Part shown: positions 1 through 64,000 of the stretch, one piece after another
How positions within the stretch are numbered: position 1 is the stretch's first letter
How the letters are laid out: each line of letters begins with the position of its first letter
DNA from: Pseudomonadota bacterium
GTDB lineage: Bacteria > Pseudomonadota > Gammaproteobacteria > Burkholderiales > DATLHW01
Length of the DNA: 64,000 bases
Direction of reading: 5' to 3'
NCBI GenBank assembly: GCA_040388195.1
Contig: JAZKCF010000042.1
Coordinates: forward strand, 2,885-66,884
The notes under the pieces: model-generated
Told to the model about the DNA's origin: nothing
Database searches by the model: none
Seen by the model: the letters and a program-made list of their open reading frames with translations, nothing else
Program-made: the position numbers and the translations under genes

Positions 1-249
1 CCACCGGTGATGTAATTTTTCCGCCAGTCGCAGCATCAACGTGCCATCGCCGGCGCCAAGTTCCATGATGCGTCGTGGTGATGCTTTTAAATTAAGATTA
101 CGCAAACCGCGCAGCAGGATAACTCGTGTACCCATGATCCTATTAATTCGCTGTAAGTCTCGGCGCGAATGGATTGCTTTTGGATCGTGCTCAGGAAGTC
201 GATCTAGCGTTTCTGGACTGACGCATCGCAGAACAAATGACACATACAC
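1..249 (-). CDS. class I SAM-dependent methyltransferase, N-terminal part (gene runs off the left edge)
   Basis: My reverse-strand translation reads SFVLRCVSPETLDRLPEHDPKAIHSRRDLQRINRIMGTRVILLRGLRNLNLKASPRRIMELGAGDGTLMLRLAEKLHHRW. ELGAGDG fits the GxGxG SAM-binding motif I. Candidate starts are GTG at 249 or 243, or TTG at 261 overlapping the PKS stop (TTGA). The start is uncertain. Confidence 0.6.
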   Translation of the reverse strand, partial: MYVSFVLRCVSPETLDRLPEHDPKAIHSRRDLQRINRIMGTRVILLRGLRNLNLKASPRRIMELGAGDGTLMLRLAEKLHHRW

Positions 250-257
250 TCCGTTTC

Positions 258-1316
258 TCAACTAACTTCAAGTAGCGCGCCGTGACAACTAAACCCTGCA
301 CCGAATGTTGACATCCACCACCAACCACTTGCCGCTTTGTCTTTTAACGCCGCTTGAAGTACGTAATAAATGAAAGCACTACTCATGTTCCCATAGTCGC
401 GCAATATTGCTGCGCTATAGCGAAAAGCTGTCGGCTCGACGCCGAATCGCTCCTGTAGGGCTGCCAATACATCGCGCCCGCCAGCATGCATGACCCATGT
501 GCGAATCTCAGCTTGGCTGACACCAGAGCTGCGTAATACCGATTTCAATACTTGATAAGCATGACCTGCAGCAAGTTGTGGCACTTCGCGAGTGAGCACA
601 TTGCGCAACATCCCCTGACGTTGTTCAAATAATAACGCTTTGCGTTTCGAAGGATTAATTAACGAGGCGCTGTGCGTCCATTCAATACGGCGTCGTATTA
701 CTCCTGGAGATTTCGACAACACCGCCGCGCCTGCACCGTCACCAAACAGGCAAGCGCTAATCAATACACCGGGATCATCATCCAAATACATCGCCGCGCT
801 ACAAACTTCAACGCAAATCGATAGCACGTGGCGGCATTGCCCTGAACTCAGCAACGCATTTGCTAACTGCCAATTCGGTAATGCGGCGGCACAGCCTTGT
901 CCAACAAGATCGAAAGCCTGTATTTCAGGCCGAAGTTGGAGTTGCTCAATAACATAACCACTAATCCCTGGACAGAGATAGCCGGTGCATGTACTTACCA
1001 CCACGCCGTCTATTTGCTTTGCATCCACTTGTGCATTGGCGAGTGCCACCTCGCCTGCTTGGGATGCCAGGAGCGGGGCGTGTGATAAAAAGCGCGCATA
1101 CAACGCATCAGGATCAATATTAAAAACCTCGCGAAGAGATTTAACGGCGAGATGACGTGAATCTATGCCGTTATCTCGAAACAAAACTGCTTCCGCGATC
1201 GAACGGGATCGCGGACCAAGACGAGTAAACCAATCGGAACATGTAAATGCTTCCCAGCACTCAGCTTTCGAATAGCGTTGTGTCGGGTTCGCCGTTCCGA
1301 TTCCTGTCACAAACAT
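258..1316 (-). CDS. type III polyketide synthase (chalcone/stilbene synthase family)
   Basis: 352-aa ORF. The N-terminus GIGTANP and the active-site Cys context VVVSTCTGYLCPG fit the family, as do the thiolase-fold length and the C-terminal FGAGFS motif. An AAAGGA Shine-Dalgarno sequence lies upstream of the ATG. Confidence 0.85.
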   Translation of the reverse strand: MFVTGIGTANPTQRYSKAECWEAFTCSDWFTRLGPRSRSIAEAVLFRDNGIDSRHLAVKSLREVFNIDPDALYARFLSHAPLLASQAGEVALANAQVDAKQIDGVVVSTCTGYLCPGISGYVIEQLQLRPEIQAFDLVGQGCAAALPNWQLANALLSSGQCRHVLSICVEVCSAAMYLDDDPGVLISACLFGDGAGAAVLSKSPGVIRRRIEWTHSASLINPSKRKALLFEQRQGMLRNVLTREVPQLAAGHAYQVLKSVLRSSGVSQAEIRTWVMHAGGRDVLAALQERFGVEPTAFRYSAAILRDYGNMSSAFIYYVLQAALKDKAASGWWWMSTFGAGFSCHGALLEVS

Positions 1317-1424
1317 TTATTCCTTTCGCGGATGGAGAAAATTTTTCAACATCATGCAATTGTTGTACCATCGCCGCGATTCAGCCCGTACGAGATACAG
1401 AAACCAATAGAATTAGAAATAGAA

Positions 1425-1520
1425 CTTACGCAAAACCGCCCCAGCCGCGTTACGGCTCCTTGCCGTACTAGTTTGGTACTGTCTGCGTCGCCGCGCCTTG
1501 CTGGGGCGGTTTTGCGTAAG
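1425..1520. repeat. TTACGCAAAA-ended palindromic intergenic element, copy R1 (96 bp)
   Basis: The termini cttacgcaaaaccgccccagc and gctggggcggttttgcgtaag are perfect inverted repeats. The copy is nearly identical to 52373-52467. It lies in the divergent PKS/TauE promoter gap. Confidence 0.85.
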
Positions 1521-1599
1521 TCCAAAGAAAGAAAGGTGCGATGCCTACGGTAAAAATTACCTTCAGATTACGCGGATTTTGCAAAAGAGAAGAAGCCGT

Positions 1600-2373
1600 A
1601 TGAACTTCTTGTTATCTCCAGATACGCTGCTTATCCTATTTTGCGCCGCAACTGTCGCTGGCTTTATCGATACCATTGCTGGCGGCGGCGGGCTTATTAC
1701 TATTCCGACATTGCTGTTAGCACAGGTGCCCGTTATGCATGCACTGGCCACTAATAAATTGCAAGGAAGCTTTGGCACACTCACCGCAACGTTTATGCTG
1801 ATGCGTAAGAAATTGATACGAGTTTCAGACGTGCGTGTGTTGTTCTTATACTCATTGACCGGCGCAGGTTTGGGCGCAGCGGCGATTCAATTTATGCGTC
1901 CGCAAGCGCTCGATGTTATGGTGCCCGTAGTGTTAATCGGCATTGCCTTTTATTTTTTGCTTGCACCTAACGCTGGCGATATCGACCGCCAGCCTCGAAT
2001 TAGCGAGAGTCTCTATCGAAAAATTGTAGTCCCTCTGATCGGTTTTTATGACGGAATGTTCGGACCCGGAACGGGATCATTTTTTTCCTTGGCCGGCGTC
2101 GCATTGAGAGGGCAAAATCTCATTACGGCAACGGCCAATGCAAAGGTGCTAAATTTTGCGAGCAACTTGGCATCACTTGCGGTATTTATCGCTGGCGGAA
2201 AAGTGGTATGGATAGCGGGAATTGTCATGGCGAGCGGCCAAGTAATCGGCGCCTGGGCCGGCTCGCATGCGATAGTACGAGGTGGCACCCGTTTGATTCG
2301 GCCTATGATTGTTACCGTCTGTTTTATCATGCTTGGCCGTTATCTTTGGCAAAAAGGATTATTGGCCTACTAA
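1600..2373 (+). CDS. TauE/SafE (DUF81) family anion-export membrane protein
   Basis: Polytopic hydrophobic protein with the characteristic GFIDTIAGGGGLITIP motif, and again FGPGTGSF in the second half. I prefer the internal ATG at 1600 (MNFLLSP) because the longer ORF from 1498 runs through repeat R1. Confidence 0.8.
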   Translation: MNFLLSPDTLLILFCAATVAGFIDTIAGGGGLITIPTLLLAQVPVMHALATNKLQGSFGTLTATFMLMRKKLIRVSDVRVLFLYSLTGAGLGAAAIQFMRPQALDVMVPVVLIGIAFYFLLAPNAGDIDRQPRISESLYRKIVVPLIGFYDGMFGPGTGSFFSLAGVALRGQNLITATANAKVLNFASNLASLAVFIAGGKVVWIAGIVMASGQVIGAWAGSHAIVRGGTRLIRPMIVTVCFIMLGRYLWQKGLLAY

Positions 2374-2422
2374 CAAACGAGGCAGGAGCGGGCAACGCTT
2401 CGCTCCTGCAGGTCGGACCTTT

Positions 2423-3214
2423 TTAAAATGCACTCTTAATAACGCCGCCGTCTACTCGCAACGCTGCACCTGTCGTAGCCGATGCCAGTGGGCTAGCAAT
2501 ATAAGCAACCAGACTGGCAACCTCCTCCGGCGTAGCGAAGCGTTTAATCAGCGAAGTAGGCCGCATTTTTTTGAAGAATTCTTGTTCGAATTCACCAAAT
2601 GACATGCCTGCGGATTTCGATAAGGTATCAACAAAATCCACAACGCCGCGCGATTTAGTCGGGCCTGGTAATACGCTATTCACCGTAATACCCGTTCCCG
2701 CAACGGCTTCCGCCAAGCCACGCGATACGGCCAACTGTGCAGTTTTTGTCATGCCGTAATGGATCATTTCAGCAGGAATCTGAATAGCACTTTCGCTTGA
2801 AATAAAGATAATGCGGCCCCAATCACGATGTTTCATTGCAGGCAAAAAAAGGCGAGCGAGGCGTATTCCGCTCAGGACGTTGACATCGAAAAAACGATGC
2901 CAATCTGCGTCGGGAATTTCTTCGAACGGCTTTGGCTCGAAGATACCCAAATTGTTAATAAGGATTTCCACGTCAGGATATTGCCGCGCTAATTCTTCAG
3001 CGGCTGTGGCAGAACTTAAATCCCCAGCAAAGCCAACGACATCGCTGCCAGTTTCGGCTTTCAGCTTTTTAACGACTTCTGTGACAGAGGGCTGCGAGCG
3101 GCCGTTGACGATGACACGAGCACCTTCGCGAGCTAACGTTTCGGCGATTGCATATCCGATTCCTGCAGTACTACCGGTGACTAATGCGAGCTTATTTGTT
3201 AGATTTAGATTCAT
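2423..3214 (-). CDS. SDR family NAD(P)-dependent oxidoreductase
   Basis: TGSTAGIGYAIA (TGxxxGxG cofactor motif) and YGMTKTA (YxxxK catalytic motif); 263 aa. Confidence 0.9.
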   Translation of the reverse strand: MNLNLTNKLALVTGSTAGIGYAIAETLAREGARVIVNGRSQPSVTEVVKKLKAETGSDVVGFAGDLSSATAAEELARQYPDVEILINNLGIFEPKPFEEIPDADWHRFFDVNVLSGIRLARLFLPAMKHRDWGRIIFISSESAIQIPAEMIHYGMTKTAQLAVSRGLAEAVAGTGITVNSVLPGPTKSRGVVDFVDTLSKSAGMSFGEFEQEFFKKMRPTSLIKRFATPEEVASLVAYIASPLASATTGAALRVDGGVIKSAF

Positions 3215-3372
3215 GATGACCTCATATATTGATAGAACAAATTAACAATGCGGCAGTCTTTATTTCCGCCTTCTTTAATAGGCATTTTATTGCCGTAAGC
3301 GCTCGTTCAAAATCCGCCACATGAACGAAACGATACCAAGTACAATCCGCACCGATAAGGGAAACAAGAGCT

Positions 3373-4104
3373 ATGGCAAAAGAACGAATCGAGGTGTTTG
3401 AAGAACGAGGGATTAGGTATTTGCAGTTCGGCCCGGATTGTATCCAAAGCGCGATGCGGATAAGCCGGCCCTACTCTCTCGTGCTGGATTACACCCGGGC
3501 AATGATGATGGCTTTGTTGCTGCAACCAGCGCCACGCCATGCCTTGATTATCGGTTTGGGGGCTGGCTCTGTAGCAAAATTTCTCTATCATCATTATCCA
3601 AGCACCCGAATTACCGTAGTCGAGATTAATCCCAAAGTTGTTACCGTGGCACGAACCTATTTCTGTGTGCCTGAGGAGTCGGCGCATTTTTCGATTCAAG
3701 TAGGTGACGGATTCACGTATGTACAGGAATCTAAGCGACACTTCGACATCATCCTCGTCGATGGTTTCGATCACAACTCCCGTGCAGGTCCGCTCGAAAG
3801 TATATCGTTCTATACCGCTTGCTGTGCCCGTCTATCGGAACATGGCGTTATGGCAGCCAACTTGCTTGGTGAAGAAAGAGGATTCAAGGCAACCACTGAG
3901 CGAATAGCACTTGCATTCTCGGGGCGCGCATTTCAGCTACGGCCGTCTAAAGCAGGTAACGTCGTCATGCTTGGCCTTGGTGCAGCGACAGATAGCTTGG
4001 ATGAAGAAACTCTTCGAGAGCGTGCAGGCGTACTGAAAGAAAAAACCAGTCTCAATGTCGCGTTTGCCCTACCGAAGCAATGGGAAGCTCTAAACATCGG
4101 TTAA
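3373..4104 (+). CDS. spermidine-synthase-like methyltransferase-fold protein
   Basis: LIIGLGAGSVAKFL (motif I), VVEINPKVV and DIILVDGFD resemble polyamine aminopropyltransferase-like proteins. The function is not certain. Confidence 0.65.
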   Translation: MAKERIEVFEERGIRYLQFGPDCIQSAMRISRPYSLVLDYTRAMMMALLLQPAPRHALIIGLGAGSVAKFLYHHYPSTRITVVEINPKVVTVARTYFCVPEESAHFSIQVGDGFTYVQESKRHFDIILVDGFDHNSRAGPLESISFYTACCARLSEHGVMAANLLGEERGFKATTERIALAFSGRAFQLRPSKAGNVVMLGLGAATDSLDEETLRERAGVLKEKTSLNVAFALPKQWEALNIG

Positions 4105-4119
4105 ATTCGCGAATCCACT

Positions 4120-5037
4120 TTATTTAAAATTTGCGTCCAAGCTGTTATGAATATCGGTAGCGGCGATAGCGGCATGGCCTACAGCCACGCTAATCTGATT
4201 CAGCGCATTAACTACATCGCCGGCAGCATAAAGACCGGAGATCGAAGTACGCTGGTGCGAATCGACGATTAAGTCGCCTTTTTCACTACTGCGAGCGCCT
4301 AAGCTTGTCGCCAAATGAGCTCCTCCCTTCGCGCCGAACATCGCATACAACATATCAAATCGATATTCATTTCTGCTCACAGTTTTTGCTGCAACACGCA
4401 GGTCTTCCGTTACGGATATCTCATCAACCGGATCTTCGATCAAGTGAATATCTGCTTGACGCAATACTGTCCGCTCATTGTCGTTAAGGCTCGAACATCC
4501 ACCAGGTGTAAGTAAGGTTAGATTAGCCGAATAAGTGCGCAGGAACAAAGCATGATGGTGGGCTTCTTTCAGTGGTCCGAAAACCGCGATCTTCTTGTCC
4601 AACGCTTCGAACCCATCGCAAATCGGACAAAGGCGAATGTAGCCGTGCCGAATTGCTTCATCTAGATTCGGCAACGATGGTTTCTCATCGACAATACCCG
4701 TCGCGAGCAGCACTTTTTTTGATATCACCTGCTCCGATCCAATTGAGGCAACGAAATTACCATCAGTCAATTTTTGTAAATCATCGACCTGGTCTTCTCT
4801 TACCTGGATTCCGTAGTACTCAGCTTGCCGACGAAATTGAGCAAGCAACTCATTACCGGATATTCCGTCGGGAAAACCAGGGTAATTGTGAGTGACCGGA
4901 ATATAAGAGGCACGACTACAACCGGCATCCACGATCATAATGTGACGACGTAGCCTGGCAAGATAGGTGGCTGCCGTAAGTCCGGCAGGACCTGCGCCGA
5001 TAATGAGACATTCTATTTCTGGGGCATTAGTAGCCAT
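4120..5037 (-). CDS. thioredoxin-reductase-like FAD/NAD(P)-dependent disulfide oxidoreductase
   Basis: [17 protein letters not shown] (FAD GxGxxG), a CPICDG redox-active CxxC, and the C-terminal FAD motif GLYAAGDV. Confidence 0.8.
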
Positions 5038-5066
5038 AGAAGATAAAAGGTAAAAATTTACTACTA

Positions 5067-5095
5067 CCGCCTTTGGGACGGTTTTGCGTAAATCC
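5067..5095. repeat. solo right-end fragment of the TTACGCAAAA element family (R5)
   Basis: ccgcctttgggacggttttgcgtaaatcc aligns by eye with the right end of R1 (cgccttgctggggcggttttgcgtaagtcc). Confidence 0.55.
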
Positions 5096-5161
5096 TAAAA
5101 AATTCACTTCGGTTATATAAATGACTATTCCAGGCAAAAATGATTCCCACGCGTACGATAT

Positions 5162-6616
5162 TCAGTTTTCAATCTTTGCGTGAGTAACAGAAATTGCTGA
5201 TCCGTTAAACACGCCGTCTACTCTAACCTTCGTTCCTGCCGTAATCAAATTGAAGAAATCTCCTTGCAAAATAGCGTTTCCATTCGCATCCTCAAATTGA
5301 ACGGTTGGATCGCTAGTGTCCGCCGCGATTCCTAATATGGTGAGCGTCGGATTAGTCGCGCTGTTCACAGGGCCCTTCAACGATACCGGGCCAGTTGAAT
5401 CATTAATACGCGTCAATCTGACAGCGACCAGAGAGTTCGCTCCATTCTCCTTTTTTCCAGCTACGGAAATACGATTATTCGCGCTGAGATCGCTAAGGTT
5501 GAAATCATGTACGGCTCCCCTTCTGTCATCCAACAAGGTATTACGATCAACTTTAATAACAATGCCTGAGGTTCCCAATACCGTCACTGTGTTGTCTGTG
5601 ATATTAACGAGCGTAATAGGCACATCAAGCGATACATCGGACACCTGTTGGAATCGCACCTTTGCTGCGGCGAGCACATCACTGCTTACAATGCCTTCGA
5701 TCTCCACTTTGGCACCATCAACGAGATTGGTAGCAGCTCCGTTTTGGTAAGTCGTCGCCGTACTGGTTGAAACCGTTTGGCCGTTTACACTGAATCTGTT
5801 GGGTACAGATCCGCTGATAAAGCCTTGGACATGCACTTGCTGCCCTTCCAGGGCACCGACACCGCTCGGCAACACGTCGACACTCGTAGCGGTCAATATT
5901 CCTCCTACCGGTGCTACGCTTGCTCTGACTCTAACGAATAAGCCGTTGTTCAAACCACCAGCGGGGAAATTAGTGCGCACGCTATTAACGTAATTCACGC
6001 TTAGCGCCCCTAATGTAAAAGCTGTAGGAGTGACGCCGCTGATTGCGCCGGTGCTTATGAAACCGGCATTCTGATCTACGCTTTTCACCTTCGTGGCATG
6101 AAGTTTATGATCTGTTGCATTTCGATAACCGCTGACTTCAACGTTTAGCCCGGCAGTAATGCTTGCGAATCCTCGCGCGCTGTCATAAACAGTTGTTTCG
6201 TCGGCAACCACGTCTTGCCCGAAGATATTGAAAGTTCCACCATCCTCCAATGCTGAAGGTGTTACCACTGGGCCACGTAAGTCCGGGGTGTAATTAATGG
6301 TGTTCGCTGTGCCCGTTAGATTATCGCTATTCACAAATCCACCGACCGTTACCACCATTCCGGTTTCGAGACCGGTCTCGAGGCCATTGTCTGTTCCGTC
6401 GAGCGTAAAGTTTGTGCTATTGGTCCCATACTCAATACCGTTGACGAATATGCTGCCAAATTGGGTCACCGTACCAACCGACGTGACGCCGCTATTATCA
6501 TTACCATTGCCATCACCGGTGCCGTTAGCGCCATCCGTAATGGTCTCGCCACGGAGACACGCCGTTAATATAAAAGAAGTTAAAAGCGCCGCGGTAAACC
6601 AGTAATGCCTTCGCAT
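5162..6616 (-). CDS. secreted lipoprotein with about six tandem DUF5666-like beta-rich repeats
   Basis: The signal peptide plus lipobox (LTAC) follows the internal Met (MRRHYWFTAALLTSFILTAC). A repeating module of about 75-80 aa ends in G..VEVSG / VRVRA / VEIEGI / VRVDGV...A.KV. The family call is from pattern recognition only. Confidence 0.55.
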   Translation of the reverse strand: MRRHYWFTAALLTSFILTACLRGETITDGANGTGDGNGNDNSGVTSVGTVTQFGSIFVNGIEYGTNSTNFTLDGTDNGLETGLETGMVVTVGGFVNSDNLTGTANTINYTPDLRGPVVTPSALEDGGTFNIFGQDVVADETTVYDSARGFASITAGLNVEVSGYRNATDHKLHATKVKSVDQNAGFISTGAISGVTPTAFTLGALSVNYVNSVRTNFPAGGLNNGLFVRVRASVAPVGGILTATSVDVLPSGVGALEGQQVHVQGFISGSVPNRFSVNGQTVSTSTATTYQNGAATNLVDGAKVEIEGIVSSDVLAAAKVRFQQVSDVSLDVPITLVNITDNTVTVLGTSGIVIKVDRNTLLDDRRGAVHDFNLSDLSANNRISVAGKKENGANSLVAVRLTRINDSTGPVSLKGPVNSATNPTLTILGIAADTSDPTVQFEDANGNAILQGDFFNLITAGTKVRVDGVFNGSAISVTHAKIEN

Positions 6617-6718
6617 CGTATTGTCTCTCTGTGGAAAAATGGTGGCGATTAAGAATGACAATTTTTAGTAGCGCATTTTTTGTTAATCATTTTTCAAAAA
6701 ATCGATAGATATCGACAT

Positions 6719-9700
6719 TTATTGAATAGCACTGGACGCCTCGGAAAATGTCCCTTCCCCTATCAAAAGTGCTTGAAACTTCTCAGCAGGAACCGCAGAA
6801 CTATAGTAATACCCCTGTACCTCGTAACAACCCAATGAACGCAGTTTCTCTAATTGGGCCTTTGATTCGACGCCTTCCGCAATAACGCCAAGCCGCAAGC
6901 TGTGCGCGAGATTAATGATCGCTTGCGTAATGGCCTCACTATCTGGATTGGTCAGCATGTCTTCGATAAACGAGCTATCAACTTTGATTTTATCAATTGG
7001 AATATGCTTTAAATAACTGAGACTAGAGTAACCCGTGCCAAAATCATCAATGCTTATATGTACGCCTTTTTTTCGTAACCGCATTGCTAATTCAGCGACC
7101 AGCGATGCTCTGCGCATGATCGCGGTTTCAGTAATCTCTAGTTCCAAATAGCATGGATCGAGGTTCGACTCGCTCAATATACTCGTGACCAGATCAACGA
7201 ATTCCTTTTGTTGCAGCTGGATGGGGGAAACGTTTACCGATATCGGTATTGGCCGCAATCCTTGTGTTTGCCATTCGCGACATTGCTTGCATGCCTCGCG
7301 CATTACCCACTCGCCAAGTTTGCTAATCAATCCACGCTCTTCCGCTACTGGAACGAATTCGCTAGGCAGCAAAAAATCGCGGCTGTTTTGCCGCCAACGC
7401 AGCAAAGCTTCGGCACCAATGACAAGCCCGTCTCTCATATCAATCTGCGGTTGATACCAGACGCTTAATTGGCCAGCCTCCATGGCATGTCGTAGCTGCC
7501 GTTCAATAGTGGACGTTTTCCTAATGTAGTCATTAAGCTCCGAGGTAAAAAATTGATAGTTATTTCGACCACGATTTTTGGCTTGATAGAGCGCTGAATC
7601 AGCATGCTTTATTAAGGTATGACCTTCCGTTCCATCGGTTGGGTAGACGCTAATACCAATACTAATCGTGGTATGGATTTGATGTCCTTGCAGCAAAAAC
7701 GGTTTAGACGTACTTGCGAGTATTTTGTTGGCAACAGGAACGGCTTGTGCAGCTTTATCGATATCGGGTAATACCACCAAAAATTCATCGCCACCGATCC
7801 GGGCGACAGTATCCTCATCGCGAACGCAATTCAGCAGCCGCTCCCCTATTGCACGTAGCAGCATGTCGCCAATTTGATGGCCTAAGGAGTCATTAATATT
7901 TTTAAAGTTATCGAGATCCATAAATAGGACCGCCACTCTTTTTTTGCTCCGGGCGGCCATCTGAATAGCTTGAGATAGTCGATCATTCATCAACGCGCGA
8001 TTCGGCAGGGTCGTCACATTATCGTAGTAAGCCAGCGATTGAATCTGCTGCTCGGCATCTTTCCGATCGGTAATATCAGTGGCGACACCATCGATGCGTA
8101 GCAAGCGCCCTTCGTTATGTACCGTGAGACGTCCTCGGCTATGGAGCCAACGAATTTTTCCATCTCGTCGAATAATGCGAAATTCATTGTCGAATGACGG
8201 AGAGGCAAGCGTTAACGTGCGCAATGTATCTGCAACCCGTACCCGGTCATCGGGGCAGATTAAATCGAACCAAAAACCTGGATTCGCCAAAAATGATGAG
8301 GCTGGATAGCCGTAAATTTCCTCTACGGATCGATTTATATAGTTGAGCCGCGACAAATCCGGTGAAAATGACCAGACCACATCCAATATAGATTCCAATA
8401 TTCCATTCAATCGCGCACGGCTTTCCCTCAGCGCGCGTTCGGACTCCTTGCGCTCGGTAATATCTCGGCAAATAAATTGAATAAATTTCTTTCCCTCGAG
8501 AGCAATCGCGCGTGCGCTGACCTCGGCTGGAAAATTGGAACCGTCGCGCCGCTCGTGAGTACTTTCAAAAACAGCCACGCCTTGGGACCGCAACTTAGAC
8601 AATATGACTTCGATTGAATTTCTGGCGGCCTGCGGGGCTAACATGCCAATGGGTTGGCCAAGTAAATCGGAACGACTATATCCCAACGTCTGCAGCGCTT
8701 TATCATTCGCTTCTAGAATTCGTCCGTCCTCATCGGCCAAAATGATGATGTCATTGGCGTACTTGGATAGGTAGTCATATTGCCGCTGCAACAACCGTCT
8801 TTCTGTCAACGCTGCCAACGCTTGAAAGCGAAACTCGCTCTCCTTGTGTTTCCACCACAAAAACAAACCCATTCCCAGAAGGCACATTGCTGCTGCGCCC
8901 GTGCCGACCACGATCCACGCTAACCGGTTAACGTTCGCACGAACGGCGTTCTGGTTGATAGCACTCACTAAAAACCACGGAACATTCTCGATTTTCCTAG
9001 GCACTGCAATGGACAAACCACCTTGTGCATTTTGTAAAAAAAAATGACTTGTTGGCGATTTAGCAGCATCAATAAGCTGGTTCGCGCTTATGGGCAATAT
9101 ATTGGAATGACCTAAATAAGGGGACTGGTGGTCGCCTAGCGATACCGTAACTTCTTGCCCGCGTATTTCCACCAGCAACACTTCGGTAATCATGTCTGGA
9201 TCAGGCTGTGATTGAATAAAACGGTTGATATGCTTGCCGGCATCTACTCTTAATAACAGAACAGCTGTTATTTTTGATCTACGATCATTGATTCCTAAAA
9301 GAGGGGCAACAATCTCGATGGTCCGTTTTTCAGGGCTTATAGAGGCCATAGGACGGATAGCTGAAATCTGTAAAGCGCGAGTGGCCACAACACGTTTTAT
9401 GGTTTGTGCCGAAACAGGATCAATGGATACTGCAGAATCTTGCGTAGAAATCCTGACATTCCCGTCAGCATCGAGAATCGCTGCTTCGAAATAACCATGA
9501 GTTGCTTTCAGTGTTTTAAGTTGTTCGCGCAGTGCCAACTTTGTCTGGTCCTCAGGCGCGCCGCGCTTAATCCACGCTTTAGCGGCCTCGCCAAGAAACC
9601 GACCGCCGCTAAATATCGTTGCATCACCAATTCGCTCTCTTAACCACGCCGATATGGTCACGCTTCGAATGTCGGCGATATGGTTTAGCGTATTTAAAAT

Positions 9701-9841
9701 GTCGTGCTCTTCGTTTTCCACCAATCGGTTGTATATTTGATAGCCAACGGCGGTTGAAACAAGAAACAACAATACGAAGAGGCTAACAGCAAACCGCGAA
9801 TGTCGCGGATTCATGCCGATATTGCGAGCGATCGTTTGCAT
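6719..9841 (-). CDS. membrane sensor diguanylate cyclase/phosphodiesterase (periplasmic Cache-like domain, 2 PAS, GGDEF, EAL)
   Basis: Two transmembrane segments flank a periplasmic domain of about 280 aa. PAS-like blocks are present. The motifs RIGGDEFLVVL, EALLRW, DDFGTGYSSLSYL and QGYYY are intact. Confidence 0.9.
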   Translation of the reverse strand: MQTIARNIGMNPRHSRFAVSLFVLLFLVSTAVGYQIYNRLVENEEHDILNTLNHIADIRSVTISAWLRERIGDATIFSGGRFLGEAAKAWIKRGAPEDQTKLALREQLKTLKATHGYFEAAILDADGNVRISTQDSAVSIDPVSAQTIKRVVATRALQISAIRPMASISPEKRTIEIVAPLLGINDRRSKITAVLLLRVDAGKHINRFIQSQPDPDMITEVLLVEIRGQEVTVSLGDHQSPYLGHSNILPISANQLIDAAKSPTSHFFLQNAQGGLSIAVPRKIENVPWFLVSAINQNAVRANVNRLAWIVVGTGAAAMCLLGMGLFLWWKHKESEFRFQALAALTERRLLQRQYDYLSKYANDIIILADEDGRILEANDKALQTLGYSRSDLLGQPIGMLAPQAARNSIEVILSKLRSQGVAVFESTHERRDGSNFPAEVSARAIALEGKKFIQFICRDITERKESERALRESRARLNGILESILDVVWSFSPDLSRLNYINRSVEEIYGYPASSFLANPGFWFDLICPDDRVRVADTLRTLTLASPSFDNEFRIIRRDGKIRWLHSRGRLTVHNEGRLLRIDGVATDITDRKDAEQQIQSLAYYDNVTTLPNRALMNDRLSQAIQMAARSKKRVAVLFMDLDNFKNINDSLGHQIGDMLLRAIGERLLNCVRDEDTVARIGGDEFLVVLPDIDKAAQAVPVANKILASTSKPFLLQGHQIHTTISIGISVYPTDGTEGHTLIKHADSALYQAKNRGRNNYQFFTSELNDYIRKTSTIERQLRHAMEAGQLSVWYQPQIDMRDGLVIGAEALLRWRQNSRDFLLPSEFVPVAEERGLISKLGEWVMREACKQCREWQTQGLRPIPISVNVSPIQLQQKEFVDLVTSILSESNLDPCYLELEITETAIMRRASLVAELAMRLRKKGVHISIDDFGTGYSSLSYLKHIPIDKIKVDSSFIEDMLTNPDSEAITQAIINLAHSLRLGVIAEGVESKAQLEKLRSLGCYEVQGYYYSSAVPAEKFQALLIGEGTFSEASSAIQ

Positions 9842-20090: not shown

Positions 20091-21038
20091 CTAGCTTTGC
20101 GTTAAATTGAGCGGCTTCAAACTGGGAGAGAGATTGGTCTTGACCACTCCTCCTTTTACATAATGGTCAATAACGTCGGTCAACGTTTTAGCCGAGCCGT
20201 CGTGGAAATACGGCGCTGTTTGATCGATCTCGCGCAATGTCGGTGTTTTGAATGCCCCTTTCATCAATGGCACTTTCTTGAAAGGGAAACGCCCCATGTC
20301 AGGCTTTTCATCTCCCCACGAGGCCAGCCCAAGATTATGAAATCCGTTATCAGTGAAATTTGGCGCTTGATGGCAAGCCGCGCAATTTCCCTTTGCCGGA
20401 TCGGTAAAGAGGCGAAAGCCTTTAACTTGCTCCACAGTCATAGCCCGGCTATTGCCACGCAACCAGCTGTCAAATGGCGAATTATTGCTAATGATTGAAC
20501 GCTCATATGCGGAAATTGCTTTAGAGACACTGGCGGAGTCAATTTTCTCGCCAGGATAAGCCTCGGCAAATTTCTTTTTGTATGTGGCATTCGCATTTAG
20601 GAAGGTGAGCAATTGAGGAATATTCATATTCATGACGCCTTTAGCTTCCATTGGCCCCATTGCTTGATCTTCAAGTGTTCTTTTCCGCCCATCCCACTGT
20701 TGAATGGTGTTGTATCCAAGATTAATCATCGTTGGCGTAGCACGAGCCAGAGCTTGTCCGTGAAATCCCTTTGCCTTCGGTAGACCATCCGACCATCCCA
20801 GCGTAGGAACATGGCAAGTAGCGCATGAAGATTTGCCATCCCCTGAAAGGCGGAGATCGAAAAATAGCATTTTGCCTAACTCTAACCGAACGGGATTGGG
20901 CGCATTATCTGCAGGATATGGCGGTTGAGTTGGGAGCAGCCAAATGCGATCGGCTTCTGTCGCTCTATCCGATGCAACGTTAACCACGCAAGCAGACAAA
21001 CCGCAAAAGGTAGCAACAAAGAATAGAAGCAGACGCAC
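20091..21038 (-). CDS. di-haem cytochrome c peroxidase / MauG family protein
   Basis: Two CxxCH motifs (CATCH, CAACH) at the family-typical spacing; conserved blocks FDSWLRG, FKTPTLRE and YFHDGS. Confidence 0.85.
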   Translation of the reverse strand: MRLLLFFVATFCGLSACVVNVASDRATEADRIWLLPTQPPYPADNAPNPVRLELGKMLFFDLRLSGDGKSSCATCHVPTLGWSDGLPKAKGFHGQALARATPTMINLGYNTIQQWDGRKRTLEDQAMGPMEAKGVMNMNIPQLLTFLNANATYKKKFAEAYPGEKIDSASVSKAISAYERSIISNNSPFDSWLRGNSRAMTVEQVKGFRLFTDPAKGNCAACHQAPNFTDNGFHNLGLASWGDEKPDMGRFPFKKVPLMKGAFKTPTLREIDQTAPYFHDGSAKTLTDVIDHYVKGGVVKTNLSPSLKPLNLTQS

Positions 21039-21308
21039 GAGGAACCTCCATCAGTCATTAGCGTTAGAGCAATAAAAAATGCGGAGCTTAAGTAGCTTAA
21101 TCGCCACTATTTAACTATGTCTTCAACTATTTTGATAAGGCAAACTACGGGGTTTTTGTGCTTGTGTTCTATTTAGAGTGGATTTCCTATCAATTGGCGA
21201 AAGGAACATTGATCATTATCCGTAGGACATGTGGCAATTCACGAACTACGGCCTATAACAACTTAACAAACAACCGATTTCAGAATATCTTTTTCTAAAC
21301 TAACGAAT

Positions 21309-21960
21309 ATGATTGCACACTTTCTTAGTGCAAAGTTTGTTTTACCTCTTCCTTGCTTCGGTTTTATACGTGCATTTCAGGAGGGCGTTGGTGCCCTTCG
21401 AACTCGGGAATCGGTGATGGTGCGATTGTGGTCCGATTTTACTGAGCGTGGGCAATGCCAAACAAACACAATGCTGATCGTCGTCATCATATTCCACAGA
21501 TGTCGTTCAAGGTGGAGAATGGTTGGCATATGAAGCGGGGCTACGCCGATGCGGCAGTTTGGGGTTATGGATAGAAAAGGCTTTTTTGGATCATTGGCAA
21601 AGCAGTGGACTCAATGGAGCCGCTGCTTGCTCACATCGACGAAGAAGTCTGCAAAGTCATGGCCTATGGCGCATATGATGGGGTGCCCACTTACCAAACA
21701 ATCGCGCAATTTGGCGACGATATCGAGGTGGTAGTTCCTCCGAGTAAAACGGCCGTTCGCAGCACTGAACTGAATGCAGTAGGGGATGCGTTCGCTATCA
21801 CTTTTTAAGTGCACCAACGCCCCGGTTATTGGGACGAGCGACAGCACCACAAAGTTTTGATCAGGAGCAAATGGGAATAATCAACAAGCTGTTCACTCTT
21901 GCTTATCATGCGGGACTTATAAAAAACGGCCGAAGAATGCAAATAAAGGGGTTCGCGGTA
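21309..21960 (+). pseudogene. decayed IS5-family (IS903-like) transposase, 5'-truncated with several frameshifts
   Basis: Pieces lie in three frames. FVLPLPCFGFIRAF resembles the LPLR..GF block. FKVENGWHMKRGY resembles LKV.GEGEWK. VMAYGAYDGVPTYQTIAQFGDDIEVVVPPSKTAV resembles ADGAYD...IPPR.NA. SFDQEQMGIINKLF resembles RS..E..M...K.LF. All comparisons are from memory of IS903-type transposases. Confidence 0.5.
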
Positions 21961-22186
21961 TATCTAAATACGGCATGGCCTCTATATTTTTTATGTGTTA
22001 ATAAAGTAACGCTCGTTTTATTTTTATCGCAAAATCCCGCAGGCCGTAAATAGTATTGCTAGGCGGTTCCCATTGCCTCCTCATGGCTTAAATACTGTTG
22101 CTCCATAGAATCACGCCAGCGTTTTAAAAAGCCACGCAAAACCGTTACAATGCCGGGTTTTTTGCAACTTCTGGTCCTATTATAAA

Positions 22187-23470
22187 ATGTCACGCACCCC
22201 ACACGCTCCATCCTATTACGCCTCATCGGCCAATCCGAGTCCGTACCGCCCTGAGCTGCATGGCGAAACAACGGCCGATGTTTGCATTATCGGCGCTGGT
22301 TACACCGGACTGTCCGCAGGTCTTCACTTAGCAGAAGCCGGCTTTAAAGTTGTTATCCTCGAAGCCGCCCAAGTCGGCTGGGGCGCTTCTGGCCGCAATG
22401 GCGGTCAGATCGTTCACAGCTATTCGCGCGATATTGATGTTATCGAGCGACGTTATGGCAGCGAGCTTGGTCAAACGCTTGGCGGCATGGCTTTCGAAGG
22501 CGCCAAAATCATTCGTGAACGAGTAGCTAAGTACAACATTCAATGTGATTTGGTAGATGGCGGCGTATTCGCGGCTATTACCAAAAAGCAGTTGGGTCAT
22601 CTCGAATCCCAGAAGGCTTTGTGGGAAAGATACGGCAATACCAGCCTCAAAATGTTGGATGCCGCCGAGACCCAAAAAATCGTTAATACTGATCGCTATG
22701 TAGGCGCACTTCTTGATATGAGCGGCGGACACTTTCATCCGCTCAATCTTGCGCTCGGCGAAGCTGCTGCCTTCGAAGCAAATGGCGGCATCATTTACGA
22801 AAATTCTAAGGTCATTCGCATTGAGGAAGGCCCAAGTCCAATTATTTGGACCAAAAAGCATGGTCGAGTGAAAGCCAAGTACGTCATCGTTGCCGGCAAT
22901 GCCTACCTAGGCAACCTAGTACCAAAACTCGCGTCGATGTCCATGCCTTGCGGTACGCAGGTAATCGCCACCGAGCCGCTCGGAAAGCTGGCCGATGAAA
23001 TCATTCCATCCAACTATTGTGTGGAAGATTGCAACTTTCTATTGGATTACTTCCGTCTTTCCGCTGATAAACGGCTACTGTACGGCGGCGGTGTTATTTA
23101 CGGCGCACGCGATCCAGACCATGTGGAGTCGATCGTACGTCCGCAAATGCTCAAAACCTTCCCGCAATTGAAGGACGTCGATATCGATTACGCGTGGACA
23201 GGCAATTTCCTGCTCACCATGTCCCGTCTACCGGAAGTTGGCCGTATTGGTAGCAACATTTTCTATTCGCAAGGTTGCTCGGGCCATGGGATTACTTATA
23301 CCCACCTAGCCGGCCGTTTATTGTCTGAAGTCATACAAGGACAATCCAGCCGTTTCGATGCCTTCGAGAAATTGCCGCATTACCCGTTCCCAGGGGGGCG
23401 TTGGTTCCGCGTTCCTCTTACAGCCATGGGTGCTTGGTATTATGATTTACGAGACAAATTCGGCATCTAA
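22187..23470 (+). CDS. FAD-dependent oxidoreductase (DAO family, gamma-glutamylputrescine-oxidase-like)
   Basis: VCIIGAGYTGLSAGLHLAEAG dinucleotide-binding motif; the 427-aa length and GCSGHG near the C-terminus fit the family. Confidence 0.8.
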   Translation: MSRTPHAPSYYASSANPSPYRPELHGETTADVCIIGAGYTGLSAGLHLAEAGFKVVILEAAQVGWGASGRNGGQIVHSYSRDIDVIERRYGSELGQTLGGMAFEGAKIIRERVAKYNIQCDLVDGGVFAAITKKQLGHLESQKALWERYGNTSLKMLDAAETQKIVNTDRYVGALLDMSGGHFHPLNLALGEAAAFEANGGIIYENSKVIRIEEGPSPIIWTKKHGRVKAKYVIVAGNAYLGNLVPKLASMSMPCGTQVIATEPLGKLADEIIPSNYCVEDCNFLLDYFRLSADKRLLYGGGVIYGARDPDHVESIVRPQMLKTFPQLKDVDIDYAWTGNFLLTMSRLPEVGRIGSNIFYSQGCSGHGITYTHLAGRLLSEVIQGQSSRFDAFEKLPHYPFPGGRWFRVPLTAMGAWYYDLRDKFGI

Positions 23471-23508
23471 TACCCTTCAGTAAGTCATACTTTCTCAGCA
23501 AAAGGCAG

Positions 23509-24174
23509 TCAGCAGAAATTTTGCAGTATTCTGCGGGCCGCCTGCGCTAAGGAATTCTGATCGAGCAATACTTCAGGAAACCTTTGCCGCTCGCGTTGTC
23601 CCTTTATTTCAATATCCATCCCATAGGGGTCTAAACCCAGCGTCCTTACATGAGGAGGCTGATCGGCAGCGAGTTGTTGTATCAAATCCGCCTCGATTGT
23701 CGGATCCAAGCTACCTGCCATCCTAAACTTCGTAGCATCAAGCCATCCCATTTGACCAAAGCCCTCGATCACTCGTAGTGCTTGGGGTTCAAGGCAAAAA
23801 AAAGAAAAGTCCTGCAATGCTAAATAATCGTCTGCCTCTGGCTGGTAACGACGAAAGCGGGCGGTAAGCTTTTCGTCGCTTGCTATAGGAGTGATCTCTC
23901 CCACCATAGTGACCCGCACACCAGCAAGTACGTCGCCATTTTTTGGCTTAAACATTAAAAAACTCCCTTGCGGGTTAGCAAGGATGTTTTTTGTATGTTC
24001 GGCAAGCTTGCTAATTAAGAAGATCGGGCGGTGATGGTGATCGGTGACAAAAGGCAACGCGGTTACGAACGGAAATCCTGGAACGTGTTGCGAATGACTC
24101 CCAACGGCGCCGAAGCTACAATCGTGTACATGATGGATGACGCTTTCAACCGATAATTGCATTGTGGTGTCCAC
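23509..24174 (-). CDS. PNPOx-like split-barrel protein (HugZ / haem-utilisation-like, COG0748 type)
   Basis: GFPFVTALPFVTDHHHRPIFLISKLAEHTKNILANPQGSFLM matches the conserved N-terminal block of this family as I recall it. The function is unverified. Confidence 0.55.
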   Translation of the reverse strand: MDTTMQLSVESVIHHVHDCSFGAVGSHSQHVPGFPFVTALPFVTDHHHRPIFLISKLAEHTKNILANPQGSFLMFKPKNGDVLAGVRVTMVGEITPIASDEKLTARFRRYQPEADDYLALQDFSFFCLEPQALRVIEGFGQMGWLDATKFRMAGSLDPTIEADLIQQLAADQPPHVRTLGLDPYGMDIEIKGQRERQRFPEVLLDQNSLAQAARRILQNFC

Positions 24175-24409
24175 TGATGCTCCGCTGTTCGCGAAGCGAG
24201 AGTTAAATCGAGGAAATGCCCGATAAGCAAATGTTGCATCGCACCATTACTTGCCGACTACAGTTACTCATCTTTCGCATATATAAGGTGTATATCCGCT
24301 TCAAGTCATTTCCGCAGGATTCGAGGGTGTAGGAAATTCATTCCAATAACTGTATTCCAGTCCCTCCCCTAAATTCAACGTCAGTAAGGAGGAACAAAAT
24401 GACTTTTTT

Positions 24410-24425
24410 TGTGCGTTTGATCACA
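24410..24425. promoter_or_regulatory. CRP/FNR-family-type palindrome TGTGCGTTTGATCACA (one mismatch to TGTGA-N6-TCACA)
   Basis: Read directly. It lies in the fliC / HugZ-like divergent region and overlaps a perfect 16-bp palindrome, ACACTAAATTTAGTGT (24423-24438). Confidence 0.35.
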
Positions 24426-24634
24426 CTAAATTTAGTGTAGAAACCAAGGATCAGACATGCAATTCGATGACATCAACCAATCATCACAAAATATTCAATC
24501 TTAAAGATAGCAGTGATCGCGATGCAGCGTTAACCATTTTTTGAGTAAAAATTTCTTTTTATTAAGAATAAATAACAAATACTTACATCGCCATGTAAAT
24601 GTAATATCTAGATGATCAACTCCCTGAGTTTTAT

Positions 24635-24650
24635 TGTGATCTACGTCACA
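24635..24650. promoter_or_regulatory. perfect CRP-type palindrome TGTGATCTACGTCACA
   Basis: Exact TGTGA-N6-TCACA, 97 bp upstream of the fliC sigma-28 -35 element. It shares the 14-mer tgtgatctacgtca with the site at 35366. Confidence 0.45.
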
Positions 24651-24746
24651 GAATAGGTTTTTCCAGTCTTTTCTTAATAATGATTCCCCCTTAAACCTGT
24701 TAATTTTCCGTTGCGTTAACAGCATTGGGTTTTTAACAACGAGGGC

Positions 24747-24773
24747 TAAATATTGTCCCGCTCGCGCCGATAA
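24747..24773 (+). promoter_or_regulatory. sigma-28 (FliA) class III promoter of fliC
   Basis: TAAA-N15-GCCGATAA (taaa tattgtcccgctcgc gccgataa) is an exact match to the consensus core. It sits about 95 bp upstream of the fliC ATG. Confidence 0.85.
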
Positions 24774-24868
24774 TCTACTTAACACCGGTTGCACTCCCTA
24801 GAGGACCACCGGGGTAAACCACCGGTAAACCCGGGTTTAAATAAGAATCGGTAAAAGGAGCCCTGACC

Positions 24869-26302
24869 ATGCCTCAAATCGTAAACACCAACATTGCTTC
24901 GCTAAATGCGCAACGCAACTTGAATTCTTCCCAATCTTCCTTGCAAGTGTCTCTCCAACGTCTGTCTTCCGGCCTCCGGATCAACAGCGCGAAAGACGAT
25001 GCTGCAGGCTTGGCGATTACAGAACGGTTCAATGCCCAGATCCGCGGCTTGAACCAAGCAGCTCGTAACGCTAATGACGGTATCTCTTTAGCACAAACGG
25101 CTGAAGGCGATTTGGGTCAGATCACCAACAACTTACAGCGGATTCGCGAACTAGCTGTACAGTCAGCTAACGCATCCAACAGCGCATCTGACCGTTCCGC
25201 ACTGAACTCAGAAGCACAACAGCTAATCTCTGAAATTGACCGCGTCTCGCAAGCCTCATCGTTCAACGGTGTTAAATTGCTCGACGGAACATTTTCTGCA
25301 CAAGCCTTCCAAGTCGGTGCTAACAGCACCGCAAACGACCAGATCACCATCTCGTCGATCGCAAGTGCTCGTACCACTGCACTTGGTGGCGTAACGCAAG
25401 CAAGCCTCAGCTCATCGGCCCCAAACACCACTGCATTAGGTGCAACCGACGTAGTGATTAACGGTATCGCAATCAGCGCTTCCGCAGCCAGCGCCGATAC
25501 GCTGTCTACCGCTAGCAACTCCGCCAGCGCGATCGCAAAAGCTGCAGCCATCAACGCAGCTTCAGGCACGACCGGTGTAACGGCGCAAGTGAATGCAACC
25601 ATAGCTGCAGGTACCACCTACGGCGCTGCTGCAAACACGGGCTCGGTCGACATCAATGGCGTCACCATCGCCATCACAACAACGGCAGCAGCGGCTACTA
25701 CCCGCCAAAACGTCGTGACAGCCATCAACGCTAAAACCTCGCAAACCGGCGTAACCGCTCTTGACAACGGTTCAACGGTAGAACTGAGCGCAGGTGATGG
25801 ACGGAACATCGTTGTAGCCAACTACACCACGATCACTGCCGCCGGCTCCACACTAGGCGCAGCAGGTACCTATGCCGGTACCTACACCTTGACATCCGCC
25901 AACCAGATCACGGTTGCAGCAGGTGCAGGTACGATCGCTAACTCAGGCTTAACCGCCGGTACGTATGCAACAGCAAGTAGCGGTAGCGCGATCAGCACGT
26001 TGAATATATCGACCGCATCGGGCGCCACCAGCGCTCTGTCTGCGATCGATTCAGCGCTAACCGCGGTAAACAGCTCCCGCGCTTCACTTGGTGCATTTCA
26101 AAACCGCTTCCAGTCAGTCGTATCGCAAGCACAAACGACTGCTGAAAACTTGACGGCTTCTCGTAGCCGGATTCAAGACGCAGACTTCGCAGCGGAATCT
26201 GCGAACCTGACCCGCGGTCAGATCTTGCAACAAGCTGGTACGGCGATCTTAGCGCAAGCCAACAGCTTGCCTAACAGCGTGCTGAGCTTGCTCCGCGGCT
26301 AA
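24869..26302 (+). CDS. fliC: flagellin
   Basis: The N-terminus [19 protein letters not shown]...[19 protein letters not shown] and the C-terminus [31 protein letters not shown] fit flagellin. The central domain is Ala/Thr/Ser-rich. Confidence 0.97.
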
Positions 26303-26425
26303 GCATGGAAGTTCGGTAAAAAGGTCAAGGGTAAGGGCCGGGCTCTCACAAGGAGTCCGGCTTCGCCCCACCCAGAATTAGAAGTAAATGCGTTAGAAGT
26401 AAATGAGAAAGAAAGTGAGTGAATC

Positions 26426-26758
26426 ATGGACTCGAACCTATCTGGTATAGCAAATTCCGGTTATCCACCTGTGGATATCTCCTCCACCGCAGTCAGCAAG
26501 AAGACCCTTGCTGGGGCAGTCGACTCTCCCACGGCTCCCCCGAATGTGCAAGATCTTCCACACCTGGCCGCACGCCTTCTACAGGTGGATAACCAGAGTC
26601 TGCAATTCAGCACGGACCACTCTACGGGGAAAATTATTGTCAAAGTTATCGACCAATCTACCGGCGATATATTGCGACAAATTCCCTCGGAGGATTTGCT
26701 GGAGATTGCAAAATCTTTAGACCAGTTACGCGGTCTTCTGATAAATGCAAAGGCTTAA
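26426..26758 (+). CDS. flaG: flagellar protein FlaG
   Basis: LQFSTDHSTGKIIVKVIDQSTGDILRQIPSEDLLEIAKSL matches the conserved FlaG core. The position between fliC and fliD also fits. Confidence 0.85.
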   Translation: MDSNLSGIANSGYPPVDISSTAVSKKTLAGAVDSPTAPPNVQDLPHLAARLLQVDNQSLQFSTDHSTGKIIVKVIDQSTGDILRQIPSEDLLEIAKSLDQLRGLLINAKA

Positions 26759-26787
26759 TAAGAACATACAAATAAGTTAGAGAAAAT

Positions 26788-28785
26788 ATGGCCATCTCAA
26801 CACCAGGTGTCGGTTCCGGGCTAGACGTTAACAGTATTGTTAGCAAACTAATGGATGTGGAGGCTCAACCGTTGTTGACTCTCCAGAAAAAAGAAATTTC
26901 CTATCAATCGAAGTTATCGGCTATCGGATCACTAACAGGTGCATTAAGTTCATTTCAAAGCAGCTTAAATGGCGTTAAAAACGTAAGCTCCTTTAATAGC
27001 TTAAATGCAATTATCAATGACAACACTGCTGCCAGCGTCACCGCGAGCAGCACTTCTGTTGCTGGCAGCTATGCATTGAACATCACACAGCTGGCGCAAG
27101 CACAAAAGGTGAATTCCACGATATTCACCAATGTCACGGATGTTGTTGGCACTGGCGTTCTTACCATTCAATTCGGGACTTACAATTCTGGTGGCAATAC
27201 CTTTACCCCCAATACAGCAAAAGCATCAAAAGATATAACCATTGGCAATTTTGTTAATACTCTTTCGGGCGTTCGGGATGCAATTAACGCTGCAGGCGCA
27301 GGGGTCAGCGCAACCATCGTCAATGACGGAACCGGCAATCGCTTAGTGATCTCGTCTCAAGACACAGGATTGGCCAATAGTCTAAAAATTACGGTGGCCG
27401 ATGACGATCTAGGCAATACCGATACCAGCGGTTTGTCCAAGCTCGCTTTTGATCCTACAGCTATCGCAGGCTCTGGAAAAAATCTTTCAGAAACACAGGT
27501 GGCGAAAGATGCCACGCTTACGGTCGATGGTTTGCCAATCACTAGCGCTAGCAATACGTTAACCAGTGCTATTCAGGGTGTAACGTTGAATTTATTAAAA
27601 ACCACAAGTTCGGCCGCGACTGTCACCGTAGCGTCAAATCCAAGCCAAATATTCAACTCACTGAGTACATTCGTTGCCGGCTACAACAATTTCAGCAAAA
27701 CACTCTCTTCGCTGACTGCTTATAACGCCAGTACGAAACAAGGTGGCCCATTGCTTGGTGATCCGACTACCCTTGCCATTGAAAGTCGAGTTCGAACCCT
27801 GCTTTCTGCATCTTCGACAGGATCGGCTGGCTTTACGACACTATCTAGCGTCGGCATTAGCTTTCAAAAAGACGGAACGCTAAGCATCGATGCCTCGAAA
27901 GCGGTCGCTGCAATTCAAAGTAATCCCGCGGCGGTAGGACAATTATTTGCAGCGGTAGGATCGAGTTCGGATAGCCTTGTCTCATATGTCGCCGGTACAT
28001 CAAGCACAGCACCAGGTACTTATGCAGTCAACGTAACGCAACTGGCAACCAAAGGAACGCTCGTCGGCAATGCAGTGGCCGGACTGACAATAACAGCGGG
28101 TGTCGATGATGCGGTAGCGCTTTCAATTGATGGAATTAGCGCGACTGTTACGTTATCCGCAGGGACCTATGCCACCGCCGATGATCTTGCCACTCAGCTG
28201 CAGACCAAAATTAATGCCACTTCCACATTCAGCAACAAAGGCATAAAAGTGGCAGTCACTCAAACCGGTGGCGCGCTTACTATCACGTCTGATAGTTACG
28301 GCTCAAATTCCGCGCTCACTGCTACCGCAGGAGCCGCCGCCACCAACCTTTTTGGCGCAGCGCCAGTTCGTACAGATGGCTTAGACGTGGCCGGAACAAT
28401 TGGTGGAACAGCTGCCACCGGTAACGGGCAAAACCTTACCAGTACCTCCGGCGACAGTTTGGGGTTAGTAACGGCTGTTCTTGGTGGATCCCTCGGCGCT
28501 CGCGGCTCGATAACTTATACGACGGGTTTTGCCTATCAATTGGATCAATTGATAGGCCAATATACTTCTCCAACTGGATTAGTTACGGCAAGAACCACTG
28601 GGATAAACACCACTATTAAATCAATGCAACAACGAGAAAGTGATTGGAGTACTCGGCTTTCCGCGATAGAAAAACGATATCGCGCGCAGTTCAGCGCGCT
28701 CGATACAACGATCGCAAAAATGAATAGCTTGAGTACCTATTTGCAGCAGCAAATAAATAGCTTTGCCAGTAACAATAATTCTTAA
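26788..28785 (+). CDS. fliD: flagellar filament cap protein FliD
   Basis: The N-terminus ISTPGVGSGLDVNSIVSKLMDVEAQPL, the C-terminal coiled coil (RYRAQFSALDTTIAKMNS) and the gene position fit FliD. Confidence 0.95.
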   Translation: MAISTPGVGSGLDVNSIVSKLMDVEAQPLLTLQKKEISYQSKLSAIGSLTGALSSFQSSLNGVKNVSSFNSLNAIINDNTAASVTASSTSVAGSYALNITQLAQAQKVNSTIFTNVTDVVGTGVLTIQFGTYNSGGNTFTPNTAKASKDITIGNFVNTLSGVRDAINAAGAGVSATIVNDGTGNRLVISSQDTGLANSLKITVADDDLGNTDTSGLSKLAFDPTAIAGSGKNLSETQVAKDATLTVDGLPITSASNTLTSAIQGVTLNLLKTTSSAATVTVASNPSQIFNSLSTFVAGYNNFSKTLSSLTAYNASTKQGGPLLGDPTTLAIESRVRTLLSASSTGSAGFTTLSSVGISFQKDGTLSIDASKAVAAIQSNPAAVGQLFAAVGSSSDSLVSYVAGTSSTAPGTYAVNVTQLATKGTLVGNAVAGLTITAGVDDAVALSIDGISATVTLSAGTYATADDLATQLQTKINATSTFSNKGIKVAVTQTGGALTITSDSYGSNSALTATAGAAATNLFGAAPVRTDGLDVAGTIGGTAATGNGQNLTSTSGDSLGLVTAVLGGSLGARGSITYTTGFAYQLDQLIGQYTSPTGLVTARTTGINTTIKSMQQRESDWSTRLSAIEKRYRAQFSALDTTIAKMNSLSTYLQQQINSFASNNNS

Positions 28786-28847
28786 AATAAAAATTGGGTT
28801 TTTAACCTTAAGAAGGCGTTTTTTTTGATAAAAGGGACTTTATTATC

Positions 28848-29297
28848 ATGAACCCGGGTCAGAAACAGGCAATGGCTTATGCAAACATCGGGCTTGAGAC
28901 CGGTGTGGCTGCCGCAAGTCCGCATCGGCTTATTCTCATGCTATACGACGGCGCTCTTATCGCACTTGTCGATGCGCAAAAACATCTTGAAGCCAAGAAT
29001 ATTCCGGGTAAAGGACAGGCGATTTCTAAAGCGCTGCAAATCATTGACGAAGGCTTAAAAGCAAGTCTCGATGAAACAAGCGGTGGGGAGATTGCTGTTC
29101 ATTTAAAGGATCTCTACGATTACATGACCAGGCGGCTTTTGCTAGCCAGCCTGCGCAATCAAGTTGAGCCTGTCATCGAAGTACGCAATCTTCTCGGTCA
29201 ATTAAGAGAAGCTTGGGAGGCCATTGGCAAGCAAGTGGATGCTCAAGCGGCATCCGGGACGCCACAAACTAATGCTGACACAAAAGTAAGGACCTAG
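28848..29297 (+). CDS. fliS: flagellin-specific chaperone FliS
   Basis: AYANIGLETGVAAASPHRLILMLYDGAL and LYDYMTRRLLLASL are typical FliS blocks. Confidence 0.92.
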   Translation: MNPGQKQAMAYANIGLETGVAAASPHRLILMLYDGALIALVDAQKHLEAKNIPGKGQAISKALQIIDEGLKASLDETSGGEIAVHLKDLYDYMTRRLLLASLRNQVEPVIEVRNLLGQLREAWEAIGKQVDAQAASGTPQTNADTKVRT

Positions 29298-29298
29298 G

Positions 29299-29643
29299 AT
29301 GGAAAGAGAACACCACATTATCTCCTGTTACGAATCTATGTCACTCGCGACCACCGACATGCTGGCGGCTGCCCGTCGCAACGATTGGGATGGCGTGATT
29401 GCAGCTGAACGCAATTGCTCACAAATCGTTGAGAATCTTAAACGCTTAGGCGACCTTGTTCCAACCGACCCGCAGCTTCGTCAGCGAAAGTTGGAAATTA
29501 TTATTAAAGTCCTCGCCGATGATGCGGAAATTCGGAACCTCACGCAGCCATGGTTGCAGCAATTAGAAGTTTTTCTGAAAAATGCCGGCACAACCAGAAA
29601 ACTTAGCCATGCTTACGGCGCGGTTTCGCCCGCTAATGAGTAA
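29299..29643 (+). CDS. fliT: probable flagellar chaperone FliT
   Basis: 114-aa helical protein directly after fliS, with a 1-nt gap. Composition and position are FliT-like, but sequence conservation in this family is weak. Confidence 0.55.
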   Translation: MEREHHIISCYESMSLATTDMLAAARRNDWDGVIAAERNCSQIVENLKRLGDLVPTDPQLRQRKLEIIIKVLADDAEIRNLTQPWLQQLEVFLKNAGTTRKLSHAYGAVSPANE

Positions 29644-29659
29644 TTTATAAAAGTAAAAT

Positions 29660-29869
29660 ATGTTAAGCGAGCATATTCAATATAACGCAGCGGCAAACTC
29701 CGACGATCGGACCGTGCCCACTGTTGATCGAGTACGCCCGCCTACCGCAGTGACACCACGTACCGAGGAGGAACAGTCTCGGCAACGGCAACATAAAAAT
29801 ACGCAAAAACCAAAAACCGACAAGAAGCGTCCTCCTGACTCACCTAACCAAATAGACGAATATGTTTGA
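29660..29869 (+). CDS. hypothetical small charged protein (69 aa), coding status uncertain
   Basis: It is one of two mirror-image candidate ORFs in the 271-bp gap between fliT and the fliK-like gene. It is Pro/Arg/Lys/Gln-rich and predicted disordered. It has no good Shine-Dalgarno sequence, and the antisense ORF has equal length. Confidence 0.3.
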   Translation: MLSEHIQYNAAANSDDRTVPTVDRVRPPTAVTPRTEEEQSRQRQHKNTQKPKTDKKRPPDSPNQIDEYV

Positions 29870-29914
29870 AAATGACTCGTAACCAAGTATTACTACTATA
29901 AAAAGCAAACCGTT

Positions 29915-30955
29915 ATGCCGGTAGATGTTTCATCTTTAGCTAGTCTTTTCCCTTCCCTCCCGCGATTGCTGGGAGGCAGTACAGCGTCTGCAAATAGCAC
30001 ATCAACGACATCAACTTTAGCTGCGGGTCAGATAGTAGCGGCAACTGTTGTGCAAAACCTCGATGCAAACCGGCTTATCGCGACAATAGGCGGGCAAAAC
30101 TACGATTTGCGTCTCCCTATTGCCACCACCATTGGCGAAACACTGCAATTGGAAGTTGTTTCAACTGAACCGGAGCCCTCCTTCCGCCTGCTTAATACGA
30201 CGCCAGGCTCACAAGGCAAAGAACAAAACGTAACGTTCAGCGACACCGCGCGGTTAATGCAATCAGCCAGCGCCACGTTGTCCAATAGTAAAGAGACATT
30301 GCCGGCGAGATTGCGTGCCGATCCAGTTCCGTTAGCGCAGGAGTCCCCTGCAGCGCCAGCCAAACTGGCCGACAATTTAAAATCTGCGATTAGTCAAAGC
30401 GGTTTCTTCTATGAATCGCATCAAGCGCAGTGGGTTAAAGGCAATTATTCATTGGAAGCCTTACGCCAAGAACCGCAGGCTTCGCCGCAGCAAGCAGCGT
30501 CTGCAAACGTGCAGCAAAACCTTGAACAACCAAATCGGCCATTGTCGGGAACCATAACTGGCAAAGATCAACAGCTGTTGCTATCAGCCAATCAAACCGC
30601 GCCTACTTTGGTCGAGCATCAAATCGCAGCTTTAGGTGGCGCACCAATCGAATGGTATGGTCAAGCTTGGCCCGGGCAACCGATACATGTATCGATTCAA
30701 CGCGACAAAGATCCTGGCGCATTTGATGACCCTTCGCAAAAAGGATGGGAAAGCCATCTCACTTTGGATTTACCTAATCTAGGTACCGTCGACGCGACCA
30801 TGCATCTCTCTGCAACCGGCGTGCGAATCACCATTAACGCCGCAGAAGAAACATCGACCGAAGCTTTGCGTACTGCCACCAGAGATTTGGTCGATACACT
30901 GGAAGGCATAGGAATCAAAGTGCTTGGCATAGGATTGGGTCATGGCAGAGGATAA
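29915..30955 (+). CDS. FliK-like protein (second hook-length-control paralogue, Flg_hook-like C-terminal domain)
   Basis: The C-terminal WESHLTLDLPNLGTVDATMHLSATGVRITINAAEETSTEALRTATRDLVDTLEGIGIKV parallels the FliK block at 40740-41834 (AEIHLNPENLGPVDVHIKID...ITFTALNPDTRNALENAMPQLRNMLTESGISV). Confidence 0.7.
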   Translation: MPVDVSSLASLFPSLPRLLGGSTASANSTSTTSTLAAGQIVAATVVQNLDANRLIATIGGQNYDLRLPIATTIGETLQLEVVSTEPEPSFRLLNTTPGSQGKEQNVTFSDTARLMQSASATLSNSKETLPARLRADPVPLAQESPAAPAKLADNLKSAISQSGFFYESHQAQWVKGNYSLEALRQEPQASPQQAASANVQQNLEQPNRPLSGTITGKDQQLLLSANQTAPTLVEHQIAALGGAPIEWYGQAWPGQPIHVSIQRDKDPGAFDDPSQKGWESHLTLDLPNLGTVDATMHLSATGVRITINAAEETSTEALRTATRDLVDTLEGIGIKVLGIGLGHGRG

Positions 30956-31253
30956 ACCAGCAGACAAGCAATTTGTGGCCGCAGCTCTGGCCTATCGAGC
31001 CGGCGCGAGCGCGCCGACAATTACTGCCAAAGGCCGCGGCAAAGTTGCCGAGGAAATTATTCGCCGTGCGAAGGAATCCGGCGTATTCGTACATGAATCG
31101 AAAGAAATGGTGGCTTTGCTGATGGAACTCGACCTCGATCAGCAGATTCCACCCACGCTTTACCGCGTGGTCGCCGAATTGCTAGCGTGGATTTACCGTA
31201 TTGAAAACCGCCTGCCTGCAACTTTAACGGCGCCGGTGGGACCTAAGAAATGA
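30942..31253 (+). CDS. stand-alone FlhB C-terminal-domain-like protein (EscU/YscU/HrcU switch family fragment type)
   Basis: AAALAYRAGASAPTITAKGRGKVAEEIIRRAKESGVFVHESKEMVALLMELDLDQQIPPTLYRVVAELLAWIY aligns with the FlhB region just after the NPTH autocleavage site. There is no transmembrane domain and no NPTH. It overlaps the upstream gene by 14 nt. Confidence 0.85.
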   Translation: MAEDKPADKQFVAAALAYRAGASAPTITAKGRGKVAEEIIRRAKESGVFVHESKEMVALLMELDLDQQIPPTLYRVVAELLAWIYRIENRLPATLTAPVGPKK

Positions 31254-31333
31254 GCCGAAAATCAATCGTTAATTTTTCACTCAATTTTGTTTTTGACGTG
31301 CAATATTGCAATATTACATAAGGCTGGTTAATC

Positions 31334-32092
31334 GTGGAACCTACCGTTAATCAATCAGGACCGCTGCTAGAACTGGAAGAAGACGACCGCTATCAGGTCT
31401 ATTCTCACGCTGAAATCGTCGCCATCCTACGCATGGTCCAAGAAGCAGACGCACCAATTACCATCACCTTTAATCAAGGCAAAGATTCCATATTCACAAT
31501 AATTTTGGAAATCAACCTTGAATCCGACGAACTGATTTTGGATTACGGACCGGACGAACTTTATAACCGACGTTTAATGACGGCCGAAACGGTAACGATC
31601 ATTACCGAACACAACCAGGTTAAAATTTTGTTTCGCTCCCAGCGCCCGGAAACTACTATCTATGACGAAAGCCCAGCGTTTCGGATCAAGATACCAAAAA
31701 CACTGATTCGCCTACAACGGCGTGAATTCTTTCGTATGTCAATGCCCATGGGAGACGCAATTAAATCCCACCTGTCTCTCAGCACCGGGAAAAGTTCTGC
31801 AAAGATCGAAGTAGAAGTTTTGGACATCAGTTGCGGCGGCGTAGCCTTGGCGGCTGACGATCAATTGCCTGGAGTAGAAGTTGGAAAAATTTATAAAGGC
31901 CTGCAGATTGAATTGCCCGAGATTGGTACCATCACGGCAGATGTGGAAATACGCAATATTTCTCAGCAGCCGATTCGCAATTCAGTCGTCAAACGACTAG
32001 GTTGCCAATTCGTCAATCTTCCAAACGCCATAGCCAGTATGGTGCAGCGGTATATCACCAAGCTAGAAGTTTCTCGCAAGCGACGATCCTAA
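31334..32092 (+). CDS. ycgR: YcgR-type flagellar brake protein (PilZN + PilZ c-di-GMP receptor)
   Basis: RxxxR motif (LQRREFFRM) and D/NxSxxG motif (LDISCGG), with an N-terminal YcgR-like domain. GTG start. The symbol is given by domain architecture and context only. Confidence 0.8.
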   Translation: MEPTVNQSGPLLELEEDDRYQVYSHAEIVAILRMVQEADAPITITFNQGKDSIFTIILEINLESDELILDYGPDELYNRRLMTAETVTIITEHNQVKILFRSQRPETTIYDESPAFRIKIPKTLIRLQRREFFRMSMPMGDAIKSHLSLSTGKSSAKIEVEVLDISCGGVALAADDQLPGVEVGKIYKGLQIELPEIGTITADVEIRNISQQPIRNSVVKRLGCQFVNLPNAIASMVQRYITKLEVSRKRRS

Positions 32093-32114
32093 GTACTCCG
32101 ATGAAATGAACAGG

Positions 32115-32230
32115 ACTTACGCAAAATTGTCCCAGCAAGGGTTGCGCAGGAGTTTCGAGCAGCATGCTGCGAGCCTGCGAAACGGTTTGCGCATGCAAGC
32201 GCAACGCCGCTGCGACAGTTTTGCGTAAAT
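32115..32230. repeat. TTACGCAAAA-ended palindromic element, long variant (R3, 116 bp)
   Basis: The ends are acttacgcaaaa...ttttgcgtaaat, with internal palindromes gcagcatgctgc and ttgcgc-N6-gcgcaa. It is collinear with R4 at 50958-51130. It fills the ycgR-like / TPR gene gap and touches the downstream ATG. Confidence 0.8.
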
Positions 32231-34757
32231 GCTAATGAAAAAAATTGGGCGTAACGATCCTTGCCCATGTGGCAGCGGCAAGAAAAATAAGCAGTGCTGC
32301 GGACCGCGCGAAAACTTCCAATCGGTAAAACTCCGCTCCGTAAATGTATCCCCTCCCGTGCCTCTTCAAGATGCGTTGGCACATCATCAAGCCGGGCGTT
32401 TGCCGGAAGCGGAAGCCATCTATCGGCAGATACTTCAAATGCAACCAAACGATGCGGACGCACATCATTTGTTAGGTGTAATTGCCATTCAAGTAGGGAA
32501 AAGTGAAGTCGCCATCGAACTCATTGGCAAGGCGCTCAAATTGCGGCCTGATTTTCCCGAGGCATACATTAATTTGGGAAACGCGCTTAGTGATCAAAAC
32601 AGGTTGGACGAAGCAATTGCGTGTTATCGCCAAGCAATCAAATTCAAATCCGATGCTGCCGAAGCGCACAATAATTTAGGAATGGCGCTTAGAGATCAAG
32701 GCAAATTAAGCGACGCAATTGCCTGTTATCGACAAGCAATCACGTTTAAATCAAATAATCCTGAGGCGTATGTCAATCTTGGAAATGCGCTTAAGGAACA
32801 AGGCAAAATAGATGAGGCAATTGCTTGTTATCACCAAGCAATCCAGTGCAAGCCCGATTTTGCCGATGCGCATAATAGCTTAGGAATCGCACTTAAGAAT
32901 CAAGGCAAGATAAACGAGGCGATTATTTGCTATCGACAAATACTCACGTTTCAGCCTGATAACGCCGCAGCACACAATAATTTAGGAGCAGCGTACAAGG
33001 ACCAAGGTAAATTGGAAGAAGCGATTGGCTGTTACGGTGTAGCGATCAAATACAAATCCGATTTTGCCGAGGCTTACATTAATCTGGGAAATGCACTTAA
33101 GGTCCAAGGCAAATTAGACCAGGCAGTTGCATGCTTGAAACATTCGCTAGCGATCAAAGAAACCATCGAAGCAAAAATCGATTTTGCTGCCTGTATAAAA
33201 AACGTTTCTTTCACGCAAGACGACCCTGAGAATCGACAGCTCATCATTAGAGCTCTATCTGAACCGTGGGGCCGGCCGGCCGATCTCGCGGGCACAGGCA
33301 TAAATATTCTCAAATTGAATCAAAACATGAGCGAATGCACAGAGCGTGCAGCGCAAACATGGCCCACCAGATTATCAGCGCAAGAACTATACGGATCTTC
33401 CGGATTTTCTTCCGTTGCAGATGATCGATTGCTGCAGTGCTTGTTGGAGAACGTTCCGATTTGCGATGTAGAACTAGAGCGTTTTTTAACCATGGCAAGA
33501 CTGGCAATGCTGAATGCCACCATAGGCCCTGCTGTTTCCGTTGAACCAAACGAACAAATTTTTTATTGCGCTTTGGCTCGACAATGTTTCATCAACGAAT
33601 ATATTTTTTCCTATACCGACGAAGAGTTCGATCAAGCACAATCGTTACGAGAACGCGTCGTCACTGCAATAGCAGCTAAATCATCTGTTCCTGCCGCATG
33701 GTTGATAAGCGTCGCCGCCTACTTCCCTTTGTTCTCTTTACCCACCATTGAAGCGCTATTCGATCAATCCTGGCCTGAAGCGGTTAATGCCTTGCTGGTG
33801 CAACAAATACGAGAACCGCGGGAAGAACAGCAGTATCGCGCTCAAATTCCCAGGCTTACACCCATTGATGATGAGGTTTCCTTATTAGTTCAGCAACAAT
33901 ATGAGGAGAATCCGTACCCTAGGTGGATTAAATGTCAGCAACGCGATAATCACCTGTCTCTGGAAGCCTATTTACGGCAACAGTTCCCGTTTGCGCCGAT
34001 TAAACCATTAGAGAAAAACGATGCGATCGATATTCTGATTGCTGGCTGCGGAACTGGCTGGCAATCAATTCAAACGGCGCAGCAATTTCGCCAGTCCCGA
34101 GTATTGGCCATTGATTTAAGTGTAACCAGTCTTTGCTACGCAAAAAGAAAGACGCACGAGCTTGGCTTGGAAAACATTGAATACGCGTGTGCCGACATCA
34201 CGAAGCTTGAATCCAGCGGGCGAACGTTTGATGCCATTGAGTCCATTGGTGTGCTGCACCATCTCGCGGACCCGAAAGCCGGTTGGCAAATGTTACTTTC
34301 ATTACTACGCCCTAATGGATTTATGCGCTTGGGTTTTTACAGCGAATATGCACGTCGCAATATTATTGCAGCACGGCAATTCATTGACCAACAAGGATAT
34401 GCAGGAAACGCAGCTGACATACGGCGTTGTCGCCAAGATTTAATATCCATGAAAGATAACGAGCAATTTAAAAAGCTACTGTCGTTCAATGATTTTTACG
34501 GAACTAGTGAATGTCGCGATCTGTTATTCCATGTTCACGAACATCATTTCACGTTACCGCAAATTAAGAAAATTTTAGAGGAATTTGATTTGGAATTTAT
34601 CGGGTTTTTTCTTGAAGCTCATGTAACCCAAAAATATGAAGTTCGCTTCGCGGATGACACATCAAAGACAAACCTGGATTACTGGAATATTTTTGAAACC
34701 GAAAATCCAGATATTTTTTCCGGCATGTATCAGTTCGTTGTACAAAAACGAGGATAA
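32229..34757 (+). CDS. SEC-C motif / TPR repeat / class I SAM-dependent methyltransferase fusion protein
   Basis: N-terminal GRNDPCPCGSGKKNKQCCG (SEC-C zinc motif), about nine 34-aa TPRs (AIACYRQAI.FK....AEA..NLG.AL..QGK), and C-terminal ILIAGCGTGWQSI (motif I). The start may be ATG 32235. Confidence 0.85.
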   Translation: MLMKKIGRNDPCPCGSGKKNKQCCGPRENFQSVKLRSVNVSPPVPLQDALAHHQAGRLPEAEAIYRQILQMQPNDADAHHLLGVIAIQVGKSEVAIELIGKALKLRPDFPEAYINLGNALSDQNRLDEAIACYRQAIKFKSDAAEAHNNLGMALRDQGKLSDAIACYRQAITFKSNNPEAYVNLGNALKEQGKIDEAIACYHQAIQCKPDFADAHNSLGIALKNQGKINEAIICYRQILTFQPDNAAAHNNLGAAYKDQGKLEEAIGCYGVAIKYKSDFAEAYINLGNALKVQGKLDQAVACLKHSLAIKETIEAKIDFAACIKNVSFTQDDPENRQLIIRALSEPWGRPADLAGTGINILKLNQNMSECTERAAQTWPTRLSAQELYGSSGFSSVADDRLLQCLLENVPICDVELERFLTMARLAMLNATIGPAVSVEPNEQIFYCALARQCFINEYIFSYTDEEFDQAQSLRERVVTAIAAKSSVPAAWLISVAAYFPLFSLPTIEALFDQSWPEAVNALLVQQIREPREEQQYRAQIPRLTPIDDEVSLLVQQQYEENPYPRWIKCQQRDNHLSLEAYLRQQFPFAPIKPLEKNDAIDILIAGCGTGWQSIQTAQQFRQSRVLAIDLSVTSLCYAKRKTHELGLENIEYACADITKLESSGRTFDAIESIGVLHHLADPKAGWQMLLSLLRPNGFMRLGFYSEYARRNIIAARQFIDQQGYAGNAADIRRCRQDLISMKDNEQFKKLLSFNDFYGTSECRDLLFHVHEHHFTLPQIKKILEEFDLEFIGFFLEAHVTQKYEVRFADDTSKTNLDYWNIFETENPDIFSGMYQFVVQKRG
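32373..33190 (+). repeat. tandem 102-bp coding repeats (TPR units) inside the fusion gene
   Basis: Consecutive 34-codon units are recognisably similar at the DNA level, e.g. gcaattgcgtgttatcgccaagcaatc / gcaattgcctgttatcgacaagcaatc / gcaattgcttgttatcaccaagcaatc. Confidence 0.8.
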
Positions 34758-34781
34758 ACTTACCTAATACGAATTCCACTT

Positions 34782-34871
34782 GTAGCCCGGATGAAGCGTC
34801 AGCGTAATCCGGGGGTGACATTCTCCGCTCCACCTTCGCCCCGGATTACACTGACGCTTCATCCGGGCTAC
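34782..34871. repeat. pair of inverted REP-like units (33-bp arms, 24-nt spacer)
   Basis: gtagcccggatgaagcgtcagcgtaatccgggg faces ccccggattacactgacgcttcatccgggctac with one mismatch. Each arm is itself a hairpin (cccggat...atccggg). It lies between convergent genes, so it could act as a bidirectional terminator. Confidence 0.85.
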
Positions 34872-34924
34872 CTGTTGTTCGGATACTTTGTGAGATTCAT
34901 ATAATCCCGCGTGTTAACCACACG

Positions 34925-35233
34925 TTAGACTTGCATATTCATAATGTCATGATAAGCGGAAACCAACTTGTTCCTTACTTGTACTGCCGCTTGAAATGAA
35001 ATGTTGGCTTTTTGCATCGACACCATCGCTTCTTCCAATGTGACGCCATTTTGGTCGAGCTGAAATTGCGTCGCGAGCGATTGCGCTTGATGTTGGGACT
35101 CGTTAACCTGATCAAGCGAGCGCTTGAGCATTTCGAGAAAGGAGCCTGATCCGGCGGCCTGTGTTGCGGGTGCGCTAGTTACGCCAGCTGAAGCCAAAGC
35201 GCTTTGCAGTGCATCAATTTTAGGAATCTCCAT
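34925..35233 (-). CDS. fliE: flagellar hook-basal body complex protein FliE
   Basis: The C-terminus MQKANISFQAAVQVRNKLVSAYHDIMNMQV fits FliE. I prefer the internal ATG at 35233 (MEIPKIDAL), which has a GAGG Shine-Dalgarno sequence. Confidence 0.9.
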   Translation of the reverse strand: MEIPKIDALQSALASAGVTSAPATQAAGSGSFLEMLKRSLDQVNESQHQAQSLATQFQLDQNGVTLEEAMVSMQKANISFQAAVQVRNKLVSAYHDIMNMQV

Positions 35234-35365
35234 GGTACACCTCTTCACAGATTGCTCACTGTGCGACGATAGCATCACCTTTCTTGCTTGAGCCCTCGAA
35301 ACAGAAATACAAAAATGACCTAATTTTCATGATCCCAGGCTAACCTGCTATCCCCACCGCCAAAA

Positions 35366-35381
35366 TGTGATCTACGTCATA
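35366..35381. promoter_or_regulatory. CRP-type palindrome TGTGATCTACGTCATA in the fliE/fliF divergent region
   Basis: One mismatch to TGTGA-N6-TCACA. The first 14 nt are identical to the fliC-upstream site. Confidence 0.4.
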
Positions 35382-35538
35382 ACCTCGGACCGTCATTCGT
35401 ACCACACTCTTTGAATACCGTGACAGGTTGGTAACGACGGAGGTCAAAATGCCAACGAAAACCCGCCTTATTCTCCGCATCACCGACGACGGTCGCTCCG
35501 CATAATCGTCCCATGTCTAATAACACTTACATAGGTCG

Positions 35539-37092
35539 ATGAATTCAATGCAACGCCTCCTGCAATTACCAGCTCGACAGCTCTTAGGCTTACTCGTCGC
35601 CGTCGCTGCGGTGATTGCTTTATCAGTTGGTGCATGGATTTGGGGGCAAACACCGGATTACAAGGTGCTGTACAGCAACCTATCAGACCGTGACGGCGGT
35701 GCGATTGTACAGTCGCTTAATCAAATGAACGTGCCTTACAAATTTACCGATGGCGGTGGCGCGCTCATGGTCCCATCCAATCTACTTTATGACACCCGGC
35801 TAAAACTCGCCTCCCAAGGTTTACCCCGTGGAAGTACCTCGGGCTTCGAAATCATGGAGCAGCAGAAGTTAGGTACTACCCAATTTCAGGAACAAATTAA
35901 TTATCAGCGGTCCTTGGAAGGCGAACTGGCTAAATCAATACAATCGCTTGCGTCGGTACAGGGCGCACGCGTACATCTTGCCATTCCAAAACCAACGGTT
36001 TTCCTCCGCGAACAACAAAAACCTAGCGCGTCAGTACTAGTTAATCTTTACCCCGGTAAAACCCTCGATCGCGCGCAAGTAAGCGGCATTTTGCATTTAG
36101 TATCAAGTAGTCTGCCGGAACTCAGTGCGAAGAATGTCAGTATCGTTGATCAAAACGGTAATCTTCTCACCAACCAAAATGACGCCGCAGGCCTTGATCC
36201 GAGCAAGCTCGCTTACACCCAAGAAGTAGAAAAAAGCTACATTGAGCGGATCAATCGCATCGTCGAACCGATTACCGGCGCCAATAATCTCCGAACGCAA
36301 GTAACAGCCGACATCGATTTCAATCAGAGCGAACAAACCGCCGAAACCTACAAGCCGAACGGCACGCCAGCAAATGCCGCGATGCGTAGCCAGCAATCAG
36401 CTGAATCTACTAATAGCGCCGGCGGCACAGCGCCTAGCGGTGTACCCGGCGCTCAGTCCAATCAGCCGAACGCGCAAGGCGCAAGCGCCGCGCCCGGAAG
36501 CGCGAATAACTCTGCAGCGCAAAAACAAAACACCGTCAATTATGAATTGGATAAAACGGTACACCTTACTCGTCAATCAGTAGGCGCGCTCAAACGGCTA
36601 TCTGCAGCGGTTGTCGTTAATAACCGCAGAGTGGTTGATGCGAAAGGGAAACCCACCTATATCCCTTTGGAAAAAGCACAACTAGACCAAATCAACACAC
36701 TCGTCAAAGAGGCAATGGGATTTAGCGAGACACGAGGCGACACTTTAAATGTGGTAAACGCGCCTTTTAGTGAACCGGAAAATGAAGTAATTCCAGCAGT
36801 GCCTTTATGGAAGCAGCCTGACAATATCGCGCTGGCCAAAGAGGTTGGCAAAAATATCCTAATTATTGCATTTGTTCTCTACCTCGTTTTAGGCGTACTG
36901 AAACCGCTGTTGAAAACCCTACTCTCAGCAGCGCCAGCGGCAGCGCCGCAGCTGACCGCGCAAGAAACACTCGCATCGATCAATAGCAGTGCTAATTCAA
37001 ACCATAGCAATAATTTGCAATTGGCCAAACAGCTTGCACAACAAGATCCGAAAATTGTCGCCAATGTTGTTAAAAGCTGGGTAAGCGAATGA
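35539..37092 (+). CDS. fliF: flagellar M-ring protein FliF
   Basis: N-terminal transmembrane segment, the YKVLYSNLSDRDGGAIVQSLNQMNVPYKF block, a second transmembrane segment near the C-terminus, and overlap with fliG. Confidence 0.95.
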   Translation: MNSMQRLLQLPARQLLGLLVAVAAVIALSVGAWIWGQTPDYKVLYSNLSDRDGGAIVQSLNQMNVPYKFTDGGGALMVPSNLLYDTRLKLASQGLPRGSTSGFEIMEQQKLGTTQFQEQINYQRSLEGELAKSIQSLASVQGARVHLAIPKPTVFLREQQKPSASVLVNLYPGKTLDRAQVSGILHLVSSSLPELSAKNVSIVDQNGNLLTNQNDAAGLDPSKLAYTQEVEKSYIERINRIVEPITGANNLRTQVTADIDFNQSEQTAETYKPNGTPANAAMRSQQSAESTNSAGGTAPSGVPGAQSNQPNAQGASAAPGSANNSAAQKQNTVNYELDKTVHLTRQSVGALKRLSAAVVVNNRRVVDAKGKPTYIPLEKAQLDQINTLVKEAMGFSETRGDTLNVVNAPFSEPENEVIPAVPLWKQPDNIALAKEVGKNILIIAFVLYLVLGVLKPLLKTLLSAAPAAAPQLTAQETLASINSSANSNHSNNLQLAKQLAQQDPKIVANVVKSWVSE

Positions 37093-38084
37093 ACGAAGAA
37101 GGAGTCAACGCCAGCGCTATCTTGCTGCTTTCAATAGGTGAAGAAGCGGCGTCCGAGGTATTTAAATATCTCGCGCCAAATGAGGTACAAAAACTCGGGT
37201 TGGCGATGGCTAGTCTTGGCAGTGTTACTCGCGACAGAATCGACTCGGTTTTAGAGCGATTTCGCACCAATGCCGAGCAGCACACTTCCATCGGCATGGA
37301 TTCCGACGATTACATTCGCAGTGTTCTCGTTAAAGCATTAGGTAGTGACAAAGCCAATTTACTGTTGGACCGTATTTTGCAAGGCGGCGACGCGAGCGGG
37401 ATTGAAGGTCTGAAATGGATGGCCTCTCCAAGTGTCGCCGAATTAATTAAGAATGAACATCCACAAATCATTGCTTCAATTTTGGTGCACTTGGAACGGG
37501 ATCAAGCTTCCGAAATATTGAACTGCTTTACCGACCGTTTACGCAACGACACGCTATTACGCATTGCAACGCTGGAAGGCATTCAACCCAACGCGTTGCG
37601 TGAATTGAACGATGTGCTCACTAAATTGCTTTCCGGTAGCGATCAGCACAAAAAAACCGCTATGGGCGGCGTTCGTGCAGCGGCGGAAATTCTCAATTTC
37701 ATCGGCACAGCGCACGAAACATCGATCATCGACAATGTGCGTGAGTACGACGCCGACCTAGCGCAAAAAATCCTCGACGAAATGTTTGTCTTCGATAATC
37801 TTATTGATGTCGATGATCGCGGAATGCAAGTCATATTGCGTGAAATTCAATCCGATGCGCTGATCATTGCGCTCAAAGGAGCGAACGAAGCATTACGCGA
37901 AAAAGTCTTCAAAAATATGTCGCAGCGTGCTGCAGAGACACTAAAAGAGGATTTGGAAGCCAAAGGTCCAGTGCGTTTATCCGAAGTGGAAGCACAACAA
38001 AAGGACATTCTCAAAGTTGTGCGCCGTCTAGCAGACGAAGGTCAAGTTGTCCTTGGCGGAAAAGGCGAGGATTCCTTTGTCTAG
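37089..38084 (+). CDS. fliG: flagellar motor switch protein FliG
   Basis: GEEAASEVFKYL, EHPQIIASIL and MFVFDNL blocks; 331 aa. Confidence 0.95.
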   Translation: MNEEGVNASAILLLSIGEEAASEVFKYLAPNEVQKLGLAMASLGSVTRDRIDSVLERFRTNAEQHTSIGMDSDDYIRSVLVKALGSDKANLLLDRILQGGDASGIEGLKWMASPSVAELIKNEHPQIIASILVHLERDQASEILNCFTDRLRNDTLLRIATLEGIQPNALRELNDVLTKLLSGSDQHKKTAMGGVRAAAEILNFIGTAHETSIIDNVREYDADLAQKILDEMFVFDNLIDVDDRGMQVILREIQSDALIIALKGANEALREKVFKNMSQRAAETLKEDLEAKGPVRLSEVEAQQKDILKVVRRLADEGQVVLGGKGEDSFV

Positions 38085-38706
38085 CCGATTCATCCCGAAA
38101 GACCAAACTACCGACTTTAAGCGTTGGGAGATTGGTTCATTTGACAGCTCCGGCAAAAGGCCTGCGCCTGCGACCCCACCTCCTCCGCCAAGTGAAGAAA
38201 TCAAACTTCCAACCGCAGCGGAATTGGAAGCGATACAGCAACAAGCTTATCAGGAAGGATATCAGGCGGGGCTGAAGCAAGCGCAAATGGAAGGAGAGCA
38301 ACTACGCAAACTGTCCCTGTCATTTACTCAATCGATTAACGAAATCGAAAAATCGGTTGCGGAAGAACTATTAACGCTTTCCCTAAATATTGCCAAACAA
38401 GTATTGCGTGAAGCACTTGCCGTCAAACCGGAACTTGTTCTTCCTGTCGTTCGTGAAGCACTGCATAGCCTGTCAGAAGCACAACAAAATAACATTCTTA
38501 GACTTAATCCAGCCGACGTTGAAGTAGTTACTCGGCACCTCGGCGACGAACTCAATGTCGATGGCTGGAGAATTATTGCAGATGAGCAAATTGAAGCCGG
38601 CGGCTGCCGAGTCGAGTCGGCTAATGGCGAAGTAAATGCAACTCTCGCTACTCGCTGGCAACGGATTATCTCTACCTTAGGACGCGACGATGGCTGGCTC
38701 TCCTGA
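38077..38706 (+). CDS. fliH: flagellar assembly protein FliH
   Basis: Position between fliG and fliI, a central coiled-coil Glu/Gln/Ala-rich region, and C-terminal [22 protein letters not shown] chose the TTG at 38077 for its GAGG Shine-Dalgarno sequence 6 nt upstream; the ORF is open from 38047. Confidence 0.8.
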
Positions 38707-40117
38707 TTCCAATGCCACGGATTCGTGGCGCAGTTACCTTACTGGTTGCGCTGAATTCGTCGAAGCAGCTCAGCCGCTTCAAATACAAGGCCGGCTCACC
38801 CGGGTTGCGGGATTAGTTATGGAAGCCGTCGGCCTACGATTACCAGTTGGCAGCACCTGCGTCATTTCGCAACAAGGCCTGGCCGCAGCATACGCAGAAG
38901 TAGTTGGCTTTTCTGGAGATCGCGTTTTCCTTATGCCGGCAAGCGACATTTATGGCCTTACGCCAGGCGCACGAGTAATGCCTTTAGAACCCGCCCAAAC
39001 ACCGCCTACCCACGGCAAACCATCTCATCCTTGGCGACGAGCAGAAGATCGCACTAAGCATCTTCCTGTTGGAGAAAGCCTGCTAGGACGAGTGCTTGAC
39101 GGCTCTGGACGCCCACTCGATAAACTCGGACCACTACGCTTTGAAGCCCAAGCGCCTCTTACCAGTCGCCCGATCAATCCGATTGACCGTGACCCTATTA
39201 GTAAACCGTTAGATGTCGGTGTGCGAGCCATTAACGCACTACTAACAGTTGGGCGTGGGCAACGAATGGGATTATTTGCCGGTAGCGGCGTTGGCAAAAG
39301 CGTGCTGCTTGGCATGATGGCGCGTTATACGACCGCTGAGGTAATTGTGGTGGGACTCATCGGTGAACGTGGCCGCGAAGTGAAAGAATTCATCGAGCAT
39401 ATTCTTGGAGTGGAAGGATTGGCCCGCGCCGTTGTCGTCGCCGCGCCGGCGGATACGCCACCGCTTATCCGCCTGCAAGGCGCTGCATATGCAACCACGA
39501 TCGCTGAATATTTCCGCAACCAGGGCAAACATGTGCTGTTGATCATGGATTCATTGACCCGCTATGCCATGGCACAGCGAGAAATTGCACTGGCCATTAA
39601 TGAGCCGCCTGCAACTAAAGGTTATCCACCTTCGGTATTCGCAAAATTGCCACAGCTTGTCGAAAGAGCGGGTAATGGCGTCGCTGGCGGTGGTTCCATT
39701 ACTGCTTTTTATACCGTACTCACCGAAGGTGACGATCAGCAAGACCCGATTGCGGATTCCGCGCGCGCGATATTGGATGGCCACATCGTGTTATCACGCG
39801 GCCTCGCCGACGAAGGACATTATCCGGCCATCGATATCGAGCAATCGATTAGCCGGGCACTACAGTCGCTGGTTGATGCAAAAAGCTTTGAATCTATCAA
39901 ACGCTTCAAACAACTTTATTCCCGGTACCAACGTAATCGCGATTTAATCAATGTTGGCGCTTATGTCGCCGGTAGCGATCCATTGCTTGACCAAGCGGTT
40001 GGACTCCATCAACGAATGGAAGGATTTCTTCAGCAAAAAATGAACGAAAGCATCGATTTCAATCGCAGTGTTTTAGATCTGAACATGCTTTTGCCGCAAG
40101 TCAACGGCGGTCATTAA
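38690..40117 (+). CDS. fliI: flagellum-specific ATPase FliI
   Basis: Walker [14 protein letters not shown], Walker [13 protein letters not shown] and F1-beta-like architecture. Confidence 0.95.
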
Positions 40118-40146
40118 TGATCGACACTCACTAGGGGATATCGTAA

Positions 40147-40596
40147 ATGCCCACCGCCGCCCAGCTGAAATTTCTCATCGAACGCGCCCAACGTCAAAGT
40201 GACACCAACGTTCAACAGCTCGCCAAGACAAGGACCGCCCTCTCAGGTGCTGAAGCGCAACTTGAACTACTGCTTCGCTATCGTAAAGACTACCAGACAC
40301 AATTGGGCGTAACGGTAAGCAACGGAACGGACAGTGAGCGACTGCGCAATTTTCAGCGCTTCATTGGCAATATTACGCAAGCAATCGATCAACAAGGCCG
40401 GGAAATAGAAACGCGTAAAGCCGCAGCGCAACGGGCGGACTTAGTATGGCGCGAAAGCCAACGAGTTTTGCAGTCCTATCAGATGCTCGAGAAAAGAGCC
40501 GCATCGCATGTTCGCCTTCGGGAACAAATAAAAGAACAAAAACAAAATGATGAATTCGCCACCAAAAATTTTATACGCCTTACTAGAGAGAGTTGA
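40147..40596 (+). CDS. fliJ: flagellar export chaperone/stalk protein FliJ
   Basis: 149-aa coiled-coil protein directly after fliI, with the YRKDYQ motif region. Confidence 0.8.
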   Translation: MPTAAQLKFLIERAQRQSDTNVQQLAKTRTALSGAEAQLELLLRYRKDYQTQLGVTVSNGTDSERLRNFQRFIGNITQAIDQQGREIETRKAAAQRADLVWRESQRVLQSYQMLEKRAASHVRLREQIKEQKQNDEFATKNFIRLTRES

Positions 40597-40739
40597 TGTA
40601 TCAAGCACTCATTCCATTTCACATTAGAAACGATACTTTGTCAGTTATCGCTGGCCGTACTACTTGCACTGTCTGCGCACTGCCTTCGCGCCTCGCTTCT
40701 GATGTGAATGGAATCAATAAATAGATATGGAGAATTACA

Positions 40740-41834
40740 ATGCCTGACTTGACCATTTCCGCACTCCCCGCCCCTATATCCGCCTCTGGACAATCTAACG
40801 CTGCCGCAAATACAGCGGGTAACTCCAGCGACAACGCGAGTGACTTTCAAGCAATACTATCAGGCAAAATGGCTCCAGCAGAAAAACCGGTTGGGCCACA
40901 AACAGGCGCTAAATCCTCCAACTCTACCGGTGCCTCAACAACAACCGCCAAAGACGCGGAGAGCAAACCAACAGATGTTTCCACGCAAAGTACGGATAAC
41001 AATGCCGCCGCCGTCGCTGCGGCCGCTGCAGCCCTGGTGCCGCCAATAGCGATCCTCCCAATCAATGTCGTTACCCCTCCGCCTGTAGCCGTCACACCAG
41101 CATCCGATACCCTTTCGGCACAAGGAAATATAAATGCAGTCGCTACCACCAAAGTGGATGGAGCAGCGACCAAATCAGTAGCAGTCGACAAACTATCAAC
41201 GGAAATTCAAACACAACTCCAGGCAAACGGACAGATTCGAACCAAAGCCGAAGAAACCGCGATAGAAACAGCCTTTGCCGCAGCTTTGGACTCGAAGCAA
41301 TCCCAAATTCAGAATGCGCAAAACGAAACAATGCGTCTTGTAACGATGACTACGCCTGAACCCCTTACCTCACCCAGCGCGCCCGTCCAAACAGCTACGC
41401 CCACATTCAGCATCCGCAATACAGTAGGTAGCTCGGCCTGGACAAATGAGCTAGGTAACAGAATGACTTATATGGTCGGGGAAAAAATGCAATCCGCGGA
41501 AATACATTTGAATCCCGAGAATCTCGGGCCAGTCGATGTGCACATTAAAATCGATGCAGATAAACAAACCAGCATCACCTTCACAGCACTTAATCCCGAT
41601 ACTCGCAACGCACTAGAAAACGCGATGCCTCAATTGCGCAACATGCTTACCGAAAGTGGCATTAGCGTCTCCAATTTTTCCGTCAGTGCCGATGCCTTTG
41701 CCGGTGCCTCTCAACAGGGCATGGGCGGACAACGTCAACAGGGCGGCAATACATCAACAGGCGAAAACGTCGAGCCAGTGACCACCGTAACGCGAACTCT
41801 CGGCCCGAATGGGCTAGTCGATACATTCGCATAA
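40740..41834 (+). CDS. fliK: flagellar hook-length control protein FliK
   Basis: Low-complexity Ala/Pro/Thr-rich N-terminal ruler plus the conserved Flg_hook C-terminal domain (SAEIHLNPENLGPVDVHIKIDADKQTSITF). Confidence 0.85.
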   Translation: MPDLTISALPAPISASGQSNAAANTAGNSSDNASDFQAILSGKMAPAEKPVGPQTGAKSSNSTGASTTTAKDAESKPTDVSTQSTDNNAAAVAAAAAALVPPIAILPINVVTPPPVAVTPASDTLSAQGNINAVATTKVDGAATKSVAVDKLSTEIQTQLQANGQIRTKAEETAIETAFAAALDSKQSQIQNAQNETMRLVTMTTPEPLTSPSAPVQTATPTFSIRNTVGSSAWTNELGNRMTYMVGEKMQSAEIHLNPENLGPVDVHIKIDADKQTSITFTALNPDTRNALENAMPQLRNMLTESGISVSNFSVSADAFAGASQQGMGGQRQQGGNTSTGENVEPVTTVTRTLGPNGLVDTFA

Positions 41835-41953
41835 CGTTTGGCGATCACACAAGGTAGGTGGCTTTTTCTGGGCTTTTTGCAGCTTCGATCCAAGCTCGCA
41901 GTAAGCATAATCGTGTAACAAGTAAGCGTGCCGCCAGTTACCGGTGGCCATGA

Positions 41954-42508
41954 ATGAGCATAGGTATTTATATGGCAACTAAACCCTCACTCAAACCGGT
42001 GGAATCAGCTCCAGCTGCAACTGAAGCTGCTCCATCAAAGAAAAAAGGCAAAATGATGCTGATTGCCGGCGTTCTGGCGGTAGTACTTGGCGGCGGTGGC
42101 GGTGGCGCCTGGTATTTTCTCCATGGCAACAAGGAGGCACCGGCAGCTGGCGCAGAGGGCGCAGTGGAAGGAGCTGAAAAAGAGAAAGACAAAAAACCTT
42201 CCGTATATCTAGCGCTGGAATCATTCACCGTTAACATGCAAGGCGAAGGAGATCATTATTTGCAAATCGGTATTGTTCTCCAATTGGCCGACAATGCTAT
42301 TGCTGAAGAAATAAAGTTGCAGATGCCGCCGCTTCGTAATCGCCTTTTGTTACTACTTTCCTCCAAAACGCCTCAGCAATTAGCAAAGCCGGAAGACAAA
42401 CAAAAATTCGCTGCGGAGATTGTAGAAGAAGCACGACAAATACTTCCAGGCAAACCGGGTGATCGCGGTATCCAAAACATTCTGTTCTCCTCTTTCATTA
42501 TCCAATAG
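41954..42508 (+). CDS. fliL: flagellar basal body-associated protein FliL
   Basis: Single transmembrane segment, then YLALESFTVNMQGEGDHYLQIGIVL and FSSFIIQ, typical of FliL. Confidence 0.85.
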   Translation: MSIGIYMATKPSLKPVESAPAATEAAPSKKKGKMMLIAGVLAVVLGGGGGGAWYFLHGNKEAPAAGAEGAVEGAEKEKDKKPSVYLALESFTVNMQGEGDHYLQIGIVLQLADNAIAEEIKLQMPPLRNRLLLLLSSKTPQQLAKPEDKQKFAAEIVEEARQILPGKPGDRGIQNILFSSFIIQ

Positions 42509-42510
42509 CC

Positions 42511-43503
42511 ATGTCTAACGACGTCCTATCGCAAGAAGAAGTCGATGCCCTGCTCAAGGGCGTAAACGGCGAGACGGACGCTCGAGAAGAAGAAATCGTC
42601 GACGGCGACGTTCGGCCATACAACCTTGCGACGCAAGAGCGCATTGTTCGCGGGCGCATGCCCACACTGGAAATCATCAACGAACGTTTTGCGCGTCTGT
42701 TCCGCATCGGTCTGTTTAATTTTATGCGCCGCAGCCCTGAAATTTCAGTGGGGCCGGTGAGAGTTCTGAAGTACAGTGAATTCATTCGCAATCTAGTAGT
42801 GCCGACTAATCTAAACATCGTGCAAATTAAGCCGCTACGCGGCAGCGCCTTGTTTATTTTCGACCCCAATCTGGTGTTTCTGATAATCGACAATCTATTC
42901 GGTGGCGATGGGCGCTTTCATACTCGAGTTGAGGGCCGAGATTTCACACTGACAGAGCAGCGAATTATTCAACGTCTGTTAGAAGTCACTTTTCAAGATT
43001 ACGAAAAATCTTGGCATACCGTTTATCCGGTTAAGTTCGAATTTGTACGCTCGGAGATGCATACCCAATTTGCCAATATCGCCAATCCTAGCGAAGTGGT
43101 AGTCGCTTTTTCCTTCAACATCGAATTAGGTAGTAGCGGCGGTCATTTCCATGTTTGCATTCCCTACTCCACCATCGAGCCGATTCGCGACATTCTTTAC
43201 AGCAGCATGCAAGGCGACCAAATGGAGCCCGACAAGCGCTGGGTACGCATGCTGTCGCACCAAGTGCAAGCGGCGGAAGTAGAACTGGTGGCGAACCTGT
43301 CGCAAGTCGCTGTGACCTGTCAGCAAATTATTAATATGAAAGTGGGCGATGTAGTAATGCTCGATCTTGATCCAAGCATCACCGCGGCTGTGGATGGTGT
43401 ACCGGTATTGAAGTGCCGATATGGTGTTTCAAACGGTCGTTATGCCGTCAAAGTCGAACAGATCGTTACACCGTCAGTGCAAGATAAGTGGGCAGGAGAA
43501 TAA
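42511..43503 (+). CDS. fliM: flagellar motor switch protein FliM
   Basis: N-terminal LSQEEVDALL CheY-P-binding-type motif, and a middle domain with the GGxG-like FGGDG motif. Confidence 0.95.
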   Translation: MSNDVLSQEEVDALLKGVNGETDAREEEIVDGDVRPYNLATQERIVRGRMPTLEIINERFARLFRIGLFNFMRRSPEISVGPVRVLKYSEFIRNLVVPTNLNIVQIKPLRGSALFIFDPNLVFLIIDNLFGGDGRFHTRVEGRDFTLTEQRIIQRLLEVTFQDYEKSWHTVYPVKFEFVRSEMHTQFANIANPSEVVVAFSFNIELGSSGGHFHVCIPYSTIEPIRDILYSSMQGDQMEPDKRWVRMLSHQVQAAEVELVANLSQVAVTCQQIINMKVGDVVMLDLDPSITAAVDGVPVLKCRYGVSNGRYAVKVEQIVTPSVQDKWAGE

Positions 43504-43509
43504 TGAGCA

Positions 43510-43640
43510 CCTCTATAAATCCGTATTTCGTTGCAATACGGCGTTGCTCACAAAAAAATCCTCCTTATATATTGTCTATATGCGGCGTCGGCCTTTTTTG
43601 TTCGCGCCTTGTCTCGCTTAGAAATACGAATTTATAGAGG
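43510..43640. repeat. 131-bp element with 20-bp terminal inverted repeats filling the fliM-fliN gap
   Basis: cctctataaatccgtatttc (43510-43529) faces gaaatacgaatttatagagg (43621-43640), with 19 of 20 positions complementary. The right arm contains the fliN Shine-Dalgarno sequence (AGAGG). Confidence 0.8.
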
Positions 43641-43648
43641 CCCTCAAT

Positions 43649-44044
43649 ATGGCAGACAATCAAGACTCCGTTGAAGACGACTGGGCCAGCGCCCTCTCCG
43701 AGCAAGCTGGCTCGGTACAACCCGCCGGCGACAAACTATTTCAATCGCTATCGGATGTTCCGCAGTCCTCCTCAGGAGCGCCGAACGATATCGACATGGT
43801 GCTCGACATCCCGGTTCTGCTTACCGTCGAACTCGGTCGCACCAAAATCGCAATCAAAAATATCCTGCAACTTGCGCAAGGTTCTGTCGTCGAGCTTGAT
43901 GGCCTCGCAGGCGAACCCATGGATGTATTGGTGAATGGATGTTTGATAGCGCAAGGCGAGGTTGTTGTGGTCAATGACAAATTCGGTATTCGTCTTACCG
44001 ACATCATCACACCGTCAGAACGTATTCGGAAACTCAATCGATGA
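43649..44044 (+). CDS. fliN: flagellar motor switch protein FliN
   Basis: C-terminal SpoA domain: IPVLLTVELGRTKIAIKNILQLAQGSVVELDGLAGEPMDVLVNG. Confidence 0.93.
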   Translation: MADNQDSVEDDWASALSEQAGSVQPAGDKLFQSLSDVPQSSSGAPNDIDMVLDIPVLLTVELGRTKIAIKNILQLAQGSVVELDGLAGEPMDVLVNGCLIAQGEVVVVNDKFGIRLTDIITPSERIRKLNR

Positions 44045-44457
44045 AACTCAAAGGCTACATCCTAGGCATCATACTTTCTCTGAGAGCATGGTCCGCGGTA
44101 GCAGCCGAACCAGCCGCGCTTCCTTATGCGCCAGTAAGTTTTTTACAAGTCGTACTTGGCCTTTGTTTGGTGCTAGGCCTTATTCTGGCCAGCGGCTGGG
44201 TGCTACGCAAAATTAATCCTGTTCATGCTGAAAATAAGCTCATCCGCGTCGTTACTGCAACATCAGTGGGGCAGCGAGAACGTGTCGTTGTTGTAGAGAT
44301 CAATGACAACTGGCTGGTATTAGGTGTTGCACCCGGCCAAGTCAATTTGTTACAAAGTCTACCCAAAGCGGCTCAACCGGTGACGGAAGAGATTCGTACT
44401 TCTACTAGCTTTATGGATAAAGTAAAAGAAGCCGCCAAACGCTATGGAAAATCGTAA
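44041..44457 (+). CDS. fliO: flagellar biosynthesis protein FliO
   Basis: Single transmembrane segment ([21 protein letters not shown]). The start overlaps the fliN stop (ATGA), and the gene lies directly upstream of fliP. Confidence 0.75.
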
Positions 44458-45238
44458 TTCAAGAACCTGTTCCTGGTATGCACGCGCAGCTAGCGTGCTC
44501 TCACGCATTTCCCTGTTTGTCATTGGTGTACTGAGCGCCTTACCTGCGCTAGCAGATACGCTTAACCTCCCCGCTATAGTCTCCACACCGACACCCGGAG
44601 GCGGGCAAACTTACACGCTCTCGATTCAGTTACTTCTTCTCCTGTCAGCACTGTCTTTTCTGCCAGGATTGTTGCTATTGATGACCGGCTTTACCCGCAT
44701 CATCATTGTTCTCTCTTTGCTCCGGCAAGCAATTGGTTTGCAAAATTCTCCGCCAAACCAAGTCATGGTAGGACTGGCGCTGTTTCTCACCATGTTCATC
44801 ATGGCACCGGTGTTCGATAAAATTTATGACGAAGCTTATCTACCACTCTCGCAGCAGAAAATTACTCAAGACGAAGCGCTAAAGCGTGCCGAAGCACCGA
44901 TCAAAGCATTCATGCTTAAACAAACGCGCGAGCCGGATCTTGCGCTTTTTATGAAGCTTGGTAACCAACCCCCTTTACAAAGCGCGGATCAAGTTCCGAT
45001 TAAAATACTGGTACCAGCGTTCGTCACGAGTGAATTGAAGACTGCTTTCCAGATCGGATTCATTATCTTCATACCCTTCATCATTATCGACATGGTGGTT
45101 TCCAGCGTACTCATGTCAATGGGCATGATGATGTTATCTCCAGTGCTAATCTCATTACCATTCAAATTAATGTTGTTCGTTCTGGTCGATGGCTGGACGC
45201 TATTGATTTCGTCTCTAGTGCAAAGCTTTTCGCTATGA
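44444..45238 (+). CDS. fliP: flagellar export apparatus protein FliP
   Basis: Signal-like N-terminus, then the conserved blocks [29 protein letters not shown] and [10 protein letters not shown]. Confidence 0.95.
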
Positions 45239-45504
45239 ATTCCCAAAGCGTAATCACAATCGGCCGGCAAGCACTTGAACTTACCCTACTCGTTTCCGCC
45301 CCATTGCTGCTCACCGCACTGATAGTTGGCCTGCTTATCAGTATTTTTCAAGCGGCGACGCAGATCAATGAAGCGACGTTATCTTTTATTCCAAAACTAG
45401 TTTCCATTTTCATCGTCATGGTCGTTGCCGGACCATGGATGTTACAAGTTCTCACGGATTATATGCAGCGCCTATTCGGCGCTATTCCTACTTTAATCGG
45501 TTAG
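45235..45504 (+). CDS. fliQ: flagellar export apparatus protein FliQ
   Basis: 89 aa with two transmembrane segments; the [16 protein letters not shown] block fits FliQ. Confidence 0.93.
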
Positions 45505-45505
45505 C

Positions 45506-46270
45506 ATGCTCCAGTTCACGGATACTCAACTCCTCGGCTGGATTACTGCTTGGTTCTGGCCATTCTGCCGCATCGCCGCGCTGTTTGCCGCCGCCCCTAT
45601 CTTTCAGGACAGGGGTATTCCCCAACCGGCAAAAATCGGTCTTGCGGCATTGATAGCCGCCCTCGTTTCCCCCCAGATCAATGTATCGCCAACACTAGTG
45701 ATATTTTCCTGGGATGGCATGCTTTTACTCTCTCAACAATTGATCATTGGCACAGCAATCGGTTTTACTATGCGTCTCGCATTTGCGGCAACCGAGCTAG
45801 CTGGAAATTTAGTGGGAACGCAAATGGGCTTAGGTTTCGCCATGTTCTTCGATCCGGAACATAACGCCCAAACCCCCATTGTCGGTAGTTTGCTGGGTTA
45901 TCTCGCATTACTGATTTTTCTTTCCATGAACGGCCATTTAATAATGATCGCCGCTGTCACCGAAAGTTTTCACACCCTTCCCATCTCCGTCGATACGAAA
46001 CTCGCTCTCGGCTGGTATACACTAGCCCTTCAAGGAGGAACGATACTAAGCAGCGGATTTCATCTTGCCTTGCCGGTACTATCGACTCTACTTTTAACTA
46101 ACGTTGCGCTCGGCGTATTGACCCGCGCTGCGCCACAACTTAATGTGTTCTCAATAGGATTTCCACTGACGCTCTTAATCGGGATAGGCGCCCTCACCCT
46201 GGCCATTCCGTATATGGGGCCACTGATGGAACGATATTTGATGGACTCGATACAACATTTAGGACATTAA
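45506..46270 (+). CDS. fliR: flagellar export apparatus protein FliR
   Basis: 254-aa polytopic protein; the GFPLTLLIG block and the position after fliQ fit FliR. Confidence 0.92.
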   Translation: MLQFTDTQLLGWITAWFWPFCRIAALFAAAPIFQDRGIPQPAKIGLAALIAALVSPQINVSPTLVIFSWDGMLLLSQQLIIGTAIGFTMRLAFAATELAGNLVGTQMGLGFAMFFDPEHNAQTPIVGSLLGYLALLIFLSMNGHLIMIAAVTESFHTLPISVDTKLALGWYTLALQGGTILSSGFHLALPVLSTLLLTNVALGVLTRAAPQLNVFSIGFPLTLLIGIGALTLAIPYMGPLMERYLMDSIQHLGH

Positions 46271-46339
46271 AGCGTTTTTATTTCGCAACAAATAGGCATC
46301 GTTCTTACGCACAATTAATTTATAAGGCAAAGAGCATTT

Positions 46340-48193
46340 ATGGGCGAAGCAATGCGGCCTTCTGTAACTGGAAAAAACCAAAAATTAACACTTACACAAG
46401 TTGTTGCCTGGTTGGTTGCCGATGAAATACTGCTACCGGAAAAAGCGGCAGAAATTCGGCCGACCGCACCGCAAGCAGATCCCGCCGAAAATCATCCTCT
46501 AACCATCATCGCCGCTCGCGGTTTGTTCAATGCAAAGCCGCCCCATAAAGCGTTAACGCTAGAAGCACTAACGACCTGGCTTGCCAATCGTGTACAGATG
46601 CCATATCACCGCATCGATCCTCTAAAGATAGATGTGACAGCGGTTACCGCCGTGATGTCTTACAACTTCGCAAAACATCACTCGATTTTGTGTATTGGGG
46701 CGCCGCTGGAAAAAGTCATCATTGCCACTGCCGAACCGTATCTTAACGGCTGGGAGGAAAATCTTGCACCGCTGCTAAAGCGACCAATCGAGCGCGTGAT
46801 CGCTAATCCGCTAGATATCAGCCGTTATCTTGTAGAGTTTTACGCACTGTCACGTTCGGTAAATCAGGCCAACGGGCGAGCGCAGACTGGTCATGGAAAT
46901 GAGATTACTAACCTCGAACAAATGGTGGAATTGGGCCGGCGAGGTAAGCTTGATGCCAATGACCAGCACATTGTTAATATCGTGGATTGGTTGTTGCAAT
47001 ACGCTTTCGATCAACGGGCAAGTGATATTCATCTCGAGCCGCGGCGTGATGAAGGCAGCGTACGTTTTCGTATCGATGGTGTTTTACATTTGGTTTATCA
47101 AATGCCGATGCCGGTATTGGCTGCGGTAACAAGCCGCGTCAAGATTCTCGGACGTATGGATCTGGCGGAAAAACGCCGCCCACTTGATGGCCGGCTCAAG
47201 ACTAAAACACCGGATGGAAAAGAAATTGAATTGCGCTTATCCACCATGCCGACTGCCTTCGGCGAAAAATTGGTAATGCGCGTTTTCGATCCGGATGTAC
47301 TGGTTCGCAATTTTCGCGATCTCGGCTTTAATAACGAAGAACTCGCGGCATGGCACGAAATGATCAAGCAGCCTACGGGCATTGTTCTTGTGACAGGTCC
47401 AACCGGCTCTGGAAAAACAACCACGCTTTATTCCACGCTCAAATTATTGGCTACTCCCGGCGTTAACGTATGTACGATCGAAGACCCGATAGAAATGGTG
47501 GAGCCGGCATTTAATCAGACACAGATGCAACACAACATCGGTCTCGATTTCGCATCTGGCGTACGCGCCTTATTACGGCAGGACCCTGACATCATCATGG
47601 TCGGCGAAATTCGCGATCTCGAAACTGCTGAAATGGCCGTGCAAGCGGCGCTTACCGGTCACCTGGTCTTATCAACACTGCATACCAACGATGCTCCCAG
47701 CGCTATCACGCGCCTGCTTGACCTCGGTGTGCCGCCATACCTCATGAATGCGACCTTGCTCGGAGTACTCGCGCAGCGACTGATTCGCACACTCTGCCCT
47801 CATTGCAAGCAACCTGGTCCTACTAATATGCAGGCCTGGCAACAAATCACGCTTCCTTGGCAGTCACCGCCACCGGCAAAGACTTACCATCCTCAAGGGT
47901 GTCTGGAATGCCGTAATACCGGATACATGGGGCGAATTGGCATTTATGAACTTCTGACATACACACAAGGTTTGAAAGAGCTTGTACATGCCAATGCCGA
48001 GTTGCATCCCTTAAGAGCAAAAGCCCGCAAAGAAGGAATGCGTTCGTTACGATTGAGTGGAGCGGAGAAAGTACACAACGGAATAACAACAATCGAAGAG
48101 GTATTGAAAGTTGCGCCTGCCGATGACGTGAAGAAAAACGCATCACGCGCCGAACAAGTTTTAAATTCTGCAAATACGATCAAAAATGAATGA
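46340..48193 (+). CDS. GspE/PulE/PilB-family secretion ATPase (orphan; no partner genes in the window)
   Basis: T2SSE_N-like N-domain, Walker A VTGPTGSGKTTTLYS, Asp/His boxes (IMVGEIRD, GHLVLSTLHTND) and a tetracysteine CPHC...CLECRNTGYMGRIGIYE. Confidence 0.9.
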   Translation: MGEAMRPSVTGKNQKLTLTQVVAWLVADEILLPEKAAEIRPTAPQADPAENHPLTIIAARGLFNAKPPHKALTLEALTTWLANRVQMPYHRIDPLKIDVTAVTAVMSYNFAKHHSILCIGAPLEKVIIATAEPYLNGWEENLAPLLKRPIERVIANPLDISRYLVEFYALSRSVNQANGRAQTGHGNEITNLEQMVELGRRGKLDANDQHIVNIVDWLLQYAFDQRASDIHLEPRRDEGSVRFRIDGVLHLVYQMPMPVLAAVTSRVKILGRMDLAEKRRPLDGRLKTKTPDGKEIELRLSTMPTAFGEKLVMRVFDPDVLVRNFRDLGFNNEELAAWHEMIKQPTGIVLVTGPTGSGKTTTLYSTLKLLATPGVNVCTIEDPIEMVEPAFNQTQMQHNIGLDFASGVRALLRQDPDIIMVGEIRDLETAEMAVQAALTGHLVLSTLHTNDAPSAITRLLDLGVPPYLMNATLLGVLAQRLIRTLCPHCKQPGPTNMQAWQQITLPWQSPPPAKTYHPQGCLECRNTGYMGRIGIYELLTYTQGLKELVHANAELHPLRAKARKEGMRSLRLSGAEKVHNGITTIEEVLKVAPADDVKKNASRAEQVLNSANTIKNE

Positions 48194-48268
48194 CACTCGA
48201 AGAGAAAGCGCACCGCTAATTTACTTGCTTAGCTAATGACCTCTGCTTGCTACAATTTTTTCGACTTC

Positions 48269-49561
48269 TTAACTCACTTCTTTGTCGATCTTACCGGCCC
48301 AAAGGAAAGACTCCACCTGCATCTGTAATAGATTTTCAAGCGATAGGCCGGGCGCAGCGGCGAGCAACTCATCAACTTCGATTTCACTATCTACTTCTAA
48401 TTTTTCTGTCAGCCGCAATAATTGCCCAAGCTTTCCAGTACCGTGAAGCAATGCTTCTTTTACTTCGTCAGCGACTAAAATTTCGTCGAAAATTTCTTCT
48501 CTTGGCATTTCCAAGAGCGCATCGACCAACGATAAAATACCAGTCATAAATGCGGTATCCTGATATTCCCGGGAAGAATGCGGATCGATTTTAGCCAACG
48601 ACTCCATGAATTTTCCGCGGCTTGCAGCCATTTCTAACAACGGGTTCTTTGTTGTTCCGTTGTCACGAGCAGTATAGAGAAGTAACTGCATCCAAATTTG
48701 CAACTGGCGGCGACCGAGTAACACGATAGCATGTCGCAATGATGTTATTCGCTCCCGTAAACCAACGGCTGCCGAATTAACCATGCGGATCAAATTATAG
48801 GAAAGCGTGGGGTGGTATTTAAATTCCGAACTCAACATGCCGATATCTGCATCACTCAAAATCAAGGACAGCAATCGCAGCAAATGCGCTTTCGCAGGCG
48901 CTTTTTGTTGCTTTTTGGTGAGTAGTTGCGGCCGTGCGAAATGGTATCCTTGAAAGAGATCGAAGCCTAACTGGCATGCCTCATCGAACTGCTCTTTTGT
49001 TTCCACCTTTTCGGCTACCAGCCGCAATCCGCGACGGCGTAAACCAGCGACAGTTTCCGATAAAAGAACTGGATCAATTTCTAGCAAATCAACTTTAACA
49101 ATATCGACCTCACTTAGAAAAAGCTCTTGCTTATTCACTTCACCTGCGTAGTCATCGAGCGCAAAGCAATACCCCTTGCTTTTGAGTTCCCTTAAACGCT
49201 CAATGATCTCGGCGCTTGGCTCAACTGATTCTAGTATCTCTAAAACGACTTGCTGAGGAGGTAATGCTTCAACTAAATCCGATAACAAGAAATGAGTATC
49301 GACGTTAATATATCCTTGTGCATCACCAAGCACTGCTGTAAATCCCATACCGCTAAACGCATTTTGTACGACAGTGGTAGTTGCGCGCATGTGCTCTGTG
49401 ATATCGGCATAATCGGTTCCATATGAGCGAAACAATAACTCGTATGCAACTAATCTTTTTTGCTGATCCAAGATAGGTTGTCTCGCTAAAAAAATAACCT
49501 CCAAGCCTTCCTTGATCGGTGGCTGAAGAGATTGCGAGTTGAATTCGCCTTTAACGTCCAT
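48269..49561 (-). CDS. EAL + HDOD domain signalling protein (COG3434/YuxH type)
   Basis: The N-terminal EAL domain carries the ELL variant (VAYELLFRS), plus LEILES, ALDDYAG, VKVDL and FQGYHFARP. The C-terminal half is HDOD-like (LLSLILSDADIGMLSSEFKYHPTLSYNLIRMVNSA). Confidence 0.85.
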   Translation of the reverse strand: MDVKGEFNSQSLQPPIKEGLEVIFLARQPILDQQKRLVAYELLFRSYGTDYADITEHMRATTTVVQNAFSGMGFTAVLGDAQGYINVDTHFLLSDLVEALPPQQVVLEILESVEPSAEIIERLRELKSKGYCFALDDYAGEVNKQELFLSEVDIVKVDLLEIDPVLLSETVAGLRRRGLRLVAEKVETKEQFDEACQLGFDLFQGYHFARPQLLTKKQQKAPAKAHLLRLLSLILSDADIGMLSSEFKYHPTLSYNLIRMVNSAAVGLRERITSLRHAIVLLGRRQLQIWMQLLLYTARDNGTTKNPLLEMAASRGKFMESLAKIDPHSSREYQDTAFMTGILSLVDALLEMPREEIFDEILVADEVKEALLHGTGKLGQLLRLTEKLEVDSEIEVDELLAAAPGLSLENLLQMQVESFLWAGKIDKEVS

Positions 49562-49758
49562 TTTCGTTTACTTTACCTGGCCCATAGTCAACTTAATGTG
49601 TGCCCTAAGGTTTTGCGCGGACTATTAAGAGTGTAACAGCGATTAACCTAACTCCAACATTTGAACGTAATTCATTGTGCGCTTTTTAACTCACCTTGCT
49701 AATACAAAATCCATAGCAAGAGCGAAGCCGATTCCGAGAGAGAATAAAATATTTATGA

Positions 49759-49956
49759 ATATGCATCGATTGGAAGGTCAGCGATGATCTCAAAATCTGC
49801 TATCCACTTCCTTGGAATATTTATGACGCATTAGGGCAATTATTGCGATGTAAAGGTTATCTACTTACGCGAGATGCGCAGATCAGACATTGTTGTCGAG
49901 AAGCATTTTTGTTGGCAAGGAAGCGCTTAAGAGTACAGCATCGGTTAGCTCGCTAA
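49759..49956 (+). pseudogene. start-less 65-codon ORF resembling the N-terminal domain of c-di-GMP signalling proteins (possible frameshifted remnant)
   Basis: The ORF translates to ...KVSDDLKICYPLPWNIYDALGQLLRCKGYLLTRDAQI.... An ATG at 49755 lies in a different frame (MNMHRLEGQR*). A hairpin follows. The similarity to the EDIYTTHGMKLIAGGTQISD block of the HD-GYP protein in this window was judged by eye only. Confidence 0.3.
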
Positions 49957-49958
49957 AG

Positions 49959-49982
49959 CGGGAAAATTTAATCTTTTTCCCG
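49959..49982 (+). terminator. hairpin cgggaaaa-N8-ttttcccg followed by TTT
   Basis: 8-bp perfect stem read directly, located 3 nt after the stop of the 49759-49956 ORF. Confidence 0.45.
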
Positions 49983-50123
49983 TTTCGAGATCATCATGAA
50001 AATCGCGCTGGTAAAGGCTATCCAAAAAAATACAGCGTGTCACCGCCATAATTCCTCGGGGCAACATAATCATTCAACTAATTGCTTCAAAAATTTGAGG
50101 CTATGAATAAAAATGAAAGTGCG

Positions 50124-50471
50124 CTACATGCCGGGCGGACGAGCGCCAGCCGACCGGACAAAAGCTTGTATAGCTTGGGAATTACTGTCATCTAATTGTG
50201 CAAACTGCAATCCTATTCTGAAACCATCCGACGTTAATACACTATGAACAACTAATGCGGGAATGGACAGTTTTTGATACTTCCCCCGAATTAGCAATTC
50301 AAATTTCGCAATCACTTCAATACCATCCGGAAGCGCCTGCGGCGACATTACGCAAAGTCCACCGATACTCACGTCTTTACTTCTCGTATCCACCGAAACG
50401 GTTTCTTTTGTCGTCAACGTTACCCGCACATGCAATGCTGCGCGCGGAAATACTCTCCGTTCTGCTCCCAC
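50124..50471 (-). CDS. single-domain PilZ c-di-GMP receptor protein
   Basis: RxxxR (ERRVFPRA) and DxSxxG (KDVSIGG) motifs; 115 aa; GTG start. Confidence 0.8.
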   Translation of the reverse strand: MGAERRVFPRAALHVRVTLTTKETVSVDTRSKDVSIGGLCVMSPQALPDGIEVIAKFELLIRGKYQKLSIPALVVHSVLTSDGFRIGLQFAQLDDSNSQAIQAFVRSAGARPPGM

Positions 50472-50957
50472 GTGTTTTCCTTGAGTTCTTTACACACCAT
50501 AACGCATTCAACCCTTATCGGATAAACGCGTCGATTTTAGAGCGCCTATTGCGCGCATGCATGGGAACGTTAATCTTCTCTAAGACAAAAGAGATACCTA
50601 CCGACATCCGCATTGCATACAAAACGCTCCTACAATCCCTCATAACAAACAACTCTAACACCTGAAAATTACTAATTGAATAGTATCAGGATTTATTTGT
50701 TTGGGCGTAGAAGAAAACCAAAATCATTCTTCCTTCACACCGCACATAACTTTTTACCGCTTTTATCCGTCAGGGGCTTGCAGTGAGTTTGAAATTTATA
50801 GAGCGAATGTTGTCCCAAATTATGACTCGCATCTCTGAGTTCCAGTGATGGCTGATTTTCCGGGAACGAACGCCCGGCTCAAAAGAATTGTAATGGTAGG
50901 TGTCGCCTAGAGCGGATTTCGAAAACGATAGTTTGGAAAACAATTTATAAGTTAGGG

Positions 50958-51130
50958 GTTACGCAAAATCGCCACAGCAAGACACGACGGCGCAGGCAGC
51001 ACAAATTAGTACGACAAGGAGTGTGTAGTAAGGAATTCGAGCAGCACGCTGCTCGCCTGCATAACGATCTGCGCTTGCAAGCGCAGATGCGTCCTGCAAT
51101 GGAAACGCCGCTGGCATGGTTTTGCGTAAG
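50958..51130. repeat. TTACGCAAAA-ended palindromic element, long variant (R4, 173 bp)
   Basis: The ends are gttacgcaaaatcgcc...catggttttgcgtaag. It contains a perfect 20-nt palindrome, tctgcgcttgcaagcgcaga (51068-51087), and cgagcagc-ac-gctgctcg. It ends 2 nt from the flgL stop codon. Confidence 0.8.
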
Positions 51131-51132
51131 GC

Positions 51133-52350
51133 TTATAAGTAATCAAAAAGCGTTTTGCCGGCGATCCTAGTGAATGACTGTTGCGCAGCCTCCAAGGCCA
51201 CTTGTTTTTGACTGACATCGGTTATTGATGTGGCGTAATCGGTATCTTGAAGCTGAGAGAGTTGTGCTTTGTATTGCAACTGTGTGTCTGCCGAAGCCGA
51301 AATCAGTGACTCTACCTCCTGCTGCCGAGCGCCAACAGAAGTTCGAACGGTTAATGTTTTATCAATCGCTTGATCGATGTTTCGCAGAGAAGCGCTTACC
51401 CCGTTATTGAGTGCTGCGCGAGTAGCAGTGCCGGTAACTGATGTCTGTAGTTGGGTAATTAGGTTTTGCAATGTAGTAAAGACGCTTTGACTCGTGCTAG
51501 GAGCAACTGTAAATTGGTCGCCATTAGCTGGCGCCCCCTGAATCGTAAACTCCAAGCCATCAAAGCTGATGGTACTACCGCTTGTGTAAGCATTACCTAT
51601 CCCTGGAGCATTCACTGTTGCACCGGTTGTAGTATTGACGACGTTGTAAGTCGTAGCTCCACTTGAAGTACTAAAGATGACTTGATAGTTATCCCCGGTA
51701 AGACTACTTGGATCAGTCACTTGTCCGCCGTCAATAACGCCACCACCGGTATTGGTCGTTGCCCCACCCGTTGTGAATACGCCGTTACCGTCCCTCACCC
51801 GCAGGAAAATATCGGCGCCACTTTCGCTTGATGCCAACTGGCGCGAGCCGGTAACTTGAATCAAACGTTGTCCGTCATCTCCGTTATAAGTAATGCTGTT
51901 GCCCGTTCTTGAAAACGGCTGCGTATTTCCCTGAAAGCCGGAAAAGAGATAATTGCCATTACCGTCTGTGCTATTCGACAATCCCACCAAATCATCGAGC
52001 TTCCCTTGTAATTCAGTCGCCAGCGATACTCGATCCTGATTGCTCAATATGCCGTTTCCGGCATTGACTGCGATGACGCGGGCATCTTGCAGCAGCGATC
52101 CAACTTGCCCCAATACAGATTCGGTTTGGGCTAGCAGATCCTTGGCGGTTCCTTGATTGTCGGCAAAATGCTTTGTAATCGAAGCAGCTTCACCTATTTG
52201 CAAAATCTGCGCGGAGCCTGCAGGATCGTCAGCGGGAGAAACAATTCGATGACCAGTAGCAACTTGTTGCTGGCTTTGAAGTAAAGATTGTTGCTGCTGA
52301 GTAATCGCCGCAGCGCCCATTTCATACATGGTTCCAGTGCTAATGCGCAT
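51133..52350 (-). CDS. flgL: flagellar hook-associated protein 3 FlgL
   Basis: The N-terminus MRISTGTMYE...GHRIVSPADDPAGSA and the flagellin-like C-terminus fit FlgL. I chose the ATG at 52350 for its GGAG Shine-Dalgarno sequence 6 nt upstream. Confidence 0.92.
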   Translation of the reverse strand: MRISTGTMYEMGAAAITQQQQSLLQSQQQVATGHRIVSPADDPAGSAQILQIGEAASITKHFADNQGTAKDLLAQTESVLGQVGSLLQDARVIAVNAGNGILSNQDRVSLATELQGKLDDLVGLSNSTDGNGNYLFSGFQGNTQPFSRTGNSITYNGDDGQRLIQVTGSRQLASSESGADIFLRVRDGNGVFTTGGATTNTGGGVIDGGQVTDPSSLTGDNYQVIFSTSSGATTYNVVNTTTGATVNAPGIGNAYTSGSTISFDGLEFTIQGAPANGDQFTVAPSTSQSVFTTLQNLITQLQTSVTGTATRAALNNGVSASLRNIDQAIDKTLTVRTSVGARQQEVESLISASADTQLQYKAQLSQLQDTDYATSITDVSQKQVALEAAQQSFTRIAGKTLFDYL

Positions 52351-52372
52351 ACTCAACTCCTAATTTATCTGA

Positions 52373-52467
52373 CTTACGAAAAATCGCCCCGGCGGCGTTA
52401 CGGCTCCTTGCCGTACTAGTTTGTACTGTCTGCGTCGCCGCGCCTTGCTGAGACGATTTTGCGTAAG
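52373..52467. repeat. TTACGCAAAA-ended palindromic element, copy R2 (95 bp) in the flgK-flgL gap
   Basis: About 90% identical by eye to R1 (1425-1520), in the same orientation. The shared core is gttacggctccttgccgtactagttt(g)gtactgtctgcgtcgccgcgccttgctg. Confidence 0.85.
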
Positions 52468-52483
52468 TCCTATGTTGTTATGA

Positions 52484-54397
52484 TTACCTGAATAAATCGA
52501 GTACTGTGCTGAAGATAAGACCCGCCGTTGCTAGCGTCTTCGCTGAAGCTTGATAAGCCTGCTGAAAGCGCAACAAATTAGTAGCCTCTTCGTCCAAATT
52601 AACGCCAGACACCGACTCCTTACTTTGTTGCGCTTGCTTAAGGAGCTGGTCCTGCACTTTGCTCGTTACTTGTAGTTCGTGTGCTTTATTACCCACATCA
52701 CTCACTACTTGCCCGTAAGCATTTTGTAACGTAGCACCGCCAGTAATCAAACTTTGAGTTTGCAAGCTGCCTAGCAAGACTGCATTGCGACTGTCGGCTA
52801 CACCATTCGTATTCGGGCCAACGCTAAAGGTATCTCCATCTCCTGGAGCTCCCGAAAGGGTAAGACTCCAACCATTCTGCGTAATAGCTGTCCCAGCTGT
52901 ATATGAATTAGCAGTTGAAATTGGCGTACCGCTACCGATATCAATCAAATCATAGGTTGTCACACCAGCCAACACATGAAAACTGACCCTGACTGGCGAT
53001 TGCAAGCTGGGATTGGCCGGGGGTGGCGGGACAACGCTAAGAGATGAAACAGCTCCCGTTCCAGTGTTGCTCGAGCCAATGCTACCCCGCACTGGCGCAG
53101 CGGCTGCAATTTTTGCAGGATCACTAATAAGGACGGAGAAATCACGAGCACCGGTACGCGTAGGCTCGATTAAAAAATTATCGCCACTAGTAAGAGCTGA
53201 TGCTACCGAGAAAGTCAGCCCATCCAAAGTCTGCGGTAACGTGGTAAAGCTTTGTGCGGTGCTATCGGTTAAGCGCGTTATTGTGTAATTGGTGCCATCG
53301 TACTGGAGCCTGTAATCGCTGTTAGTAAGCTGCGCAGGCGAGTTAATAGCCACTGCAACATCTCCGCTCGAACTATTACTTGCATTCGGTATTACTTGAG
53401 GCACACCGGCGCCAAAAAATGCGACGCCCGCTTGGCCATTTTTATCTTGCCCCAGCTCATGCTGGTCATTAAATGCACCGGCTAGAGCAATAGCAATTCT
53501 GCCTAAGTTATTCTCCGTAGAGCTCAACGTGTTATCGCGAAAATCAAATAGCCCGGTTAATGTGCCGCCCTGCAACAAACTTGTAGGCAAGCGTACGCTA
53601 GCGCCTCCTGTCTGTATGGTGAGCTGCAAATTGCTAGGATCTTGCGTATCGGCCACGGCGCTGATCGTACCGGCATCCGTGCCTAGAACCAGCGCTTGCC
53701 CGCTTCCGACAAAGACATTAGCCGTACCATCCGACTGTTTGATCACAGTGGCGCCAATTTGCTTGTTTAAGTCGTTAAGAAGCTGATCTCGCTGATCGAA
53801 CAAATCATTAGGTACCTGCGCTGCGTTACCGCCGGAAACGAGCGCGATTCGTTGGTTAAGGTTAGCGATTTCCTGTGCATAGGCGTTGACCTGCCCGACA
53901 CTTTGCTGAACTTGCTGGTTTACACCGCTGCGTAATTGTTCGAGCTGGTCATTGATGGTGCTGAAACGTGTAGCTAGTGACTGCGCAGTTCCCAACAACA
54001 CTTGACGGGAAGGCGTGTCACCCGGATTCGTGGCAACACCCTGCACGCCGGTAAAAAAATCGTTAAGAACAGGAGAAAGACCAGAAGCCGGATCGGCCAA
54101 TAAGTTATCAATTCGAGTGATCTGCGCATAGTAAGTTTCTAACTGGCTACTGTTGGCTTGAGTTTGTTGGACTTGCTGCTGCAAGCTATCGGAATAAATG
54201 CGGCGCACTGTATTCACTTGCACGCCTTGGCCGATAAAACCGGAACCGGAAGCAGACGGCAAATTACTGCTTTGCACAACTTCCTGACGGCTATAACTGG
54301 GCGTGTTGACGTTGCTAATATTGTGGCTCGTCGTCGACAGACCCGTCTGCGCCGCGCTGAGACCGCTGATACCTATGCCAAGAAGACTGGAGCTCAT
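52484..54397 (-). CDS. flgK: flagellar hook-associated protein 1 FlgK
   Basis: The N-terminus LLGIGISGLSAAQTGLSTTSHNISNVNTPSYSRQ and the C-terminus GVNLDEEATNLLRFQQAYQASAK fit FlgK. Confidence 0.95.
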   Translation of the reverse strand: MSSSLLGIGISGLSAAQTGLSTTSHNISNVNTPSYSRQEVVQSSNLPSASGSGFIGQGVQVNTVRRIYSDSLQQQVQQTQANSSQLETYYAQITRIDNLLADPASGLSPVLNDFFTGVQGVATNPGDTPSRQVLLGTAQSLATRFSTINDQLEQLRSGVNQQVQQSVGQVNAYAQEIANLNQRIALVSGGNAAQVPNDLFDQRDQLLNDLNKQIGATVIKQSDGTANVFVGSGQALVLGTDAGTISAVADTQDPSNLQLTIQTGGASVRLPTSLLQGGTLTGLFDFRDNTLSSTENNLGRIAIALAGAFNDQHELGQDKNGQAGVAFFGAGVPQVIPNASNSSSGDVAVAINSPAQLTNSDYRLQYDGTNYTITRLTDSTAQSFTTLPQTLDGLTFSVASALTSGDNFLIEPTRTGARDFSVLISDPAKIAAAAPVRGSIGSSNTGTGAVSSLSVVPPPPANPSLQSPVRVSFHVLAGVTTYDLIDIGSGTPISTANSYTAGTAITQNGWSLTLSGAPGDGDTFSVGPNTNGVADSRNAVLLGSLQTQSLITGGATLQNAYGQVVSDVGNKAHELQVTSKVQDQLLKQAQQSKESVSGVNLDEEATNLLRFQQAYQASAKTLATAGLIFSTVLDLFR

Positions 54398-54420
54398 ATG
54401 TTTATTCTCCGATTAAGTCT

Positions 54421-54447
54421 CTATCGGCAGTTTTTTAAAAAACTTTA
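54421..54447 (-). promoter_or_regulatory. sigma-28 class III promoter of flgKL
   Basis: The reverse strand reads taaa gttttttaaaaaact gccgatag (TAAA-N15-GCCGATAg). The -10 element ends 24 nt upstream of the flgK ATG. Confidence 0.75.
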
Positions 54448-54558
54448 GAGTTTTTTATTGCACCTCTAAATAAAACCTGCACGTTTATTACCCCCAATAT
54501 ACTCTCCACCTTGCGAATCCACATTAGCATTCGACTAGTAAGAAAATTATGAACTACG

Positions 54559-55470
54559 TCACGCAATGTCTCTCAATGACTTAGTCATGATTTGCGCCAG
54601 TTTTTCGCCATAGCGAGGATCAGTTGCATATCCTGAACGACCCATTTCATGTGCAAAACTGGTCGCATCATTAGCCGCCCTCATTGCGTTTGCGTAACGC
54701 GGATTATTGGCGATCATCTTTGCGTAGTCTCCAAATGACTCTTCATAAGAAGCGTACGCACGGAATTTCTGTACCACTTTTTTAGGCACACCATTTACGA
54801 ATTCTGTAGTAACTGCATCTACAGTAGCCCCTTTCCAGTTTGCGCCGGCCTTAATACCGAAGAGATTAAAACTGGGCGTGCCATCCTTTCCTTTCACTTC
54901 ATGCCTTCCCCAGCCACTTTCCAATGCTGCCTGACCAAGAATGAATTTAGCTGGGATACCGCTAGTACGGCTGGCTGCTTCGGCAGCGCCGCGATAATTT
55001 TCCACAAAATTCTTTTTCAGTGTTTTAACATTTGATTGCTCGGAAGCGTGCGGTACCGCGTTGAGCGGAAGATCATGTCGTAACGGCTTTGCCGGACCAT
55101 TGGCTTTTTTCAATGGCAAAAATTCTTTTCCCGGCAACGCCTCATTCTTGTCTCCAGGCTGCGACGAGGACTGGCTACGTTCAATCTGCTTCACGATTGC
55201 ATCAGCTAATCCCAAACTCTTTCCGGAAGCGATATTTTTCGTTAACTGGGCATCGAATAAACCGGTTGCCATGCGCGATGCATCGCTTTCCAATGGGTCG
55301 TCGTGCGGCAAAGACTCCCGCATACCCTTCAACATCATATTCAGAAACATGGCTTCGAATTCGTGAGCGGCTTTGCGAGTACCCTCCGCACTGCCGCTAT
55401 GAGCCAAACGTTTGGTGTCGCTCAAACCTTTGAGATCAAGTGCGTTATCAACATTGTAAATAGTAGTCAT
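54559..55470 (-). CDS. flgJ: flagellar rod assembly protein / peptidoglycan hydrolase FlgJ
   Basis: N-terminal rod-binding block (AAHEFEAMFLNMMLKGMRES) and C-terminal glucosaminidase block (ILGQAALESGWG, NLFGIKA). Confidence 0.92.
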   Translation of the reverse strand: MTTIYNVDNALDLKGLSDTKRLAHSGSAEGTRKAAHEFEAMFLNMMLKGMRESLPHDDPLESDASRMATGLFDAQLTKNIASGKSLGLADAIVKQIERSQSSSQPGDKNEALPGKEFLPLKKANGPAKPLRHDLPLNAVPHASEQSNVKTLKKNFVENYRGAAEAASRTSGIPAKFILGQAALESGWGRHEVKGKDGTPSFNLFGIKAGANWKGATVDAVTTEFVNGVPKKVVQKFRAYASYEESFGDYAKMIANNPRYANAMRAANDATSFAHEMGRSGYATDPRYGEKLAQIMTKSLRDIA

Positions 55471-55473
55471 GAC

Positions 55474-56586
55474 TTAAATGATCTCCAATTCGGCACGCAA
55501 AGCACCAGCCGCCTTTAGCGCCTGCAAAATGGCAAGTAAATCTTGCGGTGTAGCTCCTATGGTATTAAGGGCTTTAATGACATCGGCCAGCTTCGCACTT
55601 GCCGGCAACATGACTAACTGCCCCTTATCGGAATTGATTTGAATTTGCGCATTGTTAACAACCTGCGTCTGGCCTTGGCTCAGAGGGCCGGGCTGGCTTA
55701 CCGTTTGTTCGTTACTAATCACGACAGATAAATTGCCGTGGGCGACAGCACTGGTTTCTAGTGTTACGGCTTGATTCATCACTACCGAACCAGTGCGAGC
55801 ATTGATAACCACCTTGGCGGCAGGTTTGACAACCGTCACCGGCAAATCCTCAAGCTGAGCGATAAATGCGACTCGTTCGTTATTGTCCATAGGCGCGCGA
55901 ACGCGAACCAAGCGGCCATCAACCGCTTCAGCGGCACCAAGCAAACTACCATTAATCGCTTCAGCTACCGCTCGCGCATTTCCAAAATTGGTTTCACTCA
56001 ATTCAAAATTAACGAACTCGCCCTGCCCTAATTCGCTCACCACTACTCGCTCTACTGTCGCGCCACTAGGAATTCGCCCCGTGTTCAATTGATTGACCTG
56101 TACCTTACTGCCACCGGACGCAGCGCCGGCGCCAGCAAGTAAAATATTGCCTTGAGACATTGCATAAATCTGACCGTCCGCACCTTTTAGCGGTGTGAGC
56201 AGCAGAGTACCGCCGCGAAGACTCTTAGCGTTACCAATGGAGGAAATCGTAACATCGAGCGTTTGACCGGCTTTAGCGAAAGCAGGCAAGGTAGCGGTCA
56301 CCATAACTGCTGCAACATTTTTCAGTTGTAAGGTGGTTCCTGCCGGTAGATTCACACCCATTTGCGAAAGCATGGATTGAATACTCTGCACCGTGAAAGG
56401 TGTTTGCGTGGTCTGATCGCCACTACCGTCCAAACCAACTACGATTCCATAACCAACCAGAGGATTTGAACGTACGCCCTGAATGGTTGCCATATCTTTG
56501 ATACGTTCAGCTTTGGCTGAAAAACAGAAAACACAAAACAAAAGCAAAAGTCCACGAAAGACACAAAAAGCACGAAAAGGCTTCAT
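55474..56586 (-). CDS. flgI: flagellar P-ring protein FlgI
   Basis: Signal peptide from the internal Met (MKPFRAFCVF...SAKA), followed by RIKDMATIQGVRSNPLVGYGIVVGLDGSGD. Confidence 0.95.
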   Translation of the reverse strand: MKPFRAFCVFRGLLLLFCVFCFSAKAERIKDMATIQGVRSNPLVGYGIVVGLDGSGDQTTQTPFTVQSIQSMLSQMGVNLPAGTTLQLKNVAAVMVTATLPAFAKAGQTLDVTISSIGNAKSLRGGTLLLTPLKGADGQIYAMSQGNILLAGAGAASGGSKVQVNQLNTGRIPSGATVERVVVSELGQGEFVNFELSETNFGNARAVAEAINGSLLGAAEAVDGRLVRVRAPMDNNERVAFIAQLEDLPVTVVKPAAKVVINARTGSVVMNQAVTLETSAVAHGNLSVVISNEQTVSQPGPLSQGQTQVVNNAQIQINSDKGQLVMLPASAKLADVIKALNTIGATPQDLLAILQALKAAGALRAELEII

Positions 56587-56687
56587 AACAAAATCCTTTT
56601 TGCTCTGCAAAAAATCTCGTTGTCCATCTTTTTTTCGTGTCTTTCGTTGACCATGTTTTTCCGCACCCTGAAGGTATGTAAAATCCG

Positions 56688-57347
56688 CTAGAACGGCAAG
56701 ACTGAGAGGAAGAATCTAGCCAGGAACCCCATAGTCTGTGCTTCGTCGACATAGCCTGTTCCCCGATATTCGATACGCGCATCGGCCACTTGCGTGGAAA
56801 CAACGGTATTGCCATTTACGATGGTTGTTGGGTTGACGATCCCTGAGAAACGAATGAATTCGGAGCCTTGATTAATACCGATTTGCTTCTCACCGCTAAC
56901 AAGCATATTACCGTTCGGTAAAACCTCGACTACCGTCACCGTAATAATGCCGGTGAATAGATTACTGCTCGAGCTATCTCCTTTACCTGCGAATTTATTA
57001 GAAGATGTGGCAGCCAACTCGGCATTCTGAAAAGATTTACCGGGTATCCCAAATATCGTTGGCACGGCCAAAGCAGAATCTTGTGATTTCTCGGCTTTAC
57101 TGCTGGATTGTTTGGTGGCATTTATTTTTTCATTCAACGTAATCGTCAGGATGTCTCCCACTTTACGTGCGCGAAGATCTTCAAACAGCGGCGCATAGCT
57201 ATTTGCCTGAAAAATGGCGCCGTTATTAGAAGCCGCGGGTGGAGCAACAACCGGTCGAGCAGTCATTGGCTGATGCACTTCTACGGTACGCATTGCACCG
57301 CATCCCGCTAAAAACAATATACCGAGGAACATGAATGCCGTTTTCAT
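56688..57347 (-). CDS. flgH: flagellar L-ring lipoprotein FlgH
   Basis: Lipobox [17 protein letters not shown] from the internal Met, plus the [16 protein letters not shown] and [10 protein letters not shown] blocks. Confidence 0.95.
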
Positions 57348-57363
57348 TATTGCAAGCCCGCTA

Positions 57364-64000: not shown

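What the first reader, a model, noticed from the sequence alone, without database searches (positions are those of the whole stretch)
24410..24650. Two CRP-type TGTGA-N6-TCACA palindromes upstream of the fliC sigma-28 promoter
TGTGATCTACGTCACA (24635-24650) is an exact match and TGTGCGTTTGATCACA (24410-24425) has one mismatch. Both lie in the 690-bp AT-rich region upstream of fliC. Related sites occur at 35366 and 61884, also in flagellar control regions. From base-frequency reasoning alone, an exact 10-position palindrome is expected far less than once per 64 kb, and I saw no exact copies outside these intergenic regions. This points to a CRP/FNR-family regulator acting directly on structural flagellar promoters. 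No regulator gene of that family is in the window, so its identity is open: cAMP-CRP/Vfr-like, or a c-di-GMP-binding Clp/Bcam1349-like protein, which would fit the c-di-GMP gene density here.
Basis: partly seen in the sequence, partly recalled or inferred. Interest (0 to 1): 0.6.

Follow-up and report, generated by a model that had tools for sequence, protein, structure and literature searches.

The report
CRP-type operator palindromes at flagellar promoters
An uncultured betaproteobacterium carries four near-perfect copies of the classic CRP-type DNA palindrome, all in control regions of its flagellar operons; they are probably binding sites for an unidentified CRP-family regulator, but its closest sampled relatives lack them and nothing shows what binds them or to what effect.

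Summary
TGTGA-N6-TCACA occurs exactly at 24635 (upstream of fliC) and 61884 (flgB/flgA), and with one mismatch at 24410 (upstream of fliC) and 35366 (fliE/fliF). These are the only hits with at most one mismatch in 64 kb.

The enrichment is real:
- In 4.7 kb of flagellar intergenic DNA, 4 hits were seen against 0.12 expected.
- It is the top non-homopolymer palindrome in an unbiased enumeration.
- The family-wise probability of at least 4 hits with at least 2 exact is 0.002.

The sites are not part of a longer repeat. Two of them share the 14-mer TGTGATCTACGTCA, which is close to the ideal E. coli CRP site.

- The nearest relatives (FliS 78%, FlgA 59% identical; FlhDC/sigma-28 hierarchy) keep the promoters but have no such site at any of the three loci.
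- About 0.9 Mb of flagellar loci from about 80 more distant relatives shows only background.
- Predicted site positions, about 140 bp upstream of predicted start sites, do not fit classical CRP activation.
- No CRP-family gene lies in the window, and the rest of the genome could not be reached.

Most likely these are lineage-specific operators for a CRP-type regulator. Its ligand and the sign of its effect are unknown. Interest is modest.

The parts
24635..24650 (.). Site A: exact CRP-type palindrome TGTGATCTACGTCACA, upstream of fliC. Its centre is about 138 bp upstream of the predicted sigma-28 start.
   Evidence: It shares the 14-mer TGTGATCTACGTCA with site C. It is also present in the Logan contig L010.
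24410..24425 (.). Site B: TGTGCGTTTGATCACA (1 mismatch), 225 bp upstream of site A. It lies about 364 bp upstream of the fliC start site and about 255 bp upstream of the divergent PNPOx-like gene.
   Evidence: It overlaps a 13-codon mini-ORF preceded by AAGGAGG (read).
35366..35381 (.). Site C: TGTGATCTACGTCATA (1 mismatch) in the divergent fliE/fliF control region. Its centre is about 140 bp from the predicted fliF start and 140 bp from the fliE ATG.
   Evidence: It is absent from the aligned region of relative L004.
61884..61899 (.). Site D: exact palindrome TGTGACATGGATCACA in the divergent flgB/flgA control region.
   Evidence: It lies in a segment of about 100 bp that relatives L011 and L013 lack.
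54548..54563 (.). Candidate weak site E: TATGAACTACGTCACG (2 mismatches; shares CTACGTCA with sites A and C). It lies at the flgJ stop codon, about 142 bp upstream of the predicted flgK sigma-28 start.
   Evidence: On its own it could be a chance match.
24747..24773 (+). fliC sigma-28 (FliA) promoter, TAAATATT-N11-GCCGATAA.
   Evidence: only exact match in the window. It is conserved in L004.
54421..54447 (-). flgK sigma-28-type promoter, TAAAGTTT-N11-GCCGATAG.
35500..35508 (+). Class II -10-like element GCATAATCG upstream of fliF. The same 9-mer lies upstream of fliL at 41905, and GCATAATC is conserved at both places in L004.
24869..26302 (+). fliC (flagellin), the gene downstream of sites A and B.
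   Evidence: Flagellin_N and Flagellin_C.
34925..35278 (-). fliE, divergent from fliF (35539-37092, + strand). Together they flank site C.
61323..61721 (-). flgB, first gene of the flgB-L operon on the minus strand, divergent from flgA (61991-62695, + strand). Together they flank site D.

Best explanation
The four palindromes, and possibly a fifth weak one upstream of flgK, are operators for a dimeric transcription factor of the CRP/FNR superfamily that has a CRP-type (TGTGA-reading) recognition helix. The factor is encoded elsewhere in the genome.

This lineage acquired the sites in the control regions of three or four flagellar operons: fliC, fliE/fliF, flgB/flgA and perhaps flgK. That places a small-molecule-responsive input directly on structural flagellar promoters of an FlhDC/sigma-28 hierarchy, rather than only on the master operon.

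Shown here: the sites exist, they are statistically concentrated in flagellar intergenic DNA, they are not part of a longer repeat, and they are lineage-specific.

Inferred: that a protein binds them, and that it belongs to the CRP family.

Unknown: the ligand (cAMP, c-di-GMP or another) and the sign of the effect. The far-upstream positions, about 140 bp from predicted start sites, argue against classical class I or class II activation. They favour modulation from upstream of the FlhDC or FliA promoter complex (DNA bending or co-regulation), or action on the divergent partner promoters.
For: - Exact and near-exact matches occur only in flagellar intergenic regions.
- Enrichment is 4 seen against 0.12 expected. 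The motif ranks top among non-trivial palindromes, with family-wise P = 0.002 for at least 4 hits with at least 2 exact.
- Sites A and C share 15 of 16 bases, including the full spacer (TGTGATCTACGTCA). By my own knowledge this is close to the ideal E. coli CRP site TGTGATCTAGATCACA.
- Every site has at least one extended TGTGATC half-site.
- There is no flanking similarity, so the sites are not a mobile repeat.
- Three site centres fall 138-142 bp upstream of predicted start sites: fliC, flgK and fliF.
- There is precedent for TGTGA-N6-TCACA readers controlling flagella. Clp binds the rpoN2-fleQ promoter and is released by c-di-GMP (bioRxiv 10.64898/2026.02.02.703240). Vfr represses the fleQ promoter (PMC3930126, citing Dasgupta 2002).
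Against: - No orthologous site exists in the nearest relatives at any of the three loci, although their promoter blocks are conserved.
- Across all 93 fetched loci (980 kb) there are 8 hits with at most 1 mismatch. Two are the window's own (L010); 6 fall in about 0.95 Mb of other loci.
- No equivalent palindrome is enriched in the relative.
- Positions relative to predicted promoters are not those of characterised CRP-dependent promoters.
- No CRP-family gene lies in the 64-kb window, and the rest of the genome is unavailable.
- The family-wise probability for the hit count alone (at least 4) is only 0.085.
- In Xanthomonas campestris, deleting clp does not change fliC promoter activity (PMC8828458). 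Known CRP-type control of flagella acts at the top of the cascade.
Confidence: 0.5

Rival explanations
1. The palindromes are real protein-binding sites, but for a regulator outside the CRP/FNR superfamily. It would be some other dimeric helix-turn-helix protein specific to this lineage that happens to read TGTGA-N6-TCACA and is dedicated to flagellar genes.
For: - All hits in the window are flagellar. None lies in the remaining 4.7 kb of non-flagellar intergenic DNA, which looks more like a dedicated regulator than a global CRP.
- The identical asymmetric spacer TCTACG in two sites, and CTACGTCA in three, suggests specificity beyond the two pentamers.
- The sites are lineage-specific.
Against: - By my own knowledge, TGTGA-N6-TCACA with this spacing is the signature of CRP-type proteins in many phyla (CRP, Vfr, Clp, GlxR, SyCRP1).
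- No candidate regulator gene of any family is present in the window.
- 64 kb is too small a sample to judge whether the regulator is global or dedicated.
Confidence: 0.15
2. The matches are non-functional. They would be a chance cluster of a short palindrome in AT-rich intergenic DNA, picked out because the motif is famous.
For: - They are not conserved in the closest relatives.
- The family-wise P for at least 4 hits alone is 0.085.
- Positions are unlike those in known CRP promoters.
- One similar isolated 1-mismatch hit occurs in a distant relative's fliE/fliF region, at a background rate.
Against: - Two exact plus two 1-mismatch hits compare with expectations of 0.005 and 0.12.
- Family-wise P = 0.002 for the joint criterion.
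- All four hits lie in just 3 of the 22 flagellar intergenic regions: the classic fliC, fliE/fliF and flgB/flgA control regions.
- Six of six spacer bases are identical between two sites.
Confidence: 0.15
3. The sites are functional CRP-type operators, but their targets are not the flagellar promoters the reader named. Site B, and perhaps site A, would control the divergent PNPOx-like gene or an unannotated transcript in the 694-bp spacer. Sites C and D would act mainly on fliE and flgB rather than on fliF and flgA.
For: - Site B is about 255 bp from the PNPOx-like start codon and about 364 bp from the fliC start site.
- The DNA between 24175 and about 24740 has no homology to the relative's fliC upstream region. 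It adjoins a lineage-specific DAO/PNPOx insertion next to an IS remnant.
- A sigma-70 -10-like AATAAT lies at 24676-24681, 33.5 bp downstream of the centre of site A (read).
Against: - No credible ORF or Rfam RNA lies in the spacer.
- The candidate sigma-70 promoter would put site A at -45.5, four bases off the class II position.
- Sites C, D and E have no non-flagellar neighbours.
Confidence: 0.1
4. The palindromes are the binding sites of the flagellar master regulator FlhD4C2, or remnants of a small mobile repeat (MITE or REP).
For: - Sites C and D lie where FlhDC boxes are expected, in the fliE/fliF and flgB/flgA divergent regions.
- The clade has flhDC.
- IS remnants occur in the window.
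Against: - Relatives that carry flhDC keep other conserved blocks in these regions but not the palindrome.
- By my own knowledge, the E. coli FlhDC box is unrelated in sequence.
- Similarity between the sites stops at the 16-mer, with no shared flanks.
Confidence: 0.03

Closest known systems
Escherichia coli cAMP-CRP operator (TGTGA-N6-TCACA), including the CRP site that activates the flhDC master operon
   Same: The pentamer half-sites and the 6-bp spacing are identical. Sites A and C match the idealised site TGTGATCTAGATCACA at 14 and 13 of 16 positions. Both link to motility. The E. coli consensus and the flhDC site are from my own knowledge.
   Different: In E. coli, CRP acts on the master operon from a class I position. 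Here the sites sit on structural class II and class III operon control regions, about 140 bp or more upstream of predicted start sites. flhDC is not in the window. No CRP gene has been identified.
Clp of Xanthomonadales (Xanthomonas, Stenotrophomonas, Lysobacter): a CRP homologue whose DNA binding is inhibited by c-di-GMP
   Same: It has the same consensus, TGTGA-N6-TCACA, and couples c-di-GMP to flagellar expression (bioRxiv 10.64898/2026.02.02.703240). The window is rich in c-di-GMP genes.
   Different: Clp acts at the rpoN2-fleQ promoter at the top of a sigma-54 cascade. Few motility genes carry the motif, and deleting clp leaves the Xcc fliC promoter unchanged (PMC8828458). The organism here is a betaproteobacterium with an FlhDC/sigma-28 hierarchy, and no Clp orthologue has been shown.
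Pseudomonas aeruginosa Vfr at the fleQ promoter
   Same: It is a CRP homologue that reads a CRP-like palindrome and down-regulates flagellar genes (PMC3930126).
   Different: It has a single site at the master regulator's promoter and acts by repression there, not at several structural operons.
Regulators that bind many flagellar promoters directly (Listeria MogR; Caulobacter CtrA at class II promoters)
   Same: The logic is the same: one factor has sites in several flagellar operon control regions. This comparison is from my own knowledge.
   Different: The protein families and motifs are unrelated (TTTT-N5-AAAA; TTAA-N7-TTAA). The comparison is by wiring only.

Membership tests
CRP-type operator (binding site of a CRP/Vfr/Clp-like protein) | Inverted pentamers TGTGA and TCACA separated by exactly 6 bp, with G (not T) at the CRP/FNR-discriminating position. 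| tested here: met
   There are two exact and two 1-mismatch sites. All have GTGA/TCAC cores. Each has at least one extended TGTGATC half-site.
CRP-type operator (binding site of a CRP/Vfr/Clp-like protein) | Located in non-coding promoter DNA and more frequent there than chance allows. | tested here: met
   All four hits with at most 1 mismatch are in flagellar intergenic regions: 4 seen against 0.12 expected. Family-wise P = 0.002 for at least 4 hits with at least 2 exact.
CRP-type operator (binding site of a CRP/Vfr/Clp-like protein) | Site centred at a characterised activating position (-41.5, -61.5, -71.5, -82.5 or -92.5) or overlapping the core promoter for repression. | tested here: not met
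   Against predicted promoters, the centres fall near -138 (fliC), -140 (fliF), -142 (flgK) and -364 (site B). Start sites are predicted, not mapped, and the fliE, flgB and flgA promoters could not be placed.
CRP-type operator (binding site of a CRP/Vfr/Clp-like protein) | A cognate CRP/FNR-family regulator (cNMP-binding domain plus HTH_Crp) is encoded in the genome. | not testable with these tools
   None is in the 64-kb window. The remaining MAG contigs could not be retrieved.
CRP-type operator (binding site of a CRP/Vfr/Clp-like protein) | Sites conserved at orthologous promoters in related genomes (phylogenetic footprint). | tested here: not met
   They are absent at fliC, fliE/fliF and flgB/flgA in the nearest relatives L004, L011 and L013. 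Across 93 loci (980 kb) the rate is background only.
CRP-type operator (binding site of a CRP/Vfr/Clp-like protein) | Demonstrated protein binding and ligand dependence. | not testable with these tools
   This needs EMSA, DAP-seq or footprinting.
Clp/Bcam1349-type c-di-GMP-responsive CRP homologue regulon | The regulator binds c-di-GMP, which changes its DNA binding. | not testable with these tools
   There is only circumstantial context: six c-di-GMP-related genes in the window.
FlhD4C2 box | Conserved in class II promoters of relatives that carry flhDC. | tested here: not met
   Relatives with flhDC lack the palindrome but keep other blocks.
Dispersed repeat (MITE/REP) | Copies share sequence beyond the palindrome, or have terminal repeats with target duplications. 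| tested here: not met
   A pairwise comparison of +/-100 bp around each site finds only the 14-16-mer itself.

The most novel reading that the evidence does not exclude
A soil betaproteobacterial lineage has recently rewired an FlhDC/sigma-28 flagellar hierarchy. It would have done so by planting operators for a nucleotide-sensing CRP-type regulator, possibly a c-di-GMP-responsive, Clp-like one, about 140 bp upstream of the start sites of both class II (fliF, flgB) and class III (fliC, flgK) operons. A second messenger would then gate every tier of flagellar gene expression directly, from a fixed far-upstream position that matches no known CRP promoter class.
Probability: 0.2. Interest if true: 0.55.

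Novelty: new member of a known kind. Interest (0 to 1): 0.32.

Why it matters
If the sites are functional, this would be a case of CRP-type control applied directly to structural flagellar operons in a betaproteobacterium. Characterised systems (CRP at flhDC, Vfr at fleQ, Clp at rpoN2-fleQ) apply it at the master regulator instead. It would also be an example of rapid, lineage-specific gain of a whole set of operators, and it would add a direct transcriptional route from a nucleotide signal to flagellin synthesis. For now it is a well-supported sequence prediction in one uncultured genome. It has no regulator, no mapped promoters and no conservation, so its practical value is as a modest, testable lead.

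Tried and rejected
- **Phylogenetic footprinting.**
  - A genome scan with FliS gave only Nitrosospira briensis, an uncultured betaproteobacterium and a Paenibacillus. None has the motif at orthologous positions.
  - The nearest metagenomic relative (FliS 78% identical; L004-L009) and FlgA relatives (59%; L011-L013) were aligned at fliC, fliE/fliF, flgB/flgA and fliK/fliL. Promoter blocks are conserved and the palindromes are absent.
  - The only 1-mismatch hit in L004 (20188, upstream of fliL) is not orthologous to the window's half-site at 41843.
- **Metagenome scan with a FliS alignment.** It returned 80 loci that show only background motif frequency.
- **Repeat or MITE hypothesis.** Rejected.
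- **Rfam.** No family was found in the window.
- **ORFs in the spacer upstream of fliC.** None is credible.
- **GATC/Dam idea.** Every site contains GATC, but GATC is not over- or under-represented (266 seen against 249 expected), so I dropped it.
- **Reaching the rest of the MAG.** I tried exact-protein look-ups to search for a CRP gene. FliE, FlgB, FlgN and FlgA were not on record. FliS returned only a 10.7-kb Logan contig that lies inside the window.
- **First enrichment simulation.** It timed out and was re-run in vectorised form.
- **Literature.** Searches for a betaproteobacterial precedent (Bcam1349, CRP-like Burkholderia) found nothing relevant. One search was rejected for syntax.
- **Placing classical class I or class II promoters next to the sites by eye.** This was inconclusive. 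The best candidate puts site A at -45.5.

Full report
**What is in the sequence.**
- TGTGATCTACGTCACA at 24635-24650, exact.
- TGTGCGTTTGATCACA at 24410-24425, one mismatch.
- TGTGATCTACGTCATA at 35366-35381, one mismatch.
- TGTGACATGGATCACA at 61884-61899, exact.

They are the only matches to TGTGA-N6-TCACA with at most one mismatch in the 64-kb window.

**Gene context.** ORF listing and Pfam scans confirm a betaproteobacterial-style flagellar cluster.
- fliC-flaG-fliD-fliS-fliT runs from 24869 onward.
- A FliK-like gene, an FlhB C-terminal-domain gene, ycgR and a TPR/methyltransferase gene follow.
- fliE (minus strand) is divergent from fliFGHIJKLMNOPQR (35539-46270).
- An MshEN-type ATPase, an EAL-HDOD protein and a PilZ protein come next.
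- flgL-flgB (minus strand, 51133-61721) is divergent from flgA-flgM-flgN.

Sites A and B (24635 and 24410) lie in the 694-bp AT-rich spacer between a PNPOx-like gene (minus strand) and fliC. Site C (35366) lies between fliE and fliF. Site D (61884) lies between flgB and flgA. Similar promoters precede flgK and flgM.

**Is it more than chance?**
- Exact matches: 2 seen against 0.07 expected for the window.
- Within the 4,747 bp of flagellar intergenic DNA, first-order Markov shuffles give 0.005 exact, 0.12 at one mismatch or fewer, and 1.8 at two mismatches or fewer. The observed counts are 2, 4 and 7.
- To guard against picking a famous motif after the fact, I enumerated all 5,120 palindromes of form 5-Nx-5 (x = 4-8). 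TGTGA-N6 is the best-represented one in flagellar intergenic DNA after A/T homopolymers.
- In shuffles, some palindrome with at least 2 G/C per half-site reaches 4 hits 8.5% of the time. It reaches 4 hits with 2 exact only 0.2% of the time.
- The three extra 2-mismatch hits in intergenic DNA are also flagellar: 35410 in fliE/fliF, 40703 before fliK, and 54548 before flgK.

I conclude the cluster is very unlikely to be random, although the evidence is not overwhelming once all palindromes are considered.

**Anatomy of the sites.**
- Similarity between sites stops at the palindrome. Comparing +/-100 bp around every site finds nothing but the 14-16-mer, so these are not copies of a mobile repeat.
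- Sites A and C share 15 of 16 bases, including the whole asymmetric spacer (TGTGATCTACGTCA).
- The 8-mer CTACGTCA occurs three times in the window, each time inside a site: A, C and the weak flgK site.
- Each of the four sites has one perfect extended half-site, TGTGATC.
- By my own knowledge, the idealised E. coli CRP site is TGTGATCTAGATCACA. Sites A and C are therefore close to a best-possible CRP operator. The G in GTGA is the base that separates CRP-type from FNR-type (TTGAT-N4-ATCAA) sites.

**Positions relative to promoters.** Three predicted -10 elements are available: fliC (24766-24773), flgK (54428-54421, minus strand), and the conserved class II-like CATAAT before fliF (35501-35506). 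Measured from them, site centres fall about 138, 142 and 140 bp upstream of the inferred start sites. Site B is about 364 bp upstream of the fliC start.

This regularity is intriguing. However, it rests on predicted promoters and includes the weak 2-mismatch site. None of these positions corresponds to classical CRP class I or class II architecture. In fliE/fliF, the block conserved with the relative lies about 33-67 bp upstream of the inferred fliF start. That is where an FlhDC box is expected, and the palindrome lies upstream of it.

**Comparative evidence.** The window's FliS and FlgA are 100% identical to proteins annotated from a MAG, 'Pseudomonadota bacterium', on a 67-kb contig.

*Nearest relative.* The closest available relative has FliS 78% identical and FlgA 59% identical (loci L004-L009 and L011-L013). 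It has the same gene order, and flhD-flhC lie about 4.5 kb upstream of fliC. The clade therefore uses an FlhDC/sigma-28 hierarchy.

Several elements are conserved in that relative:
- the fliC sigma-28 promoter and 5'UTR;
- the element GCATAATC before fliF and fliL;
- several blocks in flgB/flgA.

There is no CRP-like palindrome at fliC, fliE/fliF or flgB/flgA. Site D sits in a segment of about 100 bp that the relatives lack. The same enumeration of palindromes on the relative's intergenic DNA shows nothing comparable.

*More distant relatives.* Across 93 fetched loci (980 kb), including 80 metagenomic FliS-linked loci, there are only 8 hits with at most one mismatch. Two of them are the window's own sequence in the Logan contig L010. 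One, in two near-identical loci, happens to lie in a fliE/fliF spacer. The motif set is therefore specific to this lineage. The relatives are diverged enough that most intergenic DNA no longer aligns, so absence there weakens but does not exclude function.

**The regulator.** No CRP/FNR-family gene is in the window. Every ORF of 200 aa or more is assigned, and the gaps contain only FliQ, short spurious ORFs and two transposase remnants. Attempts to reach other contigs of the same genome failed. The c-di-GMP gene density is real: GGDEF-EAL, an HD-GYP-like protein, YcgR, an MshEN ATPase, EAL-HDOD and PilZ. It is circumstantial.

**What is known elsewhere.**
- Clp of Stenotrophomonas and Xanthomonas binds TGTGA-N6-TCACA and is released by c-di-GMP. 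It controls motility mainly through the rpoN2-fleQ promoter, and few motility genes carry the motif (bioRxiv 10.64898/2026.02.02.703240).
- In X. campestris, deleting clp does not alter fliC promoter activity (PMC8828458).
- Vfr represses the fleQ promoter in P. aeruginosa (PMC3930126).
- E. coli CRP acts at flhDC (my own knowledge).

Known CRP-type inputs thus enter at the top of the cascade. Here the candidate operators sit on structural operons of two tiers. Limited searches found no betaproteobacterial precedent.

**Explanation and rivals.**
- **Best reading (about 0.5).** These are lineage-specific operators for a CRP-type dimer encoded elsewhere. It modulates fliC, fliE/fliF, flgB/flgA and perhaps flgK. 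The ligand and the sign of the effect are unknown. The far-upstream position suggests an accessory or architectural role rather than classical activation.
- **A dedicated regulator from another family that reads the same palindrome (0.15).**
- **A non-functional chance cluster (0.15).**
- **Real CRP-type sites aimed at other promoters (0.1).** Candidates are the divergent PNPOx-like gene or an unannotated transcript.
- **FlhDC boxes or repeat remnants (0.03).** This is largely refuted.

**Verdict.** The feature is a new instance of a well-known operator type in an unusual place, in one uncultured genome, without conservation or an identified regulator. Interest is modest (0.32). The more novel reading is a second-messenger-responsive CRP-type factor gating all tiers of an FlhDC/sigma-28 hierarchy from a fixed position of about -140. 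I give that roughly 0.2 probability.

Noticed in passing
window 24642, 35373 and 54555 (site centres) versus predicted -10 elements at 24766-24773, 35501-35506 and 54428-54421: Three site centres lie 138-142 bp upstream of the start sites inferred from predicted promoters: fliC sigma-28, fliF class II-like and flgK sigma-28. This is a constant far-upstream spacing with no known CRP promoter class. It rests on predicted promoters only, and one of the three sites is the 2-mismatch one.
   Followed up: partly
window 35500-35508 and 41905-41913; L004 about 13805 and about 20310: The element GCATAATCG (-10-like CATAAT) precedes both fliF and fliL, and GCATAATC is conserved in the nearest relative. 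It is probably the class II (FlhDC-dependent) core promoter. A conserved AAATGCC...CCTTATTC block lies about 30-65 bp upstream in fliE/fliF and is a candidate FlhDC box.
   Followed up: partly
window 24778-24830; L004 5958-6005: The fliC 5'UTR is almost identical between the window and the 78%-FliS relative, although the rest of the upstream region does not align. It folds into a predicted hairpin with a GGA in the loop. The 2-sequence alignment shows no covariation. It could be a post-transcriptional control element.
   Followed up: partly
window 21605-21808 (+) and 63758-63901 (+): These short ORFs look like transposase remnants. One has a DDE-like '...AYGAYDG...' fragment, in the 1.1-kb gap 21039-22186. 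The other has an IS6-like '...MHMIRK...' C-terminus. This was judged by eye only.
   Followed up: no
window 22187-24174 and 32229-34757, compared with L004: Two insertions are absent from the syntenic relative. One is a DAO-family oxidoreductase plus a PNPOx-like gene, between the cytochrome c peroxidase genes and fliC. The other is an 842-aa SEC-C/TPR/methyltransferase protein between ycgR and fliE, possibly a flagellin-modifying enzyme. The first insertion replaces the DNA upstream of about 24740, which holds sites A and B.
   Followed up: partly
window 24399-24440: A 13-codon mini-ORF (MTFFVRLITLNLV) is preceded by a perfect Shine-Dalgarno sequence, AAGGAGG, and overlaps site B. A second mini-ORF of 15 codons starts at 24458.
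   Followed up: no
window 46340-50471: Three c-di-GMP-related genes are embedded between fliR and flgL: an MshEN-domain T2SSE-type ATPase, an EAL-HDOD protein and a single-domain PilZ protein. They are flanked by two unusually long spacers, 49562-50123 and 50472-51132.
   Followed up: no
window 29915-31253 and 40740-41834: There are two FliK-like (Flg_hook) genes. The first is followed by a 103-aa protein that consists only of the FlhB C-terminal domain. The relative L004 has the same arrangement.
   Followed up: no
L004 1-1500: The relative carries two FlhD-family genes plus flhC, about 4.5 kb upstream of fliC. The window has no flhDC at the syntenic place.
   Followed up: no
L083 and L093, 13733-13748: A distant relative has AGTGAAGCAAATCACA (1 mismatch) in its fliE/fliF spacer, about 45 bp upstream of the fliF ATG. 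This single occurrence is compatible with chance.
   Followed up: partly
window 14286-16124: This 612-aa ORF has no Pfam match.
   Followed up: no

Follow-up and report, generated by a model that had tools for sequence, protein, structure and literature searches.

Why would a flagellar gene cluster that possesses a canonical fliK also carry a second FliK-like gene, overlapped by a small gene for what looks like the C-terminal fragment of FlhB? The question arises from a 64,000-nt stretch of DNA, analyzed as a whole and hereafter called the window, whose relevant features are listed in Table 1. The two genes are the known fliK2-flhX pair, which has already been named in Pseudomonas, as FlhX has been in Helicobacter, and are thus not new. 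As to their role, we give an even chance to a module that is expressed late and works in trans at the FlhB-CC site of the gate, rather than serving as a second hook ruler.

Table 1. Position of the fliK2-flhX pair, of its conserved elements and of neighboring features in the window
Feature	Coordinates	Strand	Description
σ28 consensus TAAA-N15-GCCGATAA	24747..24773	+	Perfect consensus, upstream of fliC
fliD-fliS-fliT	26788..29643	+	Directly upstream of the pair; FliS and FliT by Pfam matches, FliD by phmmer synteny and the gene calls of locus L084
fliK2	29915..30955	+	ORF; 346-aa FliK paralogue, apparently not ruler-type
FliK2 N-terminal β-domain, residues 38–93	30026..30193	+	AlphaFold2 block-mean pLDDT 80–94, five β-strands
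FliK2 SG(L/F)FYESHxxxW motif, residues 162–173	30398..30433	+	From alignment A2
FliK2 T3S4 (substrate-specificity-switch) domain, residues 245–343	30647..30943	+	AlphaFold2 block-mean pLDDT 79–95
fliK2/flhX junction	30931..30955	+	AGGA 30931–30934, flhX ATG 30942, fliK2 TAA 30953–30955
flhX	30942..31253	+	103 aa; homologous to the C-terminal fragment that FlhB releases by autocleavage (FlhB-CC/CCD), but stand-alone
FlhX A24-P25	31011..31016	+	Equivalent to FlhB A286-P287, early-substrate pocket; invariant in alignment A1
FlhX A78-E79-L80-L81	31173..31184	+	Equivalent to FlhB A341...L344, early-substrate pocket
ycgR-like PilZN-PilZ flagellar brake gene	31334..32092	+	Directly downstream of the pair; Pfam PilZN 92 bits, PilZ 38 bits
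Canonical fliK	40740..41834	+	364 aa; between fliJ and fliL

The content of the locus had been outlined in a preliminary description, and profile searches bear it out. The 346-aa protein was said to carry a FliK-type C-terminal domain, and Pfam Flg_hook (PF02120) indeed matches its residues 272–344 with 46.7 bits (cutoff 29.8). The 14-nt overlap with the gene of the 103-aa protein is present in the sequence, nucleotides 30942–30955 being shared by the two ORFs, and a Shine-Dalgarno-like AGGA lies inside fliK2, 7 nt ahead of the flhX ATG. The proposal that the 103-aa protein corresponds to the part of FlhB following NPTH holds as well: it matches Pfam Bac_export_2 (PF01312) over profile positions 261–335 of 335 only (E 4e-15), and the FlhX family profile matches chain B of PDB 3b0z from residue 4 of the chain (E 5e-16). 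With a match to the CC part alone, FlhX is devoid of the N-terminal four-helix transmembrane domain of FlhB/SctU, as had been stated. It also lacks NPTH, and a six-frame search of the window found this motif nowhere; FlhB residues 269–272 (NPTH) face positions of the FlhX profile that are neither NPTH nor conserved. The gene designated as the canonical fliK has the expected fliJ and fliL neighbors, and its product scores 89.6 bits against NF007514 and 85 bits against Flg_hook (residues 240–318, followed by a 46-residue tail). A chance origin of the domain matches of FliK2 and FlhX is unlikely, with Pfam E-values of 1e-12 and 1e-15.

A single flagellar gene set is found in the window, with no second set, and full-length flhB is absent from its 64,000 nt; the sole FlhB-like stretch spans positions 31008–31211 and matches FlhB residues 287–355. 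According to the ORF coordinates, stop/start overlaps also join fliF/G, fliH/I, fliN/O, and fliO/P of the same cluster. Because such overlaps are common there, the one between fliK2 and flhX is by itself not special and does not point specifically to a complex of the two products.

Judged from its sequence, FlhX is paralogous to the polypeptide that FlhB sets free by self-cleavage at NPTH, but is encoded on its own. Its best NCBIfam family is TIGR00789 (flhB_rel), with 84.6 bits and thus below the curated cutoff of 117.35, and its score of 58.3 bits against the FlhB equivalog TIGR00328 does not reach the cutoff of 349. Stand-alone homologues of FlhX (n = 314) are 85–134 aa long and most are 57–87% identical, while 149 of the 150 top cluster representatives in the FlhX profile search measure 71–235 aa. 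Relatives of FlhX turn up in at least 575 species-representative genomes, and 2,702 cluster representatives match at E ≤ 1e-10, two counts that may include full-length FlhB/SctU proteins.

The FlhB pocket formed by A286, P287, A341, and L344 docks early (rod/hook-type) substrates (PMC9307174; PMC8983047). Its counterparts are retained in FlhX: in alignment A1, A78 never varies and L81 reaches a conservation of at least 90%, and the AP...A..L pattern of the pocket is found in 63 of 68 loci. The strand following the cleavage site (AVALAY) is also kept, with A13, A15, L16, and Y18 invariant in the same alignment. In FlhB/SctU structures, it is this first post-cleavage strand that pairs with what remains of FlhB, the CN part. 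Between the same genomes, FlhX is as conserved as FlhB (75% versus 71–77% identity), the corresponding values for FliK2 being 59–61%. The model of the FlhX monomer is of low confidence (pLDDT 63, insufficient for a fold search, in place of which the profile match to 3b0z was used) and its alignment is shallow (25 similar sequences); the low pLDDT may fit an incomplete fold that needs a partner, or may merely reflect the shallow alignment. Since FlhX has neither the membrane domain nor the CN part nor the cleavage loop, it can act only in trans.

FliK2 is a FliK paralogue reduced to the T3S4 switch domain, without the 'ejector' tail, and is apparently not ruler-type. It matches no NCBIfam family, including the FliK equivalog NF007514, a sequence search of the PDB returned no match, and BLASTP gave no significant alignment with the window's canonical FliK. 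FliK2 is 100% identical to a protein of an NCBI MAG that bears the annotation FliK. The 117 homologues are all betaproteobacterial or from MAGs and are 24–49% identical in the aligned set; among related loci, the length of FliK2 varies from 299 to 537 aa with the locus otherwise unchanged. Between its N-terminal β-domain and its T3S4 domain, the AlphaFold2 model shows disorder mainly at residues 97–134 and helices at 148–240, the poorly ordered central part amounting to about 40 residues with pLDDT below 50. The top Foldseek match of the T3S4 domain in the PDB is the SS domain of PscP (5cuk), with a probability of 1.0 and an r.m.s. deviation of 1.9 Å on 68 columns. For the N-terminal β-domain, which carries a conserved block G38...L67 P68...G74 in alignment A2, Foldseek found weak OB-fold-like matches only (3h43, IF1). 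In the SG(L/F)FYESHxxxW motif, S162, G163, F165, Y166, E167, S168, H169, and W173 are invariant in 50 of 50 sequences; its counterparts are SGMFYEAH in Cupriavidus and SGLFLEAR in FliK2 of P. aeruginosa. The protein ends three residues past the T3S4 domain, with the Flg_hook match reaching residue 344 of 346, and nothing is conserved past the last strand in alignment A2.

For the analysis of synteny, 80 betaproteobacterial genome loci (L001–L080) were fetched. The order fliC-flaG-fliD-fliS-fliT-fliK2-flhX-ycgR is found in most of the full-length loci, which answers positively whether the pair adjoins fliST in relatives, a point raised in the preliminary description. The fliK2 gene lies directly upstream of flhX in 79 of the 80 loci, the exception (L012) being a frameshift-ridden assembly, and a ycgR-like gene follows flhX in most of them. 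The stop/start overlap is kept in 70 of 75 scorable loci, a length of 14 nt being the commonest (27 loci). Such a strongly conserved pairing supports a joint working of FliK2 and FlhX. A programmed frameshift yielding a FliK2-FlhX fusion was considered and rejected: the overlaps of 1, 4, 8, 11, 14, 17, 20, and 23 nt involve both alternative frames, and no slippery site is seen at the junction. Natural fusions are essentially absent, an exhaustive profile search having returned one fusion-like 410-aa singleton (P0383) from a 3.4-kb ENA contig, which is degenerate in the APKVVAKGRG region and too weak as evidence. A search with the concatenated FliK2 and FlhX sequences retrieved only FliK2-type proteins, the candidates being dominated by FliK2 words.

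The perfect σ28 consensus upstream of fliC is the only one in the window, where 0.04 would be expected by chance, and no terminator-like site was found on the + strand from fliC to ycgR. A σ28 promoter directly upstream of fliK2 was also sought and none was found in the window; the conserved bases of the fliT-fliK2 spacer correspond to a small ORF and not to a promoter. In P. putida KT2440, fliK2-flhX (PP_4328-PP_4329) forms a FliA-dependent operon of uncharacterized function (bioRxiv 10.1101/2021.08.29.457346). From the position of the pair and from Pseudomonas, we infer that fliK2-flhX is expressed with the late (σ28/FliA) genes. The P. putida regulation is carried over by analogy, because the similarity between betaproteobacterial and Pseudomonas FliK2 is significant in the C-terminal domain only: with P. 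aeruginosa FliK2, the T3S4 domain gives 30 bits (hhalign probability 81%), and the N-terminal and motif regions are collinear but reach just 4.6 bits.

In the mechanism that we propose, FlhX would either take the place of FlhB-CC at the export gate or capture, in the cytoplasm, the ligands of the FlhB-CC site. FliK2, co-made with FlhX from the overlapping cistrons, would bind it and either hold or deliver it. Since the pair appears to be expressed with the late σ28/FliA genes, the module would most likely tune or restore the occupancy of the FlhB-CC site, and hence the early/late specificity of the gates, after hook completion, and it probably has no role in hook-length measurement. It is quite unlikely that FlhX is a reloadable physiological copy of the FlhB-CCD 'lock'. 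Once FliK had ejected the native CCD at hook completion, as in the 2026 Salmonella model, a late FliK2•FlhX complex would then bring FlhX to the emptied FlhB-CN site or withhold it from there, the tail-less FliK2 binding CCD without ejecting it. If so, the supposedly irreversible switch would be resettable or tunable in many bacteria without Fluke.

Several other roles have to be weighed against a trans-acting module at the gate. FlhX held by FliK2 could be a cytoplasmic decoy or sink that never docks at the gate and that, once σ28 is active, binds the gate-recognition motifs of rod and hook proteins, or FliK, and so damps early export or prevents premature switching at new basal bodies. The full conservation of the early-substrate pocket in a soluble protein, the late expression context and the known partnership of early substrates and of FliK with these two elements, pocket and T3S4 domain (PMC8983047; PMC13344023), are in keeping with such a role. 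We nevertheless regard it as unlikely: conservation is as strict in the post-cleavage strand as in the pocket, although a pure decoy could do without this strand, and FlhX of H. pylori seems to work at the gate, because it is reported to support export when FlhB-CC is missing. Very improbably, FliK2 is secreted and measures length, with FlhX reserved as its own switch target, and serves a second length (e.g., of the rod or the filament) or a second flagellar system. In favor of such a role, the T3S4 fold is genuine, about 40 central residues are poorly ordered in the model and both partner domains are encoded together. Yet the window holds one flagellar gene set with the canonical fliK in its usual place, the length of FliK2 varies with no accompanying change in the locus and FlhX, having no membrane anchor, cannot itself be a gate component. 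Among the decoy, timer, and second switch envisaged in the preliminary description, we rate a second ruler or timer lowest, because FliK2 is devoid of the canonical C-terminal tail, whose terminal residues are required for switching in Salmonella, and has a predicted well-folded N-terminal β-domain in place of a low-complexity region.

It is scarcely credible that the two genes are decaying, functionless remnants of a duplicated fliK and of a duplicated 3' end of flhB, even if no phenotype or function of Pseudomonas fliK2 is reported in the literature found. FlhX keeps 57–87% identity across orders and evolves as slowly as FlhB, the frames are intact, synteny is maintained in at least 79 loci and in Pseudomonas, and both proteins contain many invariant columns. 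Such conservation, as read from the alignments, effectively refutes decay.

The trans-acting module at the FlhB-CC site therefore remains our preferred reading of fliK2-flhX, which is among the few flagellar gene pairs that are widely conserved and yet lack an assigned function. Added here are the betaproteobacterial gene order, the slow evolution of FlhX with retention of its pocket and strand, and the apparently non-ruler architecture of FliK2. [quoted passage not shown] A separate copy of FlhB-CCD that always comes with a FliK switch domain devoid of a tail, and that appears to be made late, therefore offers a natural handle on the switch. Through the pair, one may address whether the switch can be reset or buffered, what becomes of the occupancy of the FlhB-CC site past hook completion, and how premature switching is guarded against without Fluke. 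The targets for mutational analysis are, in FlhX, the pocket and the docking strand and, in FliK2, the N-terminal β-domain, the SGLFYESH motif and the absence of a tail.

When compared with the known FliK/SctP rulers, FliK2 has in common the C-terminal α/β T3S4 fold, as seen in the SS domain of PscP (PDB 5CUK). Canonical FliK has a low-complexity ruler and a C-terminal tail, whereas FliK2 displays a predicted folded N-terminal β-domain and no tail. Its SGLFYESH..W motif is not found in the canonical FliK sequence of the window, and fliK2 is located elsewhere than in the fliJ-fliL slot, which is taken by the canonical gene. In Salmonella, the terminal residues of FliK are needed for switching, and, in a model of 2026, FlhB-CCD keeps the gate in early mode and is ejected via these residues (PMC13344023). 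FlhX is collinear with Salmonella FlhB-CC (3B0Z chain B) from the post-NPTH residue to the end of the last helix, the helix region reading VFVHESKELVALLM in FlhX and VPLLEAPPLARALY in FlhB-CC. However, FlhB-CC arises by autocleavage, whereas FlhX is the product of a separate gene and has no CN partner in cis. In Rhodocyclales loci, FlhX and FlhB-CC of the same genome are 51–52% identical; FlhX of the window and FlhB-CC of related genomes share only 35–37% identity.

Stand-alone homologues of FlhB-CC have been described in other bacteria, FlhX since 2005. The flhX genes of H. pylori (HP1575) and Campylobacter (Cj0848c) encode such proteins without a membrane domain, like FlhX of the window, and comparative studies count FlhX of Helicobacter and Campylobacter among the components of flagellar export. 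For Nitratiruptor, there is mention of a 'flhX-fliK' pair. The earlier statement that the small protein has no established function was incomplete, since the H. pylori protein, and so far it alone, is reported to replace the FlhB C-terminal fragment in trans as a 'spare part' (Wand 2006; Smith 2009; both cited in bioRxiv 10.1101/2021.08.29.457346 and PMC3040844). In Bacillus, YlqH (TIGR00789), a 93-aa homologue of FlhB-CC, is encoded by a gene whose start overlaps the stop of the upstream ylqG by 4 nt, but, unlike fliK2-flhX, ylqG-ylqH lies outside any flagellar cluster. A reading of Bacillus YlqG (567 aa) as a distant FliK2 found no support, with no Flg_hook match, an hhalign E-value of 0.16, and no hmmsearch match.

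The closest parallel in organization is that of P. putida and P. aeruginosa, in which a FliK-C-domain protein is encoded directly upstream of, and overlapping, a homologue of FlhB-CC of about 100 aa, as observed here. The overlap is 4 nt in P. aeruginosa and in Cupriavidus versus 14 nt in the window. As in the window, Pseudomonas FliK2 carries Flg_hook near the C terminus with a short tail and a mid-protein motif of the QSGLF(Y/L)E type, and its gene pair lies in or near the flagellar cluster. In Pseudomonas, the pair is at the cluster edge with a FliA promoter of its own, whereas, in the window, it is inserted between fliDST and ycgR.

The 346-aa and 103-aa ORFs, whose 14-nt overlap is confirmed at the exact coordinates of the preliminary description, form a further member of the gene pair already named fliK2-flhX. 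FliK2 matches the Pfam family Flg_hook (FliK C-terminal) over residues 272–344, scoring 46.7 bits where the cutoff is 29.8, as expected from the FliK-type C-terminal domain ascribed to it. FlhX had been described as aligning with the part of FlhB that follows NPTH, the self-cleavage site: its match to Pfam Bac_export_2 is indeed restricted to profile positions 261–335 of 335, its best NCBIfam match is TIGR00789 'FlhB-like', and the FlhX family profile matches chain B of PDB 3b0z, the Salmonella FlhB post-cleavage fragment, from chain residue 4. The NPTH of full-length FlhB falls on non-conserved positions of this profile, and the motif, already reported as missing from the 103-aa protein, is absent from all frames of the window. 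Full-length flhB was likewise not found in the window, where 31008–31211 is the sole FlhB-like stretch. The canonical fliK is located as previously described.

Features of the flagellar locus and of the FliK2 model
Feature	Position	Strand	Remark
PAS-GGDEF-EAL	6719–9841	-	
612-aa ORF	14286–16124	+	
σ28 consensus TAAATATTGTCCCGCTCGCGCCGATAA	24747–24773	+	~95 nt 5' of fliC
69-codon ORF	29660–29869	+	between fliT and fliK2
fliK2	29915–30955	+	346-aa ORF
flhX	30942–31253	+	103-aa ORF; AGGA 7 nt 5' of ATG
842-aa protein	32229–34757	+	between ycgR and fliE
Canonical fliK	40740–41834		flanked by fliJ and fliL
T2SSE-type ATPase with MshEN	46340–48193	+	after fliR
EAL-HDOD	48269–49561	-	
Stand-alone PilZ	50124–50471	-	
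FliK2 N-terminal β-domain	residues 38–93		block-mean pLDDT 80–94
FliK2 disordered stretch	residues 97–134		AlphaFold2
FliK2 helical middle			invariant S162-G-(L/F)-F-Y-E-S-H...W173; AlphaFold2
FliK2 C-terminal α/β domain	residues 245–343		block-mean pLDDT 79–95

The pair itself is in the literature and is not new. In Pseudomonas putida, PP_4328 has been named fliK2 and PP_4329 is the flhX orthologue; they form an operon with FliA-dependent transcription, and the function of fliK2 was termed 'still uncharacterized' (bioRxiv 10.1101/2021.08.29.457346; PMC5026340). The definition of FlhX is credited, as cited, to Pallen et al. 2005, and citing works (bioRxiv 10.1101/2021.08.29.457346, PMC3040844) relate that the Helicobacter pylori FlhX (HP1575) reportedly serves as a 'spare part', replacing in trans a deleted FlhB-CC, the C-terminal fragment freed by FlhB self-cleavage. 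Comparative studies count FlhX among the flagellar export proteins, and a 'flhX-fliK' pair is mentioned for Nitratiruptor.

The gene order that starts from the σ28 consensus, the one place in the window with an exact TAAA-N15-GCCGATAA (chance expectation 0.04), is fliC, flaG, fliD, fliS, fliT, the 69-codon ORF, fliK2 and flhX. Next come a PilZ gene resembling ycgR and one for a TPR-methyltransferase; beyond them lie fliE, in opposite orientation, and then fliFGHIJ, fliK, fliLMNOP and fliR, while the flg genes, farther on, occupy the minus strand. Between fliC and ycgR the + strand shows no terminator-like site, and no σ28 site was found directly 5' of fliK2 in the window. The fliK2/flhX overlap would fit translational coupling, but it is not special by itself, stop/start overlaps being frequent elsewhere in the same cluster.

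Scanning the GTDB species genomes with the FlhX alignment gave at least 575 matching loci, the best 80 of which were fetched. In most full-length loci among these 80, phmmer annotation gives the order fliC-flaG-fliD-fliS-fliT-fliK2-flhX-ycgR, often with fliE opposite (including Oxalobacteraceae, Nitrosomonadaceae, Rhodocyclales, Methyloversatilis, Thiobacillus and one Methylobacter); in these loci the pair lies next to fliST, a point that the preliminary description had raised as a check. The fliK2 stop overlaps the flhX start in 70 of the 75 scorable loci, most often by 14 nt (n = 27), 11 nt (n = 13), 8 nt (n = 11) or 4 nt (n = 8), and a gap of at most 10 nt separates them in four more; the closest relative, L084 (from a JGI soil metagenome), is organised likewise, its two genes overlapping by 11 nt. 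In P. aeruginosa, a 492-aa 'FliK' overlaps a 111-aa 'EscU/YscU/HrcU switch protein' by 4 nt, and in Cupriavidus metallidurans a 447-aa FliK2-family ORF (171 bits, FliK2 profile) overlaps a 91-aa FlhX. An exhaustive profile search gave 2,702 cluster representatives at E ≤ 1e-10, or 7,460 with the limit relaxed to E ≤ 1e-3, numbers that may include full-length FlhB/SctU; 149 of the best 150 are stand-alone proteins of 71–235 aa. A clean pair was missing in one fetched locus, the frameshift-filled assembly of Massilia sp. H-1 (L012, CP087969.1, 1–7300), where fliC, fliD, fliS and the fliK2/flhX region are in many short ORFs and a chimeric 509-aa ORF spans flhX; this looks like assembly indel errors, not a true fusion.

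No natural FliK2-FlhX fusion occurred among the matches to the concatenated proteins, a list dominated by FliK2 words. A lone 410-aa ENA metagenome protein (P0383, 3,356-bp contig) consists of a FliK2-like part, which has SGLFYESH and LPxLG-type motifs, and an FlhX-like part, in which a degenerate AATASTNGAS stands in place of the otherwise invariant APKVVAKGRG. Of no use as evidence for the pairing, this protein would be a natural fusion of a rare kind or else a product of misassembly. In Bacillus velezensis (L083, NZ_CP083716.1, 2235–4216), the FlhB-like ylqH (93 aa) shares 4 nt with the stop end of ylqG, whose 567-aa product, annotated 'glycosyl transferase', has no glycosyltransferase or Flg_hook Pfam match. 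By eye, its N-part resembles the FliK2 β-domain and its C-part the end of the T3S4 (substrate-specificity-switch) domain, with nothing significant; by sequence it is not detectable as a FliK2. Records labelled 'plasmid' (807-kb Bacillus, 847-kb P. aeruginosa) contain chromosomal housekeeping genes.

The 69-codon ORF, not called as a gene by the source pipeline, has no Pfam or NCBIfam match and no homologue among the 80 genome loci. A 67-codon ORF lies at the equivalent place in L084 (9782–9982), with aligned start and stop, 52% identity over 59 aa and conserved SDDR..PTV..VRPPT.VTPR and C-terminal QIDEY; we consider the product a candidate for a small, lineage-specific protein of the flagellar locus. 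The 842-aa protein opens with a Cys-rich motif, CPCGSGKKNKQCC, which we take to resemble the zinc-binding motif at the C-terminus of SecA; numerous TPR repeats and a class I SAM methyltransferase domain come after it. Similar proteins occur in two fetched loci, L031 and L051, and fliE directly follows ycgR in most related loci. Genes related to c-di-GMP are densely set around the flagellar cluster: those for the T2SSE-type ATPase, at the place where flhB might be expected, and for the EAL-HDOD, stand-alone PilZ and PAS-GGDEF-EAL proteins. The 612-aa ORF, with no Pfam match at E ≤ 1e-4, lies in a zone of lower G+C (0.427 for 14001–16000).

Most FlhX family members share 57–87% identity, and 31 columns do not vary across 25 sequences. 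A13, A15, L16 and Y18, in the first strand past the cleavage point, are invariant or nearly so, as are A24-P25 and A78...L81, and the AP...A..L pattern is found in 63 of 68 loci. A24, P25, A78 and L81 align with Salmonella FlhB A286, P287, A341 and L344, which form a surface pocket where substrates of the rod and hook type dock (PMC9307174; PMC8983047). In three loci that also carry full-length flhB, FlhX is 51–52% identical to FlhB-CC of the same genome; between Sulfuritalea and Rugosibacter, identity is 75% for FlhX, 71–72% for FlhB-CC, 76–77% for whole FlhB and 59–61% for FliK2. FlhX is thus as conserved between genomes as FlhB, which at the sequence level indicates purifying selection of the same strength as that acting on a core export component. 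The model of FlhX by itself is of low confidence (pLDDT 63), which may reflect a fold missing the strand normally given by FlhB-CN, the part left behind after cleavage, or else a shallow alignment.

Three blocks are conserved in the FliK2 family (117 matches; 24–49% identity among the aligned sequences), and the AlphaFold2 model (mean pLDDT 72) comprises four regions. In PDB, the top fold match of the C-terminal domain is to PscP, an injectisome ruler, in its substrate-specificity-switch domain (5cuk; probability 1.0, rmsd 1.9 Å), while the N-domain has weak, OB-fold-like matches. BLASTP detects no similarity between FliK2 and the canonical FliK of the window.

The preliminary description was right about the pairing and the FlhB-fragment 'mimic' anatomy, as testified by the domain matches and the conserved pair in related loci; its interpretation as a decoy, timer or second switch is, as a whole, partly supported. 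What the analysis shows are the domain identities, missing parts, conserved surfaces, strict pairing and late-gene context. FliK2 and FlhX would be co-produced from coupled cistrons, FliK2 binding FlhX via its T3S4 domain and possibly also the SGLFYESH motif. Once σ28 is active, the complex would act at the FlhB-CC site of export gates, which it would refill, hold or buffer instead of measuring the hook. We give this general reading an even chance, and any specific version of it a much smaller one. That the pair is a decoy for early substrates or for FliK, acting in the cytoplasm alone, is unlikely. A second ruler or switch is more improbable still, given that FliK2 has no tail, its N-domain is predicted to be folded, there is a single flagellar gene set and expression is, by position and analogy, late. 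Decaying duplicates, refuted by the conservation data, are scarcely credible.

The Salmonella FlhB-CC (also termed CCD) is an early-substrate dock and is proposed to be an inhibitory lock, lost at hook completion (PMC13344023; PMC9307174), which FliK would destabilise and eject by means of its terminal residues (PMC13344023). This 2026 CCD-ejection model makes the role of a separately encoded CCD directly testable and adds interest to the pair. FliK2 stops 2 residues past the Pfam domain and 3 past the modelled fold, with no conserved residues at the C-termini in the family alignment, whereas the canonical FliK runs on for 46 residues. Lacking the tail proposed as the ejector in Salmonella, FliK2 looks, by analogy, like a binder minus the ejector.

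Follow-up and report, generated by a model that had tools for sequence, protein, structure and literature searches.

A TPR-armed methyltransferase with a PKMT-like catalytic module next to a flagellar gene string

To our knowledge, only a handful of enzymes are known for bacterial protein lysine methylation, namely PKMT1/2, KmtA, Rv2067c, EftM, PrmA and FliB. The PKMT clients OmpB and AtaA are exported through Sec, and the flagellin of Salmonella, which receives methyl-lysine from FliB, is rich in surface lysines. Arms of OGT-like TPRs are typically found on enzymes that modify proteins. Rv2067c of Mycobacterium tuberculosis (PDB 8HKR) is a class I enzyme that trimethylates K79 of free histone H3, and a large and a small dimerisation subdomain have been described in it (PMC10739865). 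OmpB and AtaA are exported surface proteins in which the PKMTs methylate many lysines without a consensus motif (PMC11784438). FliB acts by [4Fe-4S]-mediated methyl transfer (PMC8598068). In SecA and AscA the SEC-C domain binds SecB and ribosomes (bioRxiv 10.1101/613315, 10.1101/2020.07.21.215244). A literature search for fusions of SEC-C, TPR and methyltransferase domains returned nothing relevant.

The window, i.e. the whole stretch of 64 kb analysed in this study, contains a gene of this composition between a YcgR-like gene and fliE, and no paralogue of it was found elsewhere in these 64 kb. The features referred to below are the following.

24869-26302: fliC, encoding a flagellin with 4 Lys in 477 aa
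31334..32092, + strand: YcgR-like flagellar brake gene with PilZN and PilZ domains (Pfam, E = 3e-26 and E = 2e-9)
32105..32234, no strand: palindromic dispersed-repeat element of ~130 nt (inverted repeat; clean indel relative to locus L080)
32235..34757, + strand: whole gene of the SEC-C / TPR / helical-domain / methyltransferase protein, from the ORF list and translation
32250..32306, + strand: SEC-C (SecA-type metal-binding) knuckle, aa 8-26, GRNDPCPCGSGKKNKQCCG (Pfam PF02810, 33.9 bits against a cut-off of 20.4)
32358..33197, + strand: OGT-like superhelix of eight TPRs (aa 44-309) closed by a capping helix (aa 313-323) (Pfam TPR_11, AF2 model)
33165..34013, + strand: conserved middle domain made of helices throughout, aa ~313-595 (H313-H585 in the models; no Pfam model)
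34020..34754, + strand: class I (seven-beta-strand) SAM methyltransferase domain, aa ~598-842 (Methyltransf_25, 8hkr match, Foldseek)
34782..34871, no strand: hairpin, its 33-nt arms 97% complementary, in the gap where the target gene and fliE converge (repeat search)
34925-35278, - strand: fliE, the downstream neighbour, convergent with the target gene

The open reading frame given in the preliminary description (32229-34757, + strand) is real and holds 842 codons from the first in-frame ATG at 32229. As conserved start the ATG at 32235 (MKKIGRN..., 840 aa) is probable: the public record P0001, an identical protein, has 840 aa, and the close relative L080 keeps ATG-AAA-AAA... as its start. 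Profile searches returned both neighbours as they had been named, although the YcgR model of NCBIfam (E = 1e-30) stays below its cut-off. The proposed make-up of three parts is sound as far as these parts are concerned, each having Pfam matches, but a fourth part, the helical domain of ~280 aa, had been overlooked.

By sequence and by fold, the catalytic module is closest to Rv2067c and to the Rickettsia enzymes PKMT1/2, a relationship that is new here. Methyltransf_25 matches aa 602-697 with E = 2e-17, in agreement with the class I SAM methyltransferase domain claimed before, and the Pfam models Methyltransf_25, 11, 12 and 31 all score above their gathering cut-offs. The features of class I are present, with ILIAGCGTG, D629 and D656 invariant across the family and seven strands in the AF2 model; the invariant SAM-binding residues in the family alignment are G606, G608, G610, D629, D656 and H677/H678. 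The best sequence match is 8hkr, found over ~200 residues by the single sequence (E = 3e-21) and by the profile (E = 2e-35); PKMT2 (E = 1e-11) and PKMT1 (E = 2e-9) come next in the profile search. With the full-length model TPR proteins crowded the fold search, and a core-only model (pLDDT 91.9, pTM 0.90) was used for the catalytic part. With this model Foldseek ranks Rv2067c at positions 1-2 and PKMT1/2 at positions 3-9 and 11; generic small-molecule methyltransferases come after the PKMT-type matches in both the profile and the Foldseek lists.

The resemblance to Rv2067c (Foldseek E = 8e-13, 270 columns) extends to a core of seven beta-strands in which four or five helices are inserted after beta5 and two helices between beta6 and beta7. 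In the target these inserts lie at aa 710-766 and aa 797-825, and their positions coincide with the dimerisation subdomains of Rv2067c and the PKMTs when the strand order of the AF2 model is compared with the published structure. The alignment with 8hkr spans the motif GVLHHLADP, identical in both proteins, the large insert, and the post-core D-x-F-x-H...F/Y-T region. D629 and H677/H678 are identical in this alignment and are candidate counterparts of the AdoMet-contacting Asp102 and His146 of RpPKMT1. PKMT1, PKMT2 and Acinetobacter KmtA belong to the same catalytic clade by fold (E ~1e-9) and profile, and share an AdoMet domain with an inserted dimerisation domain. The sequences are nevertheless far apart, with a fold-aligned identity of only ~24% to Rv2067c and of 15-19% to the PKMTs. 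Moreover, Rv2067c is secreted, acts on a host protein, and has no TPR arm, SEC-C knuckle or N-terminal helical domain. It carries instead its own C-terminal alpha+beta domain of ~100 aa, and in the PKMTs C-terminal 'middle' and 'C-terminal' domains replace the N-terminal TPR and helical domains. None of these C-terminal substrate-binding domains is present in the target, which ends about 2 residues past beta7 and whose alignments stop at residue ~257-288 of Rv2067c; therefore its substrate trough must be built differently.

TPR families cover aa ~48-310 with E-values down to 3e-66 (TPR_11, Pfam), and the AF2 model displays 16 TPR helices at pLDDT >90, H44-H309, followed by H313-323. The arm is thus not made of about nine near-identical TPRs, as first described, but of eight in-register 34-aa repeats of OGT type and a capping helix, the eight having a mean pairwise identity of 41%, which rises to 54% when only repeats 3-8 are compared. 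Its best PDB matches, by both profile (E ~1e-107) and fold (Foldseek E ~1e-16), are the TPR domains of human OGT and SPINDLY. In these enzymes, too, a TPR superhelix at the N-terminus is joined to a transferase at the C-terminus, which is a GT41 glycosyltransferase in them and a class I methyltransferase in the target. The lumen of the superhelix would bind peptide. Together with the PKMT-type matches of the core, the OGT-like arm supports the earlier idea of a protein-modifying enzyme.

The SecA-type zinc motif at the N-terminus also holds: aa 8-26 form a C-x-C-x8-C-C/H knuckle above the Pfam threshold. The motif GRNDPCPCGSGKKNKQCC, which we take to be almost identical to the tail of E. coli SecA, fits Pfam SEC-C; its closest known counterparts are the C-terminal metal-binding domain of SecA and AscA/YecA. 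Unlike in these proteins, the knuckle sits N-terminally on an enzyme and is tethered by a disordered linker reaching to about aa 40 (aa 1-40 have low pLDDT in the AF2 model). It is also optional, being present in only some family members; alphaproteobacterial members begin with MNRKQRRAA in its place.

The helical middle domain shows many invariant columns across the family and ends in the invariant motif VQQQYEENPYPxW (aa 554-566). It has no match in Pfam, and Foldseek returned no structural match to the core model outside its methyltransferase part. In an exhaustive search, about 3,440 clusters at 50% identity were found to carry this domain. The modular (SEC-C)-TPR-transferases form a very large family that is uncharacterised, and the target is one of its paralogues. 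N-terminal arms in the family range from 0 to about 860 aa, with P0056 and P0059 lacking TPRs; parts of the family do without the SEC-C knuckle or even without the TPR arm. A SEC-C-TPR-sulfotransferase adjoins a SEC-C-TPR-methyltransferase in L097, a TPR-GT9-like protein (a TPR-glycosyltransferase) adjoins a TPR-methyltransferase in L094, and multiple tandem paralogues are found in L038 and L040. All-against-all clustering of 1,226 neighbouring ORFs gave no neighbour conserved across the whole family; such synteny as there is proved lineage-specific, with a porin, GatA and GatB in Hyphomicrobiales. The genes of P0004 and P0005 lie beside T2SS operons.

The explanation that we favour, with moderate confidence, is that the target is a PKMT-like, TPR-armed, SAM-dependent protein methyltransferase, most probably one that modifies lysine. 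Its catalytic domain of seven beta-strands and two helical inserts groups with Rv2067c and PKMT1/PKMT2 in one clade. The eight-TPR superhelix and the helical domain with its VQQQYEENPYPxW motif would capture an extended or unfolded stretch of the client and feed it to the active site. In this subgroup, the flexibly tethered SecA-type knuckle may dock the enzyme on SecB or ribosomes, the site of unfolded export-bound clients. The class I fold alone does not tell the substrate class. The analysis shows the domains, the relationships by homology and fold, the size of the family and the pattern of synteny; we infer that the substrate is a protein and its modified residue a lysine, that the TPRs capture peptides, and what the zinc knuckle does.

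The target gene lies on the same strand as the fliC...ycgR string. Comparison of the loci shows that ycgR is the last ancestral gene of this string and that the target gene was appended to its 3' end in this lineage. Three syntenic flagellar loci (L082-L084) lack the target gene and pass from ycgR directly to fliE. The 3' junction of ycgR is variable, with unrelated cargo in L081, L089, L091 and L092, such as nitrate-assimilation or pirin genes in L091, L092 and L081. The placement in the flagellar locus is a recent, lineage-specific addition. In L080 the gene begins 13 bp past the ycgR stop codon, which suggests co-transcription with this flagellar gene, and the dispersed repeat of the window was inserted into this former 13-bp spacer between ycgR and the start codon. 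L080, a contig of 1.7 kb, was used for this junction only and was rejected as a full-length orthologue. Its similarity ends after about TPR 4, beyond which the contig runs into another gene in antisense orientation; because of this it may be chimeric or rearranged. No sigma-28 or sigma-54 motif was found in the 136 bp upstream of the target gene, unlike at flgK and fliC, where sigma-28 motifs were detected; the sigma-70 scan stayed at or below shuffled expectation.

Linkage across the family was assessed by tblastn of 16 flagellar proteins of the window against 73 genome loci. A flagellar gene was present within 10 kb in only four of them and absent from the other 69 (about 95%), which rules out flagellar synteny as a general property of the family. 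Ten of the 11 closest homologues are outside flagellar loci and one is linked. Flagellin-modification enzymes of the FliB, Maf and FlmG types show conserved genomic linkage; here it is sporadic, though enriched. Furthermore, no Pfam or NCBIfam match to these three families appeared among the best 25 matches of the whole protein or in the full tables for its segments. Synteny of orthologues, proposed at first as a check, therefore for the most part does not bear out the flagellar reading.

Four other members lie directly beside filament genes of fliC/fliD/fliS type, each at a different position. In L094 (61% identical) the gene stands with the TPR-glycosyltransferase gene immediately upstream of fliC-flaG-fliD-fliS-fliT, in L044 it is 30 bp from fliC, in L059 between fliS and fliD, and in L066 between fleQ and fliS. 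Random placement would give 0.1-0.5 such cases in about 83 loci, with a Poisson P <= 0.002, both being rough estimates. The flagellum-linked members are scattered by identity and are not monophyletic, the nearest relative of L044 being the unlinked L026. Nor was a shared arm specificity found between the two closest linked members, the target and P0007, whose TPR arms have an identity of 46%, unremarkable against unlinked arms. Members also occur in MAGs of Chitinophagales (L055) and Polyangiaceae (L061), taxa that are not known to have flagella. A 'Synechococcus' MAG (L030) was discarded as a further non-flagellate example; contamination is suggested because the N-terminus of its protein is nearly identical to that of the Hydrogenophaga protein in L032.

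The flagellins beside family members are lysine-poor (4/477, 2/498 and 6/714); the first is that of the window, whose low lysine content had been pointed out correctly. The lysine-rich flagellin of Salmonella contrasts with these four lysines. The comparison with FliB drawn in the preliminary description stands only at the level of outcome, i.e. a flagellum-associated gene and, if the flagellar reading is right, methyl-lysine on flagellin. It does not extend to the kind of enzyme, as FliB has no TPRs and a [4Fe-4S]-dependent chemistry in a fold unrelated to class I methyltransferases. K42 is conserved in these flagellins, and the same residue is reported to be methylated in Aeromonas caviae (PMC9290775).

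The inference of a flagellar substrate is partly supported, and two kinds of client have to be weighed. The enzyme may methylate a flagellar export substrate in the cytoplasm before type III export, the TPR arm recruiting it unfolded, with K42 or another of the few FliC lysines, FliD and the hook-associated proteins as candidates; we regard this as possible but rather doubtful. Alternatively, the same enzyme would serve a non-flagellar client, e.g. a Sec-dependent envelope, outer-membrane or secreted protein, and this paralogue would have landed at a permissive operon boundary, which we take as a serious possibility, if short of probable. The 13-bp coupling to ycgR in L080 and the statistical excess of members beside filament genes speak for the first and against the second. 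The flagellar client also gains from the shared strand, from the conserved K42, and from the target being the only candidate modification enzyme seen in the flagellar clusters of the window. The ycgR junction, empty in some relatives and filled with unrelated cargo in others, points the other way, as does a family overwhelmingly unlinked to flagella. The repeat elements that flank the gene would fit a landing at such a boundary. Against a flagellar client count also the lack of a family-wide neighbour, the scatter of the linked members, their unremarkable arms, the lysine-poor flagellins, the missing sigma-28 motif and the occurrence in Chitinophagales and Polyangiaceae. The SEC-C knuckle likewise points to SecB and ribosomes and not to flagellar chaperones. 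A client outside the flagellum agrees in addition with the outer-membrane or cell-surface nature of OmpB and AtaA and with the T2SS neighbours of P0004 and P0005; a diversity of clients is also implied where several paralogues stand in tandem (L038 and L040).

It is quite improbable that the target is instead a class I methyltransferase for a small molecule, lipid or glycan, whose TPR arm serves only for scaffolding or localisation. The class I fold accepts many classes of substrate, TPRs are absent from some family members, and phosphoethanolamine, sugar and natural-product methyltransferases do occur in the lists, but they rank below the PKMT-type matches. The three best-matching solved enzymes are all protein-lysine methyltransferases by sequence and fold, and the match takes in the clade-specific helical inserts beyond the Rossmann core. 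In Shewanella, flagellin glycans are known to carry methyl groups (PMC3765264), and in L094 the enzyme has a glycosyltransferase as its partner; the annotated ORFs of the window, however, include no sugar-biosynthesis genes, and OGT-like arms again argue for protein modification.

As a probable TPR-armed protein methyltransferase, the target is one of a family with thousands of clusters, in which a PKMT-like module is joined to an OGT-like TPR arm and to a helical domain that is highly conserved yet uncharacterised. If this family methylates export-bound proteins, the known scope of bacterial protein methylation would be greatly widened, and eukaryotic OGT, with its combination of TPR arm and transferase, would have a counterpart in bacteria. 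A more far-reaching picture, which we consider unlikely in its entirety, is a large unrecognised toolkit of OGT-like (SEC-C)-TPR-transferases (methyl-, sulfo- and glycosyl-) in Nitrosomonadales-type Betaproteobacteria and many Alphaproteobacteria, which would modify unfolded export-bound proteins, the knuckle docking on SecB or ribosomes and the arm selecting the client. The filament-cluster copies (the window, L094, L044, L059 and L066) would then be a new class of flagellar-protein methyltransferases unrelated to FliB, acting on very lysine-poor flagellins, possibly at K42. The flagellum-embedded copies offer a tractable entry point: the candidate clients are defined, and mass spectrometry and motility give simple read-outs. 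Should the client not be flagellar, a tempting guilt-by-association annotation is corrected.

The hairpins and the repeat that flank the target gene have no Rfam match. The window contains further copies of the dispersed repeat (1424-1521, 52372-52468) as well as an incomplete one near 5077. The hairpin at 34782..34871 is probably a bidirectional terminator or REP-like element, its two arms being the only copies in the window.

The target gene is a single unbroken ORF on the + strand of the window (32229-34757; ORF list and translation). This ORF corresponds to the 842 aa given in the preliminary description, but the conserved start codon, judged by the public protein record and the close relative L080, is probably the ATG at 32235, which yields 840 aa. 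The following parts were recognized by domain searches.

Domains detected in the target protein
aa 8-26: SEC-C motif (Pfam, 33.9 bits against a cut-off of 20.4)
aa ~48-310: TPR families (best E = 3e-66)
aa 602-697: Methyltransf_25 (E = 2e-17)

The N-terminal SEC-C motif and the methyltransferase domain proposed earlier are both confirmed. The protein had been described in three parts; these stand, but a fourth was overlooked, a conserved helical domain of ~280 aa between the TPRs and the methyltransferase, to which no Pfam model matched. Instead of nine near-identical TPRs, eight repeats and a cap helix with mutual identity of 41-54% were counted from the AlphaFold2 helices and repeat comparison. 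The AlphaFold2 models scored pLDDT 91.5 and pTM 0.86 at full length, and 91.9 and 0.90 for the core without the TPR arm. Residues 1-40, comprising the zinc knuckle and linker, are poorly ordered, followed by a TPR arm of sixteen helices, the all-helical domain (H313-H585) and a seven-stranded methyltransferase fold with inserts of four or five helices (aa 710-766) and two helices (aa 797-825). Both sequence profile and fold search place the TPR arm nearest the TPR superhelix of O-GlcNAc transferase and SPINDLY, and the fold search with the core-only model gave no structural match to the helical middle domain. The SAM-binding residues are invariant among family members 32-58% identical, and so is a 13-residue motif, VQQQYEENPYPxW, directly before motif I.

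A single-sequence search with the non-TPR part found 8hkr as the nearest solved relative (E = 3e-21). A profile built from 30 diverse family cores strengthened this match to E = 2e-35 and also retrieved Rickettsia PKMT2 (1e-11) and PKMT1 (2e-9). 8HKR is Rv2067c of M. tuberculosis, a class I protein-lysine methyltransferase with a catalytic domain, large and small dimerisation subdomains at the beta5-alpha5 and beta6-beta7 loops, and a C-terminal domain (PMC10739865). The helical inserts of the target model occupy the same sites as these subdomains. In the core-only fold search, ranks 1-2 were Rv2067c and ranks 3-9 and 11 were PKMT1/PKMT2. The only small-molecule methyltransferase above the last PKMT match was E. 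coli CmoM (4htf, rank 10). A non-protein substrate seems improbable. With these sequence and fold matches, and with inserts at the Rv2067c sites, the catalytic module has the structural characters of the Rv2067c/PKMT clade. However, the C-terminal substrate domains present in the Rv2067c and PKMT enzymes are absent from the target protein, which, judged by sequence and predicted fold, would be a new architectural variant of the clade rather than a member with a known substrate.

Searching with the non-TPR half brought back at least 7,951 proteins, and each of the top 120 aligns over 93-100% of that half with 53-68% identity. An exhaustive search with the middle domain gave 3,440 clusters at 50% identity, 2,199 of them with E <= 1e-10. 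On its C-terminal side the middle domain nearly always has ~250 aa of methyltransferase; the arm on its N-terminal side varies from 0 to ~860 aa. Chief hosts are Betaproteobacteria (Nitrosomonadales, Gallionellaceae, Thiobacillus, Methylophilaceae) and Alphaproteobacteria (Hyphomicrobiales), and tandem paralogues occur in some genomes. The SEC-C knuckle is optional; in alphaproteobacterial members it is replaced by a conserved basic motif at the N-terminus, MNRKQRRAA (L009-L011, L013, L019, L023, L027, L029, L031, L033, L043, L045 and L071), which may be a functionally analogous tag. A SEC-C-TPR-sulfotransferase adjoins a SEC-C-TPR-methyltransferase in locus L097 (5979-10277), and a TPR-GT9-like glycosyltransferase adjoins a TPR-methyltransferase in L094 (68-4387), directly upstream of fliC; these pairs suggest a modular set of TPR-armed transferases. 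Nothing was found in the literature on a fusion of SEC-C, TPR and methyltransferase.

As described before, the gene lies between a YcgR-like gene and fliE. Upstream on the same strand are fliC, flaG, fliD, fliS, fliT, a fliK-like gene, an FlhB C-terminal-domain gene and the YcgR-like PilZN/PilZ gene; downstream are the convergent fliE and then fliF. The second flagellar cluster of the window, from flgL and flgK onward, is at 51-61 kb, and no glycosylation island was seen among the larger annotated ORFs of the window. The stand-alone FlhB C-terminal domain gene (TIGR00789-like; 30942-31253, +) overlaps the fliK-like gene at the latter's end, and the syntenic loci L082-L092 have retained it. The stretch separating the flagellar clusters encodes an MshE/T2SSE-type ATPase (46340-48193) and an EAL+HDOD protein (48269-49561), which together with YcgR make up c-di-GMP-related genes around the motility loci. 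A 612-aa ORF without Pfam match (14286-16124, +) has a GC content of 0.427 against ~0.48 elsewhere, and this patch is possibly foreign DNA.

Repeat elements in the window
32105-32234: dispersed palindromic element, between ycgR and the target gene
1424-1521: copy of the same element
52372-52468: copy of the same element
near 5077-5093: partial copy
34782-34871: hairpin whose 33-nt arms are 97% complementary and enclose a 24-nt loop; it separates the stop codons of the target gene and the convergent fliE

In L080 (~88% nucleotide identity, a short 1.7-kb contig), the ATG of the target homologue is 13 bp past the ycgR stop, and the sole difference of the window at this junction is a clean insertion of ~130 nt, the palindromic element. 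This implies close coupling of the gene to ycgR at the time of its acquisition. The element (~100-130 nt; termini GGACTTACGCAAAA...CCCAGC / GCTGGG...TTTTGCGTAAGTCC) is REP/MITE-like and had no match in an Rfam search. The hairpin occurs once in the window and could serve as a terminator for both directions or represent a REP-type element. At ~1351-1696 of L080, similarity to the window's TPR gene ends after about TPR 4, and the frame runs on without a stop codon along an unrelated gene in antisense; this break reflects either chimerism of the short contig or a true rearrangement.

The best-supported reading, which we hold to be fairly probable, is a TPR-armed PKMT-like protein methyltransferase whose modular family is large and uncharacterised and whose gene joined the flagellar fliC...ycgR string recently. 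The analysis demonstrates the domain content, homology, fold, family size and synteny; which class of substrate is used, which residue is modified and what the TPR arm and zinc knuckle do are inferred. A flagellar substrate, as proposed in the preliminary description, is a viable reading, though less likely than not. The 13-bp spacer in L080 speaks for it, as do four further members that directly adjoin filament genes in four different arrangements: the L094 member (61% identical, with the TPR-glycosyltransferase) is directly upstream of fliC-flaG-fliD-fliS-fliT, the L044 member is 30 bp from fliC, the L059 member has fliS on one side and giant fliD and fliC on the other, and the L066 member is flanked by fleQ and fliS. 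Under random placement, by a rough estimate, 0.1-0.5 such cases are expected in ~83 loci, thus P <= 0.002. Flagellin loci are insertion hot spots. The expected synteny of orthologues with flagellar genes did not hold for the family, however, since these genes are detectable within 10 kb on either side in only 4 of the 73 genome loci, and clustering of neighbouring ORFs revealed no neighbour common to the whole family. The flagellum-linked members do not group together in the tree, and their TPR arms show no particular resemblance. In the loci found with the YcgR-like protein, the order fliC...fliK-flhB'-ycgR, fliE, fliF is intact, with ycgR leading directly to fliE in L082-L084, which do not carry the gene; in other lineages this junction is occupied by nitrate-assimilation genes, a pirin gene or other DNA. 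Upstream of the target, a motif search gave neither sigma-28 nor sigma-54 sites, whereas sigma-28 motifs were detected at flgK and fliC.

A non-flagellar exported client, with incidental flagellar placement, is a serious possibility that stays somewhat below an even chance. For PKMT1/2 and their relative KmtA, the clients are the exported surface proteins OmpB and AtaA, methylated on many lysines (PMC11784438). Among the eleven nearest homologues (58-68% identity), two are beside type II secretion operons and one is flagellum-linked; the remainder have housekeeping, integrase or cytochrome genes around them. According to two preprints, the SEC-C domain binds SecB and ribosomes (bioRxiv 10.1101/613315, 10.1101/2020.07.21.215244); it is not known to bind flagellar chaperones. 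The window flagellin is indeed poor in lysine, having only K42, K136, K224 and K289 in 477 residues (24869-26302), and the flagellins adjacent to the L044 and L094 members have 2 of 498 (8436-9932) and 6 of 714 (4650-6794). Yet all these betaproteobacterial flagellins keep K42 within a 10-residue stretch, and the K42 site is reported to be di- and trimethylated in Aeromonas caviae flagellin (PMC9290775).

In L059 (11458-19236, a Saccharospirillum MAG), the proteins adjoining the TPR-methyltransferase are a giant flagellin of 1,062 aa and a giant FliD of 1,301 aa; a comparable arrangement in L066 includes a flagellin of 732 aa. In L075 (5481-9978) and L093 (3466-7953), the family gene stands between a conserved trio upstream and an entire type II secretion (gsp) operon downstream. 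The trio consists of a ~875-aa protein with a weak multicopper-oxidase match, an SCO1/SenC and cytochrome c protein, and an Lcl_C-domain protein.
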